In this document: positions 1 to 64,000 of the stretch, in pieces
How the letters are laid out: every line of letters begins with the position of its first letter
Numbering within the stretch: position 1 is the stretch's first letter
NCBI GenBank assembly: GCA_040218735.1
Contig: JAVJQW010000042.1
Location: 224,001-288,000 of the forward strand
DNA from: Deltaproteobacteria bacterium
Lineage (GTDB): Bacteria > Myxococcota > Kuafuiibacteriia > Kuafuiibacteriales > Kuafuiibacteriaceae
Length of the DNA: 64,000 nt
Direction: 5' to 3'
The notes under the pieces: model-generated
Databases searched by the model: none
Told to the model about the DNA's origin: nothing
What the model saw: only the letters and a program-made list of their open reading frames with translations
Made by a program: the position numbers and the translations under genes

Positions 1-1
1 G

Positions 2-493
2 TGGCTCGTACTCGCAGCGTCGCTCAGCGGGGCCGGTGACGTCGTGGACGTCCCCACGGACCGTTTTGTCTCGGGGTGCGCCGGCCTCGAGATGCAATCG
101 CGGCGCAACGCACTCACCGTCGAGTGTCGCGTACGCGGTAGTGGCGTAGAGCTCGTGATCGACGACGGCGACATCGCCGGGCTCGCGCTTCGCGCGAAGC
201 GATGGCCGACGCACATCCGTGTCGTGCTGCGCGCCTGGAGCTTCGAAAACGTGCAGGCGTACGTCGCCCCGACGAAGGGGGAGCCGCGTAGCGTTCGCCT
301 GACGAACGGCAAGAGTGACGATCCGATCGTGAAGGGCCTCGGCCGCACGACGAAGAAGGTCGGCGAGCGGAAGATCAGCGAAGACGTCGTGATCCCCGAG
401 CACGTCGTCACGGTGATCTTCGAGGTCGACGGTTCTGCGCTCGCGCCCGGCGACTCGGTGGGGGTCTCCTGGATCGACGCCTACCGACGCTGA
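2..493 (+). CDS. Hypothetical secreted protein, probably 5'-truncated by the window edge
   Basis: The frame of ORF 44..493 is open from position 2 (WLVLAASLSGAGD..., signal-peptide-like); codon usage is typical for the genome. Confidence 0.55.
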   Translation, partial: WLVLAASLSGAGDVVDVPTDRFVSGCAGLEMQSRRNALTVECRVRGSGVELVIDDGDIAGLALRAKRWPTHIRVVLRAWSFENVQAYVAPTKGEPRSVRLTNGKSDDPIVKGLGRTTKKVGERKISEDVVIPEHVVTVIFEVDGSALAPGDSVGVSWIDAYRR

Positions 494-496
494 GCG

Positions 497-1717
497 CTAC
501 GCGAGCACGGCGTCCAACGCACCGTCCGCGTCGTCCACCGTCTCTTCCAGCACTTCGAAGAACGCCGCCTGCTTCGCGCGCGCCTCGTCCGCGGCGCTTT
601 GCGACGTCAGCAACTCGACGATCGCCTGCAGCGCCTCCTCCGGCCGCGCGACGTCCACGTGCGTCTGCATCGCCCGGTACGGGTTGTCTTCGAGGACACG
701 CTCGATCAGGCGGAACAAACCCAGCGGCCACACGTGCCACGGGTACGGCGCGGCTTCCTCGAAGAAGCGCGCGGCCGCGTCGTCGCCGACGGGGGATGCG
801 CCCGAGTTGTGCACCGCGCACACCGGCACCGAGAACGCCGCGGCGCGGATGTTCGTCGTCGCGATCGAGTTCGGCGAAAGCACCAGGTCCGCCGCGCCGA
901 GGAGCCGACGGAACTGCTCGGGGGGCATCTGCGGCACGTGGCGGTACCCCGCGCGCGCTGGGAAGGGTTGGGGCCCGAGGTGGAGGACGGTGAGCGGCGT
1001 CGTCTCACGCACGATGTCGAGCCAGTCGAGTAGGAGCCCCGGCAGGTGCAAGCTGACTTGCGCTGCCTCGCGGTGGCCCGCCATCAGGTGCTGCCACGGC
1101 GACGTCGCGAGGAAGACGACCTTCCCCGTGAGTCCGAGCTCGTCCCGCACCGCGCTACGCTCCGCCTCCGAGGGGGGCGTCTCCTTCTTCATCAACGCGT
1201 ATCGCCCGCGCCCCGGCGTCGACGCGGTGGGCGCGAGGTACGGCGAAGGCATCAGTCGGCGAACTCGATCGGAGGCCTGCACGCCGAAGCGCTGACCGGG
1301 GCGCCCGAACAGATCCACATGCGGGTGGTTCTCGTCCCAGTCGTACAGGTCGAGGCCGACGACGCAGCACGACGCGGCAGCGCGTTCGAGGAACGGCGTG
1401 AGGAGGTTCGGACCCCGGCGGAAGTACCGCGCGAACTCCGGCGAAGTCAGGTAGGCGAGGAGCATGTCCGCGACGAGGAGGACGTCGGGCTTCACTTCGT
1501 CGAAGACCCGCTCCACCTCGCGCACCGCCTCGTGCCCACCCGCCGCCGGGTAGCCGTGCACCGTCGCGCCGAACCACTTCGCGGACCCCTGCGCGAGGGC
1601 GTTGACGAGGACGTGGACGTCGACTTCGCGGCGCAGGCGTCGCAACCAATCGAACGTGAGCGTCAGCTCTCCGGTGCTCGCACCGGAGCAGCCGAGCACG
1701 AGGATGCGGAGCGCCAT
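497..1717 (-). CDS. Glycosyltransferase-like (GT-B fold) protein, possibly DUF6365-like
   Basis: N-terminal beta strand with a G-rich loop (ILVLGCSGASTGE), KPDVLLVAD, and C-terminal 'FRRLLGAADLVLS...RAAAFSVPV' resembling a GT-B nucleotide-sugar binding segment. Confidence 0.5.
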   Translation of the reverse strand: MALRILVLGCSGASTGELTLTFDWLRRLRREVDVHVLVNALAQGSAKWFGATVHGYPAAGGHEAVREVERVFDEVKPDVLLVADMLLAYLTSPEFARYFRRGPNLLTPFLERAAASCCVVGLDLYDWDENHPHVDLFGRPGQRFGVQASDRVRRLMPSPYLAPTASTPGRGRYALMKKETPPSEAERSAVRDELGLTGKVVFLATSPWQHLMAGHREAAQVSLHLPGLLLDWLDIVRETTPLTVLHLGPQPFPARAGYRHVPQMPPEQFRRLLGAADLVLSPNSIATTNIRAAAFSVPVCAVHNSGASPVGDDAAARFFEEAAPYPWHVWPLGLFRLIERVLEDNPYRAMQTHVDVARPEEALQAIVELLTSQSAADEARAKQAAFFEVLEETVDDADGALDAVLA

Positions 1718-1773
1718 CGGGCGGAGCCTAGCGCGAGTTGAGCCCGCGCGAGGACCGTGACAAACACAAATGC

Positions 1774-2874
1774 GTGACGAAGCTCTACGTTCTCGAGCAG
1801 GGGCGTCGAATCGAAGTCTTCGACGATCCCGTCGCCGATGCGCTCGTCCTTGGGCGCAGGCTGTCTTCCTGGCAGGCGTACGCCGCGTCGAACGCGGGGC
1901 TCGAGCTGGAGCGTGTCACCTCGCTCGACGGGCTCGCGCCGCCGTACTTCGTGATGGACGAGGACGTTCACGTCACGACGCGCTACCTGACGGACTTCGT
2001 GGCGGCGGCGGAGCGGGCAGGCAAGAACGCGATCGCGGGCATCGCTTCGAACCCGGTGATCGACGGTGTCGCCAACGCGCACCCGCGCGCGCAGCGGGTG
2101 CCGGGCGGGGTGACGTACGCGCTGCGGTACGTGACGAACGACGACGCACCGACGCCGATCCTGCTGGCGATGGACGACCTGCAGTACTCGGCCACGCGCC
2201 TGCCCGCGGCTATTCAGACGAACAACCCGGTTTACTTCTGCGAGAGCACGCGCGCGCTCCTTCAGATCGGATCGCCGCTGCACGTCTACCAGGCCAACAT
2301 GCACCAGAACTTGGAGCGTGCCTCGGGGCTGCTCGACGGCAGCAACGACATCGGCAAGAACTGCGACATCCACCCGACCGCCTACCTGGAGGGGTGCACC
2401 GTGGGGGATGGCGCGACGATCGGTGCGCATGCTGTCTTGCGGTGGTCCGACATCGGGGAGCGCGCGCACGTCTACGACAGCGTGAACATGCTGCGGGGCG
2501 TGATCGGCGAGGGCACGACCGTTCACCTGCAGCACCGCGTCGTACACGCGGTGACCTATCCGGAGTGTTTCATCATCTCCGGCGCGCTCCAGTTCTCGAT
2601 CATGGGTCGGGCGTCCGCGATCTTCGCGGCCTGGATCACCGACGCTCGGATGGACGAGAAGTCGGTACGCACGGTCGTCGACGGGCAGGTCGTCGACAGC
2701 GGGATGCGCTTCCTCGGCGCCCTCGTAGGACACGGTGCGAAGGTCACCGCCGGCGTGGTCACGGCGCCGGGGCGCGTGGTCCCGAGTGGTGCGACCATCC
2801 ACCCGAGTGGTCAGGACGTCTACACGGGCTGGCCCGCCGGGGCCGACGTCAACACCCCGTTCTTCTTGGGTTGA
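1774..2874 (+). CDS. Left-handed beta-helix (hexapeptide repeat) acyltransferase-like protein
   Basis: Hexapeptide repeats IGKNCDIHPTAYLEGCTVGDGATIGAHAVL and VGHGAKVTAGVVTAPGRVVP; GTG start at 1774 chosen (TTG at 1738 is possible). Confidence 0.65.
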   Translation: MTKLYVLEQGRRIEVFDDPVADALVLGRRLSSWQAYAASNAGLELERVTSLDGLAPPYFVMDEDVHVTTRYLTDFVAAAERAGKNAIAGIASNPVIDGVANAHPRAQRVPGGVTYALRYVTNDDAPTPILLAMDDLQYSATRLPAAIQTNNPVYFCESTRALLQIGSPLHVYQANMHQNLERASGLLDGSNDIGKNCDIHPTAYLEGCTVGDGATIGAHAVLRWSDIGERAHVYDSVNMLRGVIGEGTTVHLQHRVVHAVTYPECFIISGALQFSIMGRASAIFAAWITDARMDEKSVRTVVDGQVVDSGMRFLGALVGHGAKVTAGVVTAPGRVVPSGATIHPSGQDVYTGWPAGADVNTPFFLG

Positions 2875-2904
2875 ATCCTAAGTTGAGACCAAACCGGTAT
2901 TCTT

Positions 2905-2929
2905 TCTCAGAAACTGCTCGATTCTGAGA
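2905..2929. promoter_or_regulatory. Candidate operator: inverted repeat TCTCAGAA-N9-TTCTGAGA
   Basis: Perfect 8-bp inverted repeat in an AT-richer intergenic gap just upstream of the 2952 start codon. Confidence 0.3.
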
Positions 2930-2951
2930 CACGGGCGCCGATGGGTTTCAC

Positions 2952-4328
2952 ATGGCGCTTGGGGATCTCACCATCGTTGGCGGAAACGCGGCGTGCCTGG
3001 TGGCCGCGCACGAGAGTGCTCTCGCGGGGGCGCGCGTGAAGCTCCTGCTCCCATCGGCGGGGCTCCACCCGGCGACGGTCACCGGTCGTCGCGTCGACAC
3101 GGGGCCGCGCTATGTCGCGGTGCGCAAGAACGAGCTCCTGGATCCGGTGGAGCGTGCGTTGGCGCGCGTGGGGGCGTCGTCGCAGCACGTCGAGCGGTTC
3201 GTGACGCAGACGCTGGAGGTGCCGCTCGTCGAGACGCCGGCGCCGCAGATGATGTTCCGGGGCCACCGTTGTCCGGACCTCTTCGCGACGAACGATCCCG
3301 CGGCGCTCGCGGCGCTCCTCACCGTCGAGGAGGTCGCGTGTATGCGCGACGAGCTCGCTTCGCGAACGTGGCGTCCGACCGGAACGATCGAGCAGGCGTC
3401 GCTGTACAACCACGGCGACACCTTCACGCGGCTCTTCGTCGAGCCGCGCGCCGAGAAGGTCTACCCCGCGTCGTGGCGCATCGTGGACGTGCGCGATCGT
3501 CGCCGCCTCGACCTCCCGCTGATCGACCCCGTCGTCCTGCGCGCGGCGCTCTACGGCTACTCACCGGTGCTGCCCACCATCCCGACGTACTACTATCCGG
3601 AGTGCGGCAACTTCTCGGTGATCGCGGAGCGTCTCTACGAGCTCGTGCTCCGCAACCCATCGATCGAGGTCCATGAGTTTTCGAGGATCGAGGGGCTCGA
3701 CGATTCTCGAACGAACCTCGTCACCGATCACGGTGACCACGCGATCGAAGGCCCGCTCGTCCTCGGCGTCTCGATCGATCAACTCTCGCCGCTCGCGCGC
3801 CTGTCGGACATCTGCGACCTACAGCGCTTCGACGTGGCGTGGTTCGAAGTCGAACGCGACGCGGTCTCTCCCGCCGCGTACGTCAACCTGATGGACGCGA
3901 ACCACGACGCGTTCCGGGCGAGCTTCGGCGGGCGAACCGACGACCCCGCGAAGACGATCCTCTGCCTGGAGCTCGCCGCTGGCGGCGACGCGGAAGCAGC
4001 CCTGACGGCGTCCGAGCTGGTCGCGCCGGGCTCGAGCGTCGAGCGCATCGGCCGTCTGTCGAGCGTCGCGCGCATCGCTCCGTCGGTGCGCAACCGCCGC
4101 CTCGTCGACTGGGCGAAGCGTCGCCTCGCGGACCTCGACCCGATCTACGTCGGGCTGCTCCACGACTTCTCGGACGGCACGATGACCGAACACCTGCGCC
4201 AAGGCCTTCGCGCCGCGCTCATGGTGAAGAGCCGCCTCGAAGCGAACCGCACCCTCGAGTCCGACCTCCTCCCGAGCGTGCCGCTGTCCGCCTTCGGCGC
4301 CGAGACGCCGATGCCTTCGTACAACTAA
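2952..4328 (+). CDS. FAD/NAD(P)-binding oxidoreductase (protoporphyrinogen oxidase/UDP-galactopyranose mutase-like), degenerate Rossmann motif
   Basis: N-terminal TIVGGNAACLVAA, VDTGPRY, FVEPRAEKVY and YYYPECG segments typical of this flavoprotein family. Confidence 0.5.
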   Translation: MALGDLTIVGGNAACLVAAHESALAGARVKLLLPSAGLHPATVTGRRVDTGPRYVAVRKNELLDPVERALARVGASSQHVERFVTQTLEVPLVETPAPQMMFRGHRCPDLFATNDPAALAALLTVEEVACMRDELASRTWRPTGTIEQASLYNHGDTFTRLFVEPRAEKVYPASWRIVDVRDRRRLDLPLIDPVVLRAALYGYSPVLPTIPTYYYPECGNFSVIAERLYELVLRNPSIEVHEFSRIEGLDDSRTNLVTDHGDHAIEGPLVLGVSIDQLSPLARLSDICDLQRFDVAWFEVERDAVSPAAYVNLMDANHDAFRASFGGRTDDPAKTILCLELAAGGDAEAALTASELVAPGSSVERIGRLSSVARIAPSVRNRRLVDWAKRRLADLDPIYVGLLHDFSDGTMTEHLRQGLRAALMVKSRLEANRTLESDLLPSVPLSAFGAETPMPSYN

Positions 4329-5095
4329 GTCCCGAACACCAAGCCGCGCTCCGCGAGGAGACGCATCGTCGATGCCAACCCCTCGGGGGTGCCCACGTCC
4401 CGGAACACGCCGTCTTCCAGCTCGAGCGCGGTGACGCCGAAGCCGGCGACGCGGGCGGCTTCCATCGCGTCGCTGAGGATGCCGGGGGCGTCGCCTCGGT
4501 TTTCGTCCCAGTCCGCGCAGAACTTCGTGAAGCGCGCCGACCACGACAGCACCCCCCACGTGTTCCGCACCGGGGCGACCTTCGGTTTGTCGTGAATGCG
4601 CACGACCGCGCCGTCGACGATCTCGACCGGGGCGAGTCGCTCCGGCTCCTCCGTCGGGAAGACGCCGAGCGCGAGATCCGCGCCGGCGGCGACGCGGTGT
4701 TCGTGAAGGCGTTTGAGCGCGTCGGTCGGGAAGATGACGGTGTCGGGGAGCGCGAACAACACGTCGGCGTCGCCGAGCCAGCGCGCCGCGGTGCGGACGA
4801 CGTGGGTGAGCCCGAGCGGTTCGCGCTGCACGACGTAGGCGATCGGCACGCCGACATCCTCGCCGTCGCCGAGCACGCGGACCAGCTCTCCTTTACCGTC
4901 CGAGATGACGACGAAGCAGCGCTCCGCGTTGGCGACGCGGAGCGCGTCCAGCGAGAAGCGACACACCGGCGCGGGGAGCGCGCGGTCCGGATCGCCGTCC
5001 TCCTTCAAGAGCAGCGGGAACAACTCCTTCGGGGACCGGTAGGGGCGCAGCCGCATCGCCTGACCGGCGGCGGGGAGCAGGCCGACGACGCTCAC
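4325..5095 (-). CDS. Sugar-phosphate nucleotidyltransferase (RmlA/dTDP-glucose pyrophosphorylase-like)
   Basis: GLLPAAGQAMRLRPYRSPKELFP, QREPLGL, DKP and FRDVGTPE motifs; GTG start overlaps the upstream stop (GTGA at 5092-5095). Confidence 0.85.
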   Translation of the reverse strand: MSVVGLLPAAGQAMRLRPYRSPKELFPLLLKEDGDPDRALPAPVCRFSLDALRVANAERCFVVISDGKGELVRVLGDGEDVGVPIAYVVQREPLGLTHVVRTAARWLGDADVLFALPDTVIFPTDALKRLHEHRVAAGADLALGVFPTEEPERLAPVEIVDGAVVRIHDKPKVAPVRNTWGVLSWSARFTKFCADWDENRGDAPGILSDAMEAARVAGFGVTALELEDGVFRDVGTPEGLASTMRLLAERGLVFGT

Positions 5096-5862
5096 CGGTC
5101 CCCTCCCTTGCGCCAGTACACACACTGTCCGTCGACGACGTGGATCGGCGCGTCAATCTGCCTTGCACCGCGGAACTCGTCGATCGCTTGGCGGCAGTAG
5201 GTCCAGTCGTCCTCGCCGTAGTCGTCGACGATGATGAAGCCGCCGTCCGTGACCTTGTCGTAGAGCGCGAGGAGCGGGTCGCGCGTCGACTCGTAGTAGT
5301 CGCCGTCGAGGCGGAGCACGGCGATCTGTTCGATCGGCGCGTCGGGGAGGGTGTCCTTGAACCACCCCTTCAGGAACTTCACGCGGTCGTCGAGGAGCCC
5401 GTAGCTCGCGAAGTTCTTCTGAACGTCCTCGAGCGACACGGCGAGGTTGTCGAGCGGACCGGACAGGAGCGGTCCATCGTGCGCGGCGGCCTCCTTCGGA
5501 TAGAGCGTCGGGTCGGGGCGTGGCAGGCCTTCGAACGAATCAGCCGCCCACACGACGCGTTCTTCGTCGCCGAGCACGTCGAGCATCGCGCGCATGTAGA
5601 TCGTGACGCCGCCGCGCCACACGCCGGTCTCCACGAGGTCGCCCGCGATGCCGTCGCCGAGCGCGGCGCGTACGCAGTGGTCGACGTTGTCGAGCCGCGC
5701 GAGCGGCACACACGTGTGCGGGTACGGATTCGCGAAGTAGTGGCCGATGAACTGCTCGAGGTACTTCTCGACGGGCACGCCGGAGCGCGCGGGCTCCTCG
5801 GCGTAGATCGTCCCGGTGAGCGTTCGTTTCAGAAGATCGAGATACCGCCGCCCGAGGTCCAC
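5092..5862 (-). CDS. TylF/MycF/NovP-family SAM-dependent O-methyltransferase
   Basis: GDLVETGVWRGG, ADSFEGLP, KGWFKDTLP, LRLDGDYYEST, IIVDDY motifs. Confidence 0.93.
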   Translation of the reverse strand: MDLGRRYLDLLKRTLTGTIYAEEPARSGVPVEKYLEQFIGHYFANPYPHTCVPLARLDNVDHCVRAALGDGIAGDLVETGVWRGGVTIYMRAMLDVLGDEERVVWAADSFEGLPRPDPTLYPKEAAAHDGPLLSGPLDNLAVSLEDVQKNFASYGLLDDRVKFLKGWFKDTLPDAPIEQIAVLRLDGDYYESTRDPLLALYDKVTDGGFIIVDDYGEDDWTYCRQAIDEFRGARQIDAPIHVVDGQCVYWRKGGDR

Positions 5863-5896
5863 GGGCCAAACGTTACCGCAACCCCCGGTGCGTGCG

Positions 5897-6313
5897 CGCG
5901 GTGCCAGTCAGGATGTAAGCCGAGTTCTGTGCGCCCCCGAAGGGGCACCGCGACCATTCTTCTAGGCGCGCCGTTACCGACGCGCTCCAGCGGTCATACC
6001 CGGACCCCCAGACGGGCCGCCTGGTGCGCGGTCGAGCCGCGCCTGGGTCCCTATTCGACCTTGCTCCGGGTGGGGTTTACCGTGCCGCCCGTGTCACCAC
6101 GCGCGCGGTGCGCTCTTACCGCACCGGTTCGCCCTGACCTCGTCCCCGCCCCGAGGGGCGGCTGAGAGGCGGTCTGTTTTCTGTGGCACTGTCCTGCAAG
6201 TCACCTCGACTGGCCGTTGACCAGCACCCTTGCCCTACGGAGCTCGGACTTTCCTCCCGCGCCGCGGACCGAAGCCCGTGACGCCGGCGGCCGCGCACCT
6301 GACTGGCACCGCG
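5897..6313 (-). ncRNA. rnpB: RNase P RNA, bacterial type A
   Basis: Minus strand carries GAGGAAAGTCCGAGCTCC, AGTGCCACAGAAAACAGACCGCC, GGTAAACCCCACCCGGAGCAAG and ACAGAACTCGGCTTAC; terminal P1 helix CGCGGTGCCAGTCAGG/CCTGACTGGCACCGCG. Confidence 0.97.
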
Positions 6314-6381
6314 AGCACGCCGTTTGGATCTACGCGGCTTTTCTCGGCACGTCCACGGGGTTTTGCGTAGTCTTCGCTCCG

Positions 6382-7662
6382 ATGCGAACGGCGCTCCTGC
6401 TCGCGGCTCTCCTCGTCCCGTCGACGGCGCTCGCGGACCAGATCGTGGTGCCGCAGGTCGCGACCAGCGGCGTCGACGAAGACATCGCCACGCTCGTCAC
6501 CGAGCTGATCCTCGAGGCGCTCCTCAACCGCCACGGCGTGAAGGCGCTCGGGCCGTCCGACGTGAAGGACATGCTGAATCTCGAACAGCAGAAGATGCTG
6601 ATGGGCTGCGATCAGAACAGCTGCATGGCGGAGCTCGCCGGTGCGATGGGGGCGAAGCGCGTCGTCGCCGGCCGCGTCGGGCGGCTCGGTTCGCTCTTCG
6701 TCGTGACGCTCAAGCTCGTCGACACCACGTCGGCGCAGATCATCGCGCGCGCGTCGCGCCGCTTCGACAAGGTGGAGCGCGTCCCGGAGGCGGTGGGGCC
6801 GCTCGTCGACGATCTCCTCCAGTCGAAGCCGCGCACCCAAACGACGGCGCCGATCCTGGAGACGTCCGCGCCGCGCGAGAAGAAGGAGACGATGCACGTC
6901 CGCGAGCTGTGCAAGGCGGCGGAGAAGTACGCGGAGCGCCTGCGCAAACAGGCGTGGGATCGAGCGCGCGTGCAGGAGCGCACCGCGATGCTCGAGGATC
7001 TGCTCTACACGCCGTTCCTCAAGGAGTTCGACGAGAAGGTCGGGTGCGTGAACAGCTGGGGCGGGCGCGTGCGTTCGGACCTGTTCCGCGATCTCTATCG
7101 TTCGACCACCGAGAAGGACGCCGACGATCGCCGTCGTCGCTTGCTCGAGTGGATCGAGATGGAGCGCGTCGTGCCGCTGCTCGTCGAGGCGTACCACGTG
7201 GGTTTCGAGAAGGAGAAACACGGCGCGGGTCGCCGCCCGGCGAAGCTGCCGTTCCGCATCGAGACCCGCGAACCGGATCGCCCCGCCGACACGGAGGAGG
7301 TGCGGCGCTTCATCGACGACTACGCGTCGGCGCAGCAGGTGCTCGGCCAGGCGTTGGCGGCCGGCAAGAAGAAGAAGCAAAAGTCGTTCGAGGGGCTGTG
7401 GACGCCGGAGGATCCGAACAACTCGCGGACCTCGCTGAAGTACGTCTTCGACTCGGTCTCGAACTACTGGAAGAACGGCTACGCGGTCGACCTGTGCCCG
7501 CTGTTCATCCTCGCCGCGTCGGAGATCGAGGACTCCGCGAAGGACTACGCCAAGGACGGCAAGCTCGACGCGTGTTTCCGCCGCCAGAAGGGCACGTACG
7601 TGACGCGTGATCGCGTCGCGATGAAGAAGGTCGGCTCGAAGTGGCGCGTGGACCGCTGGTAG
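6382..7662 (+). CDS. Secreted hypothetical protein with N-terminal TolB-N/CsgG-like alpha-beta domain
   Basis: Signal peptide MRTALLLAALLVPSTALA; 'GCDQNSCMAELAGAMGAKRVVAGRVGRLG' motif; the upstream in-frame extension overlaps rnpB, so the start is placed at ATG 6382. Confidence 0.6.
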   Translation: MRTALLLAALLVPSTALADQIVVPQVATSGVDEDIATLVTELILEALLNRHGVKALGPSDVKDMLNLEQQKMLMGCDQNSCMAELAGAMGAKRVVAGRVGRLGSLFVVTLKLVDTTSAQIIARASRRFDKVERVPEAVGPLVDDLLQSKPRTQTTAPILETSAPREKKETMHVRELCKAAEKYAERLRKQAWDRARVQERTAMLEDLLYTPFLKEFDEKVGCVNSWGGRVRSDLFRDLYRSTTEKDADDRRRRLLEWIEMERVVPLLVEAYHVGFEKEKHGAGRRPAKLPFRIETREPDRPADTEEVRRFIDDYASAQQVLGQALAAGKKKKQKSFEGLWTPEDPNNSRTSLKYVFDSVSNYWKNGYAVDLCPLFILAASEIEDSAKDYAKDGKLDACFRRQKGTYVTRDRVAMKKVGSKWRVDRW

Positions 7663-7696
7663 CTACCCTCGGATCTGGGCTGCGCAACGGCGCCCG

Positions 7697-8656
7697 CTAA
7701 CTCACGCGCTCCGTCGCGTAGGCCACGAGCTTCTGCCCGTCCACGTAGAACTTCCGGATGCCCTCGGCGAGCTTCTCGACGGCCATCGCGTCCTCGTTGT
7801 GCATCCAGCGGTACGTCTGCTCGTTCATGTCGATCCGCGCGACGTCGTCCGCCTTGGCCTTCTCCACCGTGAGTCGTGGCTCGAGCGTACCCTCGGTCGA
7901 CTTCAGCTCTTCGAGGAGGTTCGGGCTGATCGTGAGGAGGTCGCAGCCGGTGAGCTGGGTGATCTGCCCGGCCTTGCGGAAGCTCGCGCCCATCACCTCG
8001 GTCTTGAAGTCGTACTTCTTGAAGTACGTGTAGATGCGCTCCACCGACGCGACGCCCGGGTCGTCCTCGATCGCGATGTCGTCGACGCCCTGGTCCTTCT
8101 TGAACCAGTCGTAGATGCGCCCGACGAACGGCGAGATCAGCGTGACGCGCGCCTCCGCGCACGCAACGGCCTGCGCGAAGCTGAACAGCAGCGTGAGGTT
8201 GGTGTGGATGCCTTCCTTCTCGAGCTGCTCCGCGGCGCGGATGCCTTCCCACGTGGCGCCGACCTTGATGAGGATGCGCTCGCGATCGATCCCCTCCTTC
8301 TCGTACAGGCCGATCAGGTGGCGCGCCTTGTCGATCGTGCGCGACGTGTCGAACGACAGACGCGCGTCGACCTCCGTCGAGACGCGGCCCGGAATGATGT
8401 CGAGGATGCGCCGCCCGAAGTTGACGAAGAGTTTGTCGACGAACGCGTCGGCGCGCGCGGCGACCGCGCCGCTGTCCTTCTTGCCGAACGCGAGCGCGTC
8501 CTCCACGAGGTCCTTGTAGCTGTCGTCTTGGCTCGCCTTGAGGAGCAGCGACGGGTTCGTCGTCGCGTCGCGCGGGGTGTACTGGGCGATGGCGTCGATG
8601 TCGCCGGTGTCGGCGACGATGATCGAGTGCTGCTTCAGGGCGTCGAGGAGGCTCAT
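7697..8656 (-). CDS. tal: Transaldolase
   Basis: [55 protein letters not shown]. Confidence 0.97.
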
Positions 8657-8690
8657 GACCGCCGAGCCTACAACCCGCGCCTCGGGGAGG

Positions 8691-9641
8691 CTACCGCCGA
8701 GGTAGAACGAACCGCACGACGCCGTCCGCCTCCGATTCGGCGGTGAAGCCGCACTTTTCGAGCACACGAATGGAGGGGCCGCCGTCGGGGAGCGTTTGGG
8801 CCACGACGCGCTCCACACGTTCGTCCGCGAAGGCGTGATCGACCAGGGCCTTCGCCGCCTCCGTTGCGAACCCATTCTTTTGAAACGATTCTACGACGGC
8901 GTAGCCGATCTCGACTTCGCCATCCTTCGGCGGACCCTTGAAGCCGCCCGCGCCGACCACCACGCGCGGGCTCCGCTGCACGAAGTACCACGTCCACCAC
9001 CCGCGCTGCTCCGGGCCCTCGCCGAGCCGCGCGATCGAATAGTCGATCGCCTGGGCGTCGTAGTACTGCGGCGGCCAATCGGCCGGGACCTCGGCGTTCA
9101 ACCCCGCCGCCAGGATCTCGGGGCCGCGTTTGTCGGCGTGGAGGAGATCCAACGTCGCGGCCGCGAGCTCGAGGTGCTCCGTCTTCGTGCGCTCCGGCGT
9201 GAGCGCGTGCAGGAGCGCGGCGTGTTCGGGCGGGCAGGACAGGTCGTCGCGGCTCCCCAGGCGGAAGCGCGCGAGGTCGAACCCGGGTGTCATCGTCGTC
9301 CCCATCAGCGCGAATCGTCCGCCGGGGATCAACCGCGAGCCTTGCCACACGCCGGACGGGACGAGGTGCTGCACGCGCTGCCCGGCGGCGAGGTCCGCGC
9401 CGAGGTGCACGACCTCCGCGCCGTCGTCGGTGAGCATCAGCATCTCGACGGGATCACCGAGGTAGAAGTGGTACAGCTCCGGGTCTTCGAGGCGGTGCAT
9501 CAGCGAGCACGTGTCGGGCGTGAGCATGTAGAAGATCGCCGTGGCGTCACCTTCGCCCTGTCGATACGTCTCCTTGTAGAACCCACCCTCGAACCCCAGC
9601 GGCGTCAGGCCGAGGTGCGCGATGATCTCGTCCGCGTTCAT
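8691..9641 (-). CDS. Cupin_5 (DUF985) domain fused to RimJ/RimL-type GNAT acetyltransferase
   Basis: [40 protein letters not shown] followed by [15 protein letters not shown]...[10 protein letters not shown]...[10 protein letters not shown]. Confidence 0.8.
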
Positions 9642-9727
9642 CGCGCGGACCCTACGCGAGGTGGCGGGGTGCACCCAAGTGCTTGGCCCCCGCGGCGACG
9701 TGTGCTCCTGTGCTCGCGTTCGCACCC

Positions 9728-11644
9728 ATGGTGCACGTCGAACCGCCACCGCCGCCGGACCCGATGGTGTTCCCGTTCACGCGCCCCCCGCGGCGCGCGC
9801 CGCGCCGCACGGCGCTGGTGTGGCTGATCGGGCTCGCGGTCGGGATCCTGCTGGGCCGGGAGATCGGCCAGCTGTTCATGCCGGAGTGGATCGGCGCGAT
9901 CGTCGGCGCGATCGTCGGGCTGTTGATCGTCGCGCGTCGGCAACGGCAGCGCGCCGACGAACGCCCGCTCGGGCGCATCGTCTTCGACGGCCCCAACGTG
10001 GAGCTGCCGCGCGACGCGTTCTCACCGAAGACGGATCGCATCGCGGTGCGCGAGATCCTGTCGATCGAGGAGGTCGGTCGTAAGTACGGCTCGCTGCTGC
10101 TGCGCGTGAAGTCGCGGATGTACGGTTACCCGTTCGCCGTGCTCGGCGGCCCCACGGGGGCGCGTCGTGTACGCGAGGAGCTCGTACGCCGGCTCGCCGC
10201 GGAGCCCGACGGCGAGGCGCTCCTCGCCGCGCTCGAGCAGCGCGAGGACACCGCGGATCGCCTCTTCGCGCAGCAGCCCCACGCGACGCGCGCCGTCCTG
10301 CTGGTCATCGCGCTCGTCTACGTTGTCGCGACGTACCTCGGCGCGTACGGCGACCAGCTCGACGGCGCGGTGGTGTTGCTGCGCATGGGGGCGAGTGTCC
10401 CCGCGTACGTTCACGACGGCGCGTGGTACCGGCTCCTCACCGCGAACCTGCTGCACGGCGGCGCGGTGCACATCGGCTTCAACGGGCTCGCGATCCTGGG
10501 CCTCGGTTACATCGTCGAACGGTTGATGGGGACGCCGCGTTTCCTCGTCCTCTACCTGGTGTCCGGCGTGACCGGGACGATCCTCTCCGCGTTCTTCTCG
10601 GACGCGGTGATGTCGGTCGGCGCGTCGACGAGTGTGTTCGGTCTGTTCCTCGCGTGGGGGTACTTCTCGCTGCGCTACAACGCACGGCTGCCGGCGGGGT
10701 TCGCGGTGACGAACTTCCAGTGGGGTGTGCTCGTCCTGAACTTCGCGTTGCCGTTGTTGATCCCGTTCATCGACGGCTGGGGTCACGCGGGCGGCGCGAT
10801 CGGCGGTGTGGTGATCGCGGCGATCATGTACCCGACGACGTCGTCGTTCGAGCGTCCGTGGGGCGCGCGCTCCGCGTGGTGGGCGGCGGCGGGCGTGTTG
10901 ATCGCCGTGCACGTCGCGGCGGTGTGGATGGTGTACGCGAACGATCGACGCGAGGAACTGGATCGCTCCGACTTCGTACAGCTGATCGCGCAGCGCGAGC
11001 AGACGGATCCGGCGACGCTCAACAACTTCGCGTGGGCGATCGCGATCGATCCCAAGACGACGTCGAAGCAGCTCGACGTCGCCGAGCAGCTGATCGAGCG
11101 CGCGCTCGCAGAGGTCGGCGAGGAAGCGGCGAAGAGCGCCTTCCTCGATACCGCGGCGACGGTTGCCTACCGCGGCGGGCACGCGCGCGACGCCGTCGAG
11201 CTGGAGCTCGCGGCGATCGCCGCCACGAAGGCGGACGACGCGGACACGATGGACCGCATCGCCCGGCAGGTCGCCGCGCTTCAGGGCGAGGAGGTGCAGC
11301 AGACGTATCACACGCAGCTGCTCCGCTTCCTGGAGGCGGCCGACGGTTACGGGCTCGAGTCGACGGACACCGCGACGGTCGCCGCGTTGAAGCAGGGCGT
11401 GCGCGTCGAGGTGTCGCGCGCAGGCACCTGGTACTTCGGTGTCGACGATCCGAACGGGCGCCGCGGGGTCCTCGTGGTCGAGGTGCCGACCGAGGGGCCG
11501 ACGAAGATCCCCGTCGTCACGCGACTTCCGTCGCGGTCGAAGTTCGCGCCGCTGGGGTTCGTGGACGAGGCGGACGCGGAGCGGGGTGTGTACTACGAGC
11601 GCGCCGCGCACGTGGACGCGTTGCCGCCGCCGTTAGCCTTCTGA
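9728..11644 (+). CDS. Rhomboid intramembrane serine protease with C-terminal TPR-like helical extension
   Basis: WYRLLTANLLHGGAVHIGFN, SVGAST (catalytic Ser), GHAGGAIGG (catalytic His); LNNFAWAIA...FLDTAATVAY TPR-like. Confidence 0.85.
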   Translation: MVHVEPPPPPDPMVFPFTRPPRRAPRRTALVWLIGLAVGILLGREIGQLFMPEWIGAIVGAIVGLLIVARRQRQRADERPLGRIVFDGPNVELPRDAFSPKTDRIAVREILSIEEVGRKYGSLLLRVKSRMYGYPFAVLGGPTGARRVREELVRRLAAEPDGEALLAALEQREDTADRLFAQQPHATRAVLLVIALVYVVATYLGAYGDQLDGAVVLLRMGASVPAYVHDGAWYRLLTANLLHGGAVHIGFNGLAILGLGYIVERLMGTPRFLVLYLVSGVTGTILSAFFSDAVMSVGASTSVFGLFLAWGYFSLRYNARLPAGFAVTNFQWGVLVLNFALPLLIPFIDGWGHAGGAIGGVVIAAIMYPTTSSFERPWGARSAWWAAAGVLIAVHVAAVWMVYANDRREELDRSDFVQLIAQREQTDPATLNNFAWAIAIDPKTTSKQLDVAEQLIERALAEVGEEAAKSAFLDTAATVAYRGGHARDAVELELAAIAATKADDADTMDRIARQVAALQGEEVQQTYHTQLLRFLEAADGYGLESTDTATVAALKQGVRVEVSRAGTWYFGVDDPNGRRGVLVVEVPTEGPTKIPVVTRLPSRSKFAPLGFVDEADAERGVYYERAAHVDALPPPLAF

Positions 11645-11806
11645 GCGATCGCGTCGCGCGCGCAACTCTTCTTGCATCGCGACGAGCGCGTCCGACGCCT
11701 CGGTGGGGACTTCAGCGCCGTGGAAGACAGCGAGGCGGAGCGCCGCTTCCGATTCCGCGAACACCTTCGTGAGCTCTTCGGTGCTCATGTCTTGGAAGCG
11801 ATTCAT
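11633..11806 (-). CDS. Small hypothetical helical protein (57 aa) coupled to upstream gene
   Basis: ATGA start/stop overlap at 11803-11806; normal codon bias. Confidence 0.55.
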   Translation of the reverse strand: MNRFQDMSTEELTKVFAESEAALRLAVFHGAEVPTEASDALVAMQEELRARRDRSEG

Positions 11807-13410
11807 GCGTACCACTCCGCGGCGGAGCGCATCGAATCGGCGACGCGGCTCCGAATGAGTTTGGCGTAGTTGCAGTCCTTCTCGGATTTGTAGTCGAGCG
11901 GGACGTGGAAGAACGGCACGGCGCGATCGTCGTCGCCGGGGAGGTGCACTCGGACGTTGCCGTCGTCGAGTTTGCTCACGGTGAGTTGCCCGAGGTCGAC
12001 GTCGTAGCTATTCGCGATGCGTTCGAGTGCTGCGGGCTCGAAGACCACGCCGCCCTTCGCGAGCTCGTGATCGACGGCCTCCGTGACGGCGCGGAGCGCG
12101 CCGTTGGTTCGCTCGGCGGCGGCTTCGTACATCGGGCGGAGCTCGTCGCTCACGAGCGACGCGCAGTCGATGTACGAGATGCCGCAGGAGAACGCGGAGT
12201 GCAGCACGGTGTCGTCCTGGAACATCGTGCCGGGGCCGCTCATCAGTTGGATCTTCCCGACGCCGTCCGCCATCCCGTACTGCGCCGAGTCGGCGTAGAT
12301 GACGGTCATCGAGGCGTCGAACCACGGGGTGTTCGGGTCGGGGACGGGCCATTCGTGGACGTCGATCAGCGCGAGGAGCGAGCGCTCGACGTCGTCGAAC
12401 ACGATGGAGCGCGCGCCGGTCTCGGGATCGACGTGGGTATGATCCGGTGACAGCGGCTGAGAGATCTTCGCTTGAATGGAGTCCAGCGCGGCGACCTCCT
12501 CCGGCGAGAACTTCTCCGAACGATCCATCCCCGGGAACGAGCCGCGCTTGAAGCCGATCATCATCGGCGCGAGCTTGCCGAAGAGCCCCGGGACACCGAC
12601 CTGGTGCTCCTTCGTCGCCTGTACGATCCCGGCGATGCGCTCCGGTGGCATGTCCGCGTCGCCGCGCCGCGACAGGACGAGGTCCGCCGCGATGGCGCCG
12701 TGGATGTTGTGCGCGAGGAGCGTGTCGCCGAACTTCACGGAGTCCGAGAACAGCGACGCGAGGAGGGCGTCCTCGAGCTGAACGCCGTTCATGCCCTTCG
12801 CGATCGCGCCGTCGATCACCTGCGCCGACTCGTGCGCGATGTGGTTCCAGTTCTCGTCGCTCGCCTTTGCGTCGAAGGGCCGGAGGTCCTGCAGCGAGGT
12901 CCAATACTCACCGAGCGTCTGTTTGATGCGGTTGCGCTGCGTGCGCGTGAGCGGGAGCTTCGGGTCGTCGATCTTGTCTAGGAGCGACATCCGGCCGGTG
13001 CCGTCGGTGCGCTGGACCATGAAGTCGGCGAGCACCGGCTCCACCCGCGCCTGCGCGCGCACGCGTCCCGTGCGCCCGCCGTCCGGCCACATCGAGGCGA
13101 CGCTCGGGATCTTCTCGCCGATCGGCCCGTTGCGTGCGGGGTGCGATCGAACGGAGTCGAGGAGCTTCGTCGGGTCGCGGCCCTTCGTCGCCTCCGACGT
13201 GAGCCCACGGAGCTGCACGTCGAGGGGCGACCGCTGTTCGAGCCCGGGCCGCTCGTAGTGCGCGAACGTCTCGGGCCGCAGCGCGAACAGTCGCCCCGGA
13301 GGCGCGTGCTGGAACGGGCTCTGGAAGAGGTACGGGTGCTGCGCCTCGGCCGGCGCCGCGTCGGTCGCCGGAAGCTGCGTCGGCGTGCCGGTCTTGCCCG
13401 TGCGAATCAC
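11803..13410 (-). CDS. Hypothetical protein with divergent HD-superfamily-like domain (HD replaced by SD)
   Basis: NWNH...LLASLFSDSVK...HNIHGAIAA...KEHQ...YADSAQY spacing matches the HD-domain H/HD/H/H/D pattern. Confidence 0.5.
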   Translation of the reverse strand: MIRTGKTGTPTQLPATDAAPAEAQHPYLFQSPFQHAPPGRLFALRPETFAHYERPGLEQRSPLDVQLRGLTSEATKGRDPTKLLDSVRSHPARNGPIGEKIPSVASMWPDGGRTGRVRAQARVEPVLADFMVQRTDGTGRMSLLDKIDDPKLPLTRTQRNRIKQTLGEYWTSLQDLRPFDAKASDENWNHIAHESAQVIDGAIAKGMNGVQLEDALLASLFSDSVKFGDTLLAHNIHGAIAADLVLSRRGDADMPPERIAGIVQATKEHQVGVPGLFGKLAPMMIGFKRGSFPGMDRSEKFSPEEVAALDSIQAKISQPLSPDHTHVDPETGARSIVFDDVERSLLALIDVHEWPVPDPNTPWFDASMTVIYADSAQYGMADGVGKIQLMSGPGTMFQDDTVLHSAFSCGISYIDCASLVSDELRPMYEAAAERTNGALRAVTEAVDHELAKGGVVFEPAALERIANSYDVDLGQLTVSKLDDGNVRVHLPGDDDRAVPFFHVPLDYKSEKDCNYAKLIRSRVADSMRSAAEWYA

Positions 13411-13513
13411 TGCTCGATGATACGGCGCGAGGGCGCGGTGTTACATGGGGTATCGGGCCGGCCGTACGCCGAGATTCGACCTTCGGTCAGGGACGCTGCG
13501 CTTCGACGCACCG

Positions 13514-15523
13514 CTACGGGGAGCAGACGTTCACGTACACGGCCTGGCCGTCCAGGTCGCCGTACTGCAGCGCCGTGCAGGTCAGGCCCGCGGGGCAGTC
13601 GGCGTCGGTGGAGCAGGTTCCGGCGCAGGTGTTGGTCGCGTTCAGGCAGAAGCCGCCGCGGCAGTTGCTGCCGTTGGCGTCGGCGCACGTCGTGCCGTCG
13701 GGGGCGGTGCCGTGCGTGGCCTGCACGCAGGCCTTCACGAAGTTGACCGCCCACTCGAAGCACACGCCGAAGCTGACCACGCAGACGCTGAAGTTGACCG
13801 GGGCGCAGACGTTGCCGTTCGGGCAGTCGGCCGAGCTTCCGCACACGTCGCCGCAGGTGCCGTTGCCGTAGCAGACGCCGCTGCGGCAGTCGGTGAGCGC
13901 CGAGCACGTCGAGCCGTTGGCGCCCGCGCCAAGCGGGCCGTTGCAGCTGCCGATGTAGCGGTCTGGCGTCCACTCGTACCACTGGCAGGCGCCGCCGCCG
14001 CAGTCGCTGTCGTTGTCGCAGACGTCGACGCACTGGTTGTTCGGGCAGAAGTACGACTGGCACTGGTCGTGCGCCGAGCACGCGCCGCCGTTCGGGGTCG
14101 CGAACGTCCCGGCCCCGAGGTGCGAATCGAGCACGCACATCTTCGAGCCGAAGAAGTCGAAACACGTGAACCCGCCGGGGCAGTCGGCGGTGTTGCCGCA
14201 CGCCGAGATGCAGCGGAAGCCGAGCGGGTTGCCGAGGTCGAAACACACGCCGGACTGGCAGTCGGTGTTCGCGGTGCACGTGCCGTTGAGCGGCTGCGCG
14301 CCGTTCATCGTGCAGCGCCCCGTCTGCTGGTTGCAGGTCTGGCCCATCGGGCAACCGTTCGCGAGGCAGCTCGGCTCGCACTGGCCGTTGACCGTGTTGC
14401 AGATCGTCGACGGTGGCTGACAGTCCGCGTCGTTCATGCAGACCGGGCCGCCCGGATCGCAGCGCCCCGTCGTCATGTTGCAAGTCGTGTTGCCGCTGCA
14501 GACGATGCCGCCGATCTCTCCGCACCCGCCGATGCACTGCCCGGCCTCACACACCGCGGCGGGCGGGTTGCAGTCCGAGTCGATCGTGCACGGGCCCTGC
14601 ACCATCACGCAGCGCCCGCTGTTGCCGTCGCAGACGGTGCCGGTCGGGCAGTTCGGCGCGCCCGGCTGCGCGCAGCCCGGGACGCACGATCCGCTCTCGC
14701 AAATCTGCGCGGGCGCGCCGCACTCGACGTCGGTCGTGCAGCCGCCCGACGCTTCGCAACGACCCGTCGCCGGGTTGCAGACGTTCCCACCCGTGCACAC
14801 GAGGCCGCCGACCTGAGCGCAGCCCGGGATGCACTGCATCGATTCGCAGATCGTGTTGGGCGGTGCGCACTCCGTGTCGTTCGCGCAGGTGACCTGGCCC
14901 ATCTCGCACCGGCCCGTGCCGGTGTTGCAGAAGCTGCCGAGCCCGCACGTGATCGGCGAGCCGGGCGTGCCGCAGCCGGCGACGCACTGCATCCCCTGGC
15001 ACACGGTCTGGGGCGGCATGCATTGGGCGTCGCCCGTGCACGCGGTCATGGACGGATCGATGCACCGGTTCTGCACACAGGTCGTCGGCGAGAGGCAGTG
15101 GCCGGGCTCGTAGCAGTCGACGCACTGCTGTGAATTCGGGTCGCAGTGTTTGCCGGCCGCGACGCAGTCGGCTTCCGCGGTGCAGCTCCGGTTGCCCGGA
15201 ACACACACGCCGGTGGTCGTGTTGCAGCGCAGGTCCGACGGACACTCGTTGTCCATCGAGCAGTTCACGATCTGCTGCTCGGCGCACGTGTTGGTCGCCG
15301 GATCGCAGAACTCGCCGATCGGGCACTCGTCATCCGTGGTGCAGCCGCCGAGCTGTTGCGCGCCGACGCACGCGCCGCCGATGCACTGCTGAGCCGCGGC
15401 GCAATCGTTGTTCGTCACGCAGCCGGTCGACTCCGAGCTGCAGCCGGCGAGGCCGCCGACGAAAACCAGAAGGGCTGCAAACCCCGTGATGTGCCCCAGG
15501 TTTTCCGCCATCGGTCGTCTCAT
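13514..15523 (-). CDS. Cys-rich repeat (Dickkopf-like) surface lipoprotein
   Basis: Lipobox LAGC followed by many C-x-x-D-x-x-C-x(4-6)-C-x(4-6)-C units (CTTDDECPIGEFCDPATNTC, CANDTECAPPNTICESMQC, etc.). Confidence 0.85.
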   Translation of the reverse strand: MRRPMAENLGHITGFAALLVFVGGLAGCSSESTGCVTNNDCAAAQQCIGGACVGAQQLGGCTTDDECPIGEFCDPATNTCAEQQIVNCSMDNECPSDLRCNTTTGVCVPGNRSCTAEADCVAAGKHCDPNSQQCVDCYEPGHCLSPTTCVQNRCIDPSMTACTGDAQCMPPQTVCQGMQCVAGCGTPGSPITCGLGSFCNTGTGRCEMGQVTCANDTECAPPNTICESMQCIPGCAQVGGLVCTGGNVCNPATGRCEASGGCTTDVECGAPAQICESGSCVPGCAQPGAPNCPTGTVCDGNSGRCVMVQGPCTIDSDCNPPAAVCEAGQCIGGCGEIGGIVCSGNTTCNMTTGRCDPGGPVCMNDADCQPPSTICNTVNGQCEPSCLANGCPMGQTCNQQTGRCTMNGAQPLNGTCTANTDCQSGVCFDLGNPLGFRCISACGNTADCPGGFTCFDFFGSKMCVLDSHLGAGTFATPNGGACSAHDQCQSYFCPNNQCVDVCDNDSDCGGGACQWYEWTPDRYIGSCNGPLGAGANGSTCSALTDCRSGVCYGNGTCGDVCGSSADCPNGNVCAPVNFSVCVVSFGVCFEWAVNFVKACVQATHGTAPDGTTCADANGSNCRGGFCLNATNTCAGTCSTDADCPAGLTCTALQYGDLDGQAVYVNVCSP

Positions 15524-15688
15524 GGTCGGCCTTTCAGCATACTCAATGCATCGGTTGATCGGCGCGTCCTGGTGCGTCGGATCCCGCCGCGTGTCTCAGC
15601 CTCTCCAAACCCGCGAAGTCAGGCAAGTTTTCGGGCCGACCGTTCGTCTTGACCGCGTTTCGGGTCGGTCCTAGGGTGGCGCCGCGTC

Positions 15689-17665
15689 ATGGAGCCGGCC
15701 GTCTACCCTGCCCTGTTGTTCATCCCGCTGCTCCCGCTGATCGGCGCGACCGTCCTGTGTTTCTTCGGATCCCGCATGGAGCGCGGGCTGGTCTCCATGA
15801 TTGCGCTGTCCACGGTGTTCGGCTCGTTCGTGCTGAGCGCGGCCGCGATGTGGACGCTCTTCAAGACCGGCGTCCCCCTCACCTACGTGCTGTGGGATTG
15901 GATGGCGGTCGGCCGCTACACCATCGAGCTGGCGTTCGGCTACGACGAGCTCGGCGGCACGCTGATGCTGGTCGTCACCGGCGTCGGCTTCCTGATCCAC
16001 GTGTACTCCACCGAGTACATGCACGACGACCCGGCCTACTGGCGGTTCTTCGCGTACCTCAACCTGTTCATCTTCGCGATGAGCGTGCTCGTCATCGGGC
16101 GCTCGCTCCCCGTCATGTTCATCGGGTGGGAGGGCGTCGGCCTCGCGTCGTACTTGCTGATCGGCTTTTGGTACACGGACCCCGAGAAGGCGAAGGCCGG
16201 CAAGAAGGCGTTCATCACCAACCGCGTCGGTGACTTCGGCTTCCTGATCGGCATGTTCACGCTGATCTCCCTGTTCGGCACGCTCGACTACGCCGGCCTG
16301 CAGGACGGCGCGCAGCTCGTCGCCGGCAACCTCGACGCCAAGATGAGCACCGGCCTCTTCGTCGGCCTCACCCCGCGCGCCGTCATCACCTTTGCGTGCC
16401 TGTCGCTGTTCGTCGGCGCGTGCGGCAAGAGCGCCCAGCTCCCGCTCTACGTCTGGCTACCGGACGCGATGGCCGGGCCCACGCCGGTGTCCGCGCTGAT
16501 CCACGCCGCCACGATGGTCACCGCCGGCGTGTACATGGTCGCGCGCCTGCACTTCATCTTCGACATGGCGCCCATCGCGATGGACGTCGTCGCCTGGGTC
16601 GGCGGGCTCACCGCGATCTTCGCGGCCACGATCGGCCTCGCCCAGAACGACATCAAGAAGGTGCTCGCGTACTCCACCGTCTCGCAGCTCGGGTACATGT
16701 TCCTGGCGGCGGGGCTCGGCGCGTACGGCGTCGCCGTGTTCCACCTCGTCACCCACGCGTTCTTCAAGGCGTGCCTCTTCCTCGGCTCCGGCACCGTCAT
16801 CCACGCGCTGCACGGCGAGCAGGACATGCGCCGCATGGGCGGCCTGAAGACGAAGCTCCCCGTCGTCTACTGGACGTTCGGCATCTCGACCCTCGCCCTC
16901 GCCGGCGTGTTTCCACTCAGTGGATTCTTCTCGAAGGACGCCATCCTCGCGTACGCCTACCAGGAGAAGTTCCCGCTCTGGATCCTGGGCTTCATCGCCG
17001 CCGGCCTGACGGCGCTCTACATGAGCCGCCTGGTGTGCCTCACGTTCTACGGCGAGTACCGCCTCAAGGACGCCAACGAGCAGCCGGTTCACGTACACAA
17101 GCCGCACTTCGGGATGAAGGGGCCGCTCATCGTCCTCGCGGGGCTCGCCGCGGTGGCCGGTGTGTTCAACCTCCCGCACGTCATCGCGCACCTGGTCGGC
17201 GATCAGTACGGCGTGATGTTCGAGCACTTCGTCAGCGACGCCACCAAGACCAAGGCGATGCAGCTGTCGGCGGCCACCGAGTGGGGCTTGATGGGCGCGT
17301 CCGTGGTGTGGGCGCTCATCGGCCTGTTCCTCGGCTACGCCATCTACAAGAACGGCCCGTCGCCCGCGATGGAGAAGTTCGTTCGTTCGGGCGCCGGTCG
17401 CGTCGCGCACGTGCTGCTGTACGGGAAGTGGTTCGTCGACGAGATCTACCAGTTCGTGATCATCGGCCCGCTGAGGATGCTCGCGTCGCTGTGCGCGGTC
17501 GTCGTGGACCCGTGGCTGATCGACGGCGCGGCGGTGCGCGGCTCCGGCTACTCGGTGATGGGGATCGGGCGCCTGTTGTCGAAGCTGCAGACCGGTAACG
17601 TTCAGTCCTACGCGACGGTGCTCGTCGTCGCCATCGCGGCGATCCTCCTGTGGGCGGTGCAGTAA
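15689..17665 (+). CDS. nuoL: NADH-quinone oxidoreductase subunit L
   Basis: GWEGVGLASYLLIGFW, KAFITNRVGD, GKSAQLPLYVWLPDAMAGPTPVSALIHAATMVTAGVY, QNDIKKVLAYSTVSQLG, HAFFKACLFLGSG. Confidence 0.95.
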   Translation: MEPAVYPALLFIPLLPLIGATVLCFFGSRMERGLVSMIALSTVFGSFVLSAAAMWTLFKTGVPLTYVLWDWMAVGRYTIELAFGYDELGGTLMLVVTGVGFLIHVYSTEYMHDDPAYWRFFAYLNLFIFAMSVLVIGRSLPVMFIGWEGVGLASYLLIGFWYTDPEKAKAGKKAFITNRVGDFGFLIGMFTLISLFGTLDYAGLQDGAQLVAGNLDAKMSTGLFVGLTPRAVITFACLSLFVGACGKSAQLPLYVWLPDAMAGPTPVSALIHAATMVTAGVYMVARLHFIFDMAPIAMDVVAWVGGLTAIFAATIGLAQNDIKKVLAYSTVSQLGYMFLAAGLGAYGVAVFHLVTHAFFKACLFLGSGTVIHALHGEQDMRRMGGLKTKLPVVYWTFGISTLALAGVFPLSGFFSKDAILAYAYQEKFPLWILGFIAAGLTALYMSRLVCLTFYGEYRLKDANEQPVHVHKPHFGMKGPLIVLAGLAAVAGVFNLPHVIAHLVGDQYGVMFEHFVSDATKTKAMQLSAATEWGLMGASVVWALIGLFLGYAIYKNGPSPAMEKFVRSGAGRVAHVLLYGKWFVDEIYQFVIIGPLRMLASLCAVVVDPWLIDGAAVRGSGYSVMGIGRLLSKLQTGNVQSYATVLVVAIAAILLWAVQ

Positions 17666-18270
17666 CACTGGGTCTGGCGGCGCTCCTCGCGTCCGCCTAT
17701 GACCCGGTGATCGACACGGCGCTGCAGCCCCCGAGCGGGCTCTCGCTTGGCGTCGGCGTGCAGCGCCTCCAGGACGACTTCGGTCTCTTCCTCCGCGTCG
17801 CCACGCCGCGTTTCCTCGACGACCACTTCGCGGTGGCCGTCGCGGGCGGCGTCGGCTGGTACCCGGACCTGCGCGCGCTCCCCGCGAGCACCACGGAGCA
17901 GGACTTCTCGGCGTGGTCGACCTACGGCCACGCGCGGGTGACCGCGGAGGCGTCGGCGTCGATCGTGCCCGTCGGCGGTCGGCTCTACGGCCGCCTCGGT
18001 CCGTCGTTCCTCTGGTTGTCGCCGCGGCTGTCGACGACGCGGCTCGCGTTCGGCGTCTACGGTGCGGTCGGCGCGGAGCTGTTCACGGGGGACGCGCACC
18101 GCACGCACCCGTTCAGCCTGTTCCTCGAGGTCGGTGCGACGGCCCACGCGGCGGCGGCGGACGTCGCCAATCGCGCTGGCCCCATCGAGACCGTCGACCC
18201 GACCGTCGACCGGCCGATCGCGACCGGCTTCGCGATCGCCGGCGGCGTCCGGTTCTATCTGTGGCGATGA
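17650..18270 (+). CDS. Hypothetical small outer-membrane beta-barrel-like protein; start uncertain
   Basis: Alternating amphipathic strands and C-terminal GGVRFYLWR; stop overlaps the next ATG. Confidence 0.45.
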   Translation: MGGAVTLGLAALLASAYDPVIDTALQPPSGLSLGVGVQRLQDDFGLFLRVATPRFLDDHFAVAVAGGVGWYPDLRALPASTTEQDFSAWSTYGHARVTAEASASIVPVGGRLYGRLGPSFLWLSPRLSTTRLAFGVYGAVGAELFTGDAHRTHPFSLFLEVGATAHAAAADVANRAGPIETVDPTVDRPIATGFAIAGGVRFYLWR

Positions 18271-19577
18271 GCGAGAAGAAGGGCACTGGCGTTCCGCTCG
18301 TCGCGATCCTGACGGCGTTCATCGACCTCATCGGCTTTTCGATCATCTTCCCGCTGTTCCCGCAGATGCTGGACCACTACCTCTCGCTGGAGGGGGAGAC
18401 GAGCGCGCTCGCGTCGTTCGTCGTGATGCTCCAGCGGTTCGCCGGGGACGGTGACAACGCCTCCTTCCTGGTTACGGTCTTGTTCGGTGGGTTGCTCGGA
18501 TCGCTGTACTCGATCCTGCAGTTCGTCGCGGCGCCGTTCTGGGGTGGGTTGTCGGATCGCATCGGGCGGCGTTCGACGATCCTGATCACCCTCACGGGCA
18601 CGGCGCTGTCGTACGTGGGTTGGTTCTTCGCGGGGTCGTTCGCGATCTTGGTGTTTGCGCGTCTCCTCGGCGGCGCGATGGCCGGCAACCTCTCGACGGT
18701 CACCGCGGTGGTCGCCGACGTCACCGACGAGAAGAACCGTTCGCGCGGTATGGGCATGGTTGGCGCGGCGATCGGTCTGGGTTTCATCTTCGGCCCGGCC
18801 ATCGGCGGCATGTCCTCGTTCTTCGATCTCACCGAGTACCTCCCGTCGCTCGTGCCGTACGGCCTGAACCCGTTCTCGATCGCGGCGGCGATCGCGTTTT
18901 CGTTCTCGGCGATCAACCTGACCGTCGCGGTGTTTCGGTTCCCGGAGACGCTCCCGCCGGAGGCGCGCGGGCAGTCGATCTCTCAGCGCACCGCGAACCC
19001 GTTCAAACTACTTCGCGGGATCGATCAGCCGGGCGTGCAGCGTGTGAACGGGATCTCGTTCCTGTTCCTCACCGCGTTCTCCGCGATGGAGTTCACGCTC
19101 GTGTTCCTCACCGTGGAGCGCCTGAGTTATTCGCCGCGCGACAACGGACTGATGTTCGTGTTCATCGGGTTCGTGATCGCGCTGGTGCAGGGCGGTGTCT
19201 TGCGACGCCTCGGTCCCAAGGTCGGTGAGCACAAACTCGTCCTCGTCGGCCTGGCTGCGGTGGTGCCCGGCTTCATCGCGATCTCGTTCGTCGACCGCGC
19301 CTCGGTGCTCTACCTCGGCCTCTTCCTCATGGCGTTCGGCTCGGCGCTGGTCATCCCGTGCACGTCGGCGCTCGTGTCGCGCTACGCACCGAAGGCCCAA
19401 CAGGGCCTCGCGCTCGGATTGTTCCGCTCGGTCGGCGCGCTGTCGCGTGCGTTGGGGCCGATCGTCGGGGGCCTGCTGTACTGGCGCTTCGGCGCGTCGA
19501 CGCCGTACATCGCGGCGGCCGCCTACCTCGTGCTGCCGTTGCTGTTGGCGGTGAAGCTACCGCCGCTCGATCGTTAG
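18267..19577 (+). CDS. MFS transporter (TetA/DHA1-like)
   Basis: [15 protein letters not shown], motif [24 protein letters not shown]; about 12 hydrophobic helices; ATG at 18267. Confidence 0.9.
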
Positions 19578-20038
19578 CCGAGCCTGTCGAGCGCGGCGCG
19601 CGCTTCTTCGACGTGTTTCGACGCCGAGAACCGCGCGTCGGTGACGTGGGCGATCTTGCCTTCCTTGTCGATCACGTAGGTCTTGCGTCCGGCCATCAGG
19701 CCGAACGTCGACATCGCTTCGTACTGCTTGGCGACGACGTGGCCCGGGTCCGAGAGGATCGAGAACGGCAGCTTGTGTTTCGATGAGAAGGCGCGGTGGC
19801 GGGCTTCGCCGTCGCCGCTGACGCCGAGGATCTCCGCGTCGGCGCCCTCGAAGTCGGCGTACTCGTCGCGGAACTGGCAGGCTTCCTTGGTGCAGATCGG
19901 CGTGTCGTCGCGCGGGTAGAAGTACACGACCACGTTCTTCTTGCCGCGGAAGTCGCTCAGCGTGACCGACGCCCCTGACTGATCCTTCAACGTGAAATCG
20001 GGCGCGACCTCTCCGACGTTCGGCACGCCTCGATCCAT
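19574..20038 (-). CDS. bcp: Peroxiredoxin BCP/PrxQ
   Basis: [35 protein letters not shown]. Confidence 0.9.
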
Positions 20039-20132
20039 ACGCGGGTTGCCATCGGATCGCCACAGCCTCGGCCCGACCTCTTCACGCCTTCGGCCCCGGG
20101 TTCGCCACGCATCGCGCGTTCTCGTCGTCGTG

Positions 20133-20621
20133 ATGACCCAACGTGCTCACCCGATCCGACGTGTCCTTCTCCTGGTCGCGGGCCCAACGCTCGTCGGCCT
20201 GACCTCGCTGCTCGGCGGCCACGCGAGTGGCTCCGCCGCGCTCTCGCTGCCGGCCCTGTGGGTCGGCGTCCTCTTCGTGATGCTGCCGACGCTGTACATC
20301 GGCGCCGCGATCCTGCAAGTCGCGCCCTCCGCGTCCGAGCTCGGTCGCGCGGCGGTGGAAGCGCTCGAACGCTCCAGCGTCGTCTTCCTCGGCCTCGTCC
20401 CCGCGCTCGCGTTCCTCGTCGCGACGAGCGTCGAGAGCGTAACGGCCGGTTTGCTCACCAAGGGCGTCGTCGGCCTCGGCGCCGTCCTCGGCCTGTCGGC
20501 CTTCTACCGCCTCGTATTCGACGACCGTGCGCACCGCGGGCGAATCCTCGCGCTGTTCTCGGTCTGGTCGGTCGTGTGTCTCGCGATCGGCGCCCACCTG
20601 TTCAACGCCGCGCAGGGCTGA
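20133..20621 (+). CDS. Hypothetical integral membrane protein
   Basis: About 5 hydrophobic segments; first gene of a tightly spaced 3-gene run. Confidence 0.6.
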
Positions 20622-20632
20622 AGGAGAACCTC

Positions 20633-21397
20633 ATGACCACCGCCATCCACGACCAGCTCCTCGTCTCCTCGGCCACGAAGCCGCCGCCGCCCCTCGCCGA
20701 CCACCCCCTTGGCGTCGTCGATCAGCTGCTGCGCAGCTCCGGCACGTTCCTCGACCAGATCGAGCAGACCGACGATCTCACGCGCATTGCGAAGACCCTG
20801 ATCGTCACGATCATCCTCTCGAGCGCCGCCTTCGGCGCGGCGATCGGCGCGTCGCGCATGGGGCTGCAGCCGCTCTACGCGGCGCTGAAGCTCCCGCTCG
20901 TCGTGCTCCTCACCGCGGGCCTCACGGTCCCCGCGTTCTCGGCGCTGACGAAGGCGAGCGTGGGGGTGTCCTCGCTGCGCCGCGATCTCTTGCTCGTTCT
21001 CTCGTCGCTCGCGCTCACGTCGATGGTGCTCGCCGCGCTCGCGCCCGTCGTGCTCCTCGGCGTGATGGTCGACGTGCGCTACCACGCGCTCATCCTCCTC
21101 GTTGTCGGCTGCTGCGGCGTCGGTGGTCTCGCGGGCTTGGTGTTCTTCCTGCGCGGCGTGTCGCGTCGCTCCACGAAGGTGCCGAAGCTCGCGACGCTCA
21201 TCGCGCTGTCGGTGTTCGCGCTCGTCGGTTCGCAGATGTCGTGGACGTTGCGTCCGTTCGTCTCGCGGCCGCGCGCGGAGGTCGAGCTGGTGCGCTCCAT
21301 CGAAGGGAGCTTCCTCGACGCCGTCGCCACGTCGATGCGCTCCGCCCGCGGCATCTACACGCGTGACTCGGCCCCGCTGCCGGAGGACTCGCAGTGA
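20633..21397 (+). CDS. Hypothetical integral membrane protein (Yip1-like topology)
   Basis: RBS AAGGAG before ATG 20633; YAALKLPLVVLLT and VGSQMSWTLRPFV motifs; several TM helices. Confidence 0.7.
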   Translation: MTTAIHDQLLVSSATKPPPPLADHPLGVVDQLLRSSGTFLDQIEQTDDLTRIAKTLIVTIILSSAAFGAAIGASRMGLQPLYAALKLPLVVLLTAGLTVPAFSALTKASVGVSSLRRDLLLVLSSLALTSMVLAALAPVVLLGVMVDVRYHALILLVVGCCGVGGLAGLVFFLRGVSRRSTKVPKLATLIALSVFALVGSQMSWTLRPFVSRPRAEVELVRSIEGSFLDAVATSMRSARGIYTRDSAPLPEDSQ

Positions 21398-21972
21398 GGA
21401 CGTTCGAGTTACTCGCCGTCTACGGTGCGTTCGGGCTGACGTGCGCGTTGACGCTGCTGTTCGTCGCGCGCGGTCGCGTCGCGGACGCGGCGTTGCTCGT
21501 CCCGTTCTGGCCGCTCTACGGACCGTTCCTCGTGCTCGACGCGATGAAGCCGACGGAGGGCTTCGAACGCCTCCTCCCGGATCGCCTGACGATGGCGCGG
21601 CTGCACGAGCGCATGACTCTGGCGCGGGGCCGCGTCGAGCGCATCGATGCGCTCCTACGTCAGCCGGACTTCTCGGCGGTCGGAACGGAGGCGCGGCGCG
21701 AGGAGCTCCTCGCACGGGGCGACGATCGCGCCGCTGCGAGCACCGCGGCGCGGCTCGAGAACATCCGCCGCCTGGAGCGACTGCGCGAACGTTTCACGCG
21801 AGAGCTCGTCGAGCTCGAAGAGCTCCTCGCGCAGCTCGACGTTCAGTCGGAAGTCGTCCGCCTCGCCGGTGCGACGAACGAGGAGACGCGGCTGCTCGTC
21901 GAGCAGATCGTGAGTCGTGTGGAGGGCCTCGACACGATCCTCGACATCGACGACGCCGAGGCGCGAGTTTGA
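21394..21972 (+). CDS. Membrane-anchored coiled-coil protein
   Basis: N-terminal TM segments (FWPLYGPFL) followed by an E/L/R-rich heptad region; GTGA overlap with the previous gene. Confidence 0.65.
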   Translation: MRTFELLAVYGAFGLTCALTLLFVARGRVADAALLVPFWPLYGPFLVLDAMKPTEGFERLLPDRLTMARLHERMTLARGRVERIDALLRQPDFSAVGTEARREELLARGDDRAAASTAARLENIRRLERLRERFTRELVELEELLAQLDVQSEVVRLAGATNEETRLLVEQIVSRVEGLDTILDIDDAEARV

Positions 21973-21976
21973 AAGC

Positions 21977-22828
21977 TCAGTTGCAGGCGGCCTGGGCGCG
22001 CGTGAGTTTGGCCTGGACGTTCTTGCTGTAGGTCGGCGCCTTGGGGAGCACGCTCTGGAGCGTGGCCATCGCTTCTTCGCAGCGCTCGATCTTCCCGAGA
22101 TCGATCGCGTGGTCGAACGCGAGCTGCGGGTTGTCGGGGTGTTTCTTGCGCAGCTTGGCCGAGTAGATCAGCGGCTCGTCGAAGAGCCCGGGGACGCGCA
22201 CCGTGAACGAACGCGCCACGACCATCGCCTCGCTCTGGTAGACGCTCTTGTTTTTCAGCAGCAGCGCCATCGCCTTCTTGCCGCGCTTGCCGTCGCCCCG
22301 CATCCCGAGGAGCGCGCAGGCGGCGCGGACGTGCCAGTCGGCGTGAGTGATCGCGAGGTTGATGAGCGCTTCGGCGTAGAAGTAGCTCGGCGAGCCCTTC
22401 TTCTTTTCGCGTCGTTCCTCGAGGAGCGTCTGCGCGCGACGCGCGGCGCGCATGGCGTCCATCTTCTCCTCCTGCTCGGCGAAGACACGCACGCGACGGA
22501 ACTCGGCCTCCAGCACGAGGTCCGCGAAGCGCAGCTCGCTGCCGTGCTCACGGCCGAACTTCTCCATCGCGTCGAGGTCCGCCTGCATCTCCGCCCAGAG
22601 GTGATCGGCGTCGTCGAACAGCGCGATCTCCATCTCCTTCATCGTTGCGGAGACCCACAGCGCGCAGGCTTGGTCGTCGAGGTCCTTCGACGCCGCGAGC
22701 TCCGCGATGCGTGCTTTGGCTTCGTCGATGTGCGCGGAGTAGACGAGGTTCGCCGTCTTCATGCAGTCGGGGTCGACGTACCAGGCGGCGCTCGGAGCGA
22801 GGAGGGCGAGCGCGACGACCGAGACCAC
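21977..22828 (-). CDS. Secreted TPR-like helical protein
   Basis: Signal peptide MVSVVALALLAPSAA; all-helical sequence, HPDNPQLAFDHA. Confidence 0.55.
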   Translation of the reverse strand: MVSVVALALLAPSAAWYVDPDCMKTANLVYSAHIDEAKARIAELAASKDLDDQACALWVSATMKEMEIALFDDADHLWAEMQADLDAMEKFGREHGSELRFADLVLEAEFRRVRVFAEQEEKMDAMRAARRAQTLLEERREKKKGSPSYFYAEALINLAITHADWHVRAACALLGMRGDGKRGKKAMALLLKNKSVYQSEAMVVARSFTVRVPGLFDEPLIYSAKLRKKHPDNPQLAFDHAIDLGKIERCEEAMATLQSVLPKAPTYSKNVQAKLTRAQAACN

Positions 22829-22903
22829 ACTTCAGCGTAACCCGGAGGCGGGCTCGACGCGAACCGCCTCGCCATCACTTTCGGAACGTGAACATCATGC
22901 GGC

Positions 22904-23749
22904 GTGGTCCGGACGCGGTACTTGGCGCTCACGCTCGTACTCTGTGGATGTGAGGACGGAGCGCTCATCGAGACCGTCGCCCAGCTCGACGCGGCGATTC
23001 ACGAGGCGCGCGTCCGGTCGAGGGTGTTGATGCAGCGGCGGAACGCATTGGCCGCCGCGCCGGGGGCGCCGAAGTCGATCGGCGCGGGCGGCTCCGGGCT
23101 CGTTCGTGCGCGGATCGTCGGGATGGGGAGCTCCGACCACGTGACCGTAGAGGAGCAGCCGGGGCAGCTCTCGATCGTGGTGCGCGGAGAGCGCGGTCGG
23201 CGACAGGCGGCGCAGGCGTTGCTCGCCTACGGCGTGGACGCGCCGCAACTCGAGTTGCAAGCGGTGAAGTTGGAGGAGCCGGCGTGGTCGATGAAGTTGT
23301 CGCTCGCGCGTCCTGCGGACGTGGCGACGGCGACGATTTCGACGACTTCGATTCAGGTCCCCGAGCCTTCGTTCTTCTCGTTCTCCGAGGGGGAGGCGCT
23401 GCATCGCCGTGCGGAGGCGAAGGCGCGCGAGCTGGAGCAGCTGAACAAGATCATCGTGGAGCTGGAGGGTCGCCTCGCTCAGCAGAAGGCTTCGGTGGCG
23501 GCGGCGGTCGATGAAGCGACGATGACGCGCTTCCGCGCGCGCCGGTACTTCGCGATCGCGTTGCTGCCCGACGTGACGAAGGGGCAGCTCACGTTCGCGG
23601 AGGATCGCGCGACGTGGAAGGGCGCGACGAGCTACACGACGCTCGACGAAGCGAAGGCGGCGCTGAGTGGTCGCGGCGAGGTGATCGGGTTTGCGCCCGG
23701 CGAGCGCGGGAGCTTGGAAGCGAAGGTGGGCGCGACCGACTCGCCGTGA
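22904..23749 (+). CDS. Hypothetical lipoprotein
   Basis: Lipobox-like LVLCGC; central coiled coil. Confidence 0.5.
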   Translation: MVRTRYLALTLVLCGCEDGALIETVAQLDAAIHEARVRSRVLMQRRNALAAAPGAPKSIGAGGSGLVRARIVGMGSSDHVTVEEQPGQLSIVVRGERGRRQAAQALLAYGVDAPQLELQAVKLEEPAWSMKLSLARPADVATATISTTSIQVPEPSFFSFSEGEALHRRAEAKARELEQLNKIIVELEGRLAQQKASVAAAVDEATMTRFRARRYFAIALLPDVTKGQLTFAEDRATWKGATSYTTLDEAKAALSGRGEVIGFAPGERGSLEAKVGATDSP

Positions 23750-24520
23750 TCAAGGACGCAGCGACGTCCCGCCGTCGATGATGATCGTCTGCCCCTGAAT
23801 CATGTTCGCGCGGTCCGAAGCCAAGAACGCGATCGTGTCCGCGACGTCCTCCGGCGCGATGTTCCGATCCACCATCGAACGCTGACGACGCTCCTCGAGG
23901 ACCGCCTCCACGCCGGGCAGCGCACGCAGCGAGCCCGTATCGACGACGCCGGCCCTCACGCAGTTCACGTTGATCCCGCGGTGCCCGAGCTCCAGCGCCG
24001 CGTGCCGCGTCATCGACTCGATCGCCGCCTTGCACGCCCCGATCGCGCCATACATGGGGAGCGCGCGCTCCGCGCCCCAGCTCGACACCGTGACCACCTT
24101 CGAACGCTGCCCGTCGTTCGCGCGCGCCTCCAACAGCGGCGCTGCCTTCTGCGTGAGGAGCATGAACGCCCGGACGTTCAGGTGAATGGCGTAATCGAGC
24201 TGGCTGCCGGACGTCTCGAGCAACGGCCTGAAGCCACCGCCCGCCGCGTTCGACACCAGGATGTCGAGCCCGCCGAGCTGATCCGCGACGGCCTCGACGA
24301 GGTTCGTGGTGTCATCCTCTTCGGACAGGTCCGCGCGCACGACCAAGGTCCGGCGCCCCATCGCGAGGATCTCCGCGCCGACCTCCTCCGCGTTGCGTCG
24401 CGCGTTCACGTAGGTGATCGCGACGTCCGCTCCAGCCCGCGCGAGCGCGAGCGCGGCGGCGCGACCGATGCCGCGTGAGCCTCCAGTGACGAGTGCGAGG
24501 CGCCCCGAAAGGTCGATCAC
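23750..24520 (-). CDS. SDR family, FabL-like enoyl-ACP reductase
   Basis: TGGSRGIG, SNAAGGGFRP, Y-x6-K catalytic motif YGAIGACK (enoyl-reductase type rather than YxxxK); GTGA overlap with the PPTase stop. Confidence 0.75.
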   Translation of the reverse strand: MIDLSGRLALVTGGSRGIGRAAALALARAGADVAITYVNARRNAEEVGAEILAMGRRTLVVRADLSEEDDTTNLVEAVADQLGGLDILVSNAAGGGFRPLLETSGSQLDYAIHLNVRAFMLLTQKAAPLLEARANDGQRSKVVTVSSWGAERALPMYGAIGACKAAIESMTRHAALELGHRGINVNCVRAGVVDTGSLRALPGVEAVLEERRQRSMVDRNIAPEDVADTIAFLASDRANMIQGQTIIIDGGTSLRP

Positions 24521-25128
24521 GCTGCGCTCCCGACGCGCGCCCAGCACATCGTTCGCCCGCGGTGCACGATCGATCCAACCTCGCGTCGCAAGACGGTCGG
24601 GACCTCGAGATCCGAGAAGCTACGCCTGAACCCCACGCCGAGGTACTTCGCATAGGCTTCCTTCTCGCACCACAACGTCGTCGCGCTCAGATCACGATCC
24701 GCCGCGGCCTCGATGTGGCGCCGCTCGTCACGTGTGAACGCCAACGACAGGAAGCTCTCGTCGCGAGGCTCCACCACCTCGGCGTCTACGCCGACCTGCG
24801 CCTCGGACCACGTCGCCATCGCCAGGTCCGCGGAGTGGGAGATCGACAAACACCCCACCGGCCGCGCCCCGATCCACGCGACGGGCCGCCCCGACGTCGG
24901 ACCCTCCGCCTCCGCCCGGATCTCGAGCTGCGTGAACGACAAACCGGTGTGCCGCTGGAGGGCACGCTTCGCAGCCATGCGCCCCGCGAGCCAGTCACGT
25001 CGGCGCTTCAGGTAACGGAGCGCCGCGAAGTCCGCGGCCTCTCGCGCCGTCAACGCCGACACCAACCGCTCACGCGCGGCCCAGACCTCGTCGATCGACA
25101 ACGCGATGATGTCGTTGGGGAGCTTCAT
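24517..25128 (-). CDS. 4'-phosphopantetheinyl transferase
   Basis: WLAGRMAAK, LSISHS, VGVDAEVVE, LWCEKEAYAK; ATGA overlap with the PKS stop. Confidence 0.9.
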   Translation of the reverse strand: MKLPNDIIALSIDEVWAARERLVSALTAREAADFAALRYLKRRRDWLAGRMAAKRALQRHTGLSFTQLEIRAEAEGPTSGRPVAWIGARPVGCLSISHSADLAMATWSEAQVGVDAEVVEPRDESFLSLAFTRDERRHIEAAADRDLSATTLWCEKEAYAKYLGVGFRRSFSDLEVPTVLRREVGSIVHRGRTMCWARVGSAA

Positions 25129-28100
25129 GTCGTCGGCACCACCTGCGCGCGATAACGTCGTACCGCGACGAGCGGCCCGTGCGCCGACATCACCTCGAAG
25201 TCGGCGACCAGCGCATCGTCCGTGACCTCCACGAAACGCACCGCGAGACGAACCCGCTCCCCCGCCGCCTCGAGCACGCGTTTACTCACGTCCACACGAC
25301 CGAACCCCGCGGGCAACGCGACCACGCCGTGCAGGATGCGCCCGAGCATCCCGACCGCCTGGAGGCACCCGTCGAGTAGCGCCGCGGGGAGCTGCCATCG
25401 TCCGGCGTCGGAGCCCGGAACGAGCGAGGTCGGCGCGGGCACGATCAGCTGCGCGACGCCACCGCCGTCCCCGGCGGACACGCCTTCCAGGCACCGGAAC
25501 ACCGGACCGTGGAAGATCATTCGCGAGCCGGGCGTGCGGTCGATGCTCTTGGGGTACGGATAGACGATCGTCTCACCTTCGGCGGCGACGTCGAGCGACG
25601 CGACGGGGGCCTGCGAGGGGACCCGCCGTCCGCGCACGAACACCCGCGCGGGCTCCAACACGACGCCGTCCTGCTTGCGCACCGTCGAGGCGATCGACAA
25701 CGCGTCGCCCTCCCTTCGCGCGAGCACCGTAACGGCGCCGTCTTCGTCGACCTTGAGCGGCCGCTCGATCTGCACGTCGGCGAGCGACCAGTGCTCACCC
25801 GGATCGAGGTTCGACAGCTCGGACATGAGCTCCAGGCTCACCACCGCCGGGACGATCGGCGTCGCGCCCATGCGGTGCTGATCGAGGAATGGCTCCGTCG
25901 CGTCGAGCGTGCGTTCGATCGTCGCGCCGTCCGCGTCGGCGGTGACGAGGTGATCGATCATCGGGCTCGCCGCCGCGCGGCGCGCGCGCTCCAACCATTT
26001 CGGACGATCGCTCTCCGCCACGAGGAGTCGATCCATGTCCAACGCGTCGAGGCGCTCGCAGATCGTGATCTCCGACTCCGGGAGCCCCGCCCACAGCTCG
26101 CGCACGAGGTGATTCGCACCCTCCGCCGGCGTCATGAACGCCTGCCCCGCCTTCTCCAGGAACGCCTTCGCCGACGAGCGCGCCGCGAGGCCGACCTCGG
26201 AGAACGCCGCCCAGGCGATCGCGGTGACGTGGACGTCGTGCGTCGCACGGTACGCGGAGAGCAACCGCGCCTCGGCTTCGTTTGCGATGGCGTAGTCGGT
26301 CTGTCCGTGGCCACCGAAGCGGCCCGACACCGAAGAGAACCCGACGACGTGGGTCAGCGGATCGTCCTTGGTCAGCGCGAGCAGATGGACGAGGCCGTCG
26401 ACCTTGCCGCCGAGCGTGCGCTCGAACAGCGCGTCGGTCTTCTTGTCGAACGGCTTGGCGACCTCGACGCCCGCGCCGTGCAGCACGCCCTCGATCGGCC
26501 CGCGCACGCGTGTCTTCGTGAGCACCGCGGCGAGCGCTTCGCGGTCGGCGATGTCCACCGCGTAGTAGACGACGCTCGAGCCGCGCTCGGCGATCTGTCG
26601 GAGCGTCGCGTCGATCTCCAGCGACTTGTCGATCGACTCACACCGCTGCTTCCACGCGATCGGCGAGAAGCCGCCCTCCGACTTCATCGCCTGCAAGATG
26701 TCTTGCTTCAGCTTGTCGAGCCCCGCGTCGTCGAGCGCGCGCCACTGCGCGAGCGTCGCCTCCTCCGGGAGGGGGTGGCGCCCGAGCAGGACGAGCCGCG
26801 GTTGGTAGAGCTCCGCGAGGCGGATCGCCATCTTCGCGGTCACGCCACGCGCGCCGCCGGTCACGATCCACGTCGCGGGCAGGCGGTCGGGTGAAGCCGC
26901 CGGCTCCGCGCGCCGCTCGGCCATCTTCAGCACGAGGCGCTTGCCGCGCAGCAGACCCACCTCCAGCGGACCGCCGGGCGCATCGAGCTCGGCGATCAAC
27001 GCCTCCGCGACCTGCGACGGAGACTCCGAAGGGCTCGCGTCGAGGGCCTGTACGGAGAGCCCGTCGAATTCGCGGCGCACGGACTTCAGGAGGCCGAGGA
27101 GCCCCCCGCCGTCGCCGGTGCCCTGAGCGGCGTTGTCGAACCCGAGTGCGCCGCCGAGGAACGTCACCCCGAACACGGTGCCGTCCTTACGGTGCGGCGC
27201 CCACGCGCGGAGGAGCTCGAACGGAGCGAACAGCGATCGAGCGCGTCGTGTCGACCAGGTCGCGGCGTCGACCGCCCACGCGGCCTTGGCTTCGACCGTC
27301 GAGACGATCCCGATCGCGTCGACCGTGTCGATGCCCAACGTATCGAGTCGTCGCGTCGCGCGCGTCGCGTCGGCCTCGACGTGGACGTCGCTGCCTCGCG
27401 CCGTCATCGCCGCGGCGATCGCCTGGACGTGCGCGCCTTCGCCCACGAGCAGCAGTCGCTTCGGCGTGAAGGTTCGCGACGCCGAGCGCCGCGGCGCATC
27501 GACGACCCGCACGACCTGACGCCGCATCACCTCGGTGAGCTCGACGACGCCCGCGCCGCTCTCGGTGAGGTCCTCGACGCGTTCGATCCGCGACGGTGTC
27601 CGCCGCGTCCCGTACTCGACCGTGAGGAAGTCGACGTCTTCCGTAGAACCCGGCGGGAGCACGCGGTCCGTGACGTGGAGTCGACGCGAGCCCGGCTCGA
27701 CGACGAGGCTCATCACGTTGTCCACGCGTCGCACAGTGTTCATCGTCGCGTGCACGACTTCGCGCCCGCGGCCGTGATCGTGACGGTCACGCAGGAGCTG
27801 CTTCGCGCGGTCCACCGTCATCGGGCCCGGCTCCGAGACGAGCTCACACGCGCGCTTCTCGCGGAGCGCGGAGTGCGCAGGGACTTCACCGCCGTCGGCC
27901 GGTGCGAGGCGAGAGTGGTTGGTGCTGGTGAGCTCGCGCCCGACCTCCTCGCGCGCGACGATCGTGTCGTCGTCGTACTCGATGTAGTGGGCGCGGTCGG
28001 TGTCGGCGTCCGAGACGAGGACGCTCCAGCGCCCCGCCTTGTGTGCGGACTCGACCATCTGCACCGCCTGCTCGATGGAGGAAGCCCCCTCCAGGATCTG

Positions 28101-31100
28101 CTTCACGAGCATCGGGTGCGGTCGCCCGGTCGGGAGCGCCGTGGCCTCGGGGCCGTCGAGGAGGGTGGTACTCGTGACGGTGAGGCCCGAGTCGGTCACG
28201 CCGTTGAGGCCGGCGATCTGACCGACGAGCGAGAAGTACACCGTGGTGCGGTTCGGCATCGGGCCGTCGGTGCGACGCCGAATCTGCGCGACGCGCGGGT
28301 GGACGCCGTCGAGGTGCAACAGCAGCGGGGAGTCTTCGTTGATGCAGTGGAGCATCGCGCCGTCGTTCTCGCGGGCGAGGCGCACGGTCTGCGTGCAGCC
28401 GCTCGTGAGCGACGGGAACAGCGCGGCGTCGAGGTTGTACGCGAGCAACACGAGCTCGTGCACGCCGGTCGCCTCCGCGACGCCGCGCAGCTCGTCGAGG
28501 CTGTCTTCGTCGAACACGCCGTAGAGGCGCTTCGTCGTCTCGGGGAGGGCGAGGAGCGCGAGGCCTTCGCGGCCGACGAACGTCTGGTAGCGATCGAGCA
28601 CCTCGAGGATCGGGTCACGCATCGCTTCGCCGTGCTGTCGCCCGATCTCGCGCGCGGTGCCGTCGAAGCGAAGCACCGTCACCGGGCGCGCGGTGTTCGC
28701 GGGGACGGTCGTACGCGGCGCGGGGATCTCGATACCGATGGCGTCGAGCGCTCCGACCGGCGCGGGTTTGGCGAGACCGGTGAACGCCGGCTTCGCGAGG
28801 CCAACGACGGCGTCGGCGTCGATCGGGATCGCCGGCGCCAGATCACGTTGGCGGAGATCGAGCGTCGGGACCTGCGTCCCCGCCGCCGAGCGTTCGTCCT
28901 CGTGCGCGGGCTTCGCGGGCGCGGGGCGGCTGGAGGGGGTGCCGTCCGAAGCCGGGATCGACTTCGCGGGGGCCCCCTCGGGCGGCGTGTTCGTCGGCGC
29001 GCTCGCGACGGTCGGCGCCTTCGGTGCGGCCGGCTTCTGCGTGCGCTTCTTGCTCAGGTCGACCATCGGCACCGCGACGGCGGGCTTCGCGGGGGCGGGC
29101 TCGGCGCGCTGCGTGGTGAGCTGCTTGTCGACGTACTCGAGCACGTGCCCGAGCGTCGGGAAGTCACGGAGCGAGAGCTTCTCGTCGGCGCGCAGGTCGT
29201 ACCTGTCGCGCACCTTGCCGAGCACTTGCGCCTGCTTGACCGTGTCGATGCCGAGGTCGGCTTCGAGGTCCGCGTCCATCTCGATGATGTCCGGCGGGTA
29301 GCCGGACTGCTCGCAGATCGCGTCGAGGAGGAACGCCTTCACTTCGTCGCGGCTCGGGAGATCCGACGCGACCGCGGGGGTCGGGAGCGGCTCGGCCGCG
29401 GGCGGCTCGGCGGCTGGGGGCTCGACTTCGGCCGTGGGGGCCTCGGCGCGTGGCGCCGCCGCCGCGGCCGGCTCGGCGCGCGGTGAAGACACCGCGGGCG
29501 CTTCGCTCACGGCCTCGGGCGTCGGCAGCTGCGAGTACCGCTTCTCCGTCGCCCACATGCTCTCGAGGAACGTGATGAGGCTCGGTCGCGTCTTCTCCCA
29601 GAACGCGTCGAAGCCGGGCTCCGACAGAAGACGCTCCGCCTCGGCTCCACTCAGTAGATCGATTCGGCTGCCGTCCCCCGCGTTCTCGGCGGCGCGTTCC
29701 AGCGTCGTGATCATCGCCGACACGCGCGCCAACGACCACGCGCCCGCGCGGTTCTTGTCGTCCACCGAGGTCACGTACGCACGGTCGCCCGCGATGCGTT
29801 TGGTCAGGCCCGTCAGCACGGCGCGAGGGCCGCACTCGACGAACGCGTCCACGCCGTCGTCGAGGAGCAGCTCGACCTGGCGCACGAAGCGCACCGGCTT
29901 GGTCAGCTGCGCGACGAGCGAGGCGCGGATCGTCTCGGGGTCCGACTCGAACTTCTGCGACACACTCGACAGGTAGGGCACCGACGGCGCCGCGAGCGGG
30001 ATCTTCGCGAGCCCCTCTGCGAGCGCGTCCGCGGCGGCGCCCATGTACGTGGAGTGGAACGGACCGGGCACGTCGAGCGCCACGTGTTCGAACGAAGCCG
30101 CGGCGAACGCGGTCGCCGCCTTCGCCATGCCGTCCAGCGTCCCCGCGACGACGATCTGATCCGGCGCGTTGACGTTCGCGACCTCGGCGCCTTCGACCGT
30201 CGCCAGGATCCGCTCGACGTCTTCGAGCGACGCCGTCACCGACGCCATCGACCCCTCGACCACGTTCCGCTCGATCGCGCGCGCGCGCATCGAGGTCGCC
30301 TCCAGCGCGTCCTCCAGCGACCACGCGCCCGCCGCGACCAGCGCGGCGTAGTCACCGAAGCTGTGCCCCGTGACGACGTCCGGCGCGAGCCCGAGGGTGC
30401 GCACCGCTTCGAACGCCATCACGTCGGCGGTGAGCACGAGCGCCTGCACCGCGAACAGCTCGAACGGCACCGGCGCTCCGTCGCGGAACACCGGCGACAA
30501 CCGCGCGCGGCGGTGTGCGTCGAGCCACTCGTCCACGCGCGTGACGATCGCGTCGACCTCCGGGAGCGCTGCGGCGAACGCACCCATCATCCCGGCGTAC
30601 TGCGAGCCCTGTCCGGAGAAGAGCATCGCGAGCTTCGGCCCGCGCGAACGACCGCGCGTCACGAACACGCCCTGCTTCTCGAGGAAGTCACGCGTCGCCG
30701 ACGTCAACCCGGCTTTCAACGCCGCGCCGATCGCACGCCGAAGATCCGCGTCGTCCGTCGCGGCGATCCCGAGCGTCACCGCGCCCTGCCCGACGTGTTC
30801 GGACCACGTCGCCGGGTCGATCGAACCGAGCCGCGCGAGGACCGCGTCCTCCGTGGCGTCGCTCAACGTGTGCACGTGCATCGTCTTCCTCTCGGGCTCG
30901 TCGCCCGCCGTACCGGGGTGCTCGACGATCGCGTGGTAGTTCACGCCCGCCAGCCCCATGCTCGAAACCGCAGCGACGCGCGCGCCCTCCCAGGGCGTGG
31001 CGTGGGCGTTCACGACGAGCGCGTCGCCGAAGTCGTGGTCCGGGTGCGGGGCCTCGAACCCGCGCGTCGGAGGGATGGTCTCCAGGTCGAGCGCCATCGC

Positions 31101-33725
31101 CGTCTTGATCATCGCGATGACCCCCGCCGCGCCCTGCGTGTGGCCGACGTTGCTCTTCACGCTGCCGAGCGTGACGGGGCGGTCGCGTTCGATGCCTTCG
31201 AGGTAGGTCGCGCGCACCGCGGCGACCTCGGTCGCGTCACCGAGCGGCGTCGCGCCACCGTGGCACTCGACGAACTGCACACGCGACGGATCGAAGTCCC
31301 CCTGCGCGATCGCACGCCGCATCGCGCGCGCGAGGCCCTTCGGGCTCGGCTTGTAGAGGCTCTTCTTCTCGCCGTCGCTCGACGAGCCGATGCCGCGCAC
31401 GATCGCGCGGATCGGATCGCCGTCGCGCTCGGCGTCTTCGAGGCGCTTGAGCACGCAGACGCCGGCGCCTTCGCCGGGGATGAAGCCGTCGGCGCGGTGG
31501 TCGAACGGTCGCGGCACGCTGCTGCGCGACAGCGAGTAGAACTGGCAGTACGCCTCGTAGCGCTGCACGCGCATCGCGCGGTCGCCGCCGCCGTGGATCG
31601 CGATGTCGACGACGCCGGATCGCAGCAGCTCACACGCCGCCTCCATCGAAGCGAGCGACGAAGCGCAGGCCGCGTCGAGCGCGTACGTCGGGCCCATGAA
31701 GTCGAGGGTCTTCGCGGTGCGGGAGGCGAGGGTGCTGGAGGAGAAGCTCCCGCTGGAGTCTTCGTTGATCGACGGGTAACGCTTCCGCAGCGCGACGAGG
31801 ATCTCTTCGATGAGCGCGTCGTCGCCGGTGCGGCCGAGGGCGTCGGCGGTGACGTCCGCGAGCTCCTGCGATCGAATCGCGAGGGCGAGGGCGAGGGCGT
31901 AGTCGCTCCCGAACACCGTGCCGACGGTGGTCGAGACGCGCTCGCGGTCGATCTTGGTGAGGTCGATCTTCGCGTCGTCGAACGCGTCGAGCGTCGACTC
32001 GAGCAACATGAATTGCAGCGGGTCGTTGCGCTCCACGAGCTTCGGCGGGACGCGGTAGCGGCGCCAGTCGGCCTCGAAGTCGGTCACGAACGCACCGCGC
32101 TTGGTGTACGTGCGGTACGGCGCGCGGTCGCCGGGTGCGAAGTAGACGTTGCTGTCCCAGCGGTCCGCCGGGACGTCCTGCGAGAGATCTTCGCCGGTGC
32201 AGAGCTTCTCGAAGAACGCGGGGGCGCTGTCCGCGCCGGGGAAGCGGCCGCCGACGCCGACGATCGCGATGTCGCAGCGCTTTGCCTTGCGGCCGGACTC
32301 GGAGAGCGCGGGGGTGGCGGCGGTGACGCGCGACGGCGCCTCCTCGACGACGACGTGGTAGTTGAGCCCGCCGATCCCGAACGCGTTGACGCCGACACGT
32401 CGCACGCCGTCGGTCTCGAACGGGCGCGGCGCGGTGACGACCTCCACGGCGAGCTCGTTCCAGGGGATCTGATCGCTTGGGTTCTTGAAGTTGCCGGTGG
32501 GCGGGATCGTCGCGTTCTCGAGCGCGAGGATCGCCTTCACGAGCCCGGCGGCGCCCGCGGCTTCGCGGCAGTGGCCGATGTTGCCCTTCACCGAGCCGAC
32601 CGGCATCGGCTTGCCGCCGCGCGCTTCGGCGTAGACCTCGTGGAGGGATTCGAGCTCGGTGCGGTCGCCGAGGGGGGTGCTGGTGGCGTGGCCTTCGATC
32701 AGATCCACGGTGCCGGGATCGATCTGCCCCATCGCGTACGCGCGGCGCATCGCGAGGACCTGGCCTTCGCGGCGCGGCGCCCAGAGGGCCTTGCCCTTGC
32801 CGTCGCAGCTGCCGCCGACGCCGCGGATGATCGCGCGGATCTTGTTGCCGTCACGGAGCGCGTCTTCGAGGCGGCGGAGCATCACGAGGCCGAAGCCGTC
32901 GGAGCTGATGAAGCCGTCGGCGCGTTGGTCGAAGGGGAAGCTGCCGTTCGGCGAGAGCGCGCGCGATTGCGCGAACATGATCACCGACAGCTCTTGCGAG
33001 TAACTCGCGCCGCCGACGATCGCGGCGTCGAGGCGGTTGTCGAGGAGGGCGCGGACACCGATGTCGAGGGCGGCGAAGGACGAGGCACACGCGGCGTCGA
33101 CGACCATGTGGCGGCCGGTGAGGCCGAAGCTGTTGGCGACGAGCCCGGCGAGCGCGGAGGTCATGGCGCCGACCGCGCCGTCCTCGGTGCGGCGCGGGTA
33201 GTGGGTATGGACGCGTTCGACGATCTCGGCCTTGAGGTCGGCGAGGCGGTCGAGGCCGAGCGCGGCGAGCGTGGGCGCGTCGTCGAGCGCTTGCACCATC
33301 TGTTCGACCGCGGTCGAAAACGCGATGTTGCTGGAGCGCTCGGAGCCGCGTGCGTGGCCGACGATGACGCCGACGTTGGCGCCGGTGAGCGCGAAGGGGT
33401 CGTAGCCGGCGTCTTCGAGCGTGGCGCGGGCGCACTCGAGGGCCCACAGGTGGGCGACGTCGGTGTTCTCGACGACCTTCGGCGGCATGCGGAACGCGGT
33501 GCTGTCGAAGGGGTGTTCGTCGACCAGGCCGCCGAGATCGCAGTAGCTCTTCCCGTACGCGCCGATCTCGGGATCGTAGTAACGCGCTCGGTCGAAGCGT
33601 TCGGCCGGCATCGGCGCGATCGCGTAGACGTCGTTCAGGACGTTGTCCCAGTACGCGTGTTCGTCGGCGGCGCCCGGAAATCGGCACGCCATCCCGACCA
33701 CGGCGATCGCGGTTTCGTCGGCCAA
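25125..33725 (-). CDS. Type I (iterative/Pfa-like) polyketide synthase: KS-KS-AT-ACP-C45 acyltransferase-KR-DH
   Basis: KS1 DAACASS/GHATST/GHCREAAG; KS2 DAACASS/CHGGAT/GHTQGAAG; AT GHSFG and GPFHS; ACP DLGIDTVK; C45-like GRQHG...ELRGVAE...SGCT...HCINED; KR TGGARGV...HGAG...DYAIAN; DH LDQHRMGATPIVP...LLDGCLQ. TTG start with GGAG RBS. Confidence 0.9.
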   Translation of the reverse strand: MADETAIAVVGMACRFPGAADEHAYWDNVLNDVYAIAPMPAERFDRARYYDPEIGAYGKSYCDLGGLVDEHPFDSTAFRMPPKVVENTDVAHLWALECARATLEDAGYDPFALTGANVGVIVGHARGSERSSNIAFSTAVEQMVQALDDAPTLAALGLDRLADLKAEIVERVHTHYPRRTEDGAVGAMTSALAGLVANSFGLTGRHMVVDAACASSFAALDIGVRALLDNRLDAAIVGGASYSQELSVIMFAQSRALSPNGSFPFDQRADGFISSDGFGLVMLRRLEDALRDGNKIRAIIRGVGGSCDGKGKALWAPRREGQVLAMRRAYAMGQIDPGTVDLIEGHATSTPLGDRTELESLHEVYAEARGGKPMPVGSVKGNIGHCREAAGAAGLVKAILALENATIPPTGNFKNPSDQIPWNELAVEVVTAPRPFETDGVRRVGVNAFGIGGLNYHVVVEEAPSRVTAATPALSESGRKAKRCDIAIVGVGGRFPGADSAPAFFEKLCTGEDLSQDVPADRWDSNVYFAPGDRAPYRTYTKRGAFVTDFEADWRRYRVPPKLVERNDPLQFMLLESTLDAFDDAKIDLTKIDRERVSTTVGTVFGSDYALALALAIRSQELADVTADALGRTGDDALIEEILVALRKRYPSINEDSSGSFSSSTLASRTAKTLDFMGPTYALDAACASSLASMEAACELLRSGVVDIAIHGGGDRAMRVQRYEAYCQFYSLSRSSVPRPFDHRADGFIPGEGAGVCVLKRLEDAERDGDPIRAIVRGIGSSSDGEKKSLYKPSPKGLARAMRRAIAQGDFDPSRVQFVECHGGATPLGDATEVAAVRATYLEGIERDRPVTLGSVKSNVGHTQGAAGVIAMIKTAMALDLETIPPTRGFEAPHPDHDFGDALVVNAHATPWEGARVAAVSSMGLAGVNYHAIVEHPGTAGDEPERKTMHVHTLSDATEDAVLARLGSIDPATWSEHVGQGAVTLGIAATDDADLRRAIGAALKAGLTSATRDFLEKQGVFVTRGRSRGPKLAMLFSGQGSQYAGMMGAFAAALPEVDAIVTRVDEWLDAHRRARLSPVFRDGAPVPFELFAVQALVLTADVMAFEAVRTLGLAPDVVTGHSFGDYAALVAAGAWSLEDALEATSMRARAIERNVVEGSMASVTASLEDVERILATVEGAEVANVNAPDQIVVAGTLDGMAKAATAFAAASFEHVALDVPGPFHSTYMGAAADALAEGLAKIPLAAPSVPYLSSVSQKFESDPETIRASLVAQLTKPVRFVRQVELLLDDGVDAFVECGPRAVLTGLTKRIAGDRAYVTSVDDKNRAGAWSLARVSAMITTLERAAENAGDGSRIDLLSGAEAERLLSEPGFDAFWEKTRPSLITFLESMWATEKRYSQLPTPEAVSEAPAVSSPRAEPAAAAAPRAEAPTAEVEPPAAEPPAAEPLPTPAVASDLPSRDEVKAFLLDAICEQSGYPPDIIEMDADLEADLGIDTVKQAQVLGKVRDRYDLRADEKLSLRDFPTLGHVLEYVDKQLTTQRAEPAPAKPAVAVPMVDLSKKRTQKPAAPKAPTVASAPTNTPPEGAPAKSIPASDGTPSSRPAPAKPAHEDERSAAGTQVPTLDLRQRDLAPAIPIDADAVVGLAKPAFTGLAKPAPVGALDAIGIEIPAPRTTVPANTARPVTVLRFDGTAREIGRQHGEAMRDPILEVLDRYQTFVGREGLALLALPETTKRLYGVFDEDSLDELRGVAEATGVHELVLLAYNLDAALFPSLTSGCTQTVRLARENDGAMLHCINEDSPLLLHLDGVHPRVAQIRRRTDGPMPNRTTVYFSLVGQIAGLNGVTDSGLTVTSTTLLDGPEATALPTGRPHPMLVKQILEGASSIEQAVQMVESAHKAGRWSVLVSDADTDRAHYIEYDDDTIVAREEVGRELTSTNHSRLAPADGGEVPAHSALREKRACELVSEPGPMTVDRAKQLLRDRHDHGRGREVVHATMNTVRRVDNVMSLVVEPGSRRLHVTDRVLPPGSTEDVDFLTVEYGTRRTPSRIERVEDLTESGAGVVELTEVMRRQVVRVVDAPRRSASRTFTPKRLLLVGEGAHVQAIAAAMTARGSDVHVEADATRATRRLDTLGIDTVDAIGIVSTVEAKAAWAVDAATWSTRRARSLFAPFELLRAWAPHRKDGTVFGVTFLGGALGFDNAAQGTGDGGGLLGLLKSVRREFDGLSVQALDASPSESPSQVAEALIAELDAPGGPLEVGLLRGKRLVLKMAERRAEPAASPDRLPATWIVTGGARGVTAKMAIRLAELYQPRLVLLGRHPLPEEATLAQWRALDDAGLDKLKQDILQAMKSEGGFSPIAWKQRCESIDKSLEIDATLRQIAERGSSVVYYAVDIADREALAAVLTKTRVRGPIEGVLHGAGVEVAKPFDKKTDALFERTLGGKVDGLVHLLALTKDDPLTHVVGFSSVSGRFGGHGQTDYAIANEAEARLLSAYRATHDVHVTAIAWAAFSEVGLAARSSAKAFLEKAGQAFMTPAEGANHLVRELWAGLPESEITICERLDALDMDRLLVAESDRPKWLERARRAAASPMIDHLVTADADGATIERTLDATEPFLDQHRMGATPIVPAVVSLELMSELSNLDPGEHWSLADVQIERPLKVDEDGAVTVLARREGDALSIASTVRKQDGVVLEPARVFVRGRRVPSQAPVASLDVAAEGETIVYPYPKSIDRTPGSRMIFHGPVFRCLEGVSAGDGGGVAQLIVPAPTSLVPGSDAGRWQLPAALLDGCLQAVGMLGRILHGVVALPAGFGRVDVSKRVLEAAGERVRLAVRFVEVTDDALVADFEVMSAHGPLVAVRRYRAQVVPTT

Positions 33726-33908
33726 GGACTCCAGGGTCGAATCCCCCCAAATCTGAGTAAATACGACGACCTGCGTGGGGGATACGCCTGTTCAGACCGG
33801 GGTGGCTGGTCAAGGCCTCCGATCGATGCTACTTACCCGTCCCTTCGTCGGGACGACTGCAGACGGTCACCGACGATGATCCGAAGACCCCACGAGAGGT
33901 ACACGTAC

Positions 33909-34313
33909 ATGGCAACCCGTACCCGGAAGAGCAAGGAAGAGAAGCCGCTCTCCAAAAAGGAGCTCGAGCAGTTCAAGAAGCGGCTCGAAGACCTCCGCGA
34001 CGAAGTGAGCGCCCGAATCCGGGAGCGTGCGAGCACCGCGCGCGTCGACGAAAACGACCTCATCGAAGAGATGGACCAGGCCAATCGCGCCACCGAGGAG
34101 GCCTTCAACATGCGCCTGCTCGACAAGGAGGTGAAGCTCCTCCGCGAGATCCAGGTCGCCATCGCGAAGTTCGACGAAGGCACCTACGGCCTGTGTGAAG
34201 GCACCGAGGAGCAGATCGAGCGCCGGCGCCTGGAGGCCCGTCCTTGGACGCGTTACTCCGTCGCCTACAAGGAGCAGCTCGAACGCGAGAAGAAGGGCCG
34301 CGCCGCGCGCTGA
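33909..34313 (+). CDS. dksA: DksA/TraR family transcription factor
   Basis: Coiled coil with EEMDQA tip, then GTYGLCEGTEEQIERRRLEARPWTRYSV. Confidence 0.8.
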   Translation: MATRTRKSKEEKPLSKKELEQFKKRLEDLRDEVSARIRERASTARVDENDLIEEMDQANRATEEAFNMRLLDKEVKLLREIQVAIAKFDEGTYGLCEGTEEQIERRRLEARPWTRYSVAYKEQLEREKKGRAAR

Positions 34314-34430
34314 GCGAGGGCCCCGAGCCCCATACTCTCCATGCGACCCCGTCGCAGCCTCGTGCGGGCGATCCCATCGCAGCCGCCGAGTTTCATCCCC
34401 GACCGTCGTAGGCTGGGGCCCCGACGGTCG

Positions 34431-35627
34431 GTGAAGGTGCGCGCGAACGCACTTCGGCGGTGGGTCCTCCCTTCGGCCTACGTACTTGCCTGGATGTTCG
34501 CACCCACCGCGGCGTGGGCGCAGGCCTTCGAGCCCGCCTACGGCGTCGAGCTGAGCCAGGGGACGTTGGTCGCGCCGTCCCGGATCGTCGGTATGGGGGG
34601 CGCCTTCGTGAGCATCGCGGAGGGGGCGGGCGCGTACGAGATCAACCCGGCGGCGGCGGCGATCCGGTACCCGCACAACAAGGACGAGCTGTGGGACTGG
34701 GACTTCGCGCTCGAGGGCATCGTGTCGCCGCGCGACTCGGCGGACTTCGAGAACAGCCGTCGTGAGGCGTCGCGCGTCGACAACCTCGCGGCGGCGTACG
34801 CGTCGCTCGGTTTCGTCGCGGAGCACTTCGGGATGGGCGTGGCGATCTCGGCGTCGTCGCTGCAGGTGAAAACGGAGGGGCAAGATCCCATCACGCTCAC
34901 CGGCGGCACGCTGTCGTTGGTCGGCGGCTACAACCTGATGCAGGGCCAGTTGGTGTTGGGGCTCGGCGTGGCGTTGGGTTCCACGAACGCGGATCGTGCG
35001 GCGCAGCTCGAGTTCTTCGGGATCGGCTTGGTCGCCGGCGGCGTCGCGCAGCCGAAGGGGCAGCCGTACCGGTTCGGCTTCACGCTGAAGACGCGCACCA
35101 CGATGAGCGCGCAGGAGGGGACGGTGCCGGGGATGCGCACGGCCGACCTGCTGGTGCCGACGTCGTTCGTCGTGCCCGCGCAGCTCACGGTCGGCATGTC
35201 GTACTCGTTCGGCAGCCGCGCGAACAACGTGACGAAGACGTTCGGCACGCGCGAAGCCGAAAAGGACGACGCGCTCCCCAAGGAACGCGACTTCGTGACC
35301 GTCGCGGCCGACGTCGTCTTCACGGAGGCCCTCGAACGCGTCGCGGGCTTCCAAGCCTGGGCCGACGACGTCCTCCAACCCGCCGGCCAAGCCGTCACGG
35401 TCGGTCTGCATATCGGCGCGGAGAGCGAGATCATCGACAACCGCCTGAAGCTACGCGCGGGCGGTTATTACGAACCGAGCCGCTTCGCGGGCAGCGGCCG
35501 CTTCCACGGAACGACGGGTTTCGACCTGCGGCTGTTCGAGTTGATCTGGGACTGGAAGTTCGCGTTCGCGGGTGACTTCGCGAAACGCTACACGAACCTG
35601 ATCTTCTCGATCGGGTTCTGGCACTGA
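34431..35627 (+). CDS. Outer-membrane beta-barrel protein (FadL/OmpP1-like)
   Basis: Signal peptide ending AAWAQA, SRIVGMGGAFVSIAEG...INPAA hatch motif, LRAGGYYEPS, C-terminal SIGFWH; start approximate. Confidence 0.65.
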   Translation: MKVRANALRRWVLPSAYVLAWMFAPTAAWAQAFEPAYGVELSQGTLVAPSRIVGMGGAFVSIAEGAGAYEINPAAAAIRYPHNKDELWDWDFALEGIVSPRDSADFENSRREASRVDNLAAAYASLGFVAEHFGMGVAISASSLQVKTEGQDPITLTGGTLSLVGGYNLMQGQLVLGLGVALGSTNADRAAQLEFFGIGLVAGGVAQPKGQPYRFGFTLKTRTTMSAQEGTVPGMRTADLLVPTSFVVPAQLTVGMSYSFGSRANNVTKTFGTREAEKDDALPKERDFVTVAADVVFTEALERVAGFQAWADDVLQPAGQAVTVGLHIGAESEIIDNRLKLRAGGYYEPSRFAGSGRFHGTTGFDLRLFELIWDWKFAFAGDFAKRYTNLIFSIGFWH

Positions 35628-35683
35628 CTCCGACCCCGCGGCCTGACCTCCGCTCGCGATCACGCTACTCTTGCGCCGCTGGC

Positions 35684-38600
35684 ATGGCGCGAATCTTCGT
35701 ATCGTACAGCCACCAGGATCGGGCCTGGAAATCGAGAGTGGTGAGTTACATCGACGCCGCGGATCTCGACACGTGGGACGACGATGACATCGAAGTTGGT
35801 GCCGACTGGTTCGGTCGGATTCGCGGAGCAATCGGAGCCGCTGACGCGGCCGTTCTCCTTATCTCTCCCGACTTCCTTCGGTCGAAGTTTGTCCGCGAGC
35901 ACGAGATGCCGCGACTGCTTGGGGAGCGCTCGAATCGCGGTATGAAGATCTTTCCGATCATCGTTCGGCCGTCTCCGCTCGAACCGCACGTCTGGCTGCG
36001 CGAGATGCAGGTTCGACCCCGTGACCTCGAACCCTTAAGCGCCATGACCGACGTCGATGCCGACAAGGTACTTGCCGAGTTTGCGAGTGAGGTACAGAGT
36101 CTCGTCCGTACCAACGTCTCGATGGCCGCGGTCTCCGTCGACGATGTCGAACCCTGGTGGCCAGATGGTGTTCCGCTTCCGCGCCGCCCCTACCCGCTGC
36201 TGGAGCCGTATCGTAGCCCAGAGCTCTACGCCGGCCGGACGCACGAGATCGACGCCTTCGCCTCAGCCGTTCGTGAACCCAAGTTAGTGACTCCGCTGTA
36301 CGGCTCATCCGGCGTTGGAAAGAGCTCATTCATAAACTGTGGTTTGGCACCACGCCTACGCGGTGATGCCGACGACCGCCAGAGTGCGGTTGCGGTGGAG
36401 CGAACGCCGGGGGCGCCGGGGCTATTGAATCGACTCCTCGTTGGCGTGCTGCGAACGCCTCTCGAACCCAAGGTCGGCGATCGCGATGTTGTTCGCTTCC
36501 TGTCAACGGTCGAACGTCTGCGCCAAAAGACTGGATATCCGCCGGTTTTCATTCTCGATCAGTTCGAGGACGCCTTCAAAGGAGACGAGAGTGCTCTTGC
36601 GCGGATTGGCCCCGTCTTGGGGCATACGGCCGTCCAGGGAGATCAACAGTTTCAGTTCGTCTGCCGGTGGGTTCTCTCGTATCGCGAGGAGTTTCATGGA
36701 GCTGTGGAGCAGTGGCTTGCCGACTATCTTCGTCCCGCGCGGATGTCCGAGGTTCTGGGGATCGACAACCTTCCCACGTCGCTTCTCACCCCGGAGTTCT
36801 ACAATCGGACCGTGGCGGGTTTGCGGCCCATGGCGACGCCGCTTCCCCCGCTGGCCGGTGACGCCGCGATGGAGTGGGTCACGGACCGATTCGTCGAGGC
36901 GATTGGCCGGCCCCTCGAGGCGCGACGGGAAGATGGGACCATGGCTTTCCACCTTAAGATTGCCGGCGATGGCCTGCGCAGGCTCGCAGCAGCGTTTGCG
37001 CGTGAGCGTGTCGCTCATCCACGGGCTCCACTTACAACGGAGCTCCAGGTGGTGCTCGATGCGTTGCTGCAAGGTGTGAGTTGGACGGACGACAGGACCG
37101 TGCAGCTGACGTCGGATCTCGACGCGTGCATCGAGGGCGCACTCGAACGTCACCTGGAGCGAAAGCTCCGCGAGGCCTTTCAGGCTGATGATCACCCTCA
37201 ACAAATGCGTACCCGCGGGCTGTTGGTCCTTCTGCGTCTGGCGGACGAGGCGGGCGCGTCCGCGCCGGTTCCGGTCGAGGAACTCGAGAGTTATCTCGGT
37301 AGCGAAGGAGCCGCGGTTCTGGACGGGCTCGCGAGGTCTGATGTGCGGCTGATCATGAAGCAGCGCCACGATCTCACGGCGGTTTATGCCCTTCCGCATG
37401 ACCGGCTCGCGAGTGTTGTGCGTCGGGTCGGCCAAGAGCCGCACACACGTGCGCGGTACGGGCTTGATGATGAGCTTCTTCGGACCCAGGAGCTCGTCGC
37501 GTCGTTGGTGGCTCTGCACCGCAAGGCCCGTGATCTACCTGAAGAAGAGGAGAAGCTACGTCATCAGGCATGTGACCTTAGCGCCGATGTGCGGAAATCC
37601 GTCGAACGCTACGCGCCCTTTCTCGTTGTCGGAGAAGACGCTTGTCTTTGGTGGGCCGACGTGAAGGCGTTCCAGATCCGGGCGCTGGCGCGCGCCCTTC
37701 GGAATCGGAGGATCAAGGTCCTCGTTGGTCTCGTGGTGACCGTCGTAGCTATCTCAGGGATCGCAATCCTCTACGCTTCGGTCTATCACGGCTTTCGCCG
37801 CGCAATCTGGGACGCAAATAGCTACCAAAGCGCGGTGAAAGCACGTGAGAGATTTCGCGTATTGCCGCTTGCTGGGGAACAGGCAGATTCGAGCTTCCGT
37901 GACTATCTTCTTGGCAAGGCTGCCAGGATCGCGTTGACGGGTGACACGCTCGCTGCTGGGCTCGTCCGACAAGAGGCCCTCAAATTGGCCCCTGATGAAG
38001 TCGTAGAACGTCGCGACAATCCGTGGCTCATTCACTTGCGCGAGCGGCCGATCGCTGTACGAATGTCTCCACACGGCGTCTTCGTGGCCATTAGACTTCG
38101 GAGTGGCTTGGAAGTCTGGGAGGTGGCGTCAGAAGGGGTTCGACACTATGCTCACTACCCTTCTTCGCGTTCGATCTCGTTGTTTGCAGTCGATGATGCT
38201 GGCCGCCTAGTGCTGCCGGGATCGAAGCCTAATACGGTACGTTATCGCGAACACGTAGTTCCCATTCCGGAATGGGCTGTCGATATCTGGGTAGACTGGA
38301 GGTCCGAGGATCGGCTGTGGGTGTCAGAGGATCTCGGGCCGAATCTCTGCCTGAACAGGATAGACATCGTAAGCGGTGCGGAGCTTGAACGCCGGCTCGT
38401 GGGTCGGCGTGCAGCCGAGGCTCGCAAGACAATCGAAGAAAAGGTCAAATTGGCTCGTCTTCCATGCCCTGAGCGATCTGGCGTGGAGTTTGTTGACCTC
38501 GGTGATCAGAGTATAGGCGGTGGATCCGAGAGTGTGTCCGATTCCGGAGTGCTTGATTGTGTTGAACGGGGCTGTGTTCATGCATTAATGCCAAGGTGCC

Positions 38601-39745
38601 TGGAGTTTCGTCCAGATTCAGAGTCCGGTACGCATGGTGGAGCATCATTCATTGGTCCTGTAGGTATGACCAGTGATGGCATGGCGGCTCTCCTGAGGGC
38701 TCCGACCTCGTCCGGTTCAGCTAGCTACGAACTGATTGTTGCCGACGTTCGCCGACGGCGAATTCTTCCAGATAGGGCTCTCGGCGTTCGTGTTGACCGG
38801 AACGAAGTAGCATCTTGGGTGGAAAGTCTGAGACTGGATGAGCTTCCTCCGGCGTATCGAGAGTTTCACATCGCACTCGGCGGTGCACTTTTCTCTTTTG
38901 CGGCGCATCGCTTGCATCGTACGGAGATCGCGTCCGCAAAGATCCAGTTCGGCAACGCGGTCGAAGACGCGAACTCCTTAGCCATTCTCGGGCGAAGAGG
39001 TTTCAGCGTGTGCCGAGTTTCCGGTGGATGCCTGCCTAATGTTGAGCTTCCGCGTATGCATAAAATCGTCGTTCCTTTGTCGAACGCCCGCACACTTGCA
39101 CTATCCGCTAGCGATGAAGCGCACCGGTGGTACCTTCTAGACGGGCTCGACGATACGAAAACAGAGCTGACGGCGGTTTCGGACCTCGGGATGTTTGATC
39201 TTCCGTTTGTTCTTGCCCCAGACCGTATACTGACGCGGAACATCTATGACTACAAGATCTCCATCCGCACTGCCGGCGGAAAGGTTCTGTGTAGTCTCCC
39301 GATCGAAGAGCGCGCCAAAGTGGCCCTTGGGCCTCAACGCCGTCACATGCTTGCCTACACGGAGTCTTCGACCCTACTTCACTACGATCTCGATCAGTGC
39401 ACTGGGACCACCATTCGCGTTCCCGGCCCCAAGGAGCCCTTTGGCGAACAAGTCGTAGCGTTTGATCCGACGGAGGGCTGGGCTCTGCTTGTTCTTAGCG
39501 ACAAGCGGCTCTACTTCCGGCTGTCGCTCGGCGAAATTCGTCTACGGGACGTGAGACCCAACGGCTTCAGGAGCCTTGAGAGGGGTAGGCGCGGCGCTCA
39601 AGGCGCGAGTTGGCTCGACCGGATCGACACCTGGGATAGGGTTCCATCCTCGCCGCGCCTAACGTTCGAAGAACGTGTAGGGTATCGACTCGATCCGGAA
39701 ACGCGTACGATAGATCCCATTGGAACCGTTGTCCCGCTTGACTAG
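35684..39745 (+). CDS. TIR domain - STAND NTPase (nSTAND1-like) - TM - variable C-terminal beta-rich domain
   Basis: IFVSYSHQD...LLISPDFLRSKFVREHE (TIR), PYPLLEPY...YGSSGVGKSS (Walker A), FILDQFED (Walker B), LPHDRLA, TM VLVGLVVTVVAISGIAILYASVY. Confidence 0.85.
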   Translation: MARIFVSYSHQDRAWKSRVVSYIDAADLDTWDDDDIEVGADWFGRIRGAIGAADAAVLLISPDFLRSKFVREHEMPRLLGERSNRGMKIFPIIVRPSPLEPHVWLREMQVRPRDLEPLSAMTDVDADKVLAEFASEVQSLVRTNVSMAAVSVDDVEPWWPDGVPLPRRPYPLLEPYRSPELYAGRTHEIDAFASAVREPKLVTPLYGSSGVGKSSFINCGLAPRLRGDADDRQSAVAVERTPGAPGLLNRLLVGVLRTPLEPKVGDRDVVRFLSTVERLRQKTGYPPVFILDQFEDAFKGDESALARIGPVLGHTAVQGDQQFQFVCRWVLSYREEFHGAVEQWLADYLRPARMSEVLGIDNLPTSLLTPEFYNRTVAGLRPMATPLPPLAGDAAMEWVTDRFVEAIGRPLEARREDGTMAFHLKIAGDGLRRLAAAFARERVAHPRAPLTTELQVVLDALLQGVSWTDDRTVQLTSDLDACIEGALERHLERKLREAFQADDHPQQMRTRGLLVLLRLADEAGASAPVPVEELESYLGSEGAAVLDGLARSDVRLIMKQRHDLTAVYALPHDRLASVVRRVGQEPHTRARYGLDDELLRTQELVASLVALHRKARDLPEEEEKLRHQACDLSADVRKSVERYAPFLVVGEDACLWWADVKAFQIRALARALRNRRIKVLVGLVVTVVAISGIAILYASVYHGFRRAIWDANSYQSAVKARERFRVLPLAGEQADSSFRDYLLGKAARIALTGDTLAAGLVRQEALKLAPDEVVERRDNPWLIHLRERPIAVRMSPHGVFVAIRLRSGLEVWEVASEGVRHYAHYPSSRSISLFAVDDAGRLVLPGSKPNTVRYREHVVPIPEWAVDIWVDWRSEDRLWVSEDLGPNLCLNRIDIVSGAELERRLVGRRAAEARKTIEEKVKLARLPCPERSGVEFVDLGDQSIGGGSESVSDSGVLDCVERGCVHALMPRCLEFRPDSESGTHGGASFIGPVGMTSDGMAALLRAPTSSGSASYELIVADVRRRRILPDRALGVRVDRNEVASWVESLRLDELPPAYREFHIALGGALFSFAAHRLHRTEIASAKIQFGNAVEDANSLAILGRRGFSVCRVSGGCLPNVELPRMHKIVVPLSNARTLALSASDEAHRWYLLDGLDDTKTELTAVSDLGMFDLPFVLAPDRILTRNIYDYKISIRTAGGKVLCSLPIEERAKVALGPQRRHMLAYTESSTLLHYDLDQCTGTTIRVPGPKEPFGEQVVAFDPTEGWALLVLSDKRLYFRLSLGEIRLRDVRPNGFRSLERGRRGAQGASWLDRIDTWDRVPSSPRLTFEERVGYRLDPETRTIDPIGTVVPLD

Positions 39746-39763
39746 ACCGGTGTGAGACTAACC

Positions 39764-40627
39764 CTACTTCCCCGGGTGCGACTTCGGGAGCGCCTTCAGC
39801 TCGATCCCCTTCTCGTGACATTTCAAACAGTCCGCGTACGAGAAGGCGACCTCGCCCTGGTGGCACTCGACACACGTCGCCATCTTCGGGAGGACCAGCT
39901 TCGCGACCTTGCGGGCCTTCGGGACCTCGAAGTGGCAGCGCAGGCACGGGAGCGACGCGCCGCTGGTCGGGTCGGTCTTGTGGTCGGCGTGCGAGAACTT
40001 CCGGACCAGCGAGCGCGGGTTCTTCTGGTTCTTCGGTCGCTTGTGGCAGCCCGCGCAGTCGTTGATCGACGGCTCGACGTTTTTCTTCGTGTGGCAGTCG
40101 CAGCACTGCGCGTGCGCGGGGAGCTGCACCTTCTCGCCGCCGCGGACGAACGGGTGGCAGAACGTACAGTCCTTGTCGAAGCCGAAGCGCTTCTTCACGC
40201 GCATCTTCGGCGACAGGTGCAGCTTGTGGTCGAACACCGTGCGCAGCGGCGCGCGGTCGCCGGACTGGGGCTTCAGCGCCGACTGCTTCGTGATCGTGAT
40301 CTCCGTGTGGCAGTTCGTGCAGATCACCAGCGGCTTCTGGAAGAACGACGTCGGGTGGCAGCTGATGCACTTGTCGTGCGTCGGGTACGGCATCCGCGTG
40401 TCCTTGCAGATCGGGAACGCGCCCTTGTCCGCCACGTCCTTGTGCGCGTGGCAGTCGTTGCAGGTGTACTTGCGGTCCCCGGCCTTCGTCATCTGGGCCA
40501 GGTGTGTGTCGTGGTCGAACGGCTTCGACAGGTCCGCCGTTTCCTTGGGGAGGCCGGCCTGAGCGACGAGCGTCCCCGCCAGGCAACACGCAGCCGCCAG
40601 CGCCGCCAGCCCGATCCATCGCTTCAT
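39764..40627 (-). CDS. Periplasmic nonaheme cytochrome c (c3-like)
   Basis: Signal peptide; 9 CxxCH motifs (CNDCH, CISCH, CTNCH, CTFCH, CCDCH, CAGCH, CLRCH, CVECH, CLKCH) and repeated FDH/FSH motifs. Confidence 0.9.
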   Translation of the reverse strand: MKRWIGLAALAAACCLAGTLVAQAGLPKETADLSKPFDHDTHLAQMTKAGDRKYTCNDCHAHKDVADKGAFPICKDTRMPYPTHDKCISCHPTSFFQKPLVICTNCHTEITITKQSALKPQSGDRAPLRTVFDHKLHLSPKMRVKKRFGFDKDCTFCHPFVRGGEKVQLPAHAQCCDCHTKKNVEPSINDCAGCHKRPKNQKNPRSLVRKFSHADHKTDPTSGASLPCLRCHFEVPKARKVAKLVLPKMATCVECHQGEVAFSYADCLKCHEKGIELKALPKSHPGK

Positions 40628-40841
40628 CACGCCCCGAATCTCTATCACAAACCGAAGGTTGGGCCACCGATTCGCCGACCCGCGAACTAGGGACGGACCC
40701 TCATGAGTCGAGCAGTGAAAACGTGCCGTCGAACCGGCGCCCGCAGGTTGAGACGACCGTTCCGCCCCGCCGATTCACTCCCTGCGGTCCGCGCTTGAAC
40801 GAAAGCGTGCTTCGGCCGACGATTCGCCCGACGGACTCCAC

Positions 40842-43184
40842 TTGAGAGACGATGTTTCGATTCTGAAGCGCGTTGCGCTCTTCTCCGGCGTCGACGACGA
40901 AACCCTGGAACGCTTGTACTCCGTCGGGACCCTCCGCGAGATGGCGCCCGGCGACTACGTCGTTCGCCAGGGCGAGTTCGGCGACAGCTTCTTCGTACTG
41001 CTCGACGGCCTCGCCACCGTCGAGGTCGTCGGCGAAGACGGGCGCAGCCGCGAGGTCGCCTCCATCCAACCGAGCCAGTACTTCGGCGAGCTCGCGCTCG
41101 TCGGGCGCGGCGAGCGCAAGGCCTCGGTGCGCGCGCGGACCCAAGCCGCCCTCCTCGAGCTCGGCAAGGGCGAGTTCAACCAGGTCATCAAGCGCAACAA
41201 GCTGGTGAAGGGCCGCATCCAAGAGGCCTACAACAAGAGCGCGCTCTCCACGTTCGTCCGGCAGAGCCGCTACTTCCGCGGGCTGCCTCCGGAGCGCATC
41301 GACGAGATCGTCCTCAACTCGTCCCTCGAGTCGTTCAAGAAGGACGATCTCATCGCACGCGAAGGTGACCCGGCGCAGAAGCTGTTCGTGGTGCGCAGCG
41401 GCTTCGTCCGGATCAGCCGCCTCGTCAGCCGCGGCGCCGACATGGAGAGCGGCGAAGAGATCCTCGCCTACCTCGGACCGGAGGACTTCTTCGGCGACGA
41501 GGAGGTCAGCGTCGGCGCCCCCTACGGCGCGACGGCGATGGCGGTCGAGCCTGTCGAGTGCATGGTCGTGCCGCGCTCGGTGGTGTGGAACATCTACGTC
41601 AAACACCCCGAGGTGTTCTCGTCGTTCCGCCGCTACTCGCTCGCGCGCTCGCAGCAGCAGTCCGGCATCCTGCAGAGCCAGACGTCGATGGGCTTCGTGC
41701 GCGACATGCTCGAAGCCGGCCTCGGCCAGGCGCGCTCCGCGCTGATCATCAACCTCGACACCTGCATCCGCTGCGGCAACTGCGTACAGGCCTGCGACGA
41801 CCTGCACGGCTACTCGCGCCTCGCGCGTCGCGGCAAGAAACTCACGCGTCGCACCGAGGTCGCGTCGACGCGCCACGAATCGCTCTACTTCCCGACGAGC
41901 TGCCTGCAATGCGCCGCGCCCGAGTGCATGGTCGGCTGCCCGACCGGCGCCATCGCGCGCGACGTCGGCGGCGAGGTGTACATCAAGGACACCTGCATCG
42001 GCTGCGGCAGCTGCGCGCGCAACTGCGACTTCGGGAACATCTCGATGGCCAAGGCCAAGGAGGAAGACGGCTGGCTCGTCGGGCTCCTCGGCGGCGGCGC
42101 GAAGGACGAGGCCGACAACAAGAAACACGTCCCGGCCGACCGCGCGCACACGACGATCGCCGAGCCGGCCAAGGCGTCGGGGCTCCCGAAGATCGCGAAG
42201 TCGGATCTGCTCGCGGTGAAGTGCGACGTCTGCTTCGAGCGCGAGTTCGCGGCGTGTGTCTACAACTGTCCGACGGAGTCGATCCTCCGCATCGACCCGC
42301 GGAACTACTTTCACGAGCTCCGTCGCATCGCGCCGAAGCTCGCGGTGAACGAACAGTCGCCGACGGCGGCGAAGACGACGACGTCGCGCCGCAAGAGCCG
42401 CGTCGGTGTCGCCATCCTCGAGATCCTCACCTTCCTGGTCACGATCGCCGGCGGGTACGTGCTGCACGGCTTCCTCGAACCCACGCCGTGGCGCGGCGTC
42501 GGGATGTACGCGGGCGTCGCGGCGGCGGCGATCATGGGCGTGCTCTCGCTGATGGGCCTGCGCAAGCGGATGCGAACGCACGGCATCGGCTCACTCGCCG
42601 CGTGGGTGAAGGTACACGCGGTGCTGGGCGGGTTGCTCTACGGCACGGTGCTGTTCCACGCCGGGTACCAAGCGACGAGTGTCCTCACCGCGACGCTCCT
42701 GACGCTGCTCACCATCTCCTCGCTCGTCGCGATCGGCGGGCAGCTCGCGAGTGTGTTCATCCCGGCGATCCTCGCGCGCTCGGAGGACGAGGCGCTGCTG
42801 CCGGAGGACGTCGGGCCCAAGGTGCGCGAGCTCGCGGCGGCGTCGGAGGAGTTCCTGGAGGGGCTCGACGAACGCACGCGCAAGAAGGTCGAGCAGCACG
42901 CCCAGCGCATGACGCAGGGCGGGTTCGCGTACGTGCTCAAGGGCACCTCGCCGAAGGACCTCGACGGTCTCCTCGAGACCCGCGCGAAGAAGCTCCGCGC
43001 GTTGCCGGACAAGGAGCACGCGGTTGCAATCCGTGTTGCGCACAACCTGGCCGTCGCGCGGATGCACTCGGTGCGGCGCGGGTTGGAGATCCTGCTCACT
43101 TCGTGGGTGCCGCTTCACCTCGTCGCCTCCGCGCTCGCGCTGATGCTGTTGTTCGGTCACATCCTGACCGTGTTCCTGTGGTGA
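40842..43184 (+). CDS. 2x cyclic-nucleotide-binding domain + 4x[4Fe-4S] ferredoxin + membrane (putative heme b) domain protein
   Basis: FGELALVGRGERKASV; FGDEE; CIRCGNCVQAC, CLQCAAPECMVGCP, CIGCGSCARNC, KCDVC...CVYNCP; TM His residues in WVKVHAV, LFHAG, WVPLHLV, FGHIL. Confidence 0.85.
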   Translation: MRDDVSILKRVALFSGVDDETLERLYSVGTLREMAPGDYVVRQGEFGDSFFVLLDGLATVEVVGEDGRSREVASIQPSQYFGELALVGRGERKASVRARTQAALLELGKGEFNQVIKRNKLVKGRIQEAYNKSALSTFVRQSRYFRGLPPERIDEIVLNSSLESFKKDDLIAREGDPAQKLFVVRSGFVRISRLVSRGADMESGEEILAYLGPEDFFGDEEVSVGAPYGATAMAVEPVECMVVPRSVVWNIYVKHPEVFSSFRRYSLARSQQQSGILQSQTSMGFVRDMLEAGLGQARSALIINLDTCIRCGNCVQACDDLHGYSRLARRGKKLTRRTEVASTRHESLYFPTSCLQCAAPECMVGCPTGAIARDVGGEVYIKDTCIGCGSCARNCDFGNISMAKAKEEDGWLVGLLGGGAKDEADNKKHVPADRAHTTIAEPAKASGLPKIAKSDLLAVKCDVCFEREFAACVYNCPTESILRIDPRNYFHELRRIAPKLAVNEQSPTAAKTTTSRRKSRVGVAILEILTFLVTIAGGYVLHGFLEPTPWRGVGMYAGVAAAAIMGVLSLMGLRKRMRTHGIGSLAAWVKVHAVLGGLLYGTVLFHAGYQATSVLTATLLTLLTISSLVAIGGQLASVFIPAILARSEDEALLPEDVGPKVRELAAASEEFLEGLDERTRKKVEQHAQRMTQGGFAYVLKGTSPKDLDGLLETRAKKLRALPDKEHAVAIRVAHNLAVARMHSVRRGLEILLTSWVPLHLVASALALMLLFGHILTVFLW

Positions 43185-43191
43185 CCGCGGC

Positions 43192-44979
43192 GTGTTCGTC
43201 CTGCAGATCATCTCGGGTCCGTACAAGGACCAGGCGGTGCGCTTGGAGCTCGACCGCCCGCTCACGGTCGGCCGCTCGCCGTCGTGCAACATCCGCCTCG
43301 ACGACAAACACATGTCGTCCGCGCACGCCGAGGTCTCGTGGACTTCGGACGGGTTCTCCGTCTTCGACCTGAGCTCCGCGAACGGGACACTCGTCAACGG
43401 CAACAAGGTCACGGGGCGCACGCCGCTACGGCTGGGTGATCACATCCAAACCGGGAGCACGGTGTTCCTGCTCAAGGACGTCGACCTGGAGGTCGAGGGC
43501 GACCTGGAGCTGATCGAAGCGCAACAGAGCGGGGGCGGCATCCTCGCGTTCGACGCCGGCAAGACCGAAGTCGCGATGCGCGGGATGATCCCGGTCGCGT
43601 CGACCGAGGCCTTCGCGGCGGTGAAGAAACGTGCGCCCGAGCCGATGATCCTCGGCGACCGCGCCAACCGCACGCAGATGGCGGCGCACGTCGCCTCGGC
43701 TCGGCTCGACGACGCAGCGATCAGTGACATCGCGACGCTGAAGCAGCGCGTGGAGGCCGGCGGCAACGGCGCGATGGTCATCGTGCAGTGGGACGACCGG
43801 ATGGATCCCTTCTGGTCGACGCCCGTCTCGATCGGTCGCGAGCACTCCAGCGGCGTCGTGCTCGAAGACAACGCGGTCAGCCTCCGCCACGCGGCGATCG
43901 ATCAACGCGACGGGGGCTTCCTCGTCCGCGACGTCGGTTCCTCGAACGGCGTCTACGTGAACCGCAAGCGCATCGTCGAACACCGCGTGATGGACGGCGA
44001 CATCATCTCCATCGGTTCGCACACGATGGTGGTCGTCCTCGGGCCGGGGTGTCTCGGCCTATCGGTACGCACGCCGACGCTCACCGGCGATCTCCCCGCG
44101 CACGACGCACGTGCGATCGGTGTCGTCGACCAGCCGCTCGCCAAGGACGGCAAGAAGAAGAAGCGCAAGAAGGCGTCCGAGCTCGTCTGGTACGCGACGT
44201 CCGATCTGGATCGCGGCGGCTTCCGCGCGCGCGCCGCGCTGGTGGCGCTCCTGTTCGGTCTCGGGCTCACCGGGTGGATGCTCTACGACGGTGACTCGGA
44301 GATCCTCGCCGGGCGTCGACTCGCCGAGCACCACGAGGCGCCGGAGTTCGTCGCGGCCGCCGCGGACAACGGCCTCGACCGCTGCACCGCTTGTCACGTC
44401 GGCGCTGGCCAGGTCTCCACGCTCAAGTGTCTCGACTGCCACCCGCACAACCGGCCCACGCCGGGGCACGTCGGGGCCGACCTCGAGTGCGCCGCGTGCC
44501 ACCTCGAACATCAGGGGCCGAAGTTCCAGGCCTCGGCTTCGGCGGTCTTCTCGTGCGCGGGGTGCCACGAGAACCCGCACGACGCGCTCGCTCGGACGCG
44601 CCCGCAGCTCGTCGCGACCTTCGACATCGACATGCCGGGTGATGTCGACTTCCACCTGACCCACGACGATCAGGACGTCGGCTGCCTCGCGTGCCACGCG
44701 TACGAGACGACCGGTCGCGAGGACGGGATTCGCGACGCGTGCGGACAGTGCCACGCGCCCGACCACCCTGCGGCCGCGGACTGCCAGCTCTGCCACGGCG
44801 GGCACCCCGACCGGGAGACGCCACCGCGTTACGCGGAGGTCCCGCCGAACCCGCCGAAGCGCTTCGCGCTCAAGGGGTTGGTGTGGACGGTGATGCTGTT
44901 GGTGTTGTCGTTCCTCCTCGCCGCGATGATTCCGAGACGTCGCAAGGTCGCGATCGAGACAGCCGAATCCGAGGTGTGA
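43192..44979 (+). CDS. FHA-FHA-TM-heptaheme cytochrome c-TM fusion protein
   Basis: VGRSP...MSSAHA...SANGT and IGREH...VSLRHA...SSNGV (FHA); 7 CxxCH (CTACH, CLDCH, CAACH, CAGCH, CLACH, CGQCH, CQLCH) between two TM helices. Confidence 0.85.
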   Translation: MFVLQIISGPYKDQAVRLELDRPLTVGRSPSCNIRLDDKHMSSAHAEVSWTSDGFSVFDLSSANGTLVNGNKVTGRTPLRLGDHIQTGSTVFLLKDVDLEVEGDLELIEAQQSGGGILAFDAGKTEVAMRGMIPVASTEAFAAVKKRAPEPMILGDRANRTQMAAHVASARLDDAAISDIATLKQRVEAGGNGAMVIVQWDDRMDPFWSTPVSIGREHSSGVVLEDNAVSLRHAAIDQRDGGFLVRDVGSSNGVYVNRKRIVEHRVMDGDIISIGSHTMVVVLGPGCLGLSVRTPTLTGDLPAHDARAIGVVDQPLAKDGKKKKRKKASELVWYATSDLDRGGFRARAALVALLFGLGLTGWMLYDGDSEILAGRRLAEHHEAPEFVAAAADNGLDRCTACHVGAGQVSTLKCLDCHPHNRPTPGHVGADLECAACHLEHQGPKFQASASAVFSCAGCHENPHDALARTRPQLVATFDIDMPGDVDFHLTHDDQDVGCLACHAYETTGREDGIRDACGQCHAPDHPAAADCQLCHGGHPDRETPPRYAEVPPNPPKRFALKGLVWTVMLLVLSFLLAAMIPRRRKVAIETAESEV

Positions 44980-45036
44980 CCCGCGTCGGAACTCTCGGCT
45001 TCAGATTTCTGCCGAGCGTCCGATTCCCGTGGTCGG

Positions 45037-46572
45037 ATGACTGTGCCCACCGCCGATCTGACGCGCCTCGATGATCCTCGGGGTGTCGCGCAGATCCTCG
45101 CGAGCCTCGAACAGGATGTGCCCACCTCGGCGGAGAGCGCGCCGGAGCCGCAGCGCCTCTCCATGTATGGCGCGTCGTTCGAGGTGCACGACGCCGGCGA
45201 CGAGCAGGAGCCTCAGGTCTTCTCGAAGAACCACCGGCGGTACCCGCGCGTCCCGCTGCAGGGGAAGGTGAGGTTCGGGCTCGACGACGGGCCGCGCGCG
45301 GGGCTCGTCGACATCAACGCTTCGGGCTTCTCGGCGCGCATTCACCCGACGGCGGCGGAGCGGCTGCCTTCTTACGGCTGGGTGGAGATCGACCTCGGCC
45401 ACGCGCGGGTCTGTGGGTACGCGCGGCTGCGGCGCCAGTACGCTCTGGGGCATCACGTGGTTCTGGGATTCGAGCTCGAGCCCGATCGCGAGCGCTCCGA
45501 GATCATCCGCAGCATCCTCGACCGCGCGTATCCCGCGATCATGCCGCGCGCGGACCTCCCCGCGGCGGCCGTGGCGCGTCTGTTGGACGAGAGCGGTTAC
45601 CTCGAGCTGTGCGAGGACGGGCAGCTCCCGGACGATTGGCTCGGCTTTCGGAGCCCGGAGTCCTTCGACCTCGTGTCGCTCGGGGACGATGCAACTCCGC
45701 TTGCGCACCTGTCGATCACGAAGGCGTTCTCGACGACCTGGGTGGCGCACCAGCTCGCCTCGCGGTCGAAGCACCACGAGAGCTTCTGGAGTTGGTATCA
45801 GCTGCACCGCTACCTCGCGTGTATGCCCGCGATGATGGACGGCGAGAACGCGCACGTCGTCGCCTACTACAACCCGGCGCAGCCGTACCATCAGCGGTAC
45901 CTGCGAGCGTTCGGGAGCTGGATGCAGTCCGAAGCGGACGTGTCGATCGCGCAGTACTCGATGTTCCACCTCGACGCCGCGTCGAACGACGTGGGTGCAG
46001 CGTCGCTGGTGTCCGGGTGGTCGGTCACGCCGCTGACCTCCGCGGCGCGGCCCGACGTGCACCGGGTCGTACTGCAGAACCTCTCCCCCCTCGTCGCGCG
46101 TGCGTTCGACCTCGCGCCGGTGACGCTGGAGAGCGTCAACCTCACGCGCGATCCGTATAGTCTACTCAATAGAAAGCGCCGAGTCTTCCTGCTGTGGCAT
46201 GACGGCCGGGTGCAGGCGGTCGCGCTGTGCGAGCGCGGCGCGAGCTCCGTCTCGATCTTTGGCCTATTCGATCTCGTGCAAGTGCTCCCGACCCGCGATG
46301 GATTCGTGGCTCCGCAGGCGGCACTGGGGATGCTGATGGACGCGGTGCGGGGCTTCTATCGCGCGGAAGGCGCAGAGCGTGCGCTGGTGTTCGCGCCGAT
46401 CGGTTGCATGATCGCCGAGGCCCATCCGGCCCTCGAGTACTCGCACGTCGTCGAGCGCTTCATCATGGGCGGGCGCGCGCTCCGCCACTACGAGAACTTC
46501 GTTCGCTACACCTTCGGCCGGGCGGCGCGCGCGGTGGGTCGCAAGATGAAATGGAAAGCGGACCATCAATGA
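45037..46572 (+). CDS. PilZ-domain protein with uncharacterised (possibly GNAT-like) C-terminal region, copy 1
   Basis: RRYPRVP and DINASGF PilZ motifs; paralogue of the downstream gene. Confidence 0.65.
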   Translation: MTVPTADLTRLDDPRGVAQILASLEQDVPTSAESAPEPQRLSMYGASFEVHDAGDEQEPQVFSKNHRRYPRVPLQGKVRFGLDDGPRAGLVDINASGFSARIHPTAAERLPSYGWVEIDLGHARVCGYARLRRQYALGHHVVLGFELEPDRERSEIIRSILDRAYPAIMPRADLPAAAVARLLDESGYLELCEDGQLPDDWLGFRSPESFDLVSLGDDATPLAHLSITKAFSTTWVAHQLASRSKHHESFWSWYQLHRYLACMPAMMDGENAHVVAYYNPAQPYHQRYLRAFGSWMQSEADVSIAQYSMFHLDAASNDVGAASLVSGWSVTPLTSAARPDVHRVVLQNLSPLVARAFDLAPVTLESVNLTRDPYSLLNRKRRVFLLWHDGRVQAVALCERGASSVSIFGLFDLVQVLPTRDGFVAPQAALGMLMDAVRGFYRAEGAERALVFAPIGCMIAEAHPALEYSHVVERFIMGGRALRHYENFVRYTFGRAARAVGRKMKWKADHQ

Positions 46573-46734
46573 GGGGAACCGAAGTGGTCGAGCCCGCGCC
46601 GAGATCCCTCGTGTCTCATTTTGTTTCACACGCGGCGCACCCGTTTTCGATTCATTTCAGGAAAGCGCAAAACCGTGTCAAACTTGTGCGGTGGCCAACC
46701 GCTCGGTCACACAAACAGGTTACAGTCGAGCGCG

Positions 46735-48267
46735 ATGCCGCGGCTCGATCCCAACTTCTCCCGCGTCGAAGATCCGCGCGGTACCGAGCAGATGCTCCGC
46801 GCGCTCGAAGCAAACGGGCCCGAGGCGAGACACGGACCCGGGCGTCGTCGCTTCTCGCTCTACGGCGCCTCGTTCGAAGTCGATCGCGGCGAGGATGCGC
46901 TGGCTGCCGCCGAGTCCGCGCGTGTCTACAGCACGAACCAACGGCGACACCCACGCGTTCCACTGAATGGACGCGTGAGGTTCGGTCCCAAGGGGCCGGT
47001 CGCGGGCCTGATCGACATCAACGCCGATGGCTTCGCCGCGCGCGTCCACCCCGCCGCTCGACACCGCATCCCCGGCTACGCGTGGGTCGAGATCGTCCTG
47101 GGTCGCGACGTGATCGCCGGCTACGCGCGACTACGTCGAACGGAAGAACGGCAGCACCACATCGTGCTGGGCTTCGAGCTGGAACCGGAGCACGAACGCG
47201 TCGACGTCGTTCGCAACATCCTCGAACACGCCTTCCCGTCGATCATCCCGCGCGCGGATCTCCCGCCGAACGCCGTGTCTCGGTTGCTGATGGAGAGTGG
47301 CTACCTCGACCTGTGCGAAGACGGAGGTCTCCCGGAGGCGTGGCTCGCCTTTCGGGATCCGCGTTCGTTCGATCTCGTCGCCGTGGGGGACGACGCAACC
47401 CCGGTTGCACACCTGTCGATCACGAAGGCCTTCTCGACGACGTGGGTAGCGCACCAACTCGCGTCGCGCTCGACGCACAACGAGAGCTTCTGGAGTTGGT
47501 ATCAGCTCCACCGCTACCTCGCGTGCCTCCCCGCGATGATGGACGGAGCGAACGCGCACGTCGTCGCCTACTACAACCCTTCGCAGCCGTACCATCAGCG
47601 CTACCTGCGCGCGTTCGGCGGATGGATGCGCTCCGAAGACGACGTCGTCATCGCGCAAGCCAACATGTTCCACCTGGACGCCGCCTCCGACGACGTCGCG
47701 GCGCCTGAGTCCCTCGATGAGTGGTCCGTCAGCCTGCTCACGTCCCACGACCGCGAGGCGGCGCACCGCATCGCGATGCAGAACATGCGACCCCTCGTCG
47801 CACGTGCGTTCGACATCACGCCTTCCACGCTGGAGACCGCCGATCTCACCCGGTCCACCGGCGACCTCGAACGTGCGCGTCGCGTCTTCGTCCTGCGCCG
47901 CCGCGGGGAAGTGCTCGCGATTGCGCTGTGCGAACGTGGTCACTCCGCGATCTCGATCTTCGGTCTGTTCGACCTCGTCTACGTGTTGCCGTCACGTGAC
48001 GGCCTCGTCGTCCCGCAGCGTGCGATCGGCATGCTGATGGAAGCGGCCCGCGGCTTCTACCGCACCGAGGGCGTCGACCGAGCGCTCGTGTTCGCGCCGG
48101 TCGGCTACATGATCTCCGAAGCACACCCCGCGCTCGAGTACTCGCACGTGGTGGAGCGCTTCATCATGGGGGGCCACGCCCTCCGTCACTATGAGAACTT
48201 CGTCCGCTACACGTTCGGGCGAGCCGCGCGAGCGGTGAAAAGGAAGATGAAATGGAAGGAACGATGA
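46735..48267 (+). CDS. PilZ-domain protein with uncharacterised (possibly GNAT-like) C-terminal region, copy 2
   Basis: RRHPRVP and DINADGF; aligns end to end with 45037..46572 from ATG 46735. Confidence 0.65.
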   Translation: MPRLDPNFSRVEDPRGTEQMLRALEANGPEARHGPGRRRFSLYGASFEVDRGEDALAAAESARVYSTNQRRHPRVPLNGRVRFGPKGPVAGLIDINADGFAARVHPAARHRIPGYAWVEIVLGRDVIAGYARLRRTEERQHHIVLGFELEPEHERVDVVRNILEHAFPSIIPRADLPPNAVSRLLMESGYLDLCEDGGLPEAWLAFRDPRSFDLVAVGDDATPVAHLSITKAFSTTWVAHQLASRSTHNESFWSWYQLHRYLACLPAMMDGANAHVVAYYNPSQPYHQRYLRAFGGWMRSEDDVVIAQANMFHLDAASDDVAAPESLDEWSVSLLTSHDREAAHRIAMQNMRPLVARAFDITPSTLETADLTRSTGDLERARRVFVLRRRGEVLAIALCERGHSAISIFGLFDLVYVLPSRDGLVVPQRAIGMLMEAARGFYRTEGVDRALVFAPVGYMISEAHPALEYSHVVERFIMGGHALRHYENFVRYTFGRAARAVKRKMKWKER

Positions 48268-48995
48268 TCGAAGCCTACGCCGCGCGGGTCGCGGGGGTGC
48301 GCGAGCGCCTGCGAAGCTGCGCGACGACGAAACGCCTTTGCGATCCCGACCTCGACCCCGACGTGTTCCTGCGTTGGCTGATCGAGTTCAGCTCCTACGG
48401 CGTGCAGAACACCAAGCCGGTCGTCCGCTGGATGACGCAGGCCGGTGAGCACATGATGGCGCAGGGTTTCGAGGAGATCGGCGCCGCGTTCAAGGCCCAC
48501 GGCAAACACGAAGGTGGGCACGACGAGCTGATGGTCGCCGACACGCACCGCCTCGTCGCGCGTTGGAACGCCAAACACGGCGACAGCCTCGACGCCGAGG
48601 CGCTGATCAACCGCCCGCCGACGCCGTCCGTTCAGCTCTACGTCGACCTCCACGAAGACCTCGCCGCCGGCGATCGCCCTTGGCGCAACCTCGCCATCGC
48701 GAGGGAGATCGAAGGCGTCGCAACGACGATCGGCCCGATGGTCCTCGACCAGTGCCGCCGCGTCCTCGGCGAGGAGGGCATGAAGGAAGTCAGCTTCATC
48801 GTCGACCACGTCGAGCTCGACGTCGGCCACACGGCCTCCGACGACAAGATGATCGACCGCCTCCTCACGAAGCGTCCGGAGCTTCTCGACGAGATGGCCG
48901 AGCGCGGCGAGGTCACCCTCGACGCTTACATCGGCTTCCTCGAGGAGTGTTTCATCGAGGCGGACGCCTGGGTCGAACGCCAGCGCGCCGCGTGA
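48264..48995 (+). CDS. Heme-oxygenase-like diiron enzyme (iron-containing redox enzyme/HDO family)
   Basis: HEGGH, EIEG and HVELDVGH metal-ligand motifs in an all-helical protein; ATGA overlap. Confidence 0.7.
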   Translation: MIEAYAARVAGVRERLRSCATTKRLCDPDLDPDVFLRWLIEFSSYGVQNTKPVVRWMTQAGEHMMAQGFEEIGAAFKAHGKHEGGHDELMVADTHRLVARWNAKHGDSLDAEALINRPPTPSVQLYVDLHEDLAAGDRPWRNLAIAREIEGVATTIGPMVLDQCRRVLGEEGMKEVSFIVDHVELDVGHTASDDKMIDRLLTKRPELLDEMAERGEVTLDAYIGFLEECFIEADAWVERQRAA

Positions 48996-49002
48996 CCCGC
49001 GC

Positions 49003-49926
49003 CTAAGCCAGTCGCGTCGAGCGGAGCGCGTCTTCGATGGCGACGCTCGGCGCGAAGTCGAACGTCTCGCGGATCTTCGCGTCGGAGATCACGCACGGGT
49101 ACATGAAGAAGTTCACCATGTACGGCGGTAGCGCGCGCGACATGAGCCCCGCCATCTTCAGGTACGTGATCGCGGCCGTCGACGGGATCGGGATCTGCTG
49201 CATCCCCACCACGTCGAGCGCCGTGCGCCACGGCAGCGTGCCCTGGCCGACGACGTTGTAGATCCCGACCGCCTCCCCCGCCGCCACCGCGACGAGCGCG
49301 TCCACGAGATCGTTCTCGTGGATGAACTGCACCATCGGATCGAAGCCCATCATCACCGGCCCGCGCTTCGACCTCAGGAAGTTGCTCATCGCGTTCTTGA
49401 TGTTCGGGCCGATGACGTTGGTCGGGCGGAGAATCGCCGTCTTGCACTCGGGGTGCTGGTAGGTCCACGTGATGGCCTGGTTGTCGAGCTGGATGGCGTC
49501 GCCGATCTGCGGCGACTCCATTCCGGCGCGCAGCGGCTCGTCCTCGTAGATCGGGATGTGGTTGTGCGGGTGCGCGCCGTAGATGTGGAACGTGGAGAGC
49601 ACGACCATGCGCTTGGCGCCGTAGCGGCCCGCGAGGTCCATCACCTTGCGGCTCCCGATGACGTTGAGGTCGAAGCGCTTCTTGATCGTCTGCTTGAGGT
49701 TTCCGACGCGCCCGAGGTGCAGCACGTGGGACGGCGGGTGGCGCCGGAAGACGTCCTCGATCTTCGTCTTGTTGTAGTTGGCCTGGTAGACGTGGTCGAC
49801 GAACGGGAGCTCGCTCCGCATCGGTCGGTAGTCCACGCCGACGACCTTGTAGCCTTCCTCTTTCAGCCGGCGTGCGACGAGGCCGGCGAGGCCGCCGGCG
49901 ATCCCGGTGACGATCGCAGTCTTCAT
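49003..49926 (-). CDS. NAD-dependent epimerase/dehydratase (extended SDR)
   Basis: VTGIAGGLA, LSTFHIYGA, LRPTNVIGP, GFDPMVQFIHENDL. Confidence 0.85.
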   Translation of the reverse strand: MKTAIVTGIAGGLAGLVARRLKEEGYKVVGVDYRPMRSELPFVDHVYQANYNKTKIEDVFRRHPPSHVLHLGRVGNLKQTIKKRFDLNVIGSRKVMDLAGRYGAKRMVVLSTFHIYGAHPHNHIPIYEDEPLRAGMESPQIGDAIQLDNQAITWTYQHPECKTAILRPTNVIGPNIKNAMSNFLRSKRGPVMMGFDPMVQFIHENDLVDALVAVAAGEAVGIYNVVGQGTLPWRTALDVVGMQQIPIPSTAAITYLKMAGLMSRALPPYMVNFFMYPCVISDAKIRETFDFAPSVAIEDALRSTRLA

Positions 49927-49936
49927 CCGTGGGCCC

Positions 49937-50767
49937 TCAGAAGATCGACGGCCGCTCCTGCCGTCGGTGGTCGATCATCGACTGAATGCGATCCATGACG
50001 TCGCGGACCTTCTTGTCGATCACCTCGTCCTCGTCGTCGAACGGGCCTTCGAAGTGCATCGGCTCGCCGAAGTCGATGTAGAACTTCGTCGGCAGCGGGA
50101 TGTACGCGAGCGGCCCGAGGATCGGGAGCAGCGGGTGGATCGGGAAGTACGGCGTGCCGAGCAGATCCGCGAGGGTCTTGGCGTTGTGCACGCTGACGAT
50201 CGACTCCTCCGCGCCGACGACGGACACCGGAACGATCGGCGCGTTGGTCTGGAGCGCGAGCCGCATGAAGCCGCGCCCGAACGGGACGAGTCGATACCGG
50301 TGGTCCCAGGTCTTGCCGCTGCCGCGTGCGCCCTCCGGGAAGACGAGGATCGCGTTCTCCTGCTCGAGCAGGTTGCGGCAGTTGATCGGGTCGCCGACGA
50401 CGACCCCCGAGCGCGAGAACATCACGTTGATGAACGGGAGCGTCGGGAACCAGCGCTCGGCCATCGCGCGCGCGAGGCGCGGCGGTTTGCCTTCGAGGAC
50501 ACACGCCATCCCGACCACGAGGCCGTCCATCGGGAGCTGGCCGGAGTGGTTCGGTACGAGGAGCACGCGCCCCTCCGGTATGTTCTCGATGCCGCGGATC
50601 TCGGGGTGGAAGTAGCGGTAGAGGAAGTACGCGAGCTTGGTGAACGGGCGGATCTCGGCGGGGTTGAAGCCCCAGGCGTCGTAGCCGGGGTTGTCGGCGA
50701 CGAGTGCGTCGATCGCCGCGTCGAGCTTCGGATTCTCGAGCCACTTCGCGAGCCGGTCGCGGATCAT
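49937..50767 (-). CDS. Lysophospholipid/glycerol acyltransferase (PlsC family)
   Basis: PNHSGQLPMD, VFPEGARG, APIVPVSVVGAEE. Confidence 0.9.
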   Translation of the reverse strand: MIRDRLAKWLENPKLDAAIDALVADNPGYDAWGFNPAEIRPFTKLAYFLYRYFHPEIRGIENIPEGRVLLVPNHSGQLPMDGLVVGMACVLEGKPPRLARAMAERWFPTLPFINVMFSRSGVVVGDPINCRNLLEQENAILVFPEGARGSGKTWDHRYRLVPFGRGFMRLALQTNAPIVPVSVVGAEESIVSVHNAKTLADLLGTPYFPIHPLLPILGPLAYIPLPTKFYIDFGEPMHFEGPFDDEDEVIDKKVRDVMDRIQSMIDHRRQERPSIF

Positions 50768-50806
50768 CGGCGCGCATGATGGCACACAACGTGGCATCGT
50801 TGGGGC

Positions 50807-51331
50807 GTGGCGCGGTTGTTTGTGGCGATCGTTCCGCCGGACGACGTGAAGGACGCGGCGGCCGCCTTTCCCGCGTCCGAGCCCGGTGTCCGCCTCGCGC
50901 GCCGCGAGCAGCTGCACGTGACGCTGCGCTTCGCCAGTGAGTTCCCGGACGAGCGAATCGCGTCGTTGAAGGAGCGCCTCCGGAGGATCGAGCATCCCGC
51001 CTTCGCGCTGACGGTCGGACCGTGGGGACGCTTCGGTCATCGCACCGCGTGGCTCGGCGTCGCCCCGGAGGCGCCGGTGATCGCGCTCGCCGACGCGGTC
51101 GACGCCGCCTTCCGCGCCGAAGGAACGCCGCGGCGTGAGTTGCCGTTTCGTCCGCACCTGACGGTGGCGCGTTTGACGAAGCTGTCGCCCGTGAAGGCGC
51201 GGCAACTCTTGGAGTCCGCGCCGCCGTTGCCCGAGCTTCGGTGGGACGTCGGCGCGTTCGTGCTGGTGCAGAGCACGTTGTCACCCGACGGCGCGACGCA
51301 CACGCCACTGCTCGAGGTGCCCTTGCGATGA
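50807..51331 (+). CDS. thpR: RNA 2',3'-cyclic phosphodiesterase (2H family)
   Basis: RLFVAI, HVTLRF and PHLTVAR 2H motifs. Confidence 0.9.
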   Translation: MARLFVAIVPPDDVKDAAAAFPASEPGVRLARREQLHVTLRFASEFPDERIASLKERLRRIEHPAFALTVGPWGRFGHRTAWLGVAPEAPVIALADAVDAAFRAEGTPRRELPFRPHLTVARLTKLSPVKARQLLESAPPLPELRWDVGAFVLVQSTLSPDGATHTPLLEVPLR

Positions 51332-52089
51332 AGGCGCTCGTTCGCCGTCGTCAGGACGAGCTCCCCAAGGCGTTGCGGGTGCGGATGCCCTTCGTCGTGG
51401 AGCGCGAATTCGCGCCGCCGCCGGTGCTCCCGGAGATCCTTCGCAAGGCGGCTTACGCTCTGTCGGGTGCGTTCGTCACGGGGCTGGTGTTGCTCATGAC
51501 TTCGCCGCTTCGTTACGGCCGCTACGGGTCGATTCTGCTGATGGTGGGGGCCGGGTGTGTCGGCCTGGGTTTCGTCGCGCGGAGCCTGCGCGCGCTCCCG
51601 CGCGTCGCGGTCGGGAGCGCGCGGGCCTGGGAGCGGGACTACCTCACGCTCGAGGCGAAGCCGATCGCGTCGTTGCTCGGCGAGGACGAGTACGTCCTCG
51701 ACTACTGCGCGGTCTCGGGAGACCGCGCCGGCCGCTTCGGGCGAACGCGCATCTACATGCTCACGAGCTTCCGCGTCCTCGAGATCGGGGGCACGGGTCG
51801 GCGGCTCCGCGTGACGCAGAGCCTCGCGCTCCGCGGCCTGCGTTCGGTCGAGGTCGACCGCGCGCGGACCGGCATCCTCACGCTCGAAGCCGTCGAGTCC
51901 CAGCGCGACGTCACCCTCGCGTTCCCTTCCCTGACCGAGGCCTACCTCGCACGCGACGCGATCCGCGAAGCCCGACGCAACGTCCCCGTCGCCGAGCCGG
52001 GCGCGCTCGCTGTCGTCGAAGCCGAAGGCGTCGGAGCCCTCGCGCTCGCCGATGCCTCGGGGCTCGCGCTCTCCGAGGAGGACACGTGA
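51328..52089 (+). CDS. Membrane protein with putative PH-like domain, paralogue 1
   Basis: Two TM helices, EDEYVLDYCAV...YMLTSFRVL, GALA-rich tail. Confidence 0.6.
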   Translation: MKALVRRRQDELPKALRVRMPFVVEREFAPPPVLPEILRKAAYALSGAFVTGLVLLMTSPLRYGRYGSILLMVGAGCVGLGFVARSLRALPRVAVGSARAWERDYLTLEAKPIASLLGEDEYVLDYCAVSGDRAGRFGRTRIYMLTSFRVLEIGGTGRRLRVTQSLALRGLRSVEVDRARTGILTLEAVESQRDVTLAFPSLTEAYLARDAIREARRNVPVAEPGALAVVEAEGVGALALADASGLALSEEDT

Positions 52090-52877
52090 CCGACGCGTTC
52101 ACCGAGCCCACGAACGTGGCCCTCGCGAAGCGGCTCGCGCTCGTGGTGCGGCGCGAGAACGTCGACGTCCCGAAGGGCGTCGCGCAGCTGCAGAAGGTTG
52201 CGATCGGGACGGTCGGGGTCTTCGTCGTCGGGATGGCGGCGCTGTTCGGGCTGCCCGAGCTCCTCCACCCCATCGCGCCGTACGTCGGCGCGTCGGGGGT
52301 CGTCGCGATCGTGCTGGGCGTCGTCGCCGTGAACACCACGCGGAGGAACGGCGCGGCGGTGCGGCGCGCGCGCGATTGGGAGGCGCACTTCATCCGTACC
52401 CACGGTGCCGGCCTCCTGGAGCGGCTCGGCGCGCACGAGCGAGTGCTCGACTACTGCGCCGTCGTCCGGGGCGACGCGCGCCGGTACGCCCCCTTCGGTC
52501 TCTTCGTTCTCACCAACGCGCGGCTCCTCGTGTTCGTCGGGACCTCGCGTCTGTCCGTCGACACCAACATCGCCCTGCGTACGGTGCAGAGCCTCTACGC
52601 CGGTCCCCTGGGCACCCTGGAGGACGCGGGTGACTTCCTCGACCTCAAGCGCGGCACCGGGATGCTGGCCATCGAACACGGTGTCCGCCGACGCCTCGTG
52701 CTCCTCTTCCCGACCCCCGGCGAGGCCCAAACGGCCTACGACGTCATCCTCGAGGTCCAGCGAAACGCCCCCGTCGCCGAGCGGGGTGCGCTGGCGATCG
52801 CGGAGCCGGACGGCGCCGGTGAGCTGGCGCTCGTGGACGCCCCCGGCCTCGCCGTCGTCGACGACGAAGACCCCTAG
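52086..52877 (+). CDS. Membrane protein with putative PH-like domain, paralogue 2
   Basis: Two TM helices, HERVLDYCAV...FVLTNARLL, same C-terminal tail; GTGA overlap. Confidence 0.6.
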   Translation: MTDAFTEPTNVALAKRLALVVRRENVDVPKGVAQLQKVAIGTVGVFVVGMAALFGLPELLHPIAPYVGASGVVAIVLGVVAVNTTRRNGAAVRRARDWEAHFIRTHGAGLLERLGAHERVLDYCAVVRGDARRYAPFGLFVLTNARLLVFVGTSRLSVDTNIALRTVQSLYAGPLGTLEDAGDFLDLKRGTGMLAIEHGVRRRLVLLFPTPGEAQTAYDVILEVQRNAPVAERGALAIAEPDGAGELALVDAPGLAVVDDEDP

Positions 52878-52941
52878 GCCACCGAAACGACACCGAGCTC
52901 GACGCACCGGTCACGCCATCTCGCCGATAACCAGCGCCACT

Positions 52942-53778
52942 ATGTCCCAGGTCATCGGCGGCGCCGGGCGCGTCAAAGGGTTCGTCTTCGAGACGCCGTC
53001 GGGCGAGCGGCGCCTCTCGGCGACCGTGGACTTCGACGATCGCGCGGTCTGGGCGCGCCGCTCGGACTTCGACGGGCGCGAGGTCGTCACCGTCGAGGCC
53101 CCGGGAGCGAACGGACCCTGGCGCTCCATTCCCACGACGTACCGCGGGACCAGCCCCTCGCTGCGGGATCTGCACGCCGCCACCGTGGACCTCGGGCGCG
53201 CCGGCATCGACGTCGCGTCGCTCCTCCGCTACGGCCTCGCCGCGACCGCCACGGTCCGCGGCCCGATCCGCGGTGCGGAGATCGTTCATCTCCAGCGCTA
53301 CGCCGACAACGCGCGGGTCTACGACGTCGGGCGCGTCGACGACCACGGAATCGCGTTCGCCGGGCGCCCCGCGATGAACCGCATCAGCGGAACGCATCAC
53401 ATGCGCCAGCCGCTCTTCGACGGCACGCGCGTCGGGTTCTCGTCACGTGACTTCGGCGTCCCCGCGAACCTCCGGTTCGAGATGGACGTGTTCGCGCCGG
53501 CCGTCACCCCGCACTACGGCCTGAGCGACGCCGACAAGGCCCAGGCGATCCGCGACATGAACCTACGCGTCGAGTCGCCGTTCGTGCCCGGCGGCTCGCA
53601 GCCCCTGCAGTACGTGAACAACGTCGGCCCCCAGGGCAACGACTTCCGCGTGATGTTCCAGCTCGCGGATCCGAACCTCCTCCAGAACGGCGGCCCGCGC
53701 ACCGGCGAGTATCCGGTGCGTCTGATGGCCGGCGATCGGCAGGTCGCGAGCTTCACCCTGGACTGGCGCAACGGCTGA
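52942..53778 (+). CDS. Hypothetical protein
   Basis: Good codon bias from ATG 52942; no confident family. Confidence 0.6.
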   Translation: MSQVIGGAGRVKGFVFETPSGERRLSATVDFDDRAVWARRSDFDGREVVTVEAPGANGPWRSIPTTYRGTSPSLRDLHAATVDLGRAGIDVASLLRYGLAATATVRGPIRGAEIVHLQRYADNARVYDVGRVDDHGIAFAGRPAMNRISGTHHMRQPLFDGTRVGFSSRDFGVPANLRFEMDVFAPAVTPHYGLSDADKAQAIRDMNLRVESPFVPGGSQPLQYVNNVGPQGNDFRVMFQLADPNLLQNGGPRTGEYPVRLMAGDRQVASFTLDWRNG

Positions 53779-54439
53779 GTCGTCGCTCCCGCAAGGGAAC
53801 TTGCACGGGGCGGACCTCGCCGTCGATCACATCGAACACCGTCGGGTCGCGTTCACACTCCCACGTCGTCACGTTCAGGAACCACGTCGAGCCGTTGGTC
53901 CACGCGCCGCCGTCCTGATGGATGTGCCCGAACAGGTGTGCGCGCGGCTTCGTGCGCTGAACGGCGGTGAGCAGCTCCTCACACCCGGTGCGCCCCGCCA
54001 TCGAGACGCGGTCCCCGATCCCGAACGGTGGGCCGTGGGTGATCAACACGTGCAGGTCGTTCGGGATCCGATCCCACTTCGCGGCGAGCGCGTCCCCGCG
54101 CGGGAGGTTGAACGCCCAGCCGCCGAACTCCGGCTGCCACGGGCTCCCCCAGAAGCGCACGCCGTCGAGTGTGCACCCCGAGTCCTGCAGGTAGATCACC
54201 TCCGGACCGAGGACCGCCTCCGCCTGTTTGCGTTCGCGCGCGAAGCACCAGTCGTGGTTCCCGGAGACGACGATCTTGTGCCGGTGCGGGAGCGCGCGGA
54301 TCCACCGCGCGACGCCCTCCAGCTCTTCGAGCGTCCCGGCGCGGATGAGATCGCCGGCGTGCACGAACACGTCGCCGTCCGGGACGTCGGCGAGGTCGTC
54401 TTCGAACGTGTGGGTGTCCGCGACGGCGACGATGCGCAC
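53753..54439 (-). CDS. Calcineurin-like metallophosphoesterase (MPPED/239FB-like)
   Basis: ADTH, HAGD, SGNHD, ITHGPP, FGHIH. Confidence 0.9.
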   Translation of the reverse strand: MRIVAVADTHTFEDDLADVPDGDVFVHAGDLIRAGTLEELEGVARWIRALPHRHKIVVSGNHDWCFARERKQAEAVLGPEVIYLQDSGCTLDGVRFWGSPWQPEFGGWAFNLPRGDALAAKWDRIPNDLHVLITHGPPFGIGDRVSMAGRTGCEELLTAVQRTKPRAHLFGHIHQDGGAWTNGSTWFLNVTTWECERDPTVFDVIDGEVRPVQVPLRERRLSRCASPG

Positions 54440-54443
54440 TTGT

Positions 54444-55268
54444 CTATAGTAGCGCGTCGAAGTCGGAGGCGGAGTGCCGTTCCGCCAGCCCGTGGTCCTT
54501 ACGGTTCACGCGCCGTCCGCGCCGAACGGCGGGGCGCTCCGCGACCTGGTCGGCCCAGCGGATGACGTGTTCGTAGCCCGCGACGTCCAGGAACTCCGCG
54601 GCGTCGTACACCTTCCCCTTCACGAGCCCGCCGTACCAAGGCCAGATCGCCATGTCCGCGATCGAGTACTCCGCGCCCGCGAAGTACTCGTTCTCGGCGA
54701 GGTGACGGTCGAGCACGTCGAGCTGCCGTTTGGCCTCCATCGCGTAGCGGTCGATCGGGTACTGGAGCTTCTCCGGCGCGTACCGGTAGAAGTGCCCGAA
54801 CCCGCCGCCGATGAACGGCCCCGCGCCCATCTGCCAGAACAGCCAGTTGAGGCACTCGGTGCGTCGGTCCTTCGGGATGAACGCGTCGAACTTCTCGGCG
54901 AGGTACAACAGGATCGAGCCGGACTCGAACACACGCGTCGGCGGTGACGTGCTGTGGTCCATCAAGCCGGGGATCTTCGAGTTCGGGTTCACGTCGACGA
55001 AGCCGCTTCCGAACTGGTCCCCCGCGTTGATGTCGATGAGCCACGCGTCGTACTCCGCTCCCTCACGTCCGATGGCGAGGAGCTCCTCGAGCATCACCGT
55101 GACCTTCACGCCGTTGGGCGTGCCGAGTGAGTAGAGCTGCAGCGGGTGCTCGCCGATCGGGAGCTCCTTGTCGTGGGTGGCCCCGGCGATGGGGCGGTTG
55201 ATCTTCGCGAACACACCTCCGGACTCACGGTCCCAGGTCCAGACGCGGGGCGGGGTATAGGCCGACAT
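54444..55268 (-). CDS. yghU: Glutathione-dependent disulfide-bond oxidoreductase (GST Nu class)
   Basis: YTPPRVWTW...INRPIAGATHDKELP, YSLGTPNGVK, NPNSKIP, ERHSASDF. Confidence 0.92.
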   Translation of the reverse strand: MSAYTPPRVWTWDRESGGVFAKINRPIAGATHDKELPIGEHPLQLYSLGTPNGVKVTVMLEELLAIGREGAEYDAWLIDINAGDQFGSGFVDVNPNSKIPGLMDHSTSPPTRVFESGSILLYLAEKFDAFIPKDRRTECLNWLFWQMGAGPFIGGGFGHFYRYAPEKLQYPIDRYAMEAKRQLDVLDRHLAENEYFAGAEYSIADMAIWPWYGGLVKGKVYDAAEFLDVAGYEHVIRWADQVAERPAVRRGRRVNRKDHGLAERHSASDFDALL

Positions 55269-55320
55269 GTCGGCGACAACACCCCGAACGTCGATTGCCT
55301 TCCCATCCTCCAGGACGCGG

Positions 55321-56583
55321 TCAGGCGGTCGGTGCCGCGGGGAGCTCAACGCGGATCGCGAGGCCCGGATCGAGGTTTCGCGCCGTGATGTGTCCGCCGT
55401 GCAGGTCGACGACCTGCCGCGCGATCATCAGGCCCAGGCCCAGCCCCGTGGCGCTCTTCTTGCCGCCGGGGCTCCGGTAGAAGGGCTCGAAGAGGCGCGC
55501 CAGATCCTCTGGCGGGACCCCAGGGCCCTCGTCGCGAATCTCGAACGACGTCCCCTCCAACACGATCGTCACCTTCGTCCCGCGCGGCGCGTACTTGTTC
55601 GCGTTCTGCAGCAGGTTCTGCACGAGGCGGACGAGCCGAGGCCGATCCCCGCGGATGGCGCCGCCCTCACCCTCGATGGTCAGCTCGTGTTTCGGGAGGG
55701 GGTGGCGTTGGAGCGCCTCGTCGACGATGTCGCGTATATTGAGTGGAGCGCGCTCCAGCGTGCGCTCGCCGAGCTGCAAACGCGACATCTCCAGCAGCTC
55801 GCCGATCAGGCGGTCGACCTCTGCGAGGTCTTCCTCCATCGCATCGATCCGCTTCGACGGGACCTCGTGATCGCGGAGCATCTCCAGCTCCAACCGCAGC
55901 CGCGCGAGCGGCGTGCGGAGCTCGTGGGAGATGCCGGCCATCAGCTCGCGCTCGGTGCGAAGGAGGGCGTCCACGCGGTCCGCCATCTTGTTGAACGCGT
56001 GCGCCACCTCGGCGAGCTCACGGCCTCCGGTCTCCGGCAGACGGTGTGACAGATCGCCGCCCGCCATGCGCTCCATCGCGCCGACGGTGGTCCTCAGCGG
56101 ACGCGTCGCGATCGTCGCGGCGTAGATTGCAACGAGGATCACGAACCCCGCGATCGCCAGGAGCACCCAGCCCACGCGCTGTTGCGGCTGCTCGACGTCG
56201 AGGTCGCGACGCACCACCACCCAGCCGACGCTGGTCTCGACCGCCGCCGGCGCCAGGCGTCCGCGACACACGAACAAATGACGCTCGCGGTGCGTCCGCT
56301 CTTCGCACCGCGGATGAGGACGGTCGCGCCGCGGCTTTCGACGGACGAACCGCGGCGGGCGGTGTCGGACGCGGATGTCGAGGCCGAGGCGGCGCCCCAG
56401 CTCCGCGGCGTCGCCGCCCTTCTCCAGCTCGTCGGCGACGTAGGTGACTTGGTCGAGGTGGGCCTCCAGCACCTCGCGCGCGAACGGCGCGATCACCGCG
56501 CGGCGCGTGACGAACCAGGCGATGAACAGACTCGTCGCGACCGCCAACGCGAGGAGGAGCGCGAGCCGGACGCGGACGCTCAT
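55321..56583 (-). CDS. HAMP-domain sensor histidine kinase (CpxA-like)
   Basis: Two TMs, HAMP, ISHELRTPL, NLLQNANKY, DEGPG, GLGLGL. Confidence 0.93.
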   Translation of the reverse strand: MSVRVRLALLLALAVATSLFIAWFVTRRAVIAPFAREVLEAHLDQVTYVADELEKGGDAAELGRRLGLDIRVRHRPPRFVRRKPRRDRPHPRCEERTHRERHLFVCRGRLAPAAVETSVGWVVVRRDLDVEQPQQRVGWVLLAIAGFVILVAIYAATIATRPLRTTVGAMERMAGGDLSHRLPETGGRELAEVAHAFNKMADRVDALLRTERELMAGISHELRTPLARLRLELEMLRDHEVPSKRIDAMEEDLAEVDRLIGELLEMSRLQLGERTLERAPLNIRDIVDEALQRHPLPKHELTIEGEGGAIRGDRPRLVRLVQNLLQNANKYAPRGTKVTIVLEGTSFEIRDEGPGVPPEDLARLFEPFYRSPGGKKSATGLGLGLMIARQVVDLHGGHITARNLDPGLAIRVELPAAPTA

Positions 56584-57266
56584 GCCGGCGCCTTCGGCAT
56601 CGTGTAACCGACGCCGCGCACCGTCTTCACGTAGGTCGGGTTCTTCGGATCGTCGCCGAGCTTCTTGCGGATGTGGCTGACGTGCACGTCGACGCTGCGC
56701 TCGAACGACGCGTACTCGTCGCCGCGCGCGAGCTCCATCAAACGTTCGCGCGGGATGATGCGCCCCGCGTTGGCCGCGAGCGTGCGGAGGATCTCGAACT
56801 CTGTCGTGGTGAGCTCGACGTAGGTGCCGTCGAGGTGGACCTCGCGTCGATCGACGTCGACGCGCAGCGCGCCGAGCTCGAGCAAACTGCTCGGCGCGGC
56901 GGAGGCGTCGGTGCGGCGGAGCACCGCCTGGATGCGCGCGAGGAGCTCGCGCGGGTTGAAGGGTTTGGGCATGTAGTCGTCGGCGCCGATCTCCAGCCCG
57001 ACGATGCGGTCCATCTCGTCGCCGCGTGCGGTGAGCATGATGACGGGCGTGCGCGAGAACTTGCGGAGCTCGCGCACGACCTCGAACCCGTCGAGGCCCG
57101 GCATCATCACGTCGAGGACCACGAGATCCACCGCTTCACCGCGTAGGCGCGCGAGGCCGTCTTCGCCGTCCTCGGCGGTGACCACCGCGAAGCCCCGACC
57201 TTCGAGGTACTCGGCGACGAGCGACCGCAGCCGCTCGTCGTCGTCGACGACGAGGATCTTCTTCAC
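56580..57266 (-). CDS. OmpR/CpxR-family response regulator
   Basis: VVDDD, LDVMMPGLDG, KPFNPREL, RSVDVHVSHIRKK, KTVRGVGY. Confidence 0.95.
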   Translation of the reverse strand: MKKILVVDDDERLRSLVAEYLEGRGFAVVTAEDGEDGLARLRGEAVDLVVLDVMMPGLDGFEVVRELRKFSRTPVIMLTARGDEMDRIVGLEIGADDYMPKPFNPRELLARIQAVLRRTDASAAPSSLLELGALRVDVDRREVHLDGTYVELTTTEFEILRTLAANAGRIIPRERLMELARGDEYASFERSVDVHVSHIRKKLGDDPKNPTYVKTVRGVGYTMPKAPA

Positions 57267-57277
57267 GTCTTCGCGTC

Positions 57278-57772
57278 TTACTCCCCAATGGCGCCGCGGT
57301 CACGTCGTCCGCGTCGTTCGGCGCGGCGCTCGAGACGCTTGCCGAGCTTCTCGCGCTGTTCGGGGGTGAAGGTGGCGTGCAGCTCCAGGAACTTGTCGAT
57401 CGCCGCGTGGGTCATCTTGCTCATGCGCGCGAGCATCTGGTCGGCGATGCCGTGGAGCTTCGCAGCGTCGGGGGTGGGTTTGGCGAGCTCGGTCGCGACG
57501 GCCTTCATCTGCGCCGGGCGGTCGACCTTGCCGGCCTGCATCTCTTCCTTCATCTGGTGGCGGAGGCGGACGGCCTTCACCTCCTGCTCTTCGGTGAGGT
57601 CGAGGTGTCGGACCATGCGCATCAGGCGGAAGCCGAGGCCGGGGCCGCCGCCGGGCCCGCCGCGGCGACCCTTGTGCGGGCCGGCGAGGGCGACGCCGCC
57701 GAGCGCGAGCGCGCCGACGACGGAAGCAACGATGAGGAGGTGTTTCTTGGAGGGGGAGGGGGTGCCGTTCAT
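57278..57772 (-). CDS. Spy/CpxP-like periplasmic chaperone/accessory protein
   Basis: Signal peptide, Gly-rich linker, LDLTEEQ and FTPEQRE (LTxxQ) motifs; upstream of the RR-HK pair. Confidence 0.8.
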   Translation of the reverse strand: MNGTPSPSKKHLLIVASVVGALALGGVALAGPHKGRRGGPGGGPGLGFRLMRMVRHLDLTEEQEVKAVRLRHQMKEEMQAGKVDRPAQMKAVATELAKPTPDAAKLHGIADQMLARMSKMTHAAIDKFLELHATFTPEQREKLGKRLERRAERRGRRDRGAIGE

Positions 57773-57829
57773 GACGAACATTCAACACCCAAACGCGGGC
57801 GGGAGGGGCCGAAGAAGGGCGACCGATCG

Positions 57830-58591
57830 TCAAGGTTTGTTAAGGGTCAGGATCTCCGCGCCGTCCGGTCCGACGTAGACCGTGTGCTCGGCCTGCGCCG
57901 ACAGGCTCCCGTCGTCGGTGACGACCGTCCAGTCGTCGCCGAGGACGCGGACGTCCGCGCCGCCGAGGTTCACCATGGGTTCGATCGTGAAGACCATGCC
58001 TTCGCGCAACCGCAACCCGCGGCCCGCCTTGCCGTGATGCGGGACGTGCGGCGCCTCGTGCATGGTGCGGCCGATGCCGTGCCCGCCGTAGTCGCGGACC
58101 ACGCTGCACCCCTCGCGCTCGACGAACGCCTGGATGGCGGCGCCGATGTCACCGAGCCGCGCGCCCGGGCGCACCTGCGCGATGCCGATCATGAGCGCCT
58201 CCTTCGCCACGCGGACCACGTGTTCGGCGTCCGGCGAGGGGGTCCCGACGAAGAACATGGTCGAGGTGTCTCCGCAGTAGCCGTCGAGCTCGGTGGTGCA
58301 GTCGATGTTGATGATGTCGCCGTCCTCGAGGACGACGTCGGGGGAGGGGATGCCGTGGCAGACGACGTGGTTCACGCTCGTGCAAACGGCTGCGGGGAAC
58401 CCGTGGTAGCCGAGCTGCGTGGGGCGCCCGCCCCGCGCGGCGGTGTCCTTGCGGACGAGGGTGTCGATCTGCGCCGTGGTGAGGCCGGGGCGCACCGCGG
58501 CGCCCGCCGCGTAGAGCGTCGAGGCTGCGGCGCGGCCGGCGGCGCGCAGGCGGCGTCGGGCGTCTTCGGTGTTGTGCAGCTCGATCGCCAC
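57830..58591 (-). CDS. map: Type I methionyl aminopeptidase
   Basis: [28 protein letters not shown]...HEAP, FTIEPM, SAQAEHT. Confidence 0.93.
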
Positions 58592-58626
58592 GGGAGCAGG
58601 TTCGGCGGGCGGGCGGATGGGGTCCA

Positions 58627-58641
58627 ATACCGATGCGGTAT
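58627..58641. promoter_or_regulatory. LysR-type recognition box ATAC-N7-GTAT
   Basis: ATACCG-ATG-CGGTAT perfect inverted repeat between the divergent map and LysR-HTH genes; matches the BenM/CatR-type consensus. Confidence 0.7.
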
Positions 58642-58658
58642 CGTGTAGCTTGGAGCGC

Positions 58659-58973
58659 GTGAGCCTCGACCAGATTCGGTACTTCGTCGCCGTCGCCGAG
58701 GAGCAGAACCTCACCCGCGCCGCCGCGCGGCTTCACATCAGCCAGCCCCCGCTCACGCGACAGATTCGCGCGCTCGAAGACGAGCTCGGATCGAATCTAT
58801 TCGAGCGAACGCCCCGCGGGATGTCGTTGCTCCCCGCCGGACGGAAGTTTCTCGGACACGCACGACTCATCCTCGACGAAGTCGAGCGCGCGCGTGCCTC
58901 GGTCGGATCACTCCGTGGGGAGGACGTCGTAGAGGCGGGCGTGGATCTCGAACCGCGAGACGTCGGCGCCTAG
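58659..58973 (+). CDS. LysR-family HTH-only regulator (no effector-binding domain)
   Basis: [40 protein letters not shown]...LFER; ends after the linker helix. Confidence 0.8.
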
Positions 58974-59705
58974 GGCGGCGATCGCAGCGCGGGTCGCGTC
59001 GATGTCTTCGACGCCGGTCAGGACGAGCCGGTACTTCGGCGCGATGTCACTCTTCGTGTACCCCGCGATCGTCCGGAAGAAGACGTCGTTCGGGGCCTGA
59101 GCGGTCGACAGATCCAGGATGGCCTTCGAGGCCCCCGCCGCGGCGCACTCCGCGAACAGGCGGCCCGCGATCGCGTCGATGGTGTCGGCGAGCATCGGGC
59201 CGACGATCCAACCCACGACGGCGCCCGGCACTCGGAGCACCGGCGTCGACGTTCGCAGCATCTTGTTCTGGCGCGTCTCGAGGCGCTCGGTCGTCCCGAG
59301 CGCGTGGGCGTCGGCGATGATCTTCACGAGCTCGCGGACCCGCCCCGCGAAGCGGTGGTCGGGACCGAGCACGTCAGCGAGGAGCAGCGGCTGGAGGATC
59401 GCCGCGGACGCCGGCCGCCCCTCCTGTCCGAGGCGTCGGCCGTGCATGGCGCAGAGGCGGTACAGGTCACCCTCGGCGCTGCTGTCACCTTCGGTCGCGC
59501 GCTCCAGCAGCTCCAGCCACCCGGCGAACTCCGAAGCCACGGCTTCGGCGCCGGCCATCGTGACCCGAGCGGCCGCGAGCCGCTCCAGCCAGGCGGTGAG
59601 GGTGAGGTCGTCCGTTGCCAACCCGAATACCCTGGCACGCACGACGCGCGGTTCCAAGCGGACTTGACCGGCGGCGGCCCCTGCGGCGACTTCACCGGGC
59701 GCCAT
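58908..59705 (-). CDS. Hypothetical protein with degenerate RsbR/STAS-like C-terminal domain; start uncertain
   Basis: STPVLRV...IVGPM...AILDLS...LVLTGV resembles RsbR-type STAS. Confidence 0.45.
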
Positions 59706-60663
59706 GGGACTCGACTTCGTCTACGTGATGGACCCGATCGAGCGCATCGACATCGATGCGGACTCGACCTTCGTGCTGATGCTCGAAGCGCAAAAACGCG
59801 GGCACCGCGTGCTGTACGGGCAGATGAACCAGCTCGCGCTGAGGGGCGGGGATCCGGTCATGTCGGTGCAGCCGGCCACGCTGCAGCGCAAGCGCGGGGA
59901 CCACGTGGCGCTGGGCGAGCGGGAGACGGTGCGCCTCTCGCAGTGCGACGCGGTGTTCATGCGGAAGGACCCGCCGTTCGACGTGGACTTCCTCCTCGCG
60001 ACGCTCCTCCTGGATCGGGTCGACCACGATCGCGTGGTGATGGTGAACCGGCCGCAGACGCTACGGGACTTCAACGAGAAGCTCGCGGCGCTCTACTGGC
60101 CCGAGCTGATGCCGCCCACGATGATCAGCGCCGACCGCGCCGAGATCCGCGCCTTCATCGCCGAGCACGGGCGCGCCGTGGTGAAGCCGCTCTCCGGAGC
60201 GGGCGGGGCGGGGGTCCTGCTGCTCGAACACGGAGACCGGAACATCGGTTCGGTGCTCGACCTGTTGACCGTGGAGGGCCGGCGCCTGATCGAGGTCCAA
60301 GGGTTCATCGAGGCGGTGCAGGAGGGGGACAAGCGCGTCATCCTGCTGGAGGGCGAGCCGATCGGCGCCGTGAACCGAGTCCCGCAGAAGGGTGACCTCC
60401 GGGCGAACATGCACGTCGGCGGGTCGGCTCAGCCGACCGAATTGACGGATCGGGACCGAGAAATCGCTGCGGCGCTCGCGCCGGAAATGAAAAAGCGCGG
60501 GCTGGTGTTCGTCGGCATAGACGTCATCGGTGGGTATCTCACCGAGGTGAATGTCACGAGCCCGACGGGTCTCCAGGAGATCGATCGCTTCGATGGCGTG
60601 TGCCTCGAGGGTCAGATCATCGATTGGGTCGAGGCCAGGCACGCGGAGCTTCGCAAGGCCTAG
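59704..60663 (+). CDS. gshB: Glutathione synthetase
   Basis: VMDPIE...DST, FMRKDPPFD, NEKL, GDKRV, RANMHVGG, GIDVIGGYLTEVNVTSPTG. Confidence 0.96.
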   Translation: MGLDFVYVMDPIERIDIDADSTFVLMLEAQKRGHRVLYGQMNQLALRGGDPVMSVQPATLQRKRGDHVALGERETVRLSQCDAVFMRKDPPFDVDFLLATLLLDRVDHDRVVMVNRPQTLRDFNEKLAALYWPELMPPTMISADRAEIRAFIAEHGRAVVKPLSGAGGAGVLLLEHGDRNIGSVLDLLTVEGRRLIEVQGFIEAVQEGDKRVILLEGEPIGAVNRVPQKGDLRANMHVGGSAQPTELTDRDREIAAALAPEMKKRGLVFVGIDVIGGYLTEVNVTSPTGLQEIDRFDGVCLEGQIIDWVEARHAELRKA

Positions 60664-60727
60664 ACGCTTCGAACCACGTTCCTGACTCGCCGGGCGACGA
60701 ACTCATTGTCGCTTAGGAGGAGTCCCC

Positions 60728-62188
60728 ATGGAACGTATCGACCACAGGGTACCCGGCTTCGCGCTCGTCGCCGTCGTACTCACCACCCTGTTCTCTTGCG
60801 GATCCGCGTTCGAGGCCGAGCGCGCAGAAGCGGTGCCGGAGCTGCAGTCCGCCGTCACCCCCGCCGTGGGCGGCGGGACGCAGGGCCTCACGGCGATCGC
60901 GGACGTGTCCGAGCGCGCGGTCCGCAGCGTGGTCAACATCTCGACCACGAAGAAGGCCTCGGCGCCGCGCGCGAGCCCGTACTCCCAGGACCCGTTCTTC
61001 CAGCACTTCTTCCGTCAGCACCCGCGTCGCCAGATGCCGCAGGAGCGCCTCGAGCGCAGCCGTGGCTCGGGGGTGATCGTGCAGGCCGACGGCGTCGTGC
61101 TCACCAACAACCACGTGGTCGATGGCGCCGACGAGGTCGTCGTGACGCTGCACGACGGCCGTGAGGTCGAGGCGGAGATCGCGGGGACGGACCCGGCGAG
61201 CGACCTGGCGGTGCTTCGGCTGAAGGACGCGCCCAACGATCTGCAGGCGCTGGGTTTCGGTGACTCGGACGCGCTGCGGCTCGGTGAGGTGGTGGTTGCG
61301 ATCGGCAACCCGTTCGGCGTGGGTCAGACGGTGACGATGGGGATCGTTTCGGCGAAGGGTCGAGCGAATGTCGGAATCGTCGATTACGAAGATTTCATTC
61401 AGACCGACGCTGCGATCAATCCCGGAAACTCGGGCGGAGCTCTGCTGAATCTGAAGGGTGAGTTGGTGGGTATCAACACCGCCATTCTCAGCCGTAGCGG
61501 TGGGTACCAGGGCATTGGTTTTGCCGTGCCGTCGACGATGGCGCAGTCCATCATGTCCGACCTGCTCGACGACGGTAAGGTCGTGCGCGGGTTCCTCGGG
61601 GTGATGATTCAGGATCTCACGCCGGCTTTGGCGCGAGCGATGAAGGTCGAGGGCACGGCGGGGGTGTTGATCTCCGATGTCGTCGACGGCTCGCCGGCCG
61701 ATCGCGCGGGGCTCGAGCCCGGCGACGTGGTCGAGAAGATCGACGGCCGGCCGGTGCAGTCGGCGGCGAAGCTGCGGAACCTCGTCGCGTCGGTCGGCGC
61801 GGGGCGCACGGTGGCGATCGAGCTCAAACGGAACGGCGACGCGAAGAAGATCGACGTCGAGCTCGAGGAGAAGGCGGGCGGACAGCGCGCCTCGGCGCGA
61901 GGTGGCGACGCCTCGGACGGTATCGCGGTCGAGCCGCTCTCCGACATGCTGCGCTCCCGGTACGAGATCGACCGGCGCGTCGAGGAAGGCGTCGTCGTGA
62001 CCGCCGTGAAGCCGGGGAGCTGGGCCGCCCGCGCCGGACTCCGCCCGGGCGACGTGATCCTCGGGATCGACCAGTCCCGGATCGAGGATCCGCAGGACCT
62101 CGCGGATGCGCTGAAGGAGGCTAAGGACGAGTTCCTAGTACGCGTGCATCGCCGTGGCGGCTCGCTGTTCGTCGTCGCGAAAAAGTAG
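60728..62188 (+). CDS. DegQ/DegP (HtrA) serine endoprotease with two PDZ domains
   Basis: GSGVI, TNNHVV, DLAV, QTDAAINPGNSGG, RGFLGVMIQ, two AGLxPGDV motifs. Confidence 0.95.
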   Translation: MERIDHRVPGFALVAVVLTTLFSCGSAFEAERAEAVPELQSAVTPAVGGGTQGLTAIADVSERAVRSVVNISTTKKASAPRASPYSQDPFFQHFFRQHPRRQMPQERLERSRGSGVIVQADGVVLTNNHVVDGADEVVVTLHDGREVEAEIAGTDPASDLAVLRLKDAPNDLQALGFGDSDALRLGEVVVAIGNPFGVGQTVTMGIVSAKGRANVGIVDYEDFIQTDAAINPGNSGGALLNLKGELVGINTAILSRSGGYQGIGFAVPSTMAQSIMSDLLDDGKVVRGFLGVMIQDLTPALARAMKVEGTAGVLISDVVDGSPADRAGLEPGDVVEKIDGRPVQSAAKLRNLVASVGAGRTVAIELKRNGDAKKIDVELEEKAGGQRASARGGDASDGIAVEPLSDMLRSRYEIDRRVEEGVVVTAVKPGSWAARAGLRPGDVILGIDQSRIEDPQDLADALKEAKDEFLVRVHRRGGSLFVVAKK

Positions 62189-62404
62189 GCTGCGACGCGC
62201 TTGACGCGGGCGGAGCCGCGTCTACCCGATCGAGCGAACATCACGTGCGGGTGGAGAGTCGCCATGGTGGGACACGGTGCAACCGAGGCCGCGCGTGCCG
62301 CGGTCCCCGACATTTCCACGACGACTCGCGCCGACCCTCCGTCGCTGTCTCACCGAGCTGGAGGGGCGTGTGCGAGCGACGCACAAACCGAAGGAGGAGA
62401 GTCC

Positions 62405-63364
62405 ATGTCCAGTTTGAATACTTCACTCGCCCGCTCGACCGGGCGCCCTCGTACGCCGTTCGTCCCGGCGCGGGTCGAGACTCGGATGCGTCTCGACCCG
62501 CTCGCGATCCCCATGACGCTGCCCCTCGAGAGCACACTCGATCTTCTGTTCGAAGAAGAGGCCGACTGGGCGCTCGTCGTGAACGAGACCGAGGAGCTCG
62601 TGGGCGTCGTTGCCAGGTCGCAGGTGGAGGATGCGCTGGGGCGCGAGCCCGACGTGACGGAAGAGCTCGATGGCTACTTCGTCGAGTCGGTGTTCGTCGC
62701 CGCTGATGTGATGCAACCCTACGTTCGTGTGCTGCGGCCGTGGATGACGGCATCCGAGGCGCTCGCCCTGATGGAGGCGGAGGGGCTGGAGTTCGCACCC
62801 GTCGTCATCGAGGGTGACACTCGGGCCGCAGGAGCGGTGCACCGCTCAGACTTGGAGGACATCGTCGCGGCGTCCTCGGCCACGTGGCGATCCGAACCCC
62901 ATGGGACCTACCGGGACGGCTTCGGGATCGTGGACGAAGGCATCGCGGATGACCGGCGCGATCTCGTCCGCCGGGCGTCGAGGATCGCGGACGCTTGGCT
63001 CGGAGCGACGGCGGTGGCGGCCGATGCGCCGGGAGCCGTGACATTCGCGGCCGTGATGCTCCCGGTACTTTCTGAGTTGTACGACAAGCTCGTCGAGCAC
63101 TACTCGGATCTTCAGGAGCATGCGCTCGAGGAGATCGAGGAGGCGAGCCCGTCGCTGTCGGCGAGGATCGACGACCTGCGGCGTCGCCAGGGCGATGCGC
63201 TCGCGCATCTGTCTGGGCTCATGGGGGCGATTCGGCGGGAGCGACGCCCGAGGCAGGATCGCCTGCAGTCGATCCAGGCGCACCTCGAGGTGATCGACCG
63301 GATCGAGACGGACGAGAACGAGCTGTTCTACGTCGCGCACTACGTCGACGTTGGCGAGGTTTAG
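62405..63364 (+). CDS. CBS-pair protein with C-terminal helical (hemerythrin-like) domain
   Basis: Strong RBS AAGGAGG; LVVNETEELVGVV...AADVMQP...APVV CBS pair; C-terminal EH...HL...ENELF helices. Confidence 0.55.
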   Translation: MSSLNTSLARSTGRPRTPFVPARVETRMRLDPLAIPMTLPLESTLDLLFEEEADWALVVNETEELVGVVARSQVEDALGREPDVTEELDGYFVESVFVAADVMQPYVRVLRPWMTASEALALMEAEGLEFAPVVIEGDTRAAGAVHRSDLEDIVAASSATWRSEPHGTYRDGFGIVDEGIADDRRDLVRRASRIADAWLGATAVAADAPGAVTFAAVMLPVLSELYDKLVEHYSDLQEHALEEIEEASPSLSARIDDLRRRQGDALAHLSGLMGAIRRERRPRQDRLQSIQAHLEVIDRIETDENELFYVAHYVDVGEV

Positions 63365-63380
63365 TGCTCAACTCCGCCGG

Positions 63381-63908
63381 ATGAAGCTCCTCAAGAAGCT
63401 CCTCCTCGCCATCGTGGTCCTCGTGCTGTTGCTCGTGGGGAGCGCGTTCCTGCTCCCTGCGAAGTACGGGGTGGAGCGCAGCGTAGAGATCGCGGCGTCG
63501 CCCGAGAAGGTGTTCGACCACGTGAACCACCTCCAGAAGAACGAGGCGTGGTCGCCCTGGGCCGCCGCCGACCCGTCGATCAAGACGACGTACTCCAGCT
63601 CCGTCGCGAAGGGCGTCGGCGCTTGGTACTCGTGGACGAGCGAGAACTCGGGCGACGGCAAACTCACCATCGAGGTGAGCGAGCCGCCGAAGCGCATCGT
63701 GAACGAGCTCGACTTCATGGAGAACGGGAAAGGCAAGGGCTACTGGACCTTCGAGGCCACCAAGGCGGGCACGATCGCGACGTGGCGCATGGAGGGCGAC
63801 GCCGGTAACGACCCGGTGGGCCGCTGGTTCGGCTTCTTCATCGATGGGTTCGTGGGTCCGATGTTCGAGGACGGCCTCGCGCGCCTGAAGAAGGTCAGCG
63901 AGAGTTAG
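63381..63908 (+). CDS. SRPBCC (START/polyketide cyclase-like) family protein
   Basis: N-terminal TM, VERSVEIAASPEKVF...WSPW...FEDGLARLK. Confidence 0.88.
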   Translation: MKLLKKLLLAIVVLVLLLVGSAFLLPAKYGVERSVEIAASPEKVFDHVNHLQKNEAWSPWAAADPSIKTTYSSSVAKGVGAWYSWTSENSGDGKLTIEVSEPPKRIVNELDFMENGKGKGYWTFEATKAGTIATWRMEGDAGNDPVGRWFGFFIDGFVGPMFEDGLARLKKVSES

Positions 63909-64000
63909 TCACCAGGGGATCGTGGCGCCGTCCCAGGCGACGAAGCGTCCGTTGTCCTTGGGACCGACGCGGTCGACGATGTTCAGGAACTGCCGCGCGG
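63909..64000 (-). CDS. C-terminal fragment of an SDR oxidoreductase (CsgA/C-factor-like), truncated by the window
   Basis: Minus strand reads ...RQFLNIVDRVGPKDNGRFVAWDGATIPW*, a typical C-terminus of this SDR group. Confidence 0.65.
   Translation of the reverse strand, partial: ARQFLNIVDRVGPKDNGRFVAWDGATIPW

Follow-up and report, generated by a model that had tools for sequence, protein, structure and literature searches.

An in-line C45 Ntn-hydrolase domain, predicted to self-cleave, in a PfaA-like polyketide synthase from a Myxococcota bacterium

The window analyzed here is a stretch of 64,000 nucleotides from a Deltaproteobacteria bacterium of the Myxococcota (contig JAVJQW010000042.1, positions 224,001 to 288,000). 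It contains, on the minus strand, three consecutive genes encoding a polyketide synthase (PKS), a phosphopantetheinyl transferase (PPTase), and an SDR-type reductase, with a further gene running divergently from the start of the PKS. The genes and the domains of the PKS are the following:

25125..33725, minus strand: iterative type I PKS, KS-KS-AT-ACP-linker-C45-KR-DH, 2866 aa, 305.6 kDa, TTG start (ORF list, Pfam, NCBIfam)
32301..33725, minus strand: KS1, residues 1-475, catalytic Cys213-His-His (Pfam)
30906..32288, minus strand: KS2, residues 480-940, Cys687 intact (Pfam)
29766..30638, minus strand: malonyl-type acyltransferase (AT), residues 1030-1320 (PF00698, 129 bits; TIGR00128 fabD, 183.6 bits, under its cut-off)
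29106..29363, minus strand: single carrier domain (ACP), residues 1455-1540 (PF00550, 24.7 bits; motif EADLGIDTVKQAQV)
28689..29105, minus strand: Pro/Ala-rich linker, residues 1541-1679 (translation; dN/dS 0.58)
27606..28688, minus strand: peptidase C45 / Ntn-hydrolase domain, residues 1680-2040 (NF040521, profile against the PDB, AlphaFold2, Foldseek)
26166..27488, minus strand: ketoreductase (KR) with structural subdomain, residues 2080-2520 (PF08659, 110 bits)
25128..25973, minus strand: PKS-type dehydratase (DH), residues 2585-2866 (PF21089 and PF14765)
24517..25128, minus strand: Sfp-type 4'-phosphopantetheinyl transferase, 203 aa (PF01648, 51.7 bits)
23750..24520, minus strand: FabL-like NADPH enoyl-ACP reductase, predicted to act in trans, 256 aa from Val10 (NF005975, 3oic match)
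33909..34313, plus strand: DksA-like gene, divergent from the PKS (PF01258, 28.6 bits; TIGR02420, 77 bits, under its cut-off)

The domain order KS-KS-AT-ACP-linker-C45-KR-DH in one 2866-aa ORF is that of the original prediction and is borne out by Pfam and NCBIfam, with Pfam spans of 6-472 and ~486-935 for the KS domains, 1035-1309 for AT, 1465-1532 for PP-binding, 1833-1983 for AAT (PF03417), 2284-2509 for KR, and 2593-2862 for PS-DH. The PKS, PPTase, and reductase ORFs have GC3 values of 0.87-0.91, and all three pass the GC3 filter. Regarding the two gene overlaps that had been claimed, the ATGA shared by the PKS stop and the PPTase start (25125-25128) stands, whereas the GTGA between the PPTase stop and the GTG at 24520 exists only if the reductase starts at Val10. 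The longest ORF of the reductase (23750..24547, minus strand) has 265 aa, and the alignments of its relatives begin at query residues 5-10, that is, around Val10. A promoter and terminator scan of positions 22800-34400 gave zero promoter-like and four terminator-like sites, without excess over shuffled sequences. Sequencing-run listings contained no RNA run covering this locus. A DksA-like stretch also adjoins the PKS start in six of six relatives, its link to the pathway being putative only. A long antisense ORF upstream of the PKS (33867-35411) was discarded because its tblastn matches correspond to the reverse frame of the plus-strand DksA-like gene.

The best model for the whole protein is that of PfaA (TIGR02813, 908.9 bits, under the cut-off of 1010.1). 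The KS-AT-ACP-KR-DH core and the PPTase gene are common to this PKS, to the PfaA of PUFA synthases, and to the secondary lipid synthases (Shulse & Allen 2011, PMC3098273). However, the PKS of the window differs from PfaA in an extra KS, in a single ACP where PfaA has a tandem array, in the C45 insert, and in the FabL-type reductase; as for PfaD, the best match in the genome reaches 26.9 bits (cut-off 449). The Cys/His/His of KS1 is invariant in 85/85 aligned relatives, while the Cys of KS2 is kept in only 36/80, KS2 being chain-length-factor-like there. A FabL-type enoyl reductase acting in trans had been predicted, and this assignment is supported by B. subtilis FabL (3oic) being the best solved relative (184.5 bits, versus 122.9 for the next match) and by the presence of the motif Y166-x6-K173. 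The protein is also the best match in the genome to the FabL model NF005975, at 271.8 bits, which is under the equivalog cut-off of 328. The Y-x6-K motif is common to this SDR and FabL (3oic/3oid), but the former is tied to a PKS, whereas FabL belongs to type II fatty acid synthesis. The PPTase adjoining the PKS is the best of the four ACPS-family matches in the genome (PF01648, 51.7 bits against 25; PF17837, 4PPT_N, 26.3 bits against 27 and just under the cut-off), in agreement with the dedicated enzyme that had been proposed.

The region separating ACP from KR is a genuine C45 domain, far beyond chance, as was read earlier from its motifs. The NCBIfam model NF040521 (C45_proenzyme) matches residues 1689-2016 over model positions 2-313 of 313 with 130.9 bits (cut-off 85), and PF03417 (AAT) reaches 27.8 bits (cut-off 23.2). 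The Ntn fold expected for residues 1680-2040 was recovered by AlphaFold2 (pLDDT 91.4, pTM 0.91), and Foldseek places the isopenicillin N acyltransferase (IAT) structures 2x1c/2x1d/2x1e as the best matches to this model (E 9e-19, TM 0.74-0.76), followed by uncleaved acid ceramidase and N-acylethanolamine acid amidase (NAAA), all top matches being Cys-Ntn hydrolases. Run against the PDB, the C45 family profile gives IAT 2x1c at E 2e-24, followed by acid ceramidase and NAAA, both lipid amidases. With phmmer alone, the C45 region had no match among PDB sequences, IAT being reached only by the family profile and the fold. The three stand-alone C45 proteins of the genome show only a 33-bit local match to the PKS domain, and none of them adjoins PKS genes.

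The pro-segment comprises residues 1680-1776 and is followed by Cys1777 (codon 28395-28397, exactly where it had been placed), which is the first residue of a β strand (98-103) in the AlphaFold2 model; the SGCT sequence of this intact Gly|Cys-Thr junction occurs a single time in the PKS. An alignment of 41 C45 sequences has 44 invariant columns. Among those conserved in 41/41 are G1776, C1777, N1796, E1797, D1798, R1816, N1936, H1937, S1952, R1955, R2000, D2002, and N2003, a C45 signature of about 12 residues in addition to Gly1776-Cys1777. The pro-segment and NED motifs noted earlier all fall in invariant columns, namely GRQHG (G1695, H1698, G1699), ELRG (E1745, G1748), LAYNL (N1764, L1765), G1776-C1777, and NED (1796-1798). 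N1796-E-D1798 aligns with Q-N-W-D of 2x1c, in the N-x-D motif located ~20 residues past the nucleophile, whose Asp has a catalytic role in IAT. In 20 independently fetched metagenome loci (47-71% GC), the signature is intact in 18 and the Cys is present in all. Moreover, the constraint on C45 matches that on AT and KR, and the domain is under purifying selection: its mean identity is 54.8%, against 50.9 for AT, 51.0 for KR, and 46.6 for DH (33/40 homologues), and its dN/dS values are 0.24 and 0.27, versus 0.29 for AT, 0.22 for KR, and 0.35-0.58 for linkers. The most conserved domain of the PKS is the ACP, with a mean identity of 70.6% and a dN/dS of 0.094.

This architecture defines a large uncharacterized family, with 85 representative clusters at E<=1e-30 whose source labels include Myxococcota, Deltaproteobacteria, Acidobacteria, and Planctomycetes. 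A search of genome contigs with the PKS protein as the single query gave one close relative only, and the metagenome loci were gathered with A2, a tighter alignment than A1. The conservation of the PKS-PPTase-reductase trio that had been predicted is observed, since the PPTase gene is present in the loci of 6/6 relatives and a reductase gene is found downstream in 5/6 genome relatives and 16/18 metagenome loci. Other genes appear in more distant members, a GH3 amido-synthetase gene immediately following that of the reductase in 4 of the 12 metagenome loci scanned with Pfam. Finally, in three proteins (L061, P0017, and P0046), the order is KS-KS-ACP-C45 and the chain ends right after C45, so that the domain occupies the position expected of a thioesterase. 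None of 185 proteins and 26 loci shows a gene naturally split at the Gly|Cys junction.

Comparison with known systems shows what is shared and what is particular to this locus. IAT (PenDE of Penicillium chrysogenum, family C45) has in common with the PKS domain the fold, the Gly-Cys-Thr junction, and the N-x-D that follows. Nonetheless, IAT is a stand-alone protein of ~357 aa acting on acyl-CoA and a β-lactam amine, whereas here C45 is embedded between ACP and KR, the identity is only 16-18%, and the likely substrate would be an acyl-S-ACP. The second-best structural matches, acid ceramidase and NAAA (5u81, 5u84, 6dxw; TM 0.69-0.72), are likewise self-cleaving Cys-Ntn hydrolases and bind long fatty acyl chains, but they are eukaryotic lysosomal amidases of 12-14% identity that act outside any synthase. 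A precedent is Tri14, from the triacsin pathway, which hydrolyzed lauroyl-S-ACP, left hexanoyl-S-ACP intact, and was put forward as the thioesterase of the pathway (bioRxiv 10.1101/2021.05.12.443849). Tri14 is listed as a homologue of the 'Peptidase C45' AzsT of azaserine biosynthesis (PMC10445470). Both are C45-family proteins of polyketide-type pathways lacking a classical thioesterase, although they are discrete, ~28 kDa, and serve free-standing ACPs in type II-like systems, and their relatedness to the in-line clade is putative. The word 'peptidase' occurs nowhere in the text on secondary lipid synthases (PMC3098273), and no paper describing a PKS with the in-line C45 layout was found in the literature that could be searched, which agrees with the earlier view that this is not a described pathway.

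The carrier domain has a peculiarity of its own. It matches the PF00550 profile (24.7 bits versus 20.8), but the Ser expected where helix II begins is replaced by Thr1495 (codon 29241-29243), which aligns with the Ser of the DS motif in three solved ACPs, that is, with the phosphopantetheine site. In the textbook rule, phosphopantetheine sits on serine. Thr at this position is conserved across the clade of the window and across the secondary lipid synthases of Type R, whose arrays of ACPs (3-6 domains) are of the Thr type throughout, none of the Ser type being present. For E. coli ACP, modification of the S36T variant is reported to be impossible (PMC3340395), so the pathway depends on a putative attachment of the cofactor to Thr. 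The PPTases of Ser-type clusters group in a clade of their own, with the Glu of the D-x-E motif missing, while those of Thr-type clusters do not form one clean clade (the row of L075 being mistranslated). The paper on characterized myxobacterial PUFA synthases (PMC6731297) makes no mention of threonine or serine.

Based on these features, the locus would encode a self-contained, iterative, fatty-acid-type (PfaA-like) synthase. The adjacent PPTase would prime the single carrier domain, putatively on Thr1495, the AT would load malonyl, and KS1, with KS2 as its partner, would elongate the chain. Each unit would then be fully reduced by KR, DH, and the FabL-like reductase encoded by its own gene, leading to a long saturated or sparsely unsaturated acyl-ACP. 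The C45 domain would be catalytically alive and would cut its own Gly1776|Cys1777 bond, as its relatives do; this predicted cleavage of the 306 kDa PKS into a KS-KS-AT-ACP-α chain of 188.3 kDa and a β-KR-DH chain of 117.2 kDa, which would remain joined through the C45 fold, rests on the chemistry of the family and the conserved junction. We know of no tested precedent for cleavage by an Ntn domain within a synthase of 2866 aa. The new N-terminal Cys would take the finished acyl chain from the neighboring ACP as a thioester and off-load it, most likely to water to give the free acid, or possibly to CoA. The domain would do in this way the job of the missing thioesterase: as predicted, domain searches with Pfam and NCBIfam found no thioesterase, and also no reductase release domain, in the PKS or the neighboring genes. 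We consider the chances to be about even that C45 cleaves itself and that its Cys off-loads the chain, with hydrolysis a likelier outcome than direct amide or ester formation. That the self-cut, the release by Cys, and a PPTase-installed phosphopantetheine on the Thr of the sole ACP all hold together, and that they are general in the clade and the Type R synthases, is a more tentative proposal.

The lipid amide or ester that the original prediction had as the released product finds no support at this locus. A direct transfer from Cys to an amine or alcohol, giving an N-acyl or O-acyl lipid with no free-acid stage, would be in line with IAT, the closest solved relative, being an acyl-CoA:amine acyltransferase, with the next folds (acid ceramidase and NAAA) handling fatty-acid amides, and with a locus devoid of a separate ligase. 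However, no acceptor-forming gene lies at the locus, and no gene for making or binding an acceptor was found to be conserved with the trio in the loci of relatives. Tri14, the only C45 enzyme tested on acyl-ACP in the reports found, is a hydrolase, which favors hydrolytic release. GH3 amido-synthetases are ATP-dependent and need a free acid, so that their position next to the reductase in distant relatives also favors hydrolysis, and in those four relatives they would be redundant under a direct transfer, which we regard as unlikely. A role at the other end of the pathway, with C45 as a starter transacylase moving an acyl group from acyl-CoA to Cys1777 and then to ACP or KS, in the manner of a starter-unit:ACP transacylase, seems still less probable. 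The first half-reaction of IAT is indeed the transfer of acyl from acyl-CoA to Cys, and the FAAL-bearing relatives belong to a group with frequent Cys loss, but the two with FAAL directly upstream (L056 and L058) keep their Cys. Moreover, C45 sits after the ACP and even at the extreme C terminus in the three proteins described above, the precedent of Tri14 is one of hydrolytic release, and a starter role would leave the locus without any release function.

A third possibility is that C45 has no catalytic role and serves as a scaffold or docking module between ACP and KR, with release left to a housekeeping thioesterase or acyltransferase whose gene lies elsewhere. The Cys is missing from 34 of 165 sequences of the wider family, which yet keep the domain and most of the remaining signature; this means that the fold must have some role independent of the nucleophile. 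Nonetheless, it is among relatives without a fused upstream ACP that these losses concentrate: only 31/49 relatives without an ACP motif within 330 aa keep the Cys, as compared with 28/33 having a Ser-type ACP upstream and 36/36 having a Thr-type ACP directly upstream, and no loss occurs in the clade of the window. Here, Gly-Cys and the full signature are invariant (41/41), and the constraint on C45 equals that on the catalytic domains; a scaffold role would not account for the strict retention of a nucleophile where a strand begins. We therefore hold a purely structural role to be improbable for this PKS. Release by C45, the preferred reading, may not extend to every member: a fatty-acyl reductase gene lies near the synthase in L048, L056, and L060, and a FAAL gene in L056 and L058, with the Cys kept in all of them, so that C45 would not be simply the release step in every context.

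Chain release determines which product the cell receives from a polyketide or fatty-acid synthase, and it is known to proceed through thioesterases, reductases, condensation-type domains, and discrete acyltransferases. If the proposed mechanism is true, this step would have one more solution in the form of an in-line Cys-Ntn hydrolase that cleaves itself, and the enzyme would be the first case of a synthase activated by its own splitting. The Thr-for-Ser carrier domains bear on the serine rule, and phosphopantetheine linked to Thr would, if true, be general in this clade and in the Type R synthases, and undescribed so far. The family spans several phyla, and the product of one member would annotate hundreds of gene clusters.

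The synthase is encoded on the minus strand of the window together with two smaller genes:

25125-33725, minus strand: PKS, an open reading frame of 2866 residues, co-directional with the two smaller genes
24517-25128, minus strand: Sfp-type PPTase, an open reading frame of 203 residues (PF01648, 51.7 bits)
23750-24547, minus strand: FabL-like SDR, an open reading frame of 265 residues (NF005975, 271.8 bits, under the cut-off of this model)

Pfam and NCBIfam models place in the PKS two KS domains, an AT (FabD-like according to NCBIfam), one PP-binding domain, a Pro/Ala-rich linker, a C45 domain, a KR, and a PKS-type DH, which is the order KS-KS-AT-ACP-linker-C45-KR-DH described in the original prediction. 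The same models find no thioesterase in the PKS, in agreement with the original claim that it lacks one, and no reductase release domain. The C45 domain matches NF040521 over the full model length with 130.9 bits (cut-off 85) and PF03417 with 27.8 bits. Also, the two genes beside the PKS are of the predicted kinds, the best solved relative of the SDR being FabL (PDB code: 3oic, 184.5 bits; next match 122.9), with its Y166-x6-K173 motif present. The proposed gene overlaps are real, ATGA between PKS and PPTase and GTGA between PPTase and SDR, the second one requiring that the SDR starts at Val10, where the alignments of relatives also begin. The codon of Cys1777, the proposed nucleophile, lies at 28395-28397 as claimed, and every detail of the observation that could be checked was borne out.

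In the genome loci of relatives, the PPTase gene is downstream of the PKS in six of six cases (in one of them 1.8 kb off, with an S15 peptidase gene between) and the FabL-like gene in five of six. In the metagenome set (20 loci of 47-71% GC, 18 of them reaching beyond the synthase), the FabL-like gene is downstream in 16 of 18, being missing from L042 and L048, and the PPTase is found in 8 of 18. The genome holds four ACPS-family matches, so the PPTase adjacent to the PKS is an extra, dedicated copy, and no PfaD-type reductase was found in it. The other neighbours of the trio match no family and are common only to the same-genus relative; therefore, the conserved unit is PKS, PPTase, and reductase, joined within the bacterial family of the window by a divergent DksA-like gene. 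This last gene (33909-34313, plus strand), without the four zinc cysteines, may regulate the operon, and a stretch matching it adjoins the PKS start in all six loci of relatives. Further on, the stretch 34341-39745 (plus strand) contains a 428-aa gene of no known kind and codes for a 1353-aa TIR-nSTAND1 protein (PADLOC ThsB-like TIR, 44 bits). Its GC content of 58-62%, against 68-70% in its surroundings and about 68-70% for the 64-kb window, together with the cytochrome c7 gene that adjoins the DksA-like gene in relatives, makes it look like an inserted defence island. The source genome also holds two further lipid-type synthases, one with a FAAL, a desaturase, and a KS-AT-KR-DH-aminotransferase fusion (L062, C67:132000-148000) and another with an AT-KS-KR protein beside an ACP-enoyl-reductase fusion (L063, C59:318000-334000).

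A profile built from 30 family members of the C45 insert matches isopenicillin N acyltransferase (IAT, PDB codes: 2x1c and 2x1d) with an E-value of 2e-24, followed by acid ceramidase and NAAA. The Ntn fold expected for residues 1680-2040 is recovered in the AlphaFold2 model (mean pLDDT 91.4, pTM 0.91), for which Foldseek ranks IAT at the top (E 9e-19, TM 0.74-0.76), with uncleaved acid ceramidase and NAAA next and further Cys-Ntn hydrolases after them; a beta strand begins with Cys1777 (model residue 98). When the query is aligned with 40 full-length-class homologues, 44 columns are invariant, including G1776, C1777, N1796-E-D1798, R1816, N1936-H1937, S1952, R1955, and R2000-x-D-N. Over the 33 of these homologues that cover all seven domains, the mean identity is 54.8% for C45, compared with 50.9% for AT, 51.0% for KR, and 46.6% for DH. 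Moreover, the dN/dS values against the same-genus relative are 0.24 and 0.27 for the parts before and after the junction, respectively, those of AT, KR, and the linkers being 0.29, 0.22, and 0.35-0.58. The C45 domain thus evolves in the manner of a catalytic domain. The insert is a genuine and intact Ntn domain, and profile, junction, motif, and fold make it a member of family C45, autoproteolysis itself being predicted.

A word-seeded search gave 41 proteins of 1576-5016 residues with a C45 region, that of the window among them, from sources named as Deltaproteobacteria and Myxococcota MAGs, Acidobacteria, and Planctomycetes; one near-identical member is labelled by NCBI 'C45 family autoproteolytic acyltransferase/hydrolase'. 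An exhaustive HMMER search of 1.84 billion representatives yielded 416 matches at E<=1e-3, 142 at <=1e-10, and 85 at <=1e-30. BLASTP with the domains of the window gives KS-KS-AT-ACP(0-5)-C45-KR(-KR)-DH(-DH) as the commonest layout, and split forms starting at the ACPs or at C45 also occur. C45-bearing synthases are, then, a large, uncharacterised family. Within the phylum, a PKS-embedded C45 (open frames of 2757-2910 residues, E<=1e-100) is present in 7 of 401 sampled genomes, all inside the family and order of the window (7/20 genomes, 6/12 genera), a patchy distribution as expected of an accessory trait. The PKS would work like a PfaA-type iterative lipid synthase; however, its TIGR02813 score of 908.9 bits is below the cut-off of 1010, it has one ACP, and PfaD is absent. 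Full-text literature searches returned no account of a PKS with a C45 domain inside it, and the original prediction had not recognised the system as a characterised pathway.

Regarding the working of the synthase, the Cys-His-His triad of KS1 is kept in 85 of 85 relatives. In KS2 (30906-32288) it is intact in the window, and the Cys is kept in 36 of 80 relatives and lost in 44, which makes it a chain-length-factor-like partner, still 'live' in the clade of the window. With KR, DH, and the trans enoyl reductase, the synthase should yield a reduced fatty acyl chain bound to the ACP. Release is the one missing function, and the C45 domain, directly after the ACP, would supply it. Five points favour such a role. 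The nucleophile is kept with a fused upstream ACP in 36 of 36 Thr-type and 28 of 33 Ser-type cases and in just 31 of 49 without an ACP motif inside 330 residues; kin are not independent, so these counts show a pattern and do not amount to a test. It is also kept in 20 of 20 metagenome loci, found via a different motif. Tri14, a homologue of the 'Peptidase C45' AzsT (PMC10445470), was put forward as the thioesterase in triacsin biosynthesis and, minus its N-terminal segment, hydrolysed lauroyl-S-ACP and not hexanoyl-S-ACP (bioRxiv 10.1101/2021.05.12.443849). Moreover, a natural short form, KS-KS-ACP-C45 without AT, KR, and DH (L061, 6266-12422; proteins P0017 and P0046), stops right after C45, with the PPTase and FabL-like genes next, which would put C45 at the place of a thioesterase. 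Finally, GH3 enzymes adenylate free carboxylic acids, and a GH3 amido-synthetase gene after the reductase gene in the distant relatives L045, L047, L049, and L055 is consistent with a free-acid product; in L045 and L047, an O-methyltransferase and a Rieske oxygenase lie alongside. Ntn hydrolases require a free alpha-amino group on the nucleophile, so catalysis would imply cleavage between Gly1776 and Cys1777, giving chains of 188.3 and 117.2 kDa.

The remaining alternatives are that C45 directly catalyses aminolysis or esterification, as in the original prediction of an amide or ester lipid, that it is a starter transacylase, or that it is a pure scaffold. For the last one, among 185 family sequences, the nucleophile column is Cys in 131 of the 165 having a residue there; the remaining 34 carry Gly, Ser, Ala, Leu, or others and mostly retain N-D-R-N-H-S-R-R-D, so the fold persists nucleophile-free in some lineages. 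Nonetheless, in the tree the Cys losses fall in clades that lack a fused ACP and never in the clade of the window, which argues against a scaffold there. A fatty acyl-AMP ligase (FAAL) is encoded directly upstream of the PKS in L056 and L058, and a fatty-acyl reductase near the synthase in L048, L056, and L060, with a separate four-ACP protein in L056. Since the Cys is kept despite these neighbours, C45 may have a broader role than terminal release.

The sole carrier domain (ACP 29106-29363) has the motif EADLGIDTVKQAQV, in which Thr1495 (codon 29241-29243) lines up with the Ser that carries the cofactor in PigH ACP, S. coelicolor ACP, and AcpM. A Thr at the phosphopantetheine Ser position had not been raised in the original prediction. 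The family motifs comprise 53 of Thr type and 73 of Ser type (EADLGIDSIKKAQ), with one of each in P0039, and the Thr type is a mark of the clade of the window, where it is fixed; carriers of this type also occur at L036-L044, L061, and L070-L075. The ACP is the most conserved domain of the PKS (70.6% mean identity, dN/dS 0.094). Shorter proteins gave 855 matches, and the best 120 of these have 410 Thr and 19 Ser motifs in arrays of 4-6, 114 having Thr-type motifs only, with search words that favour the Thr type. Of 401 genomes of the phylum, 64 contain a DNA pattern for G[IV]DTVKQA, mostly in tandem at intervals of 300-340 bp; the reversed pattern, used as a control, gave zero matches. Six such loci encode a synthase of the layout KS-AT-ACP(Thr)x3-5-KR-DH that lacks C45, each with a PPTase of 32-37% identity to that of the window and most with a giant acetyl-CoA carboxylase. 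This carboxylase is a single chain of 1439-1850 residues adjoining the synthases of L070, L073, and L075; a carboxyltransferase adjoins that of L074, and an acyl-CoA dehydrogenase those of L073 and L075.

These six loci match the uncharacterised 'Type R' of Shulse & Allen (PMC3098273), a paper that mentions neither serine nor threonine. The Thr-type ACPs of Type R-like synthases form tandem arrays of 3-6. Any synthase with Thr-type carriers alone can function only if the cofactor sits on Thr. However, the S36T form of E. coli ACP is described as one that 'cannot be post-translationally modified' (PMC3340395). No paper on Thr-linked phosphopantetheine was found in the searched literature, where most subscription journals fall outside, so the Thr carrier is a lead and not a proof of novelty. 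The Glu of the V-G-x-D-x-E motif is kept in all PPTases beside Thr-type carriers (window, L036-L044, L061, and L070-L074) and absent from those of L055-L059, where the adjacent synthases belong to the Ser-type or no-fused-ACP clades. Both a self-splitting synthase with a predicted Cys-Ntn release and a Thr-type carrier would be directly testable, and in this lies their interest.
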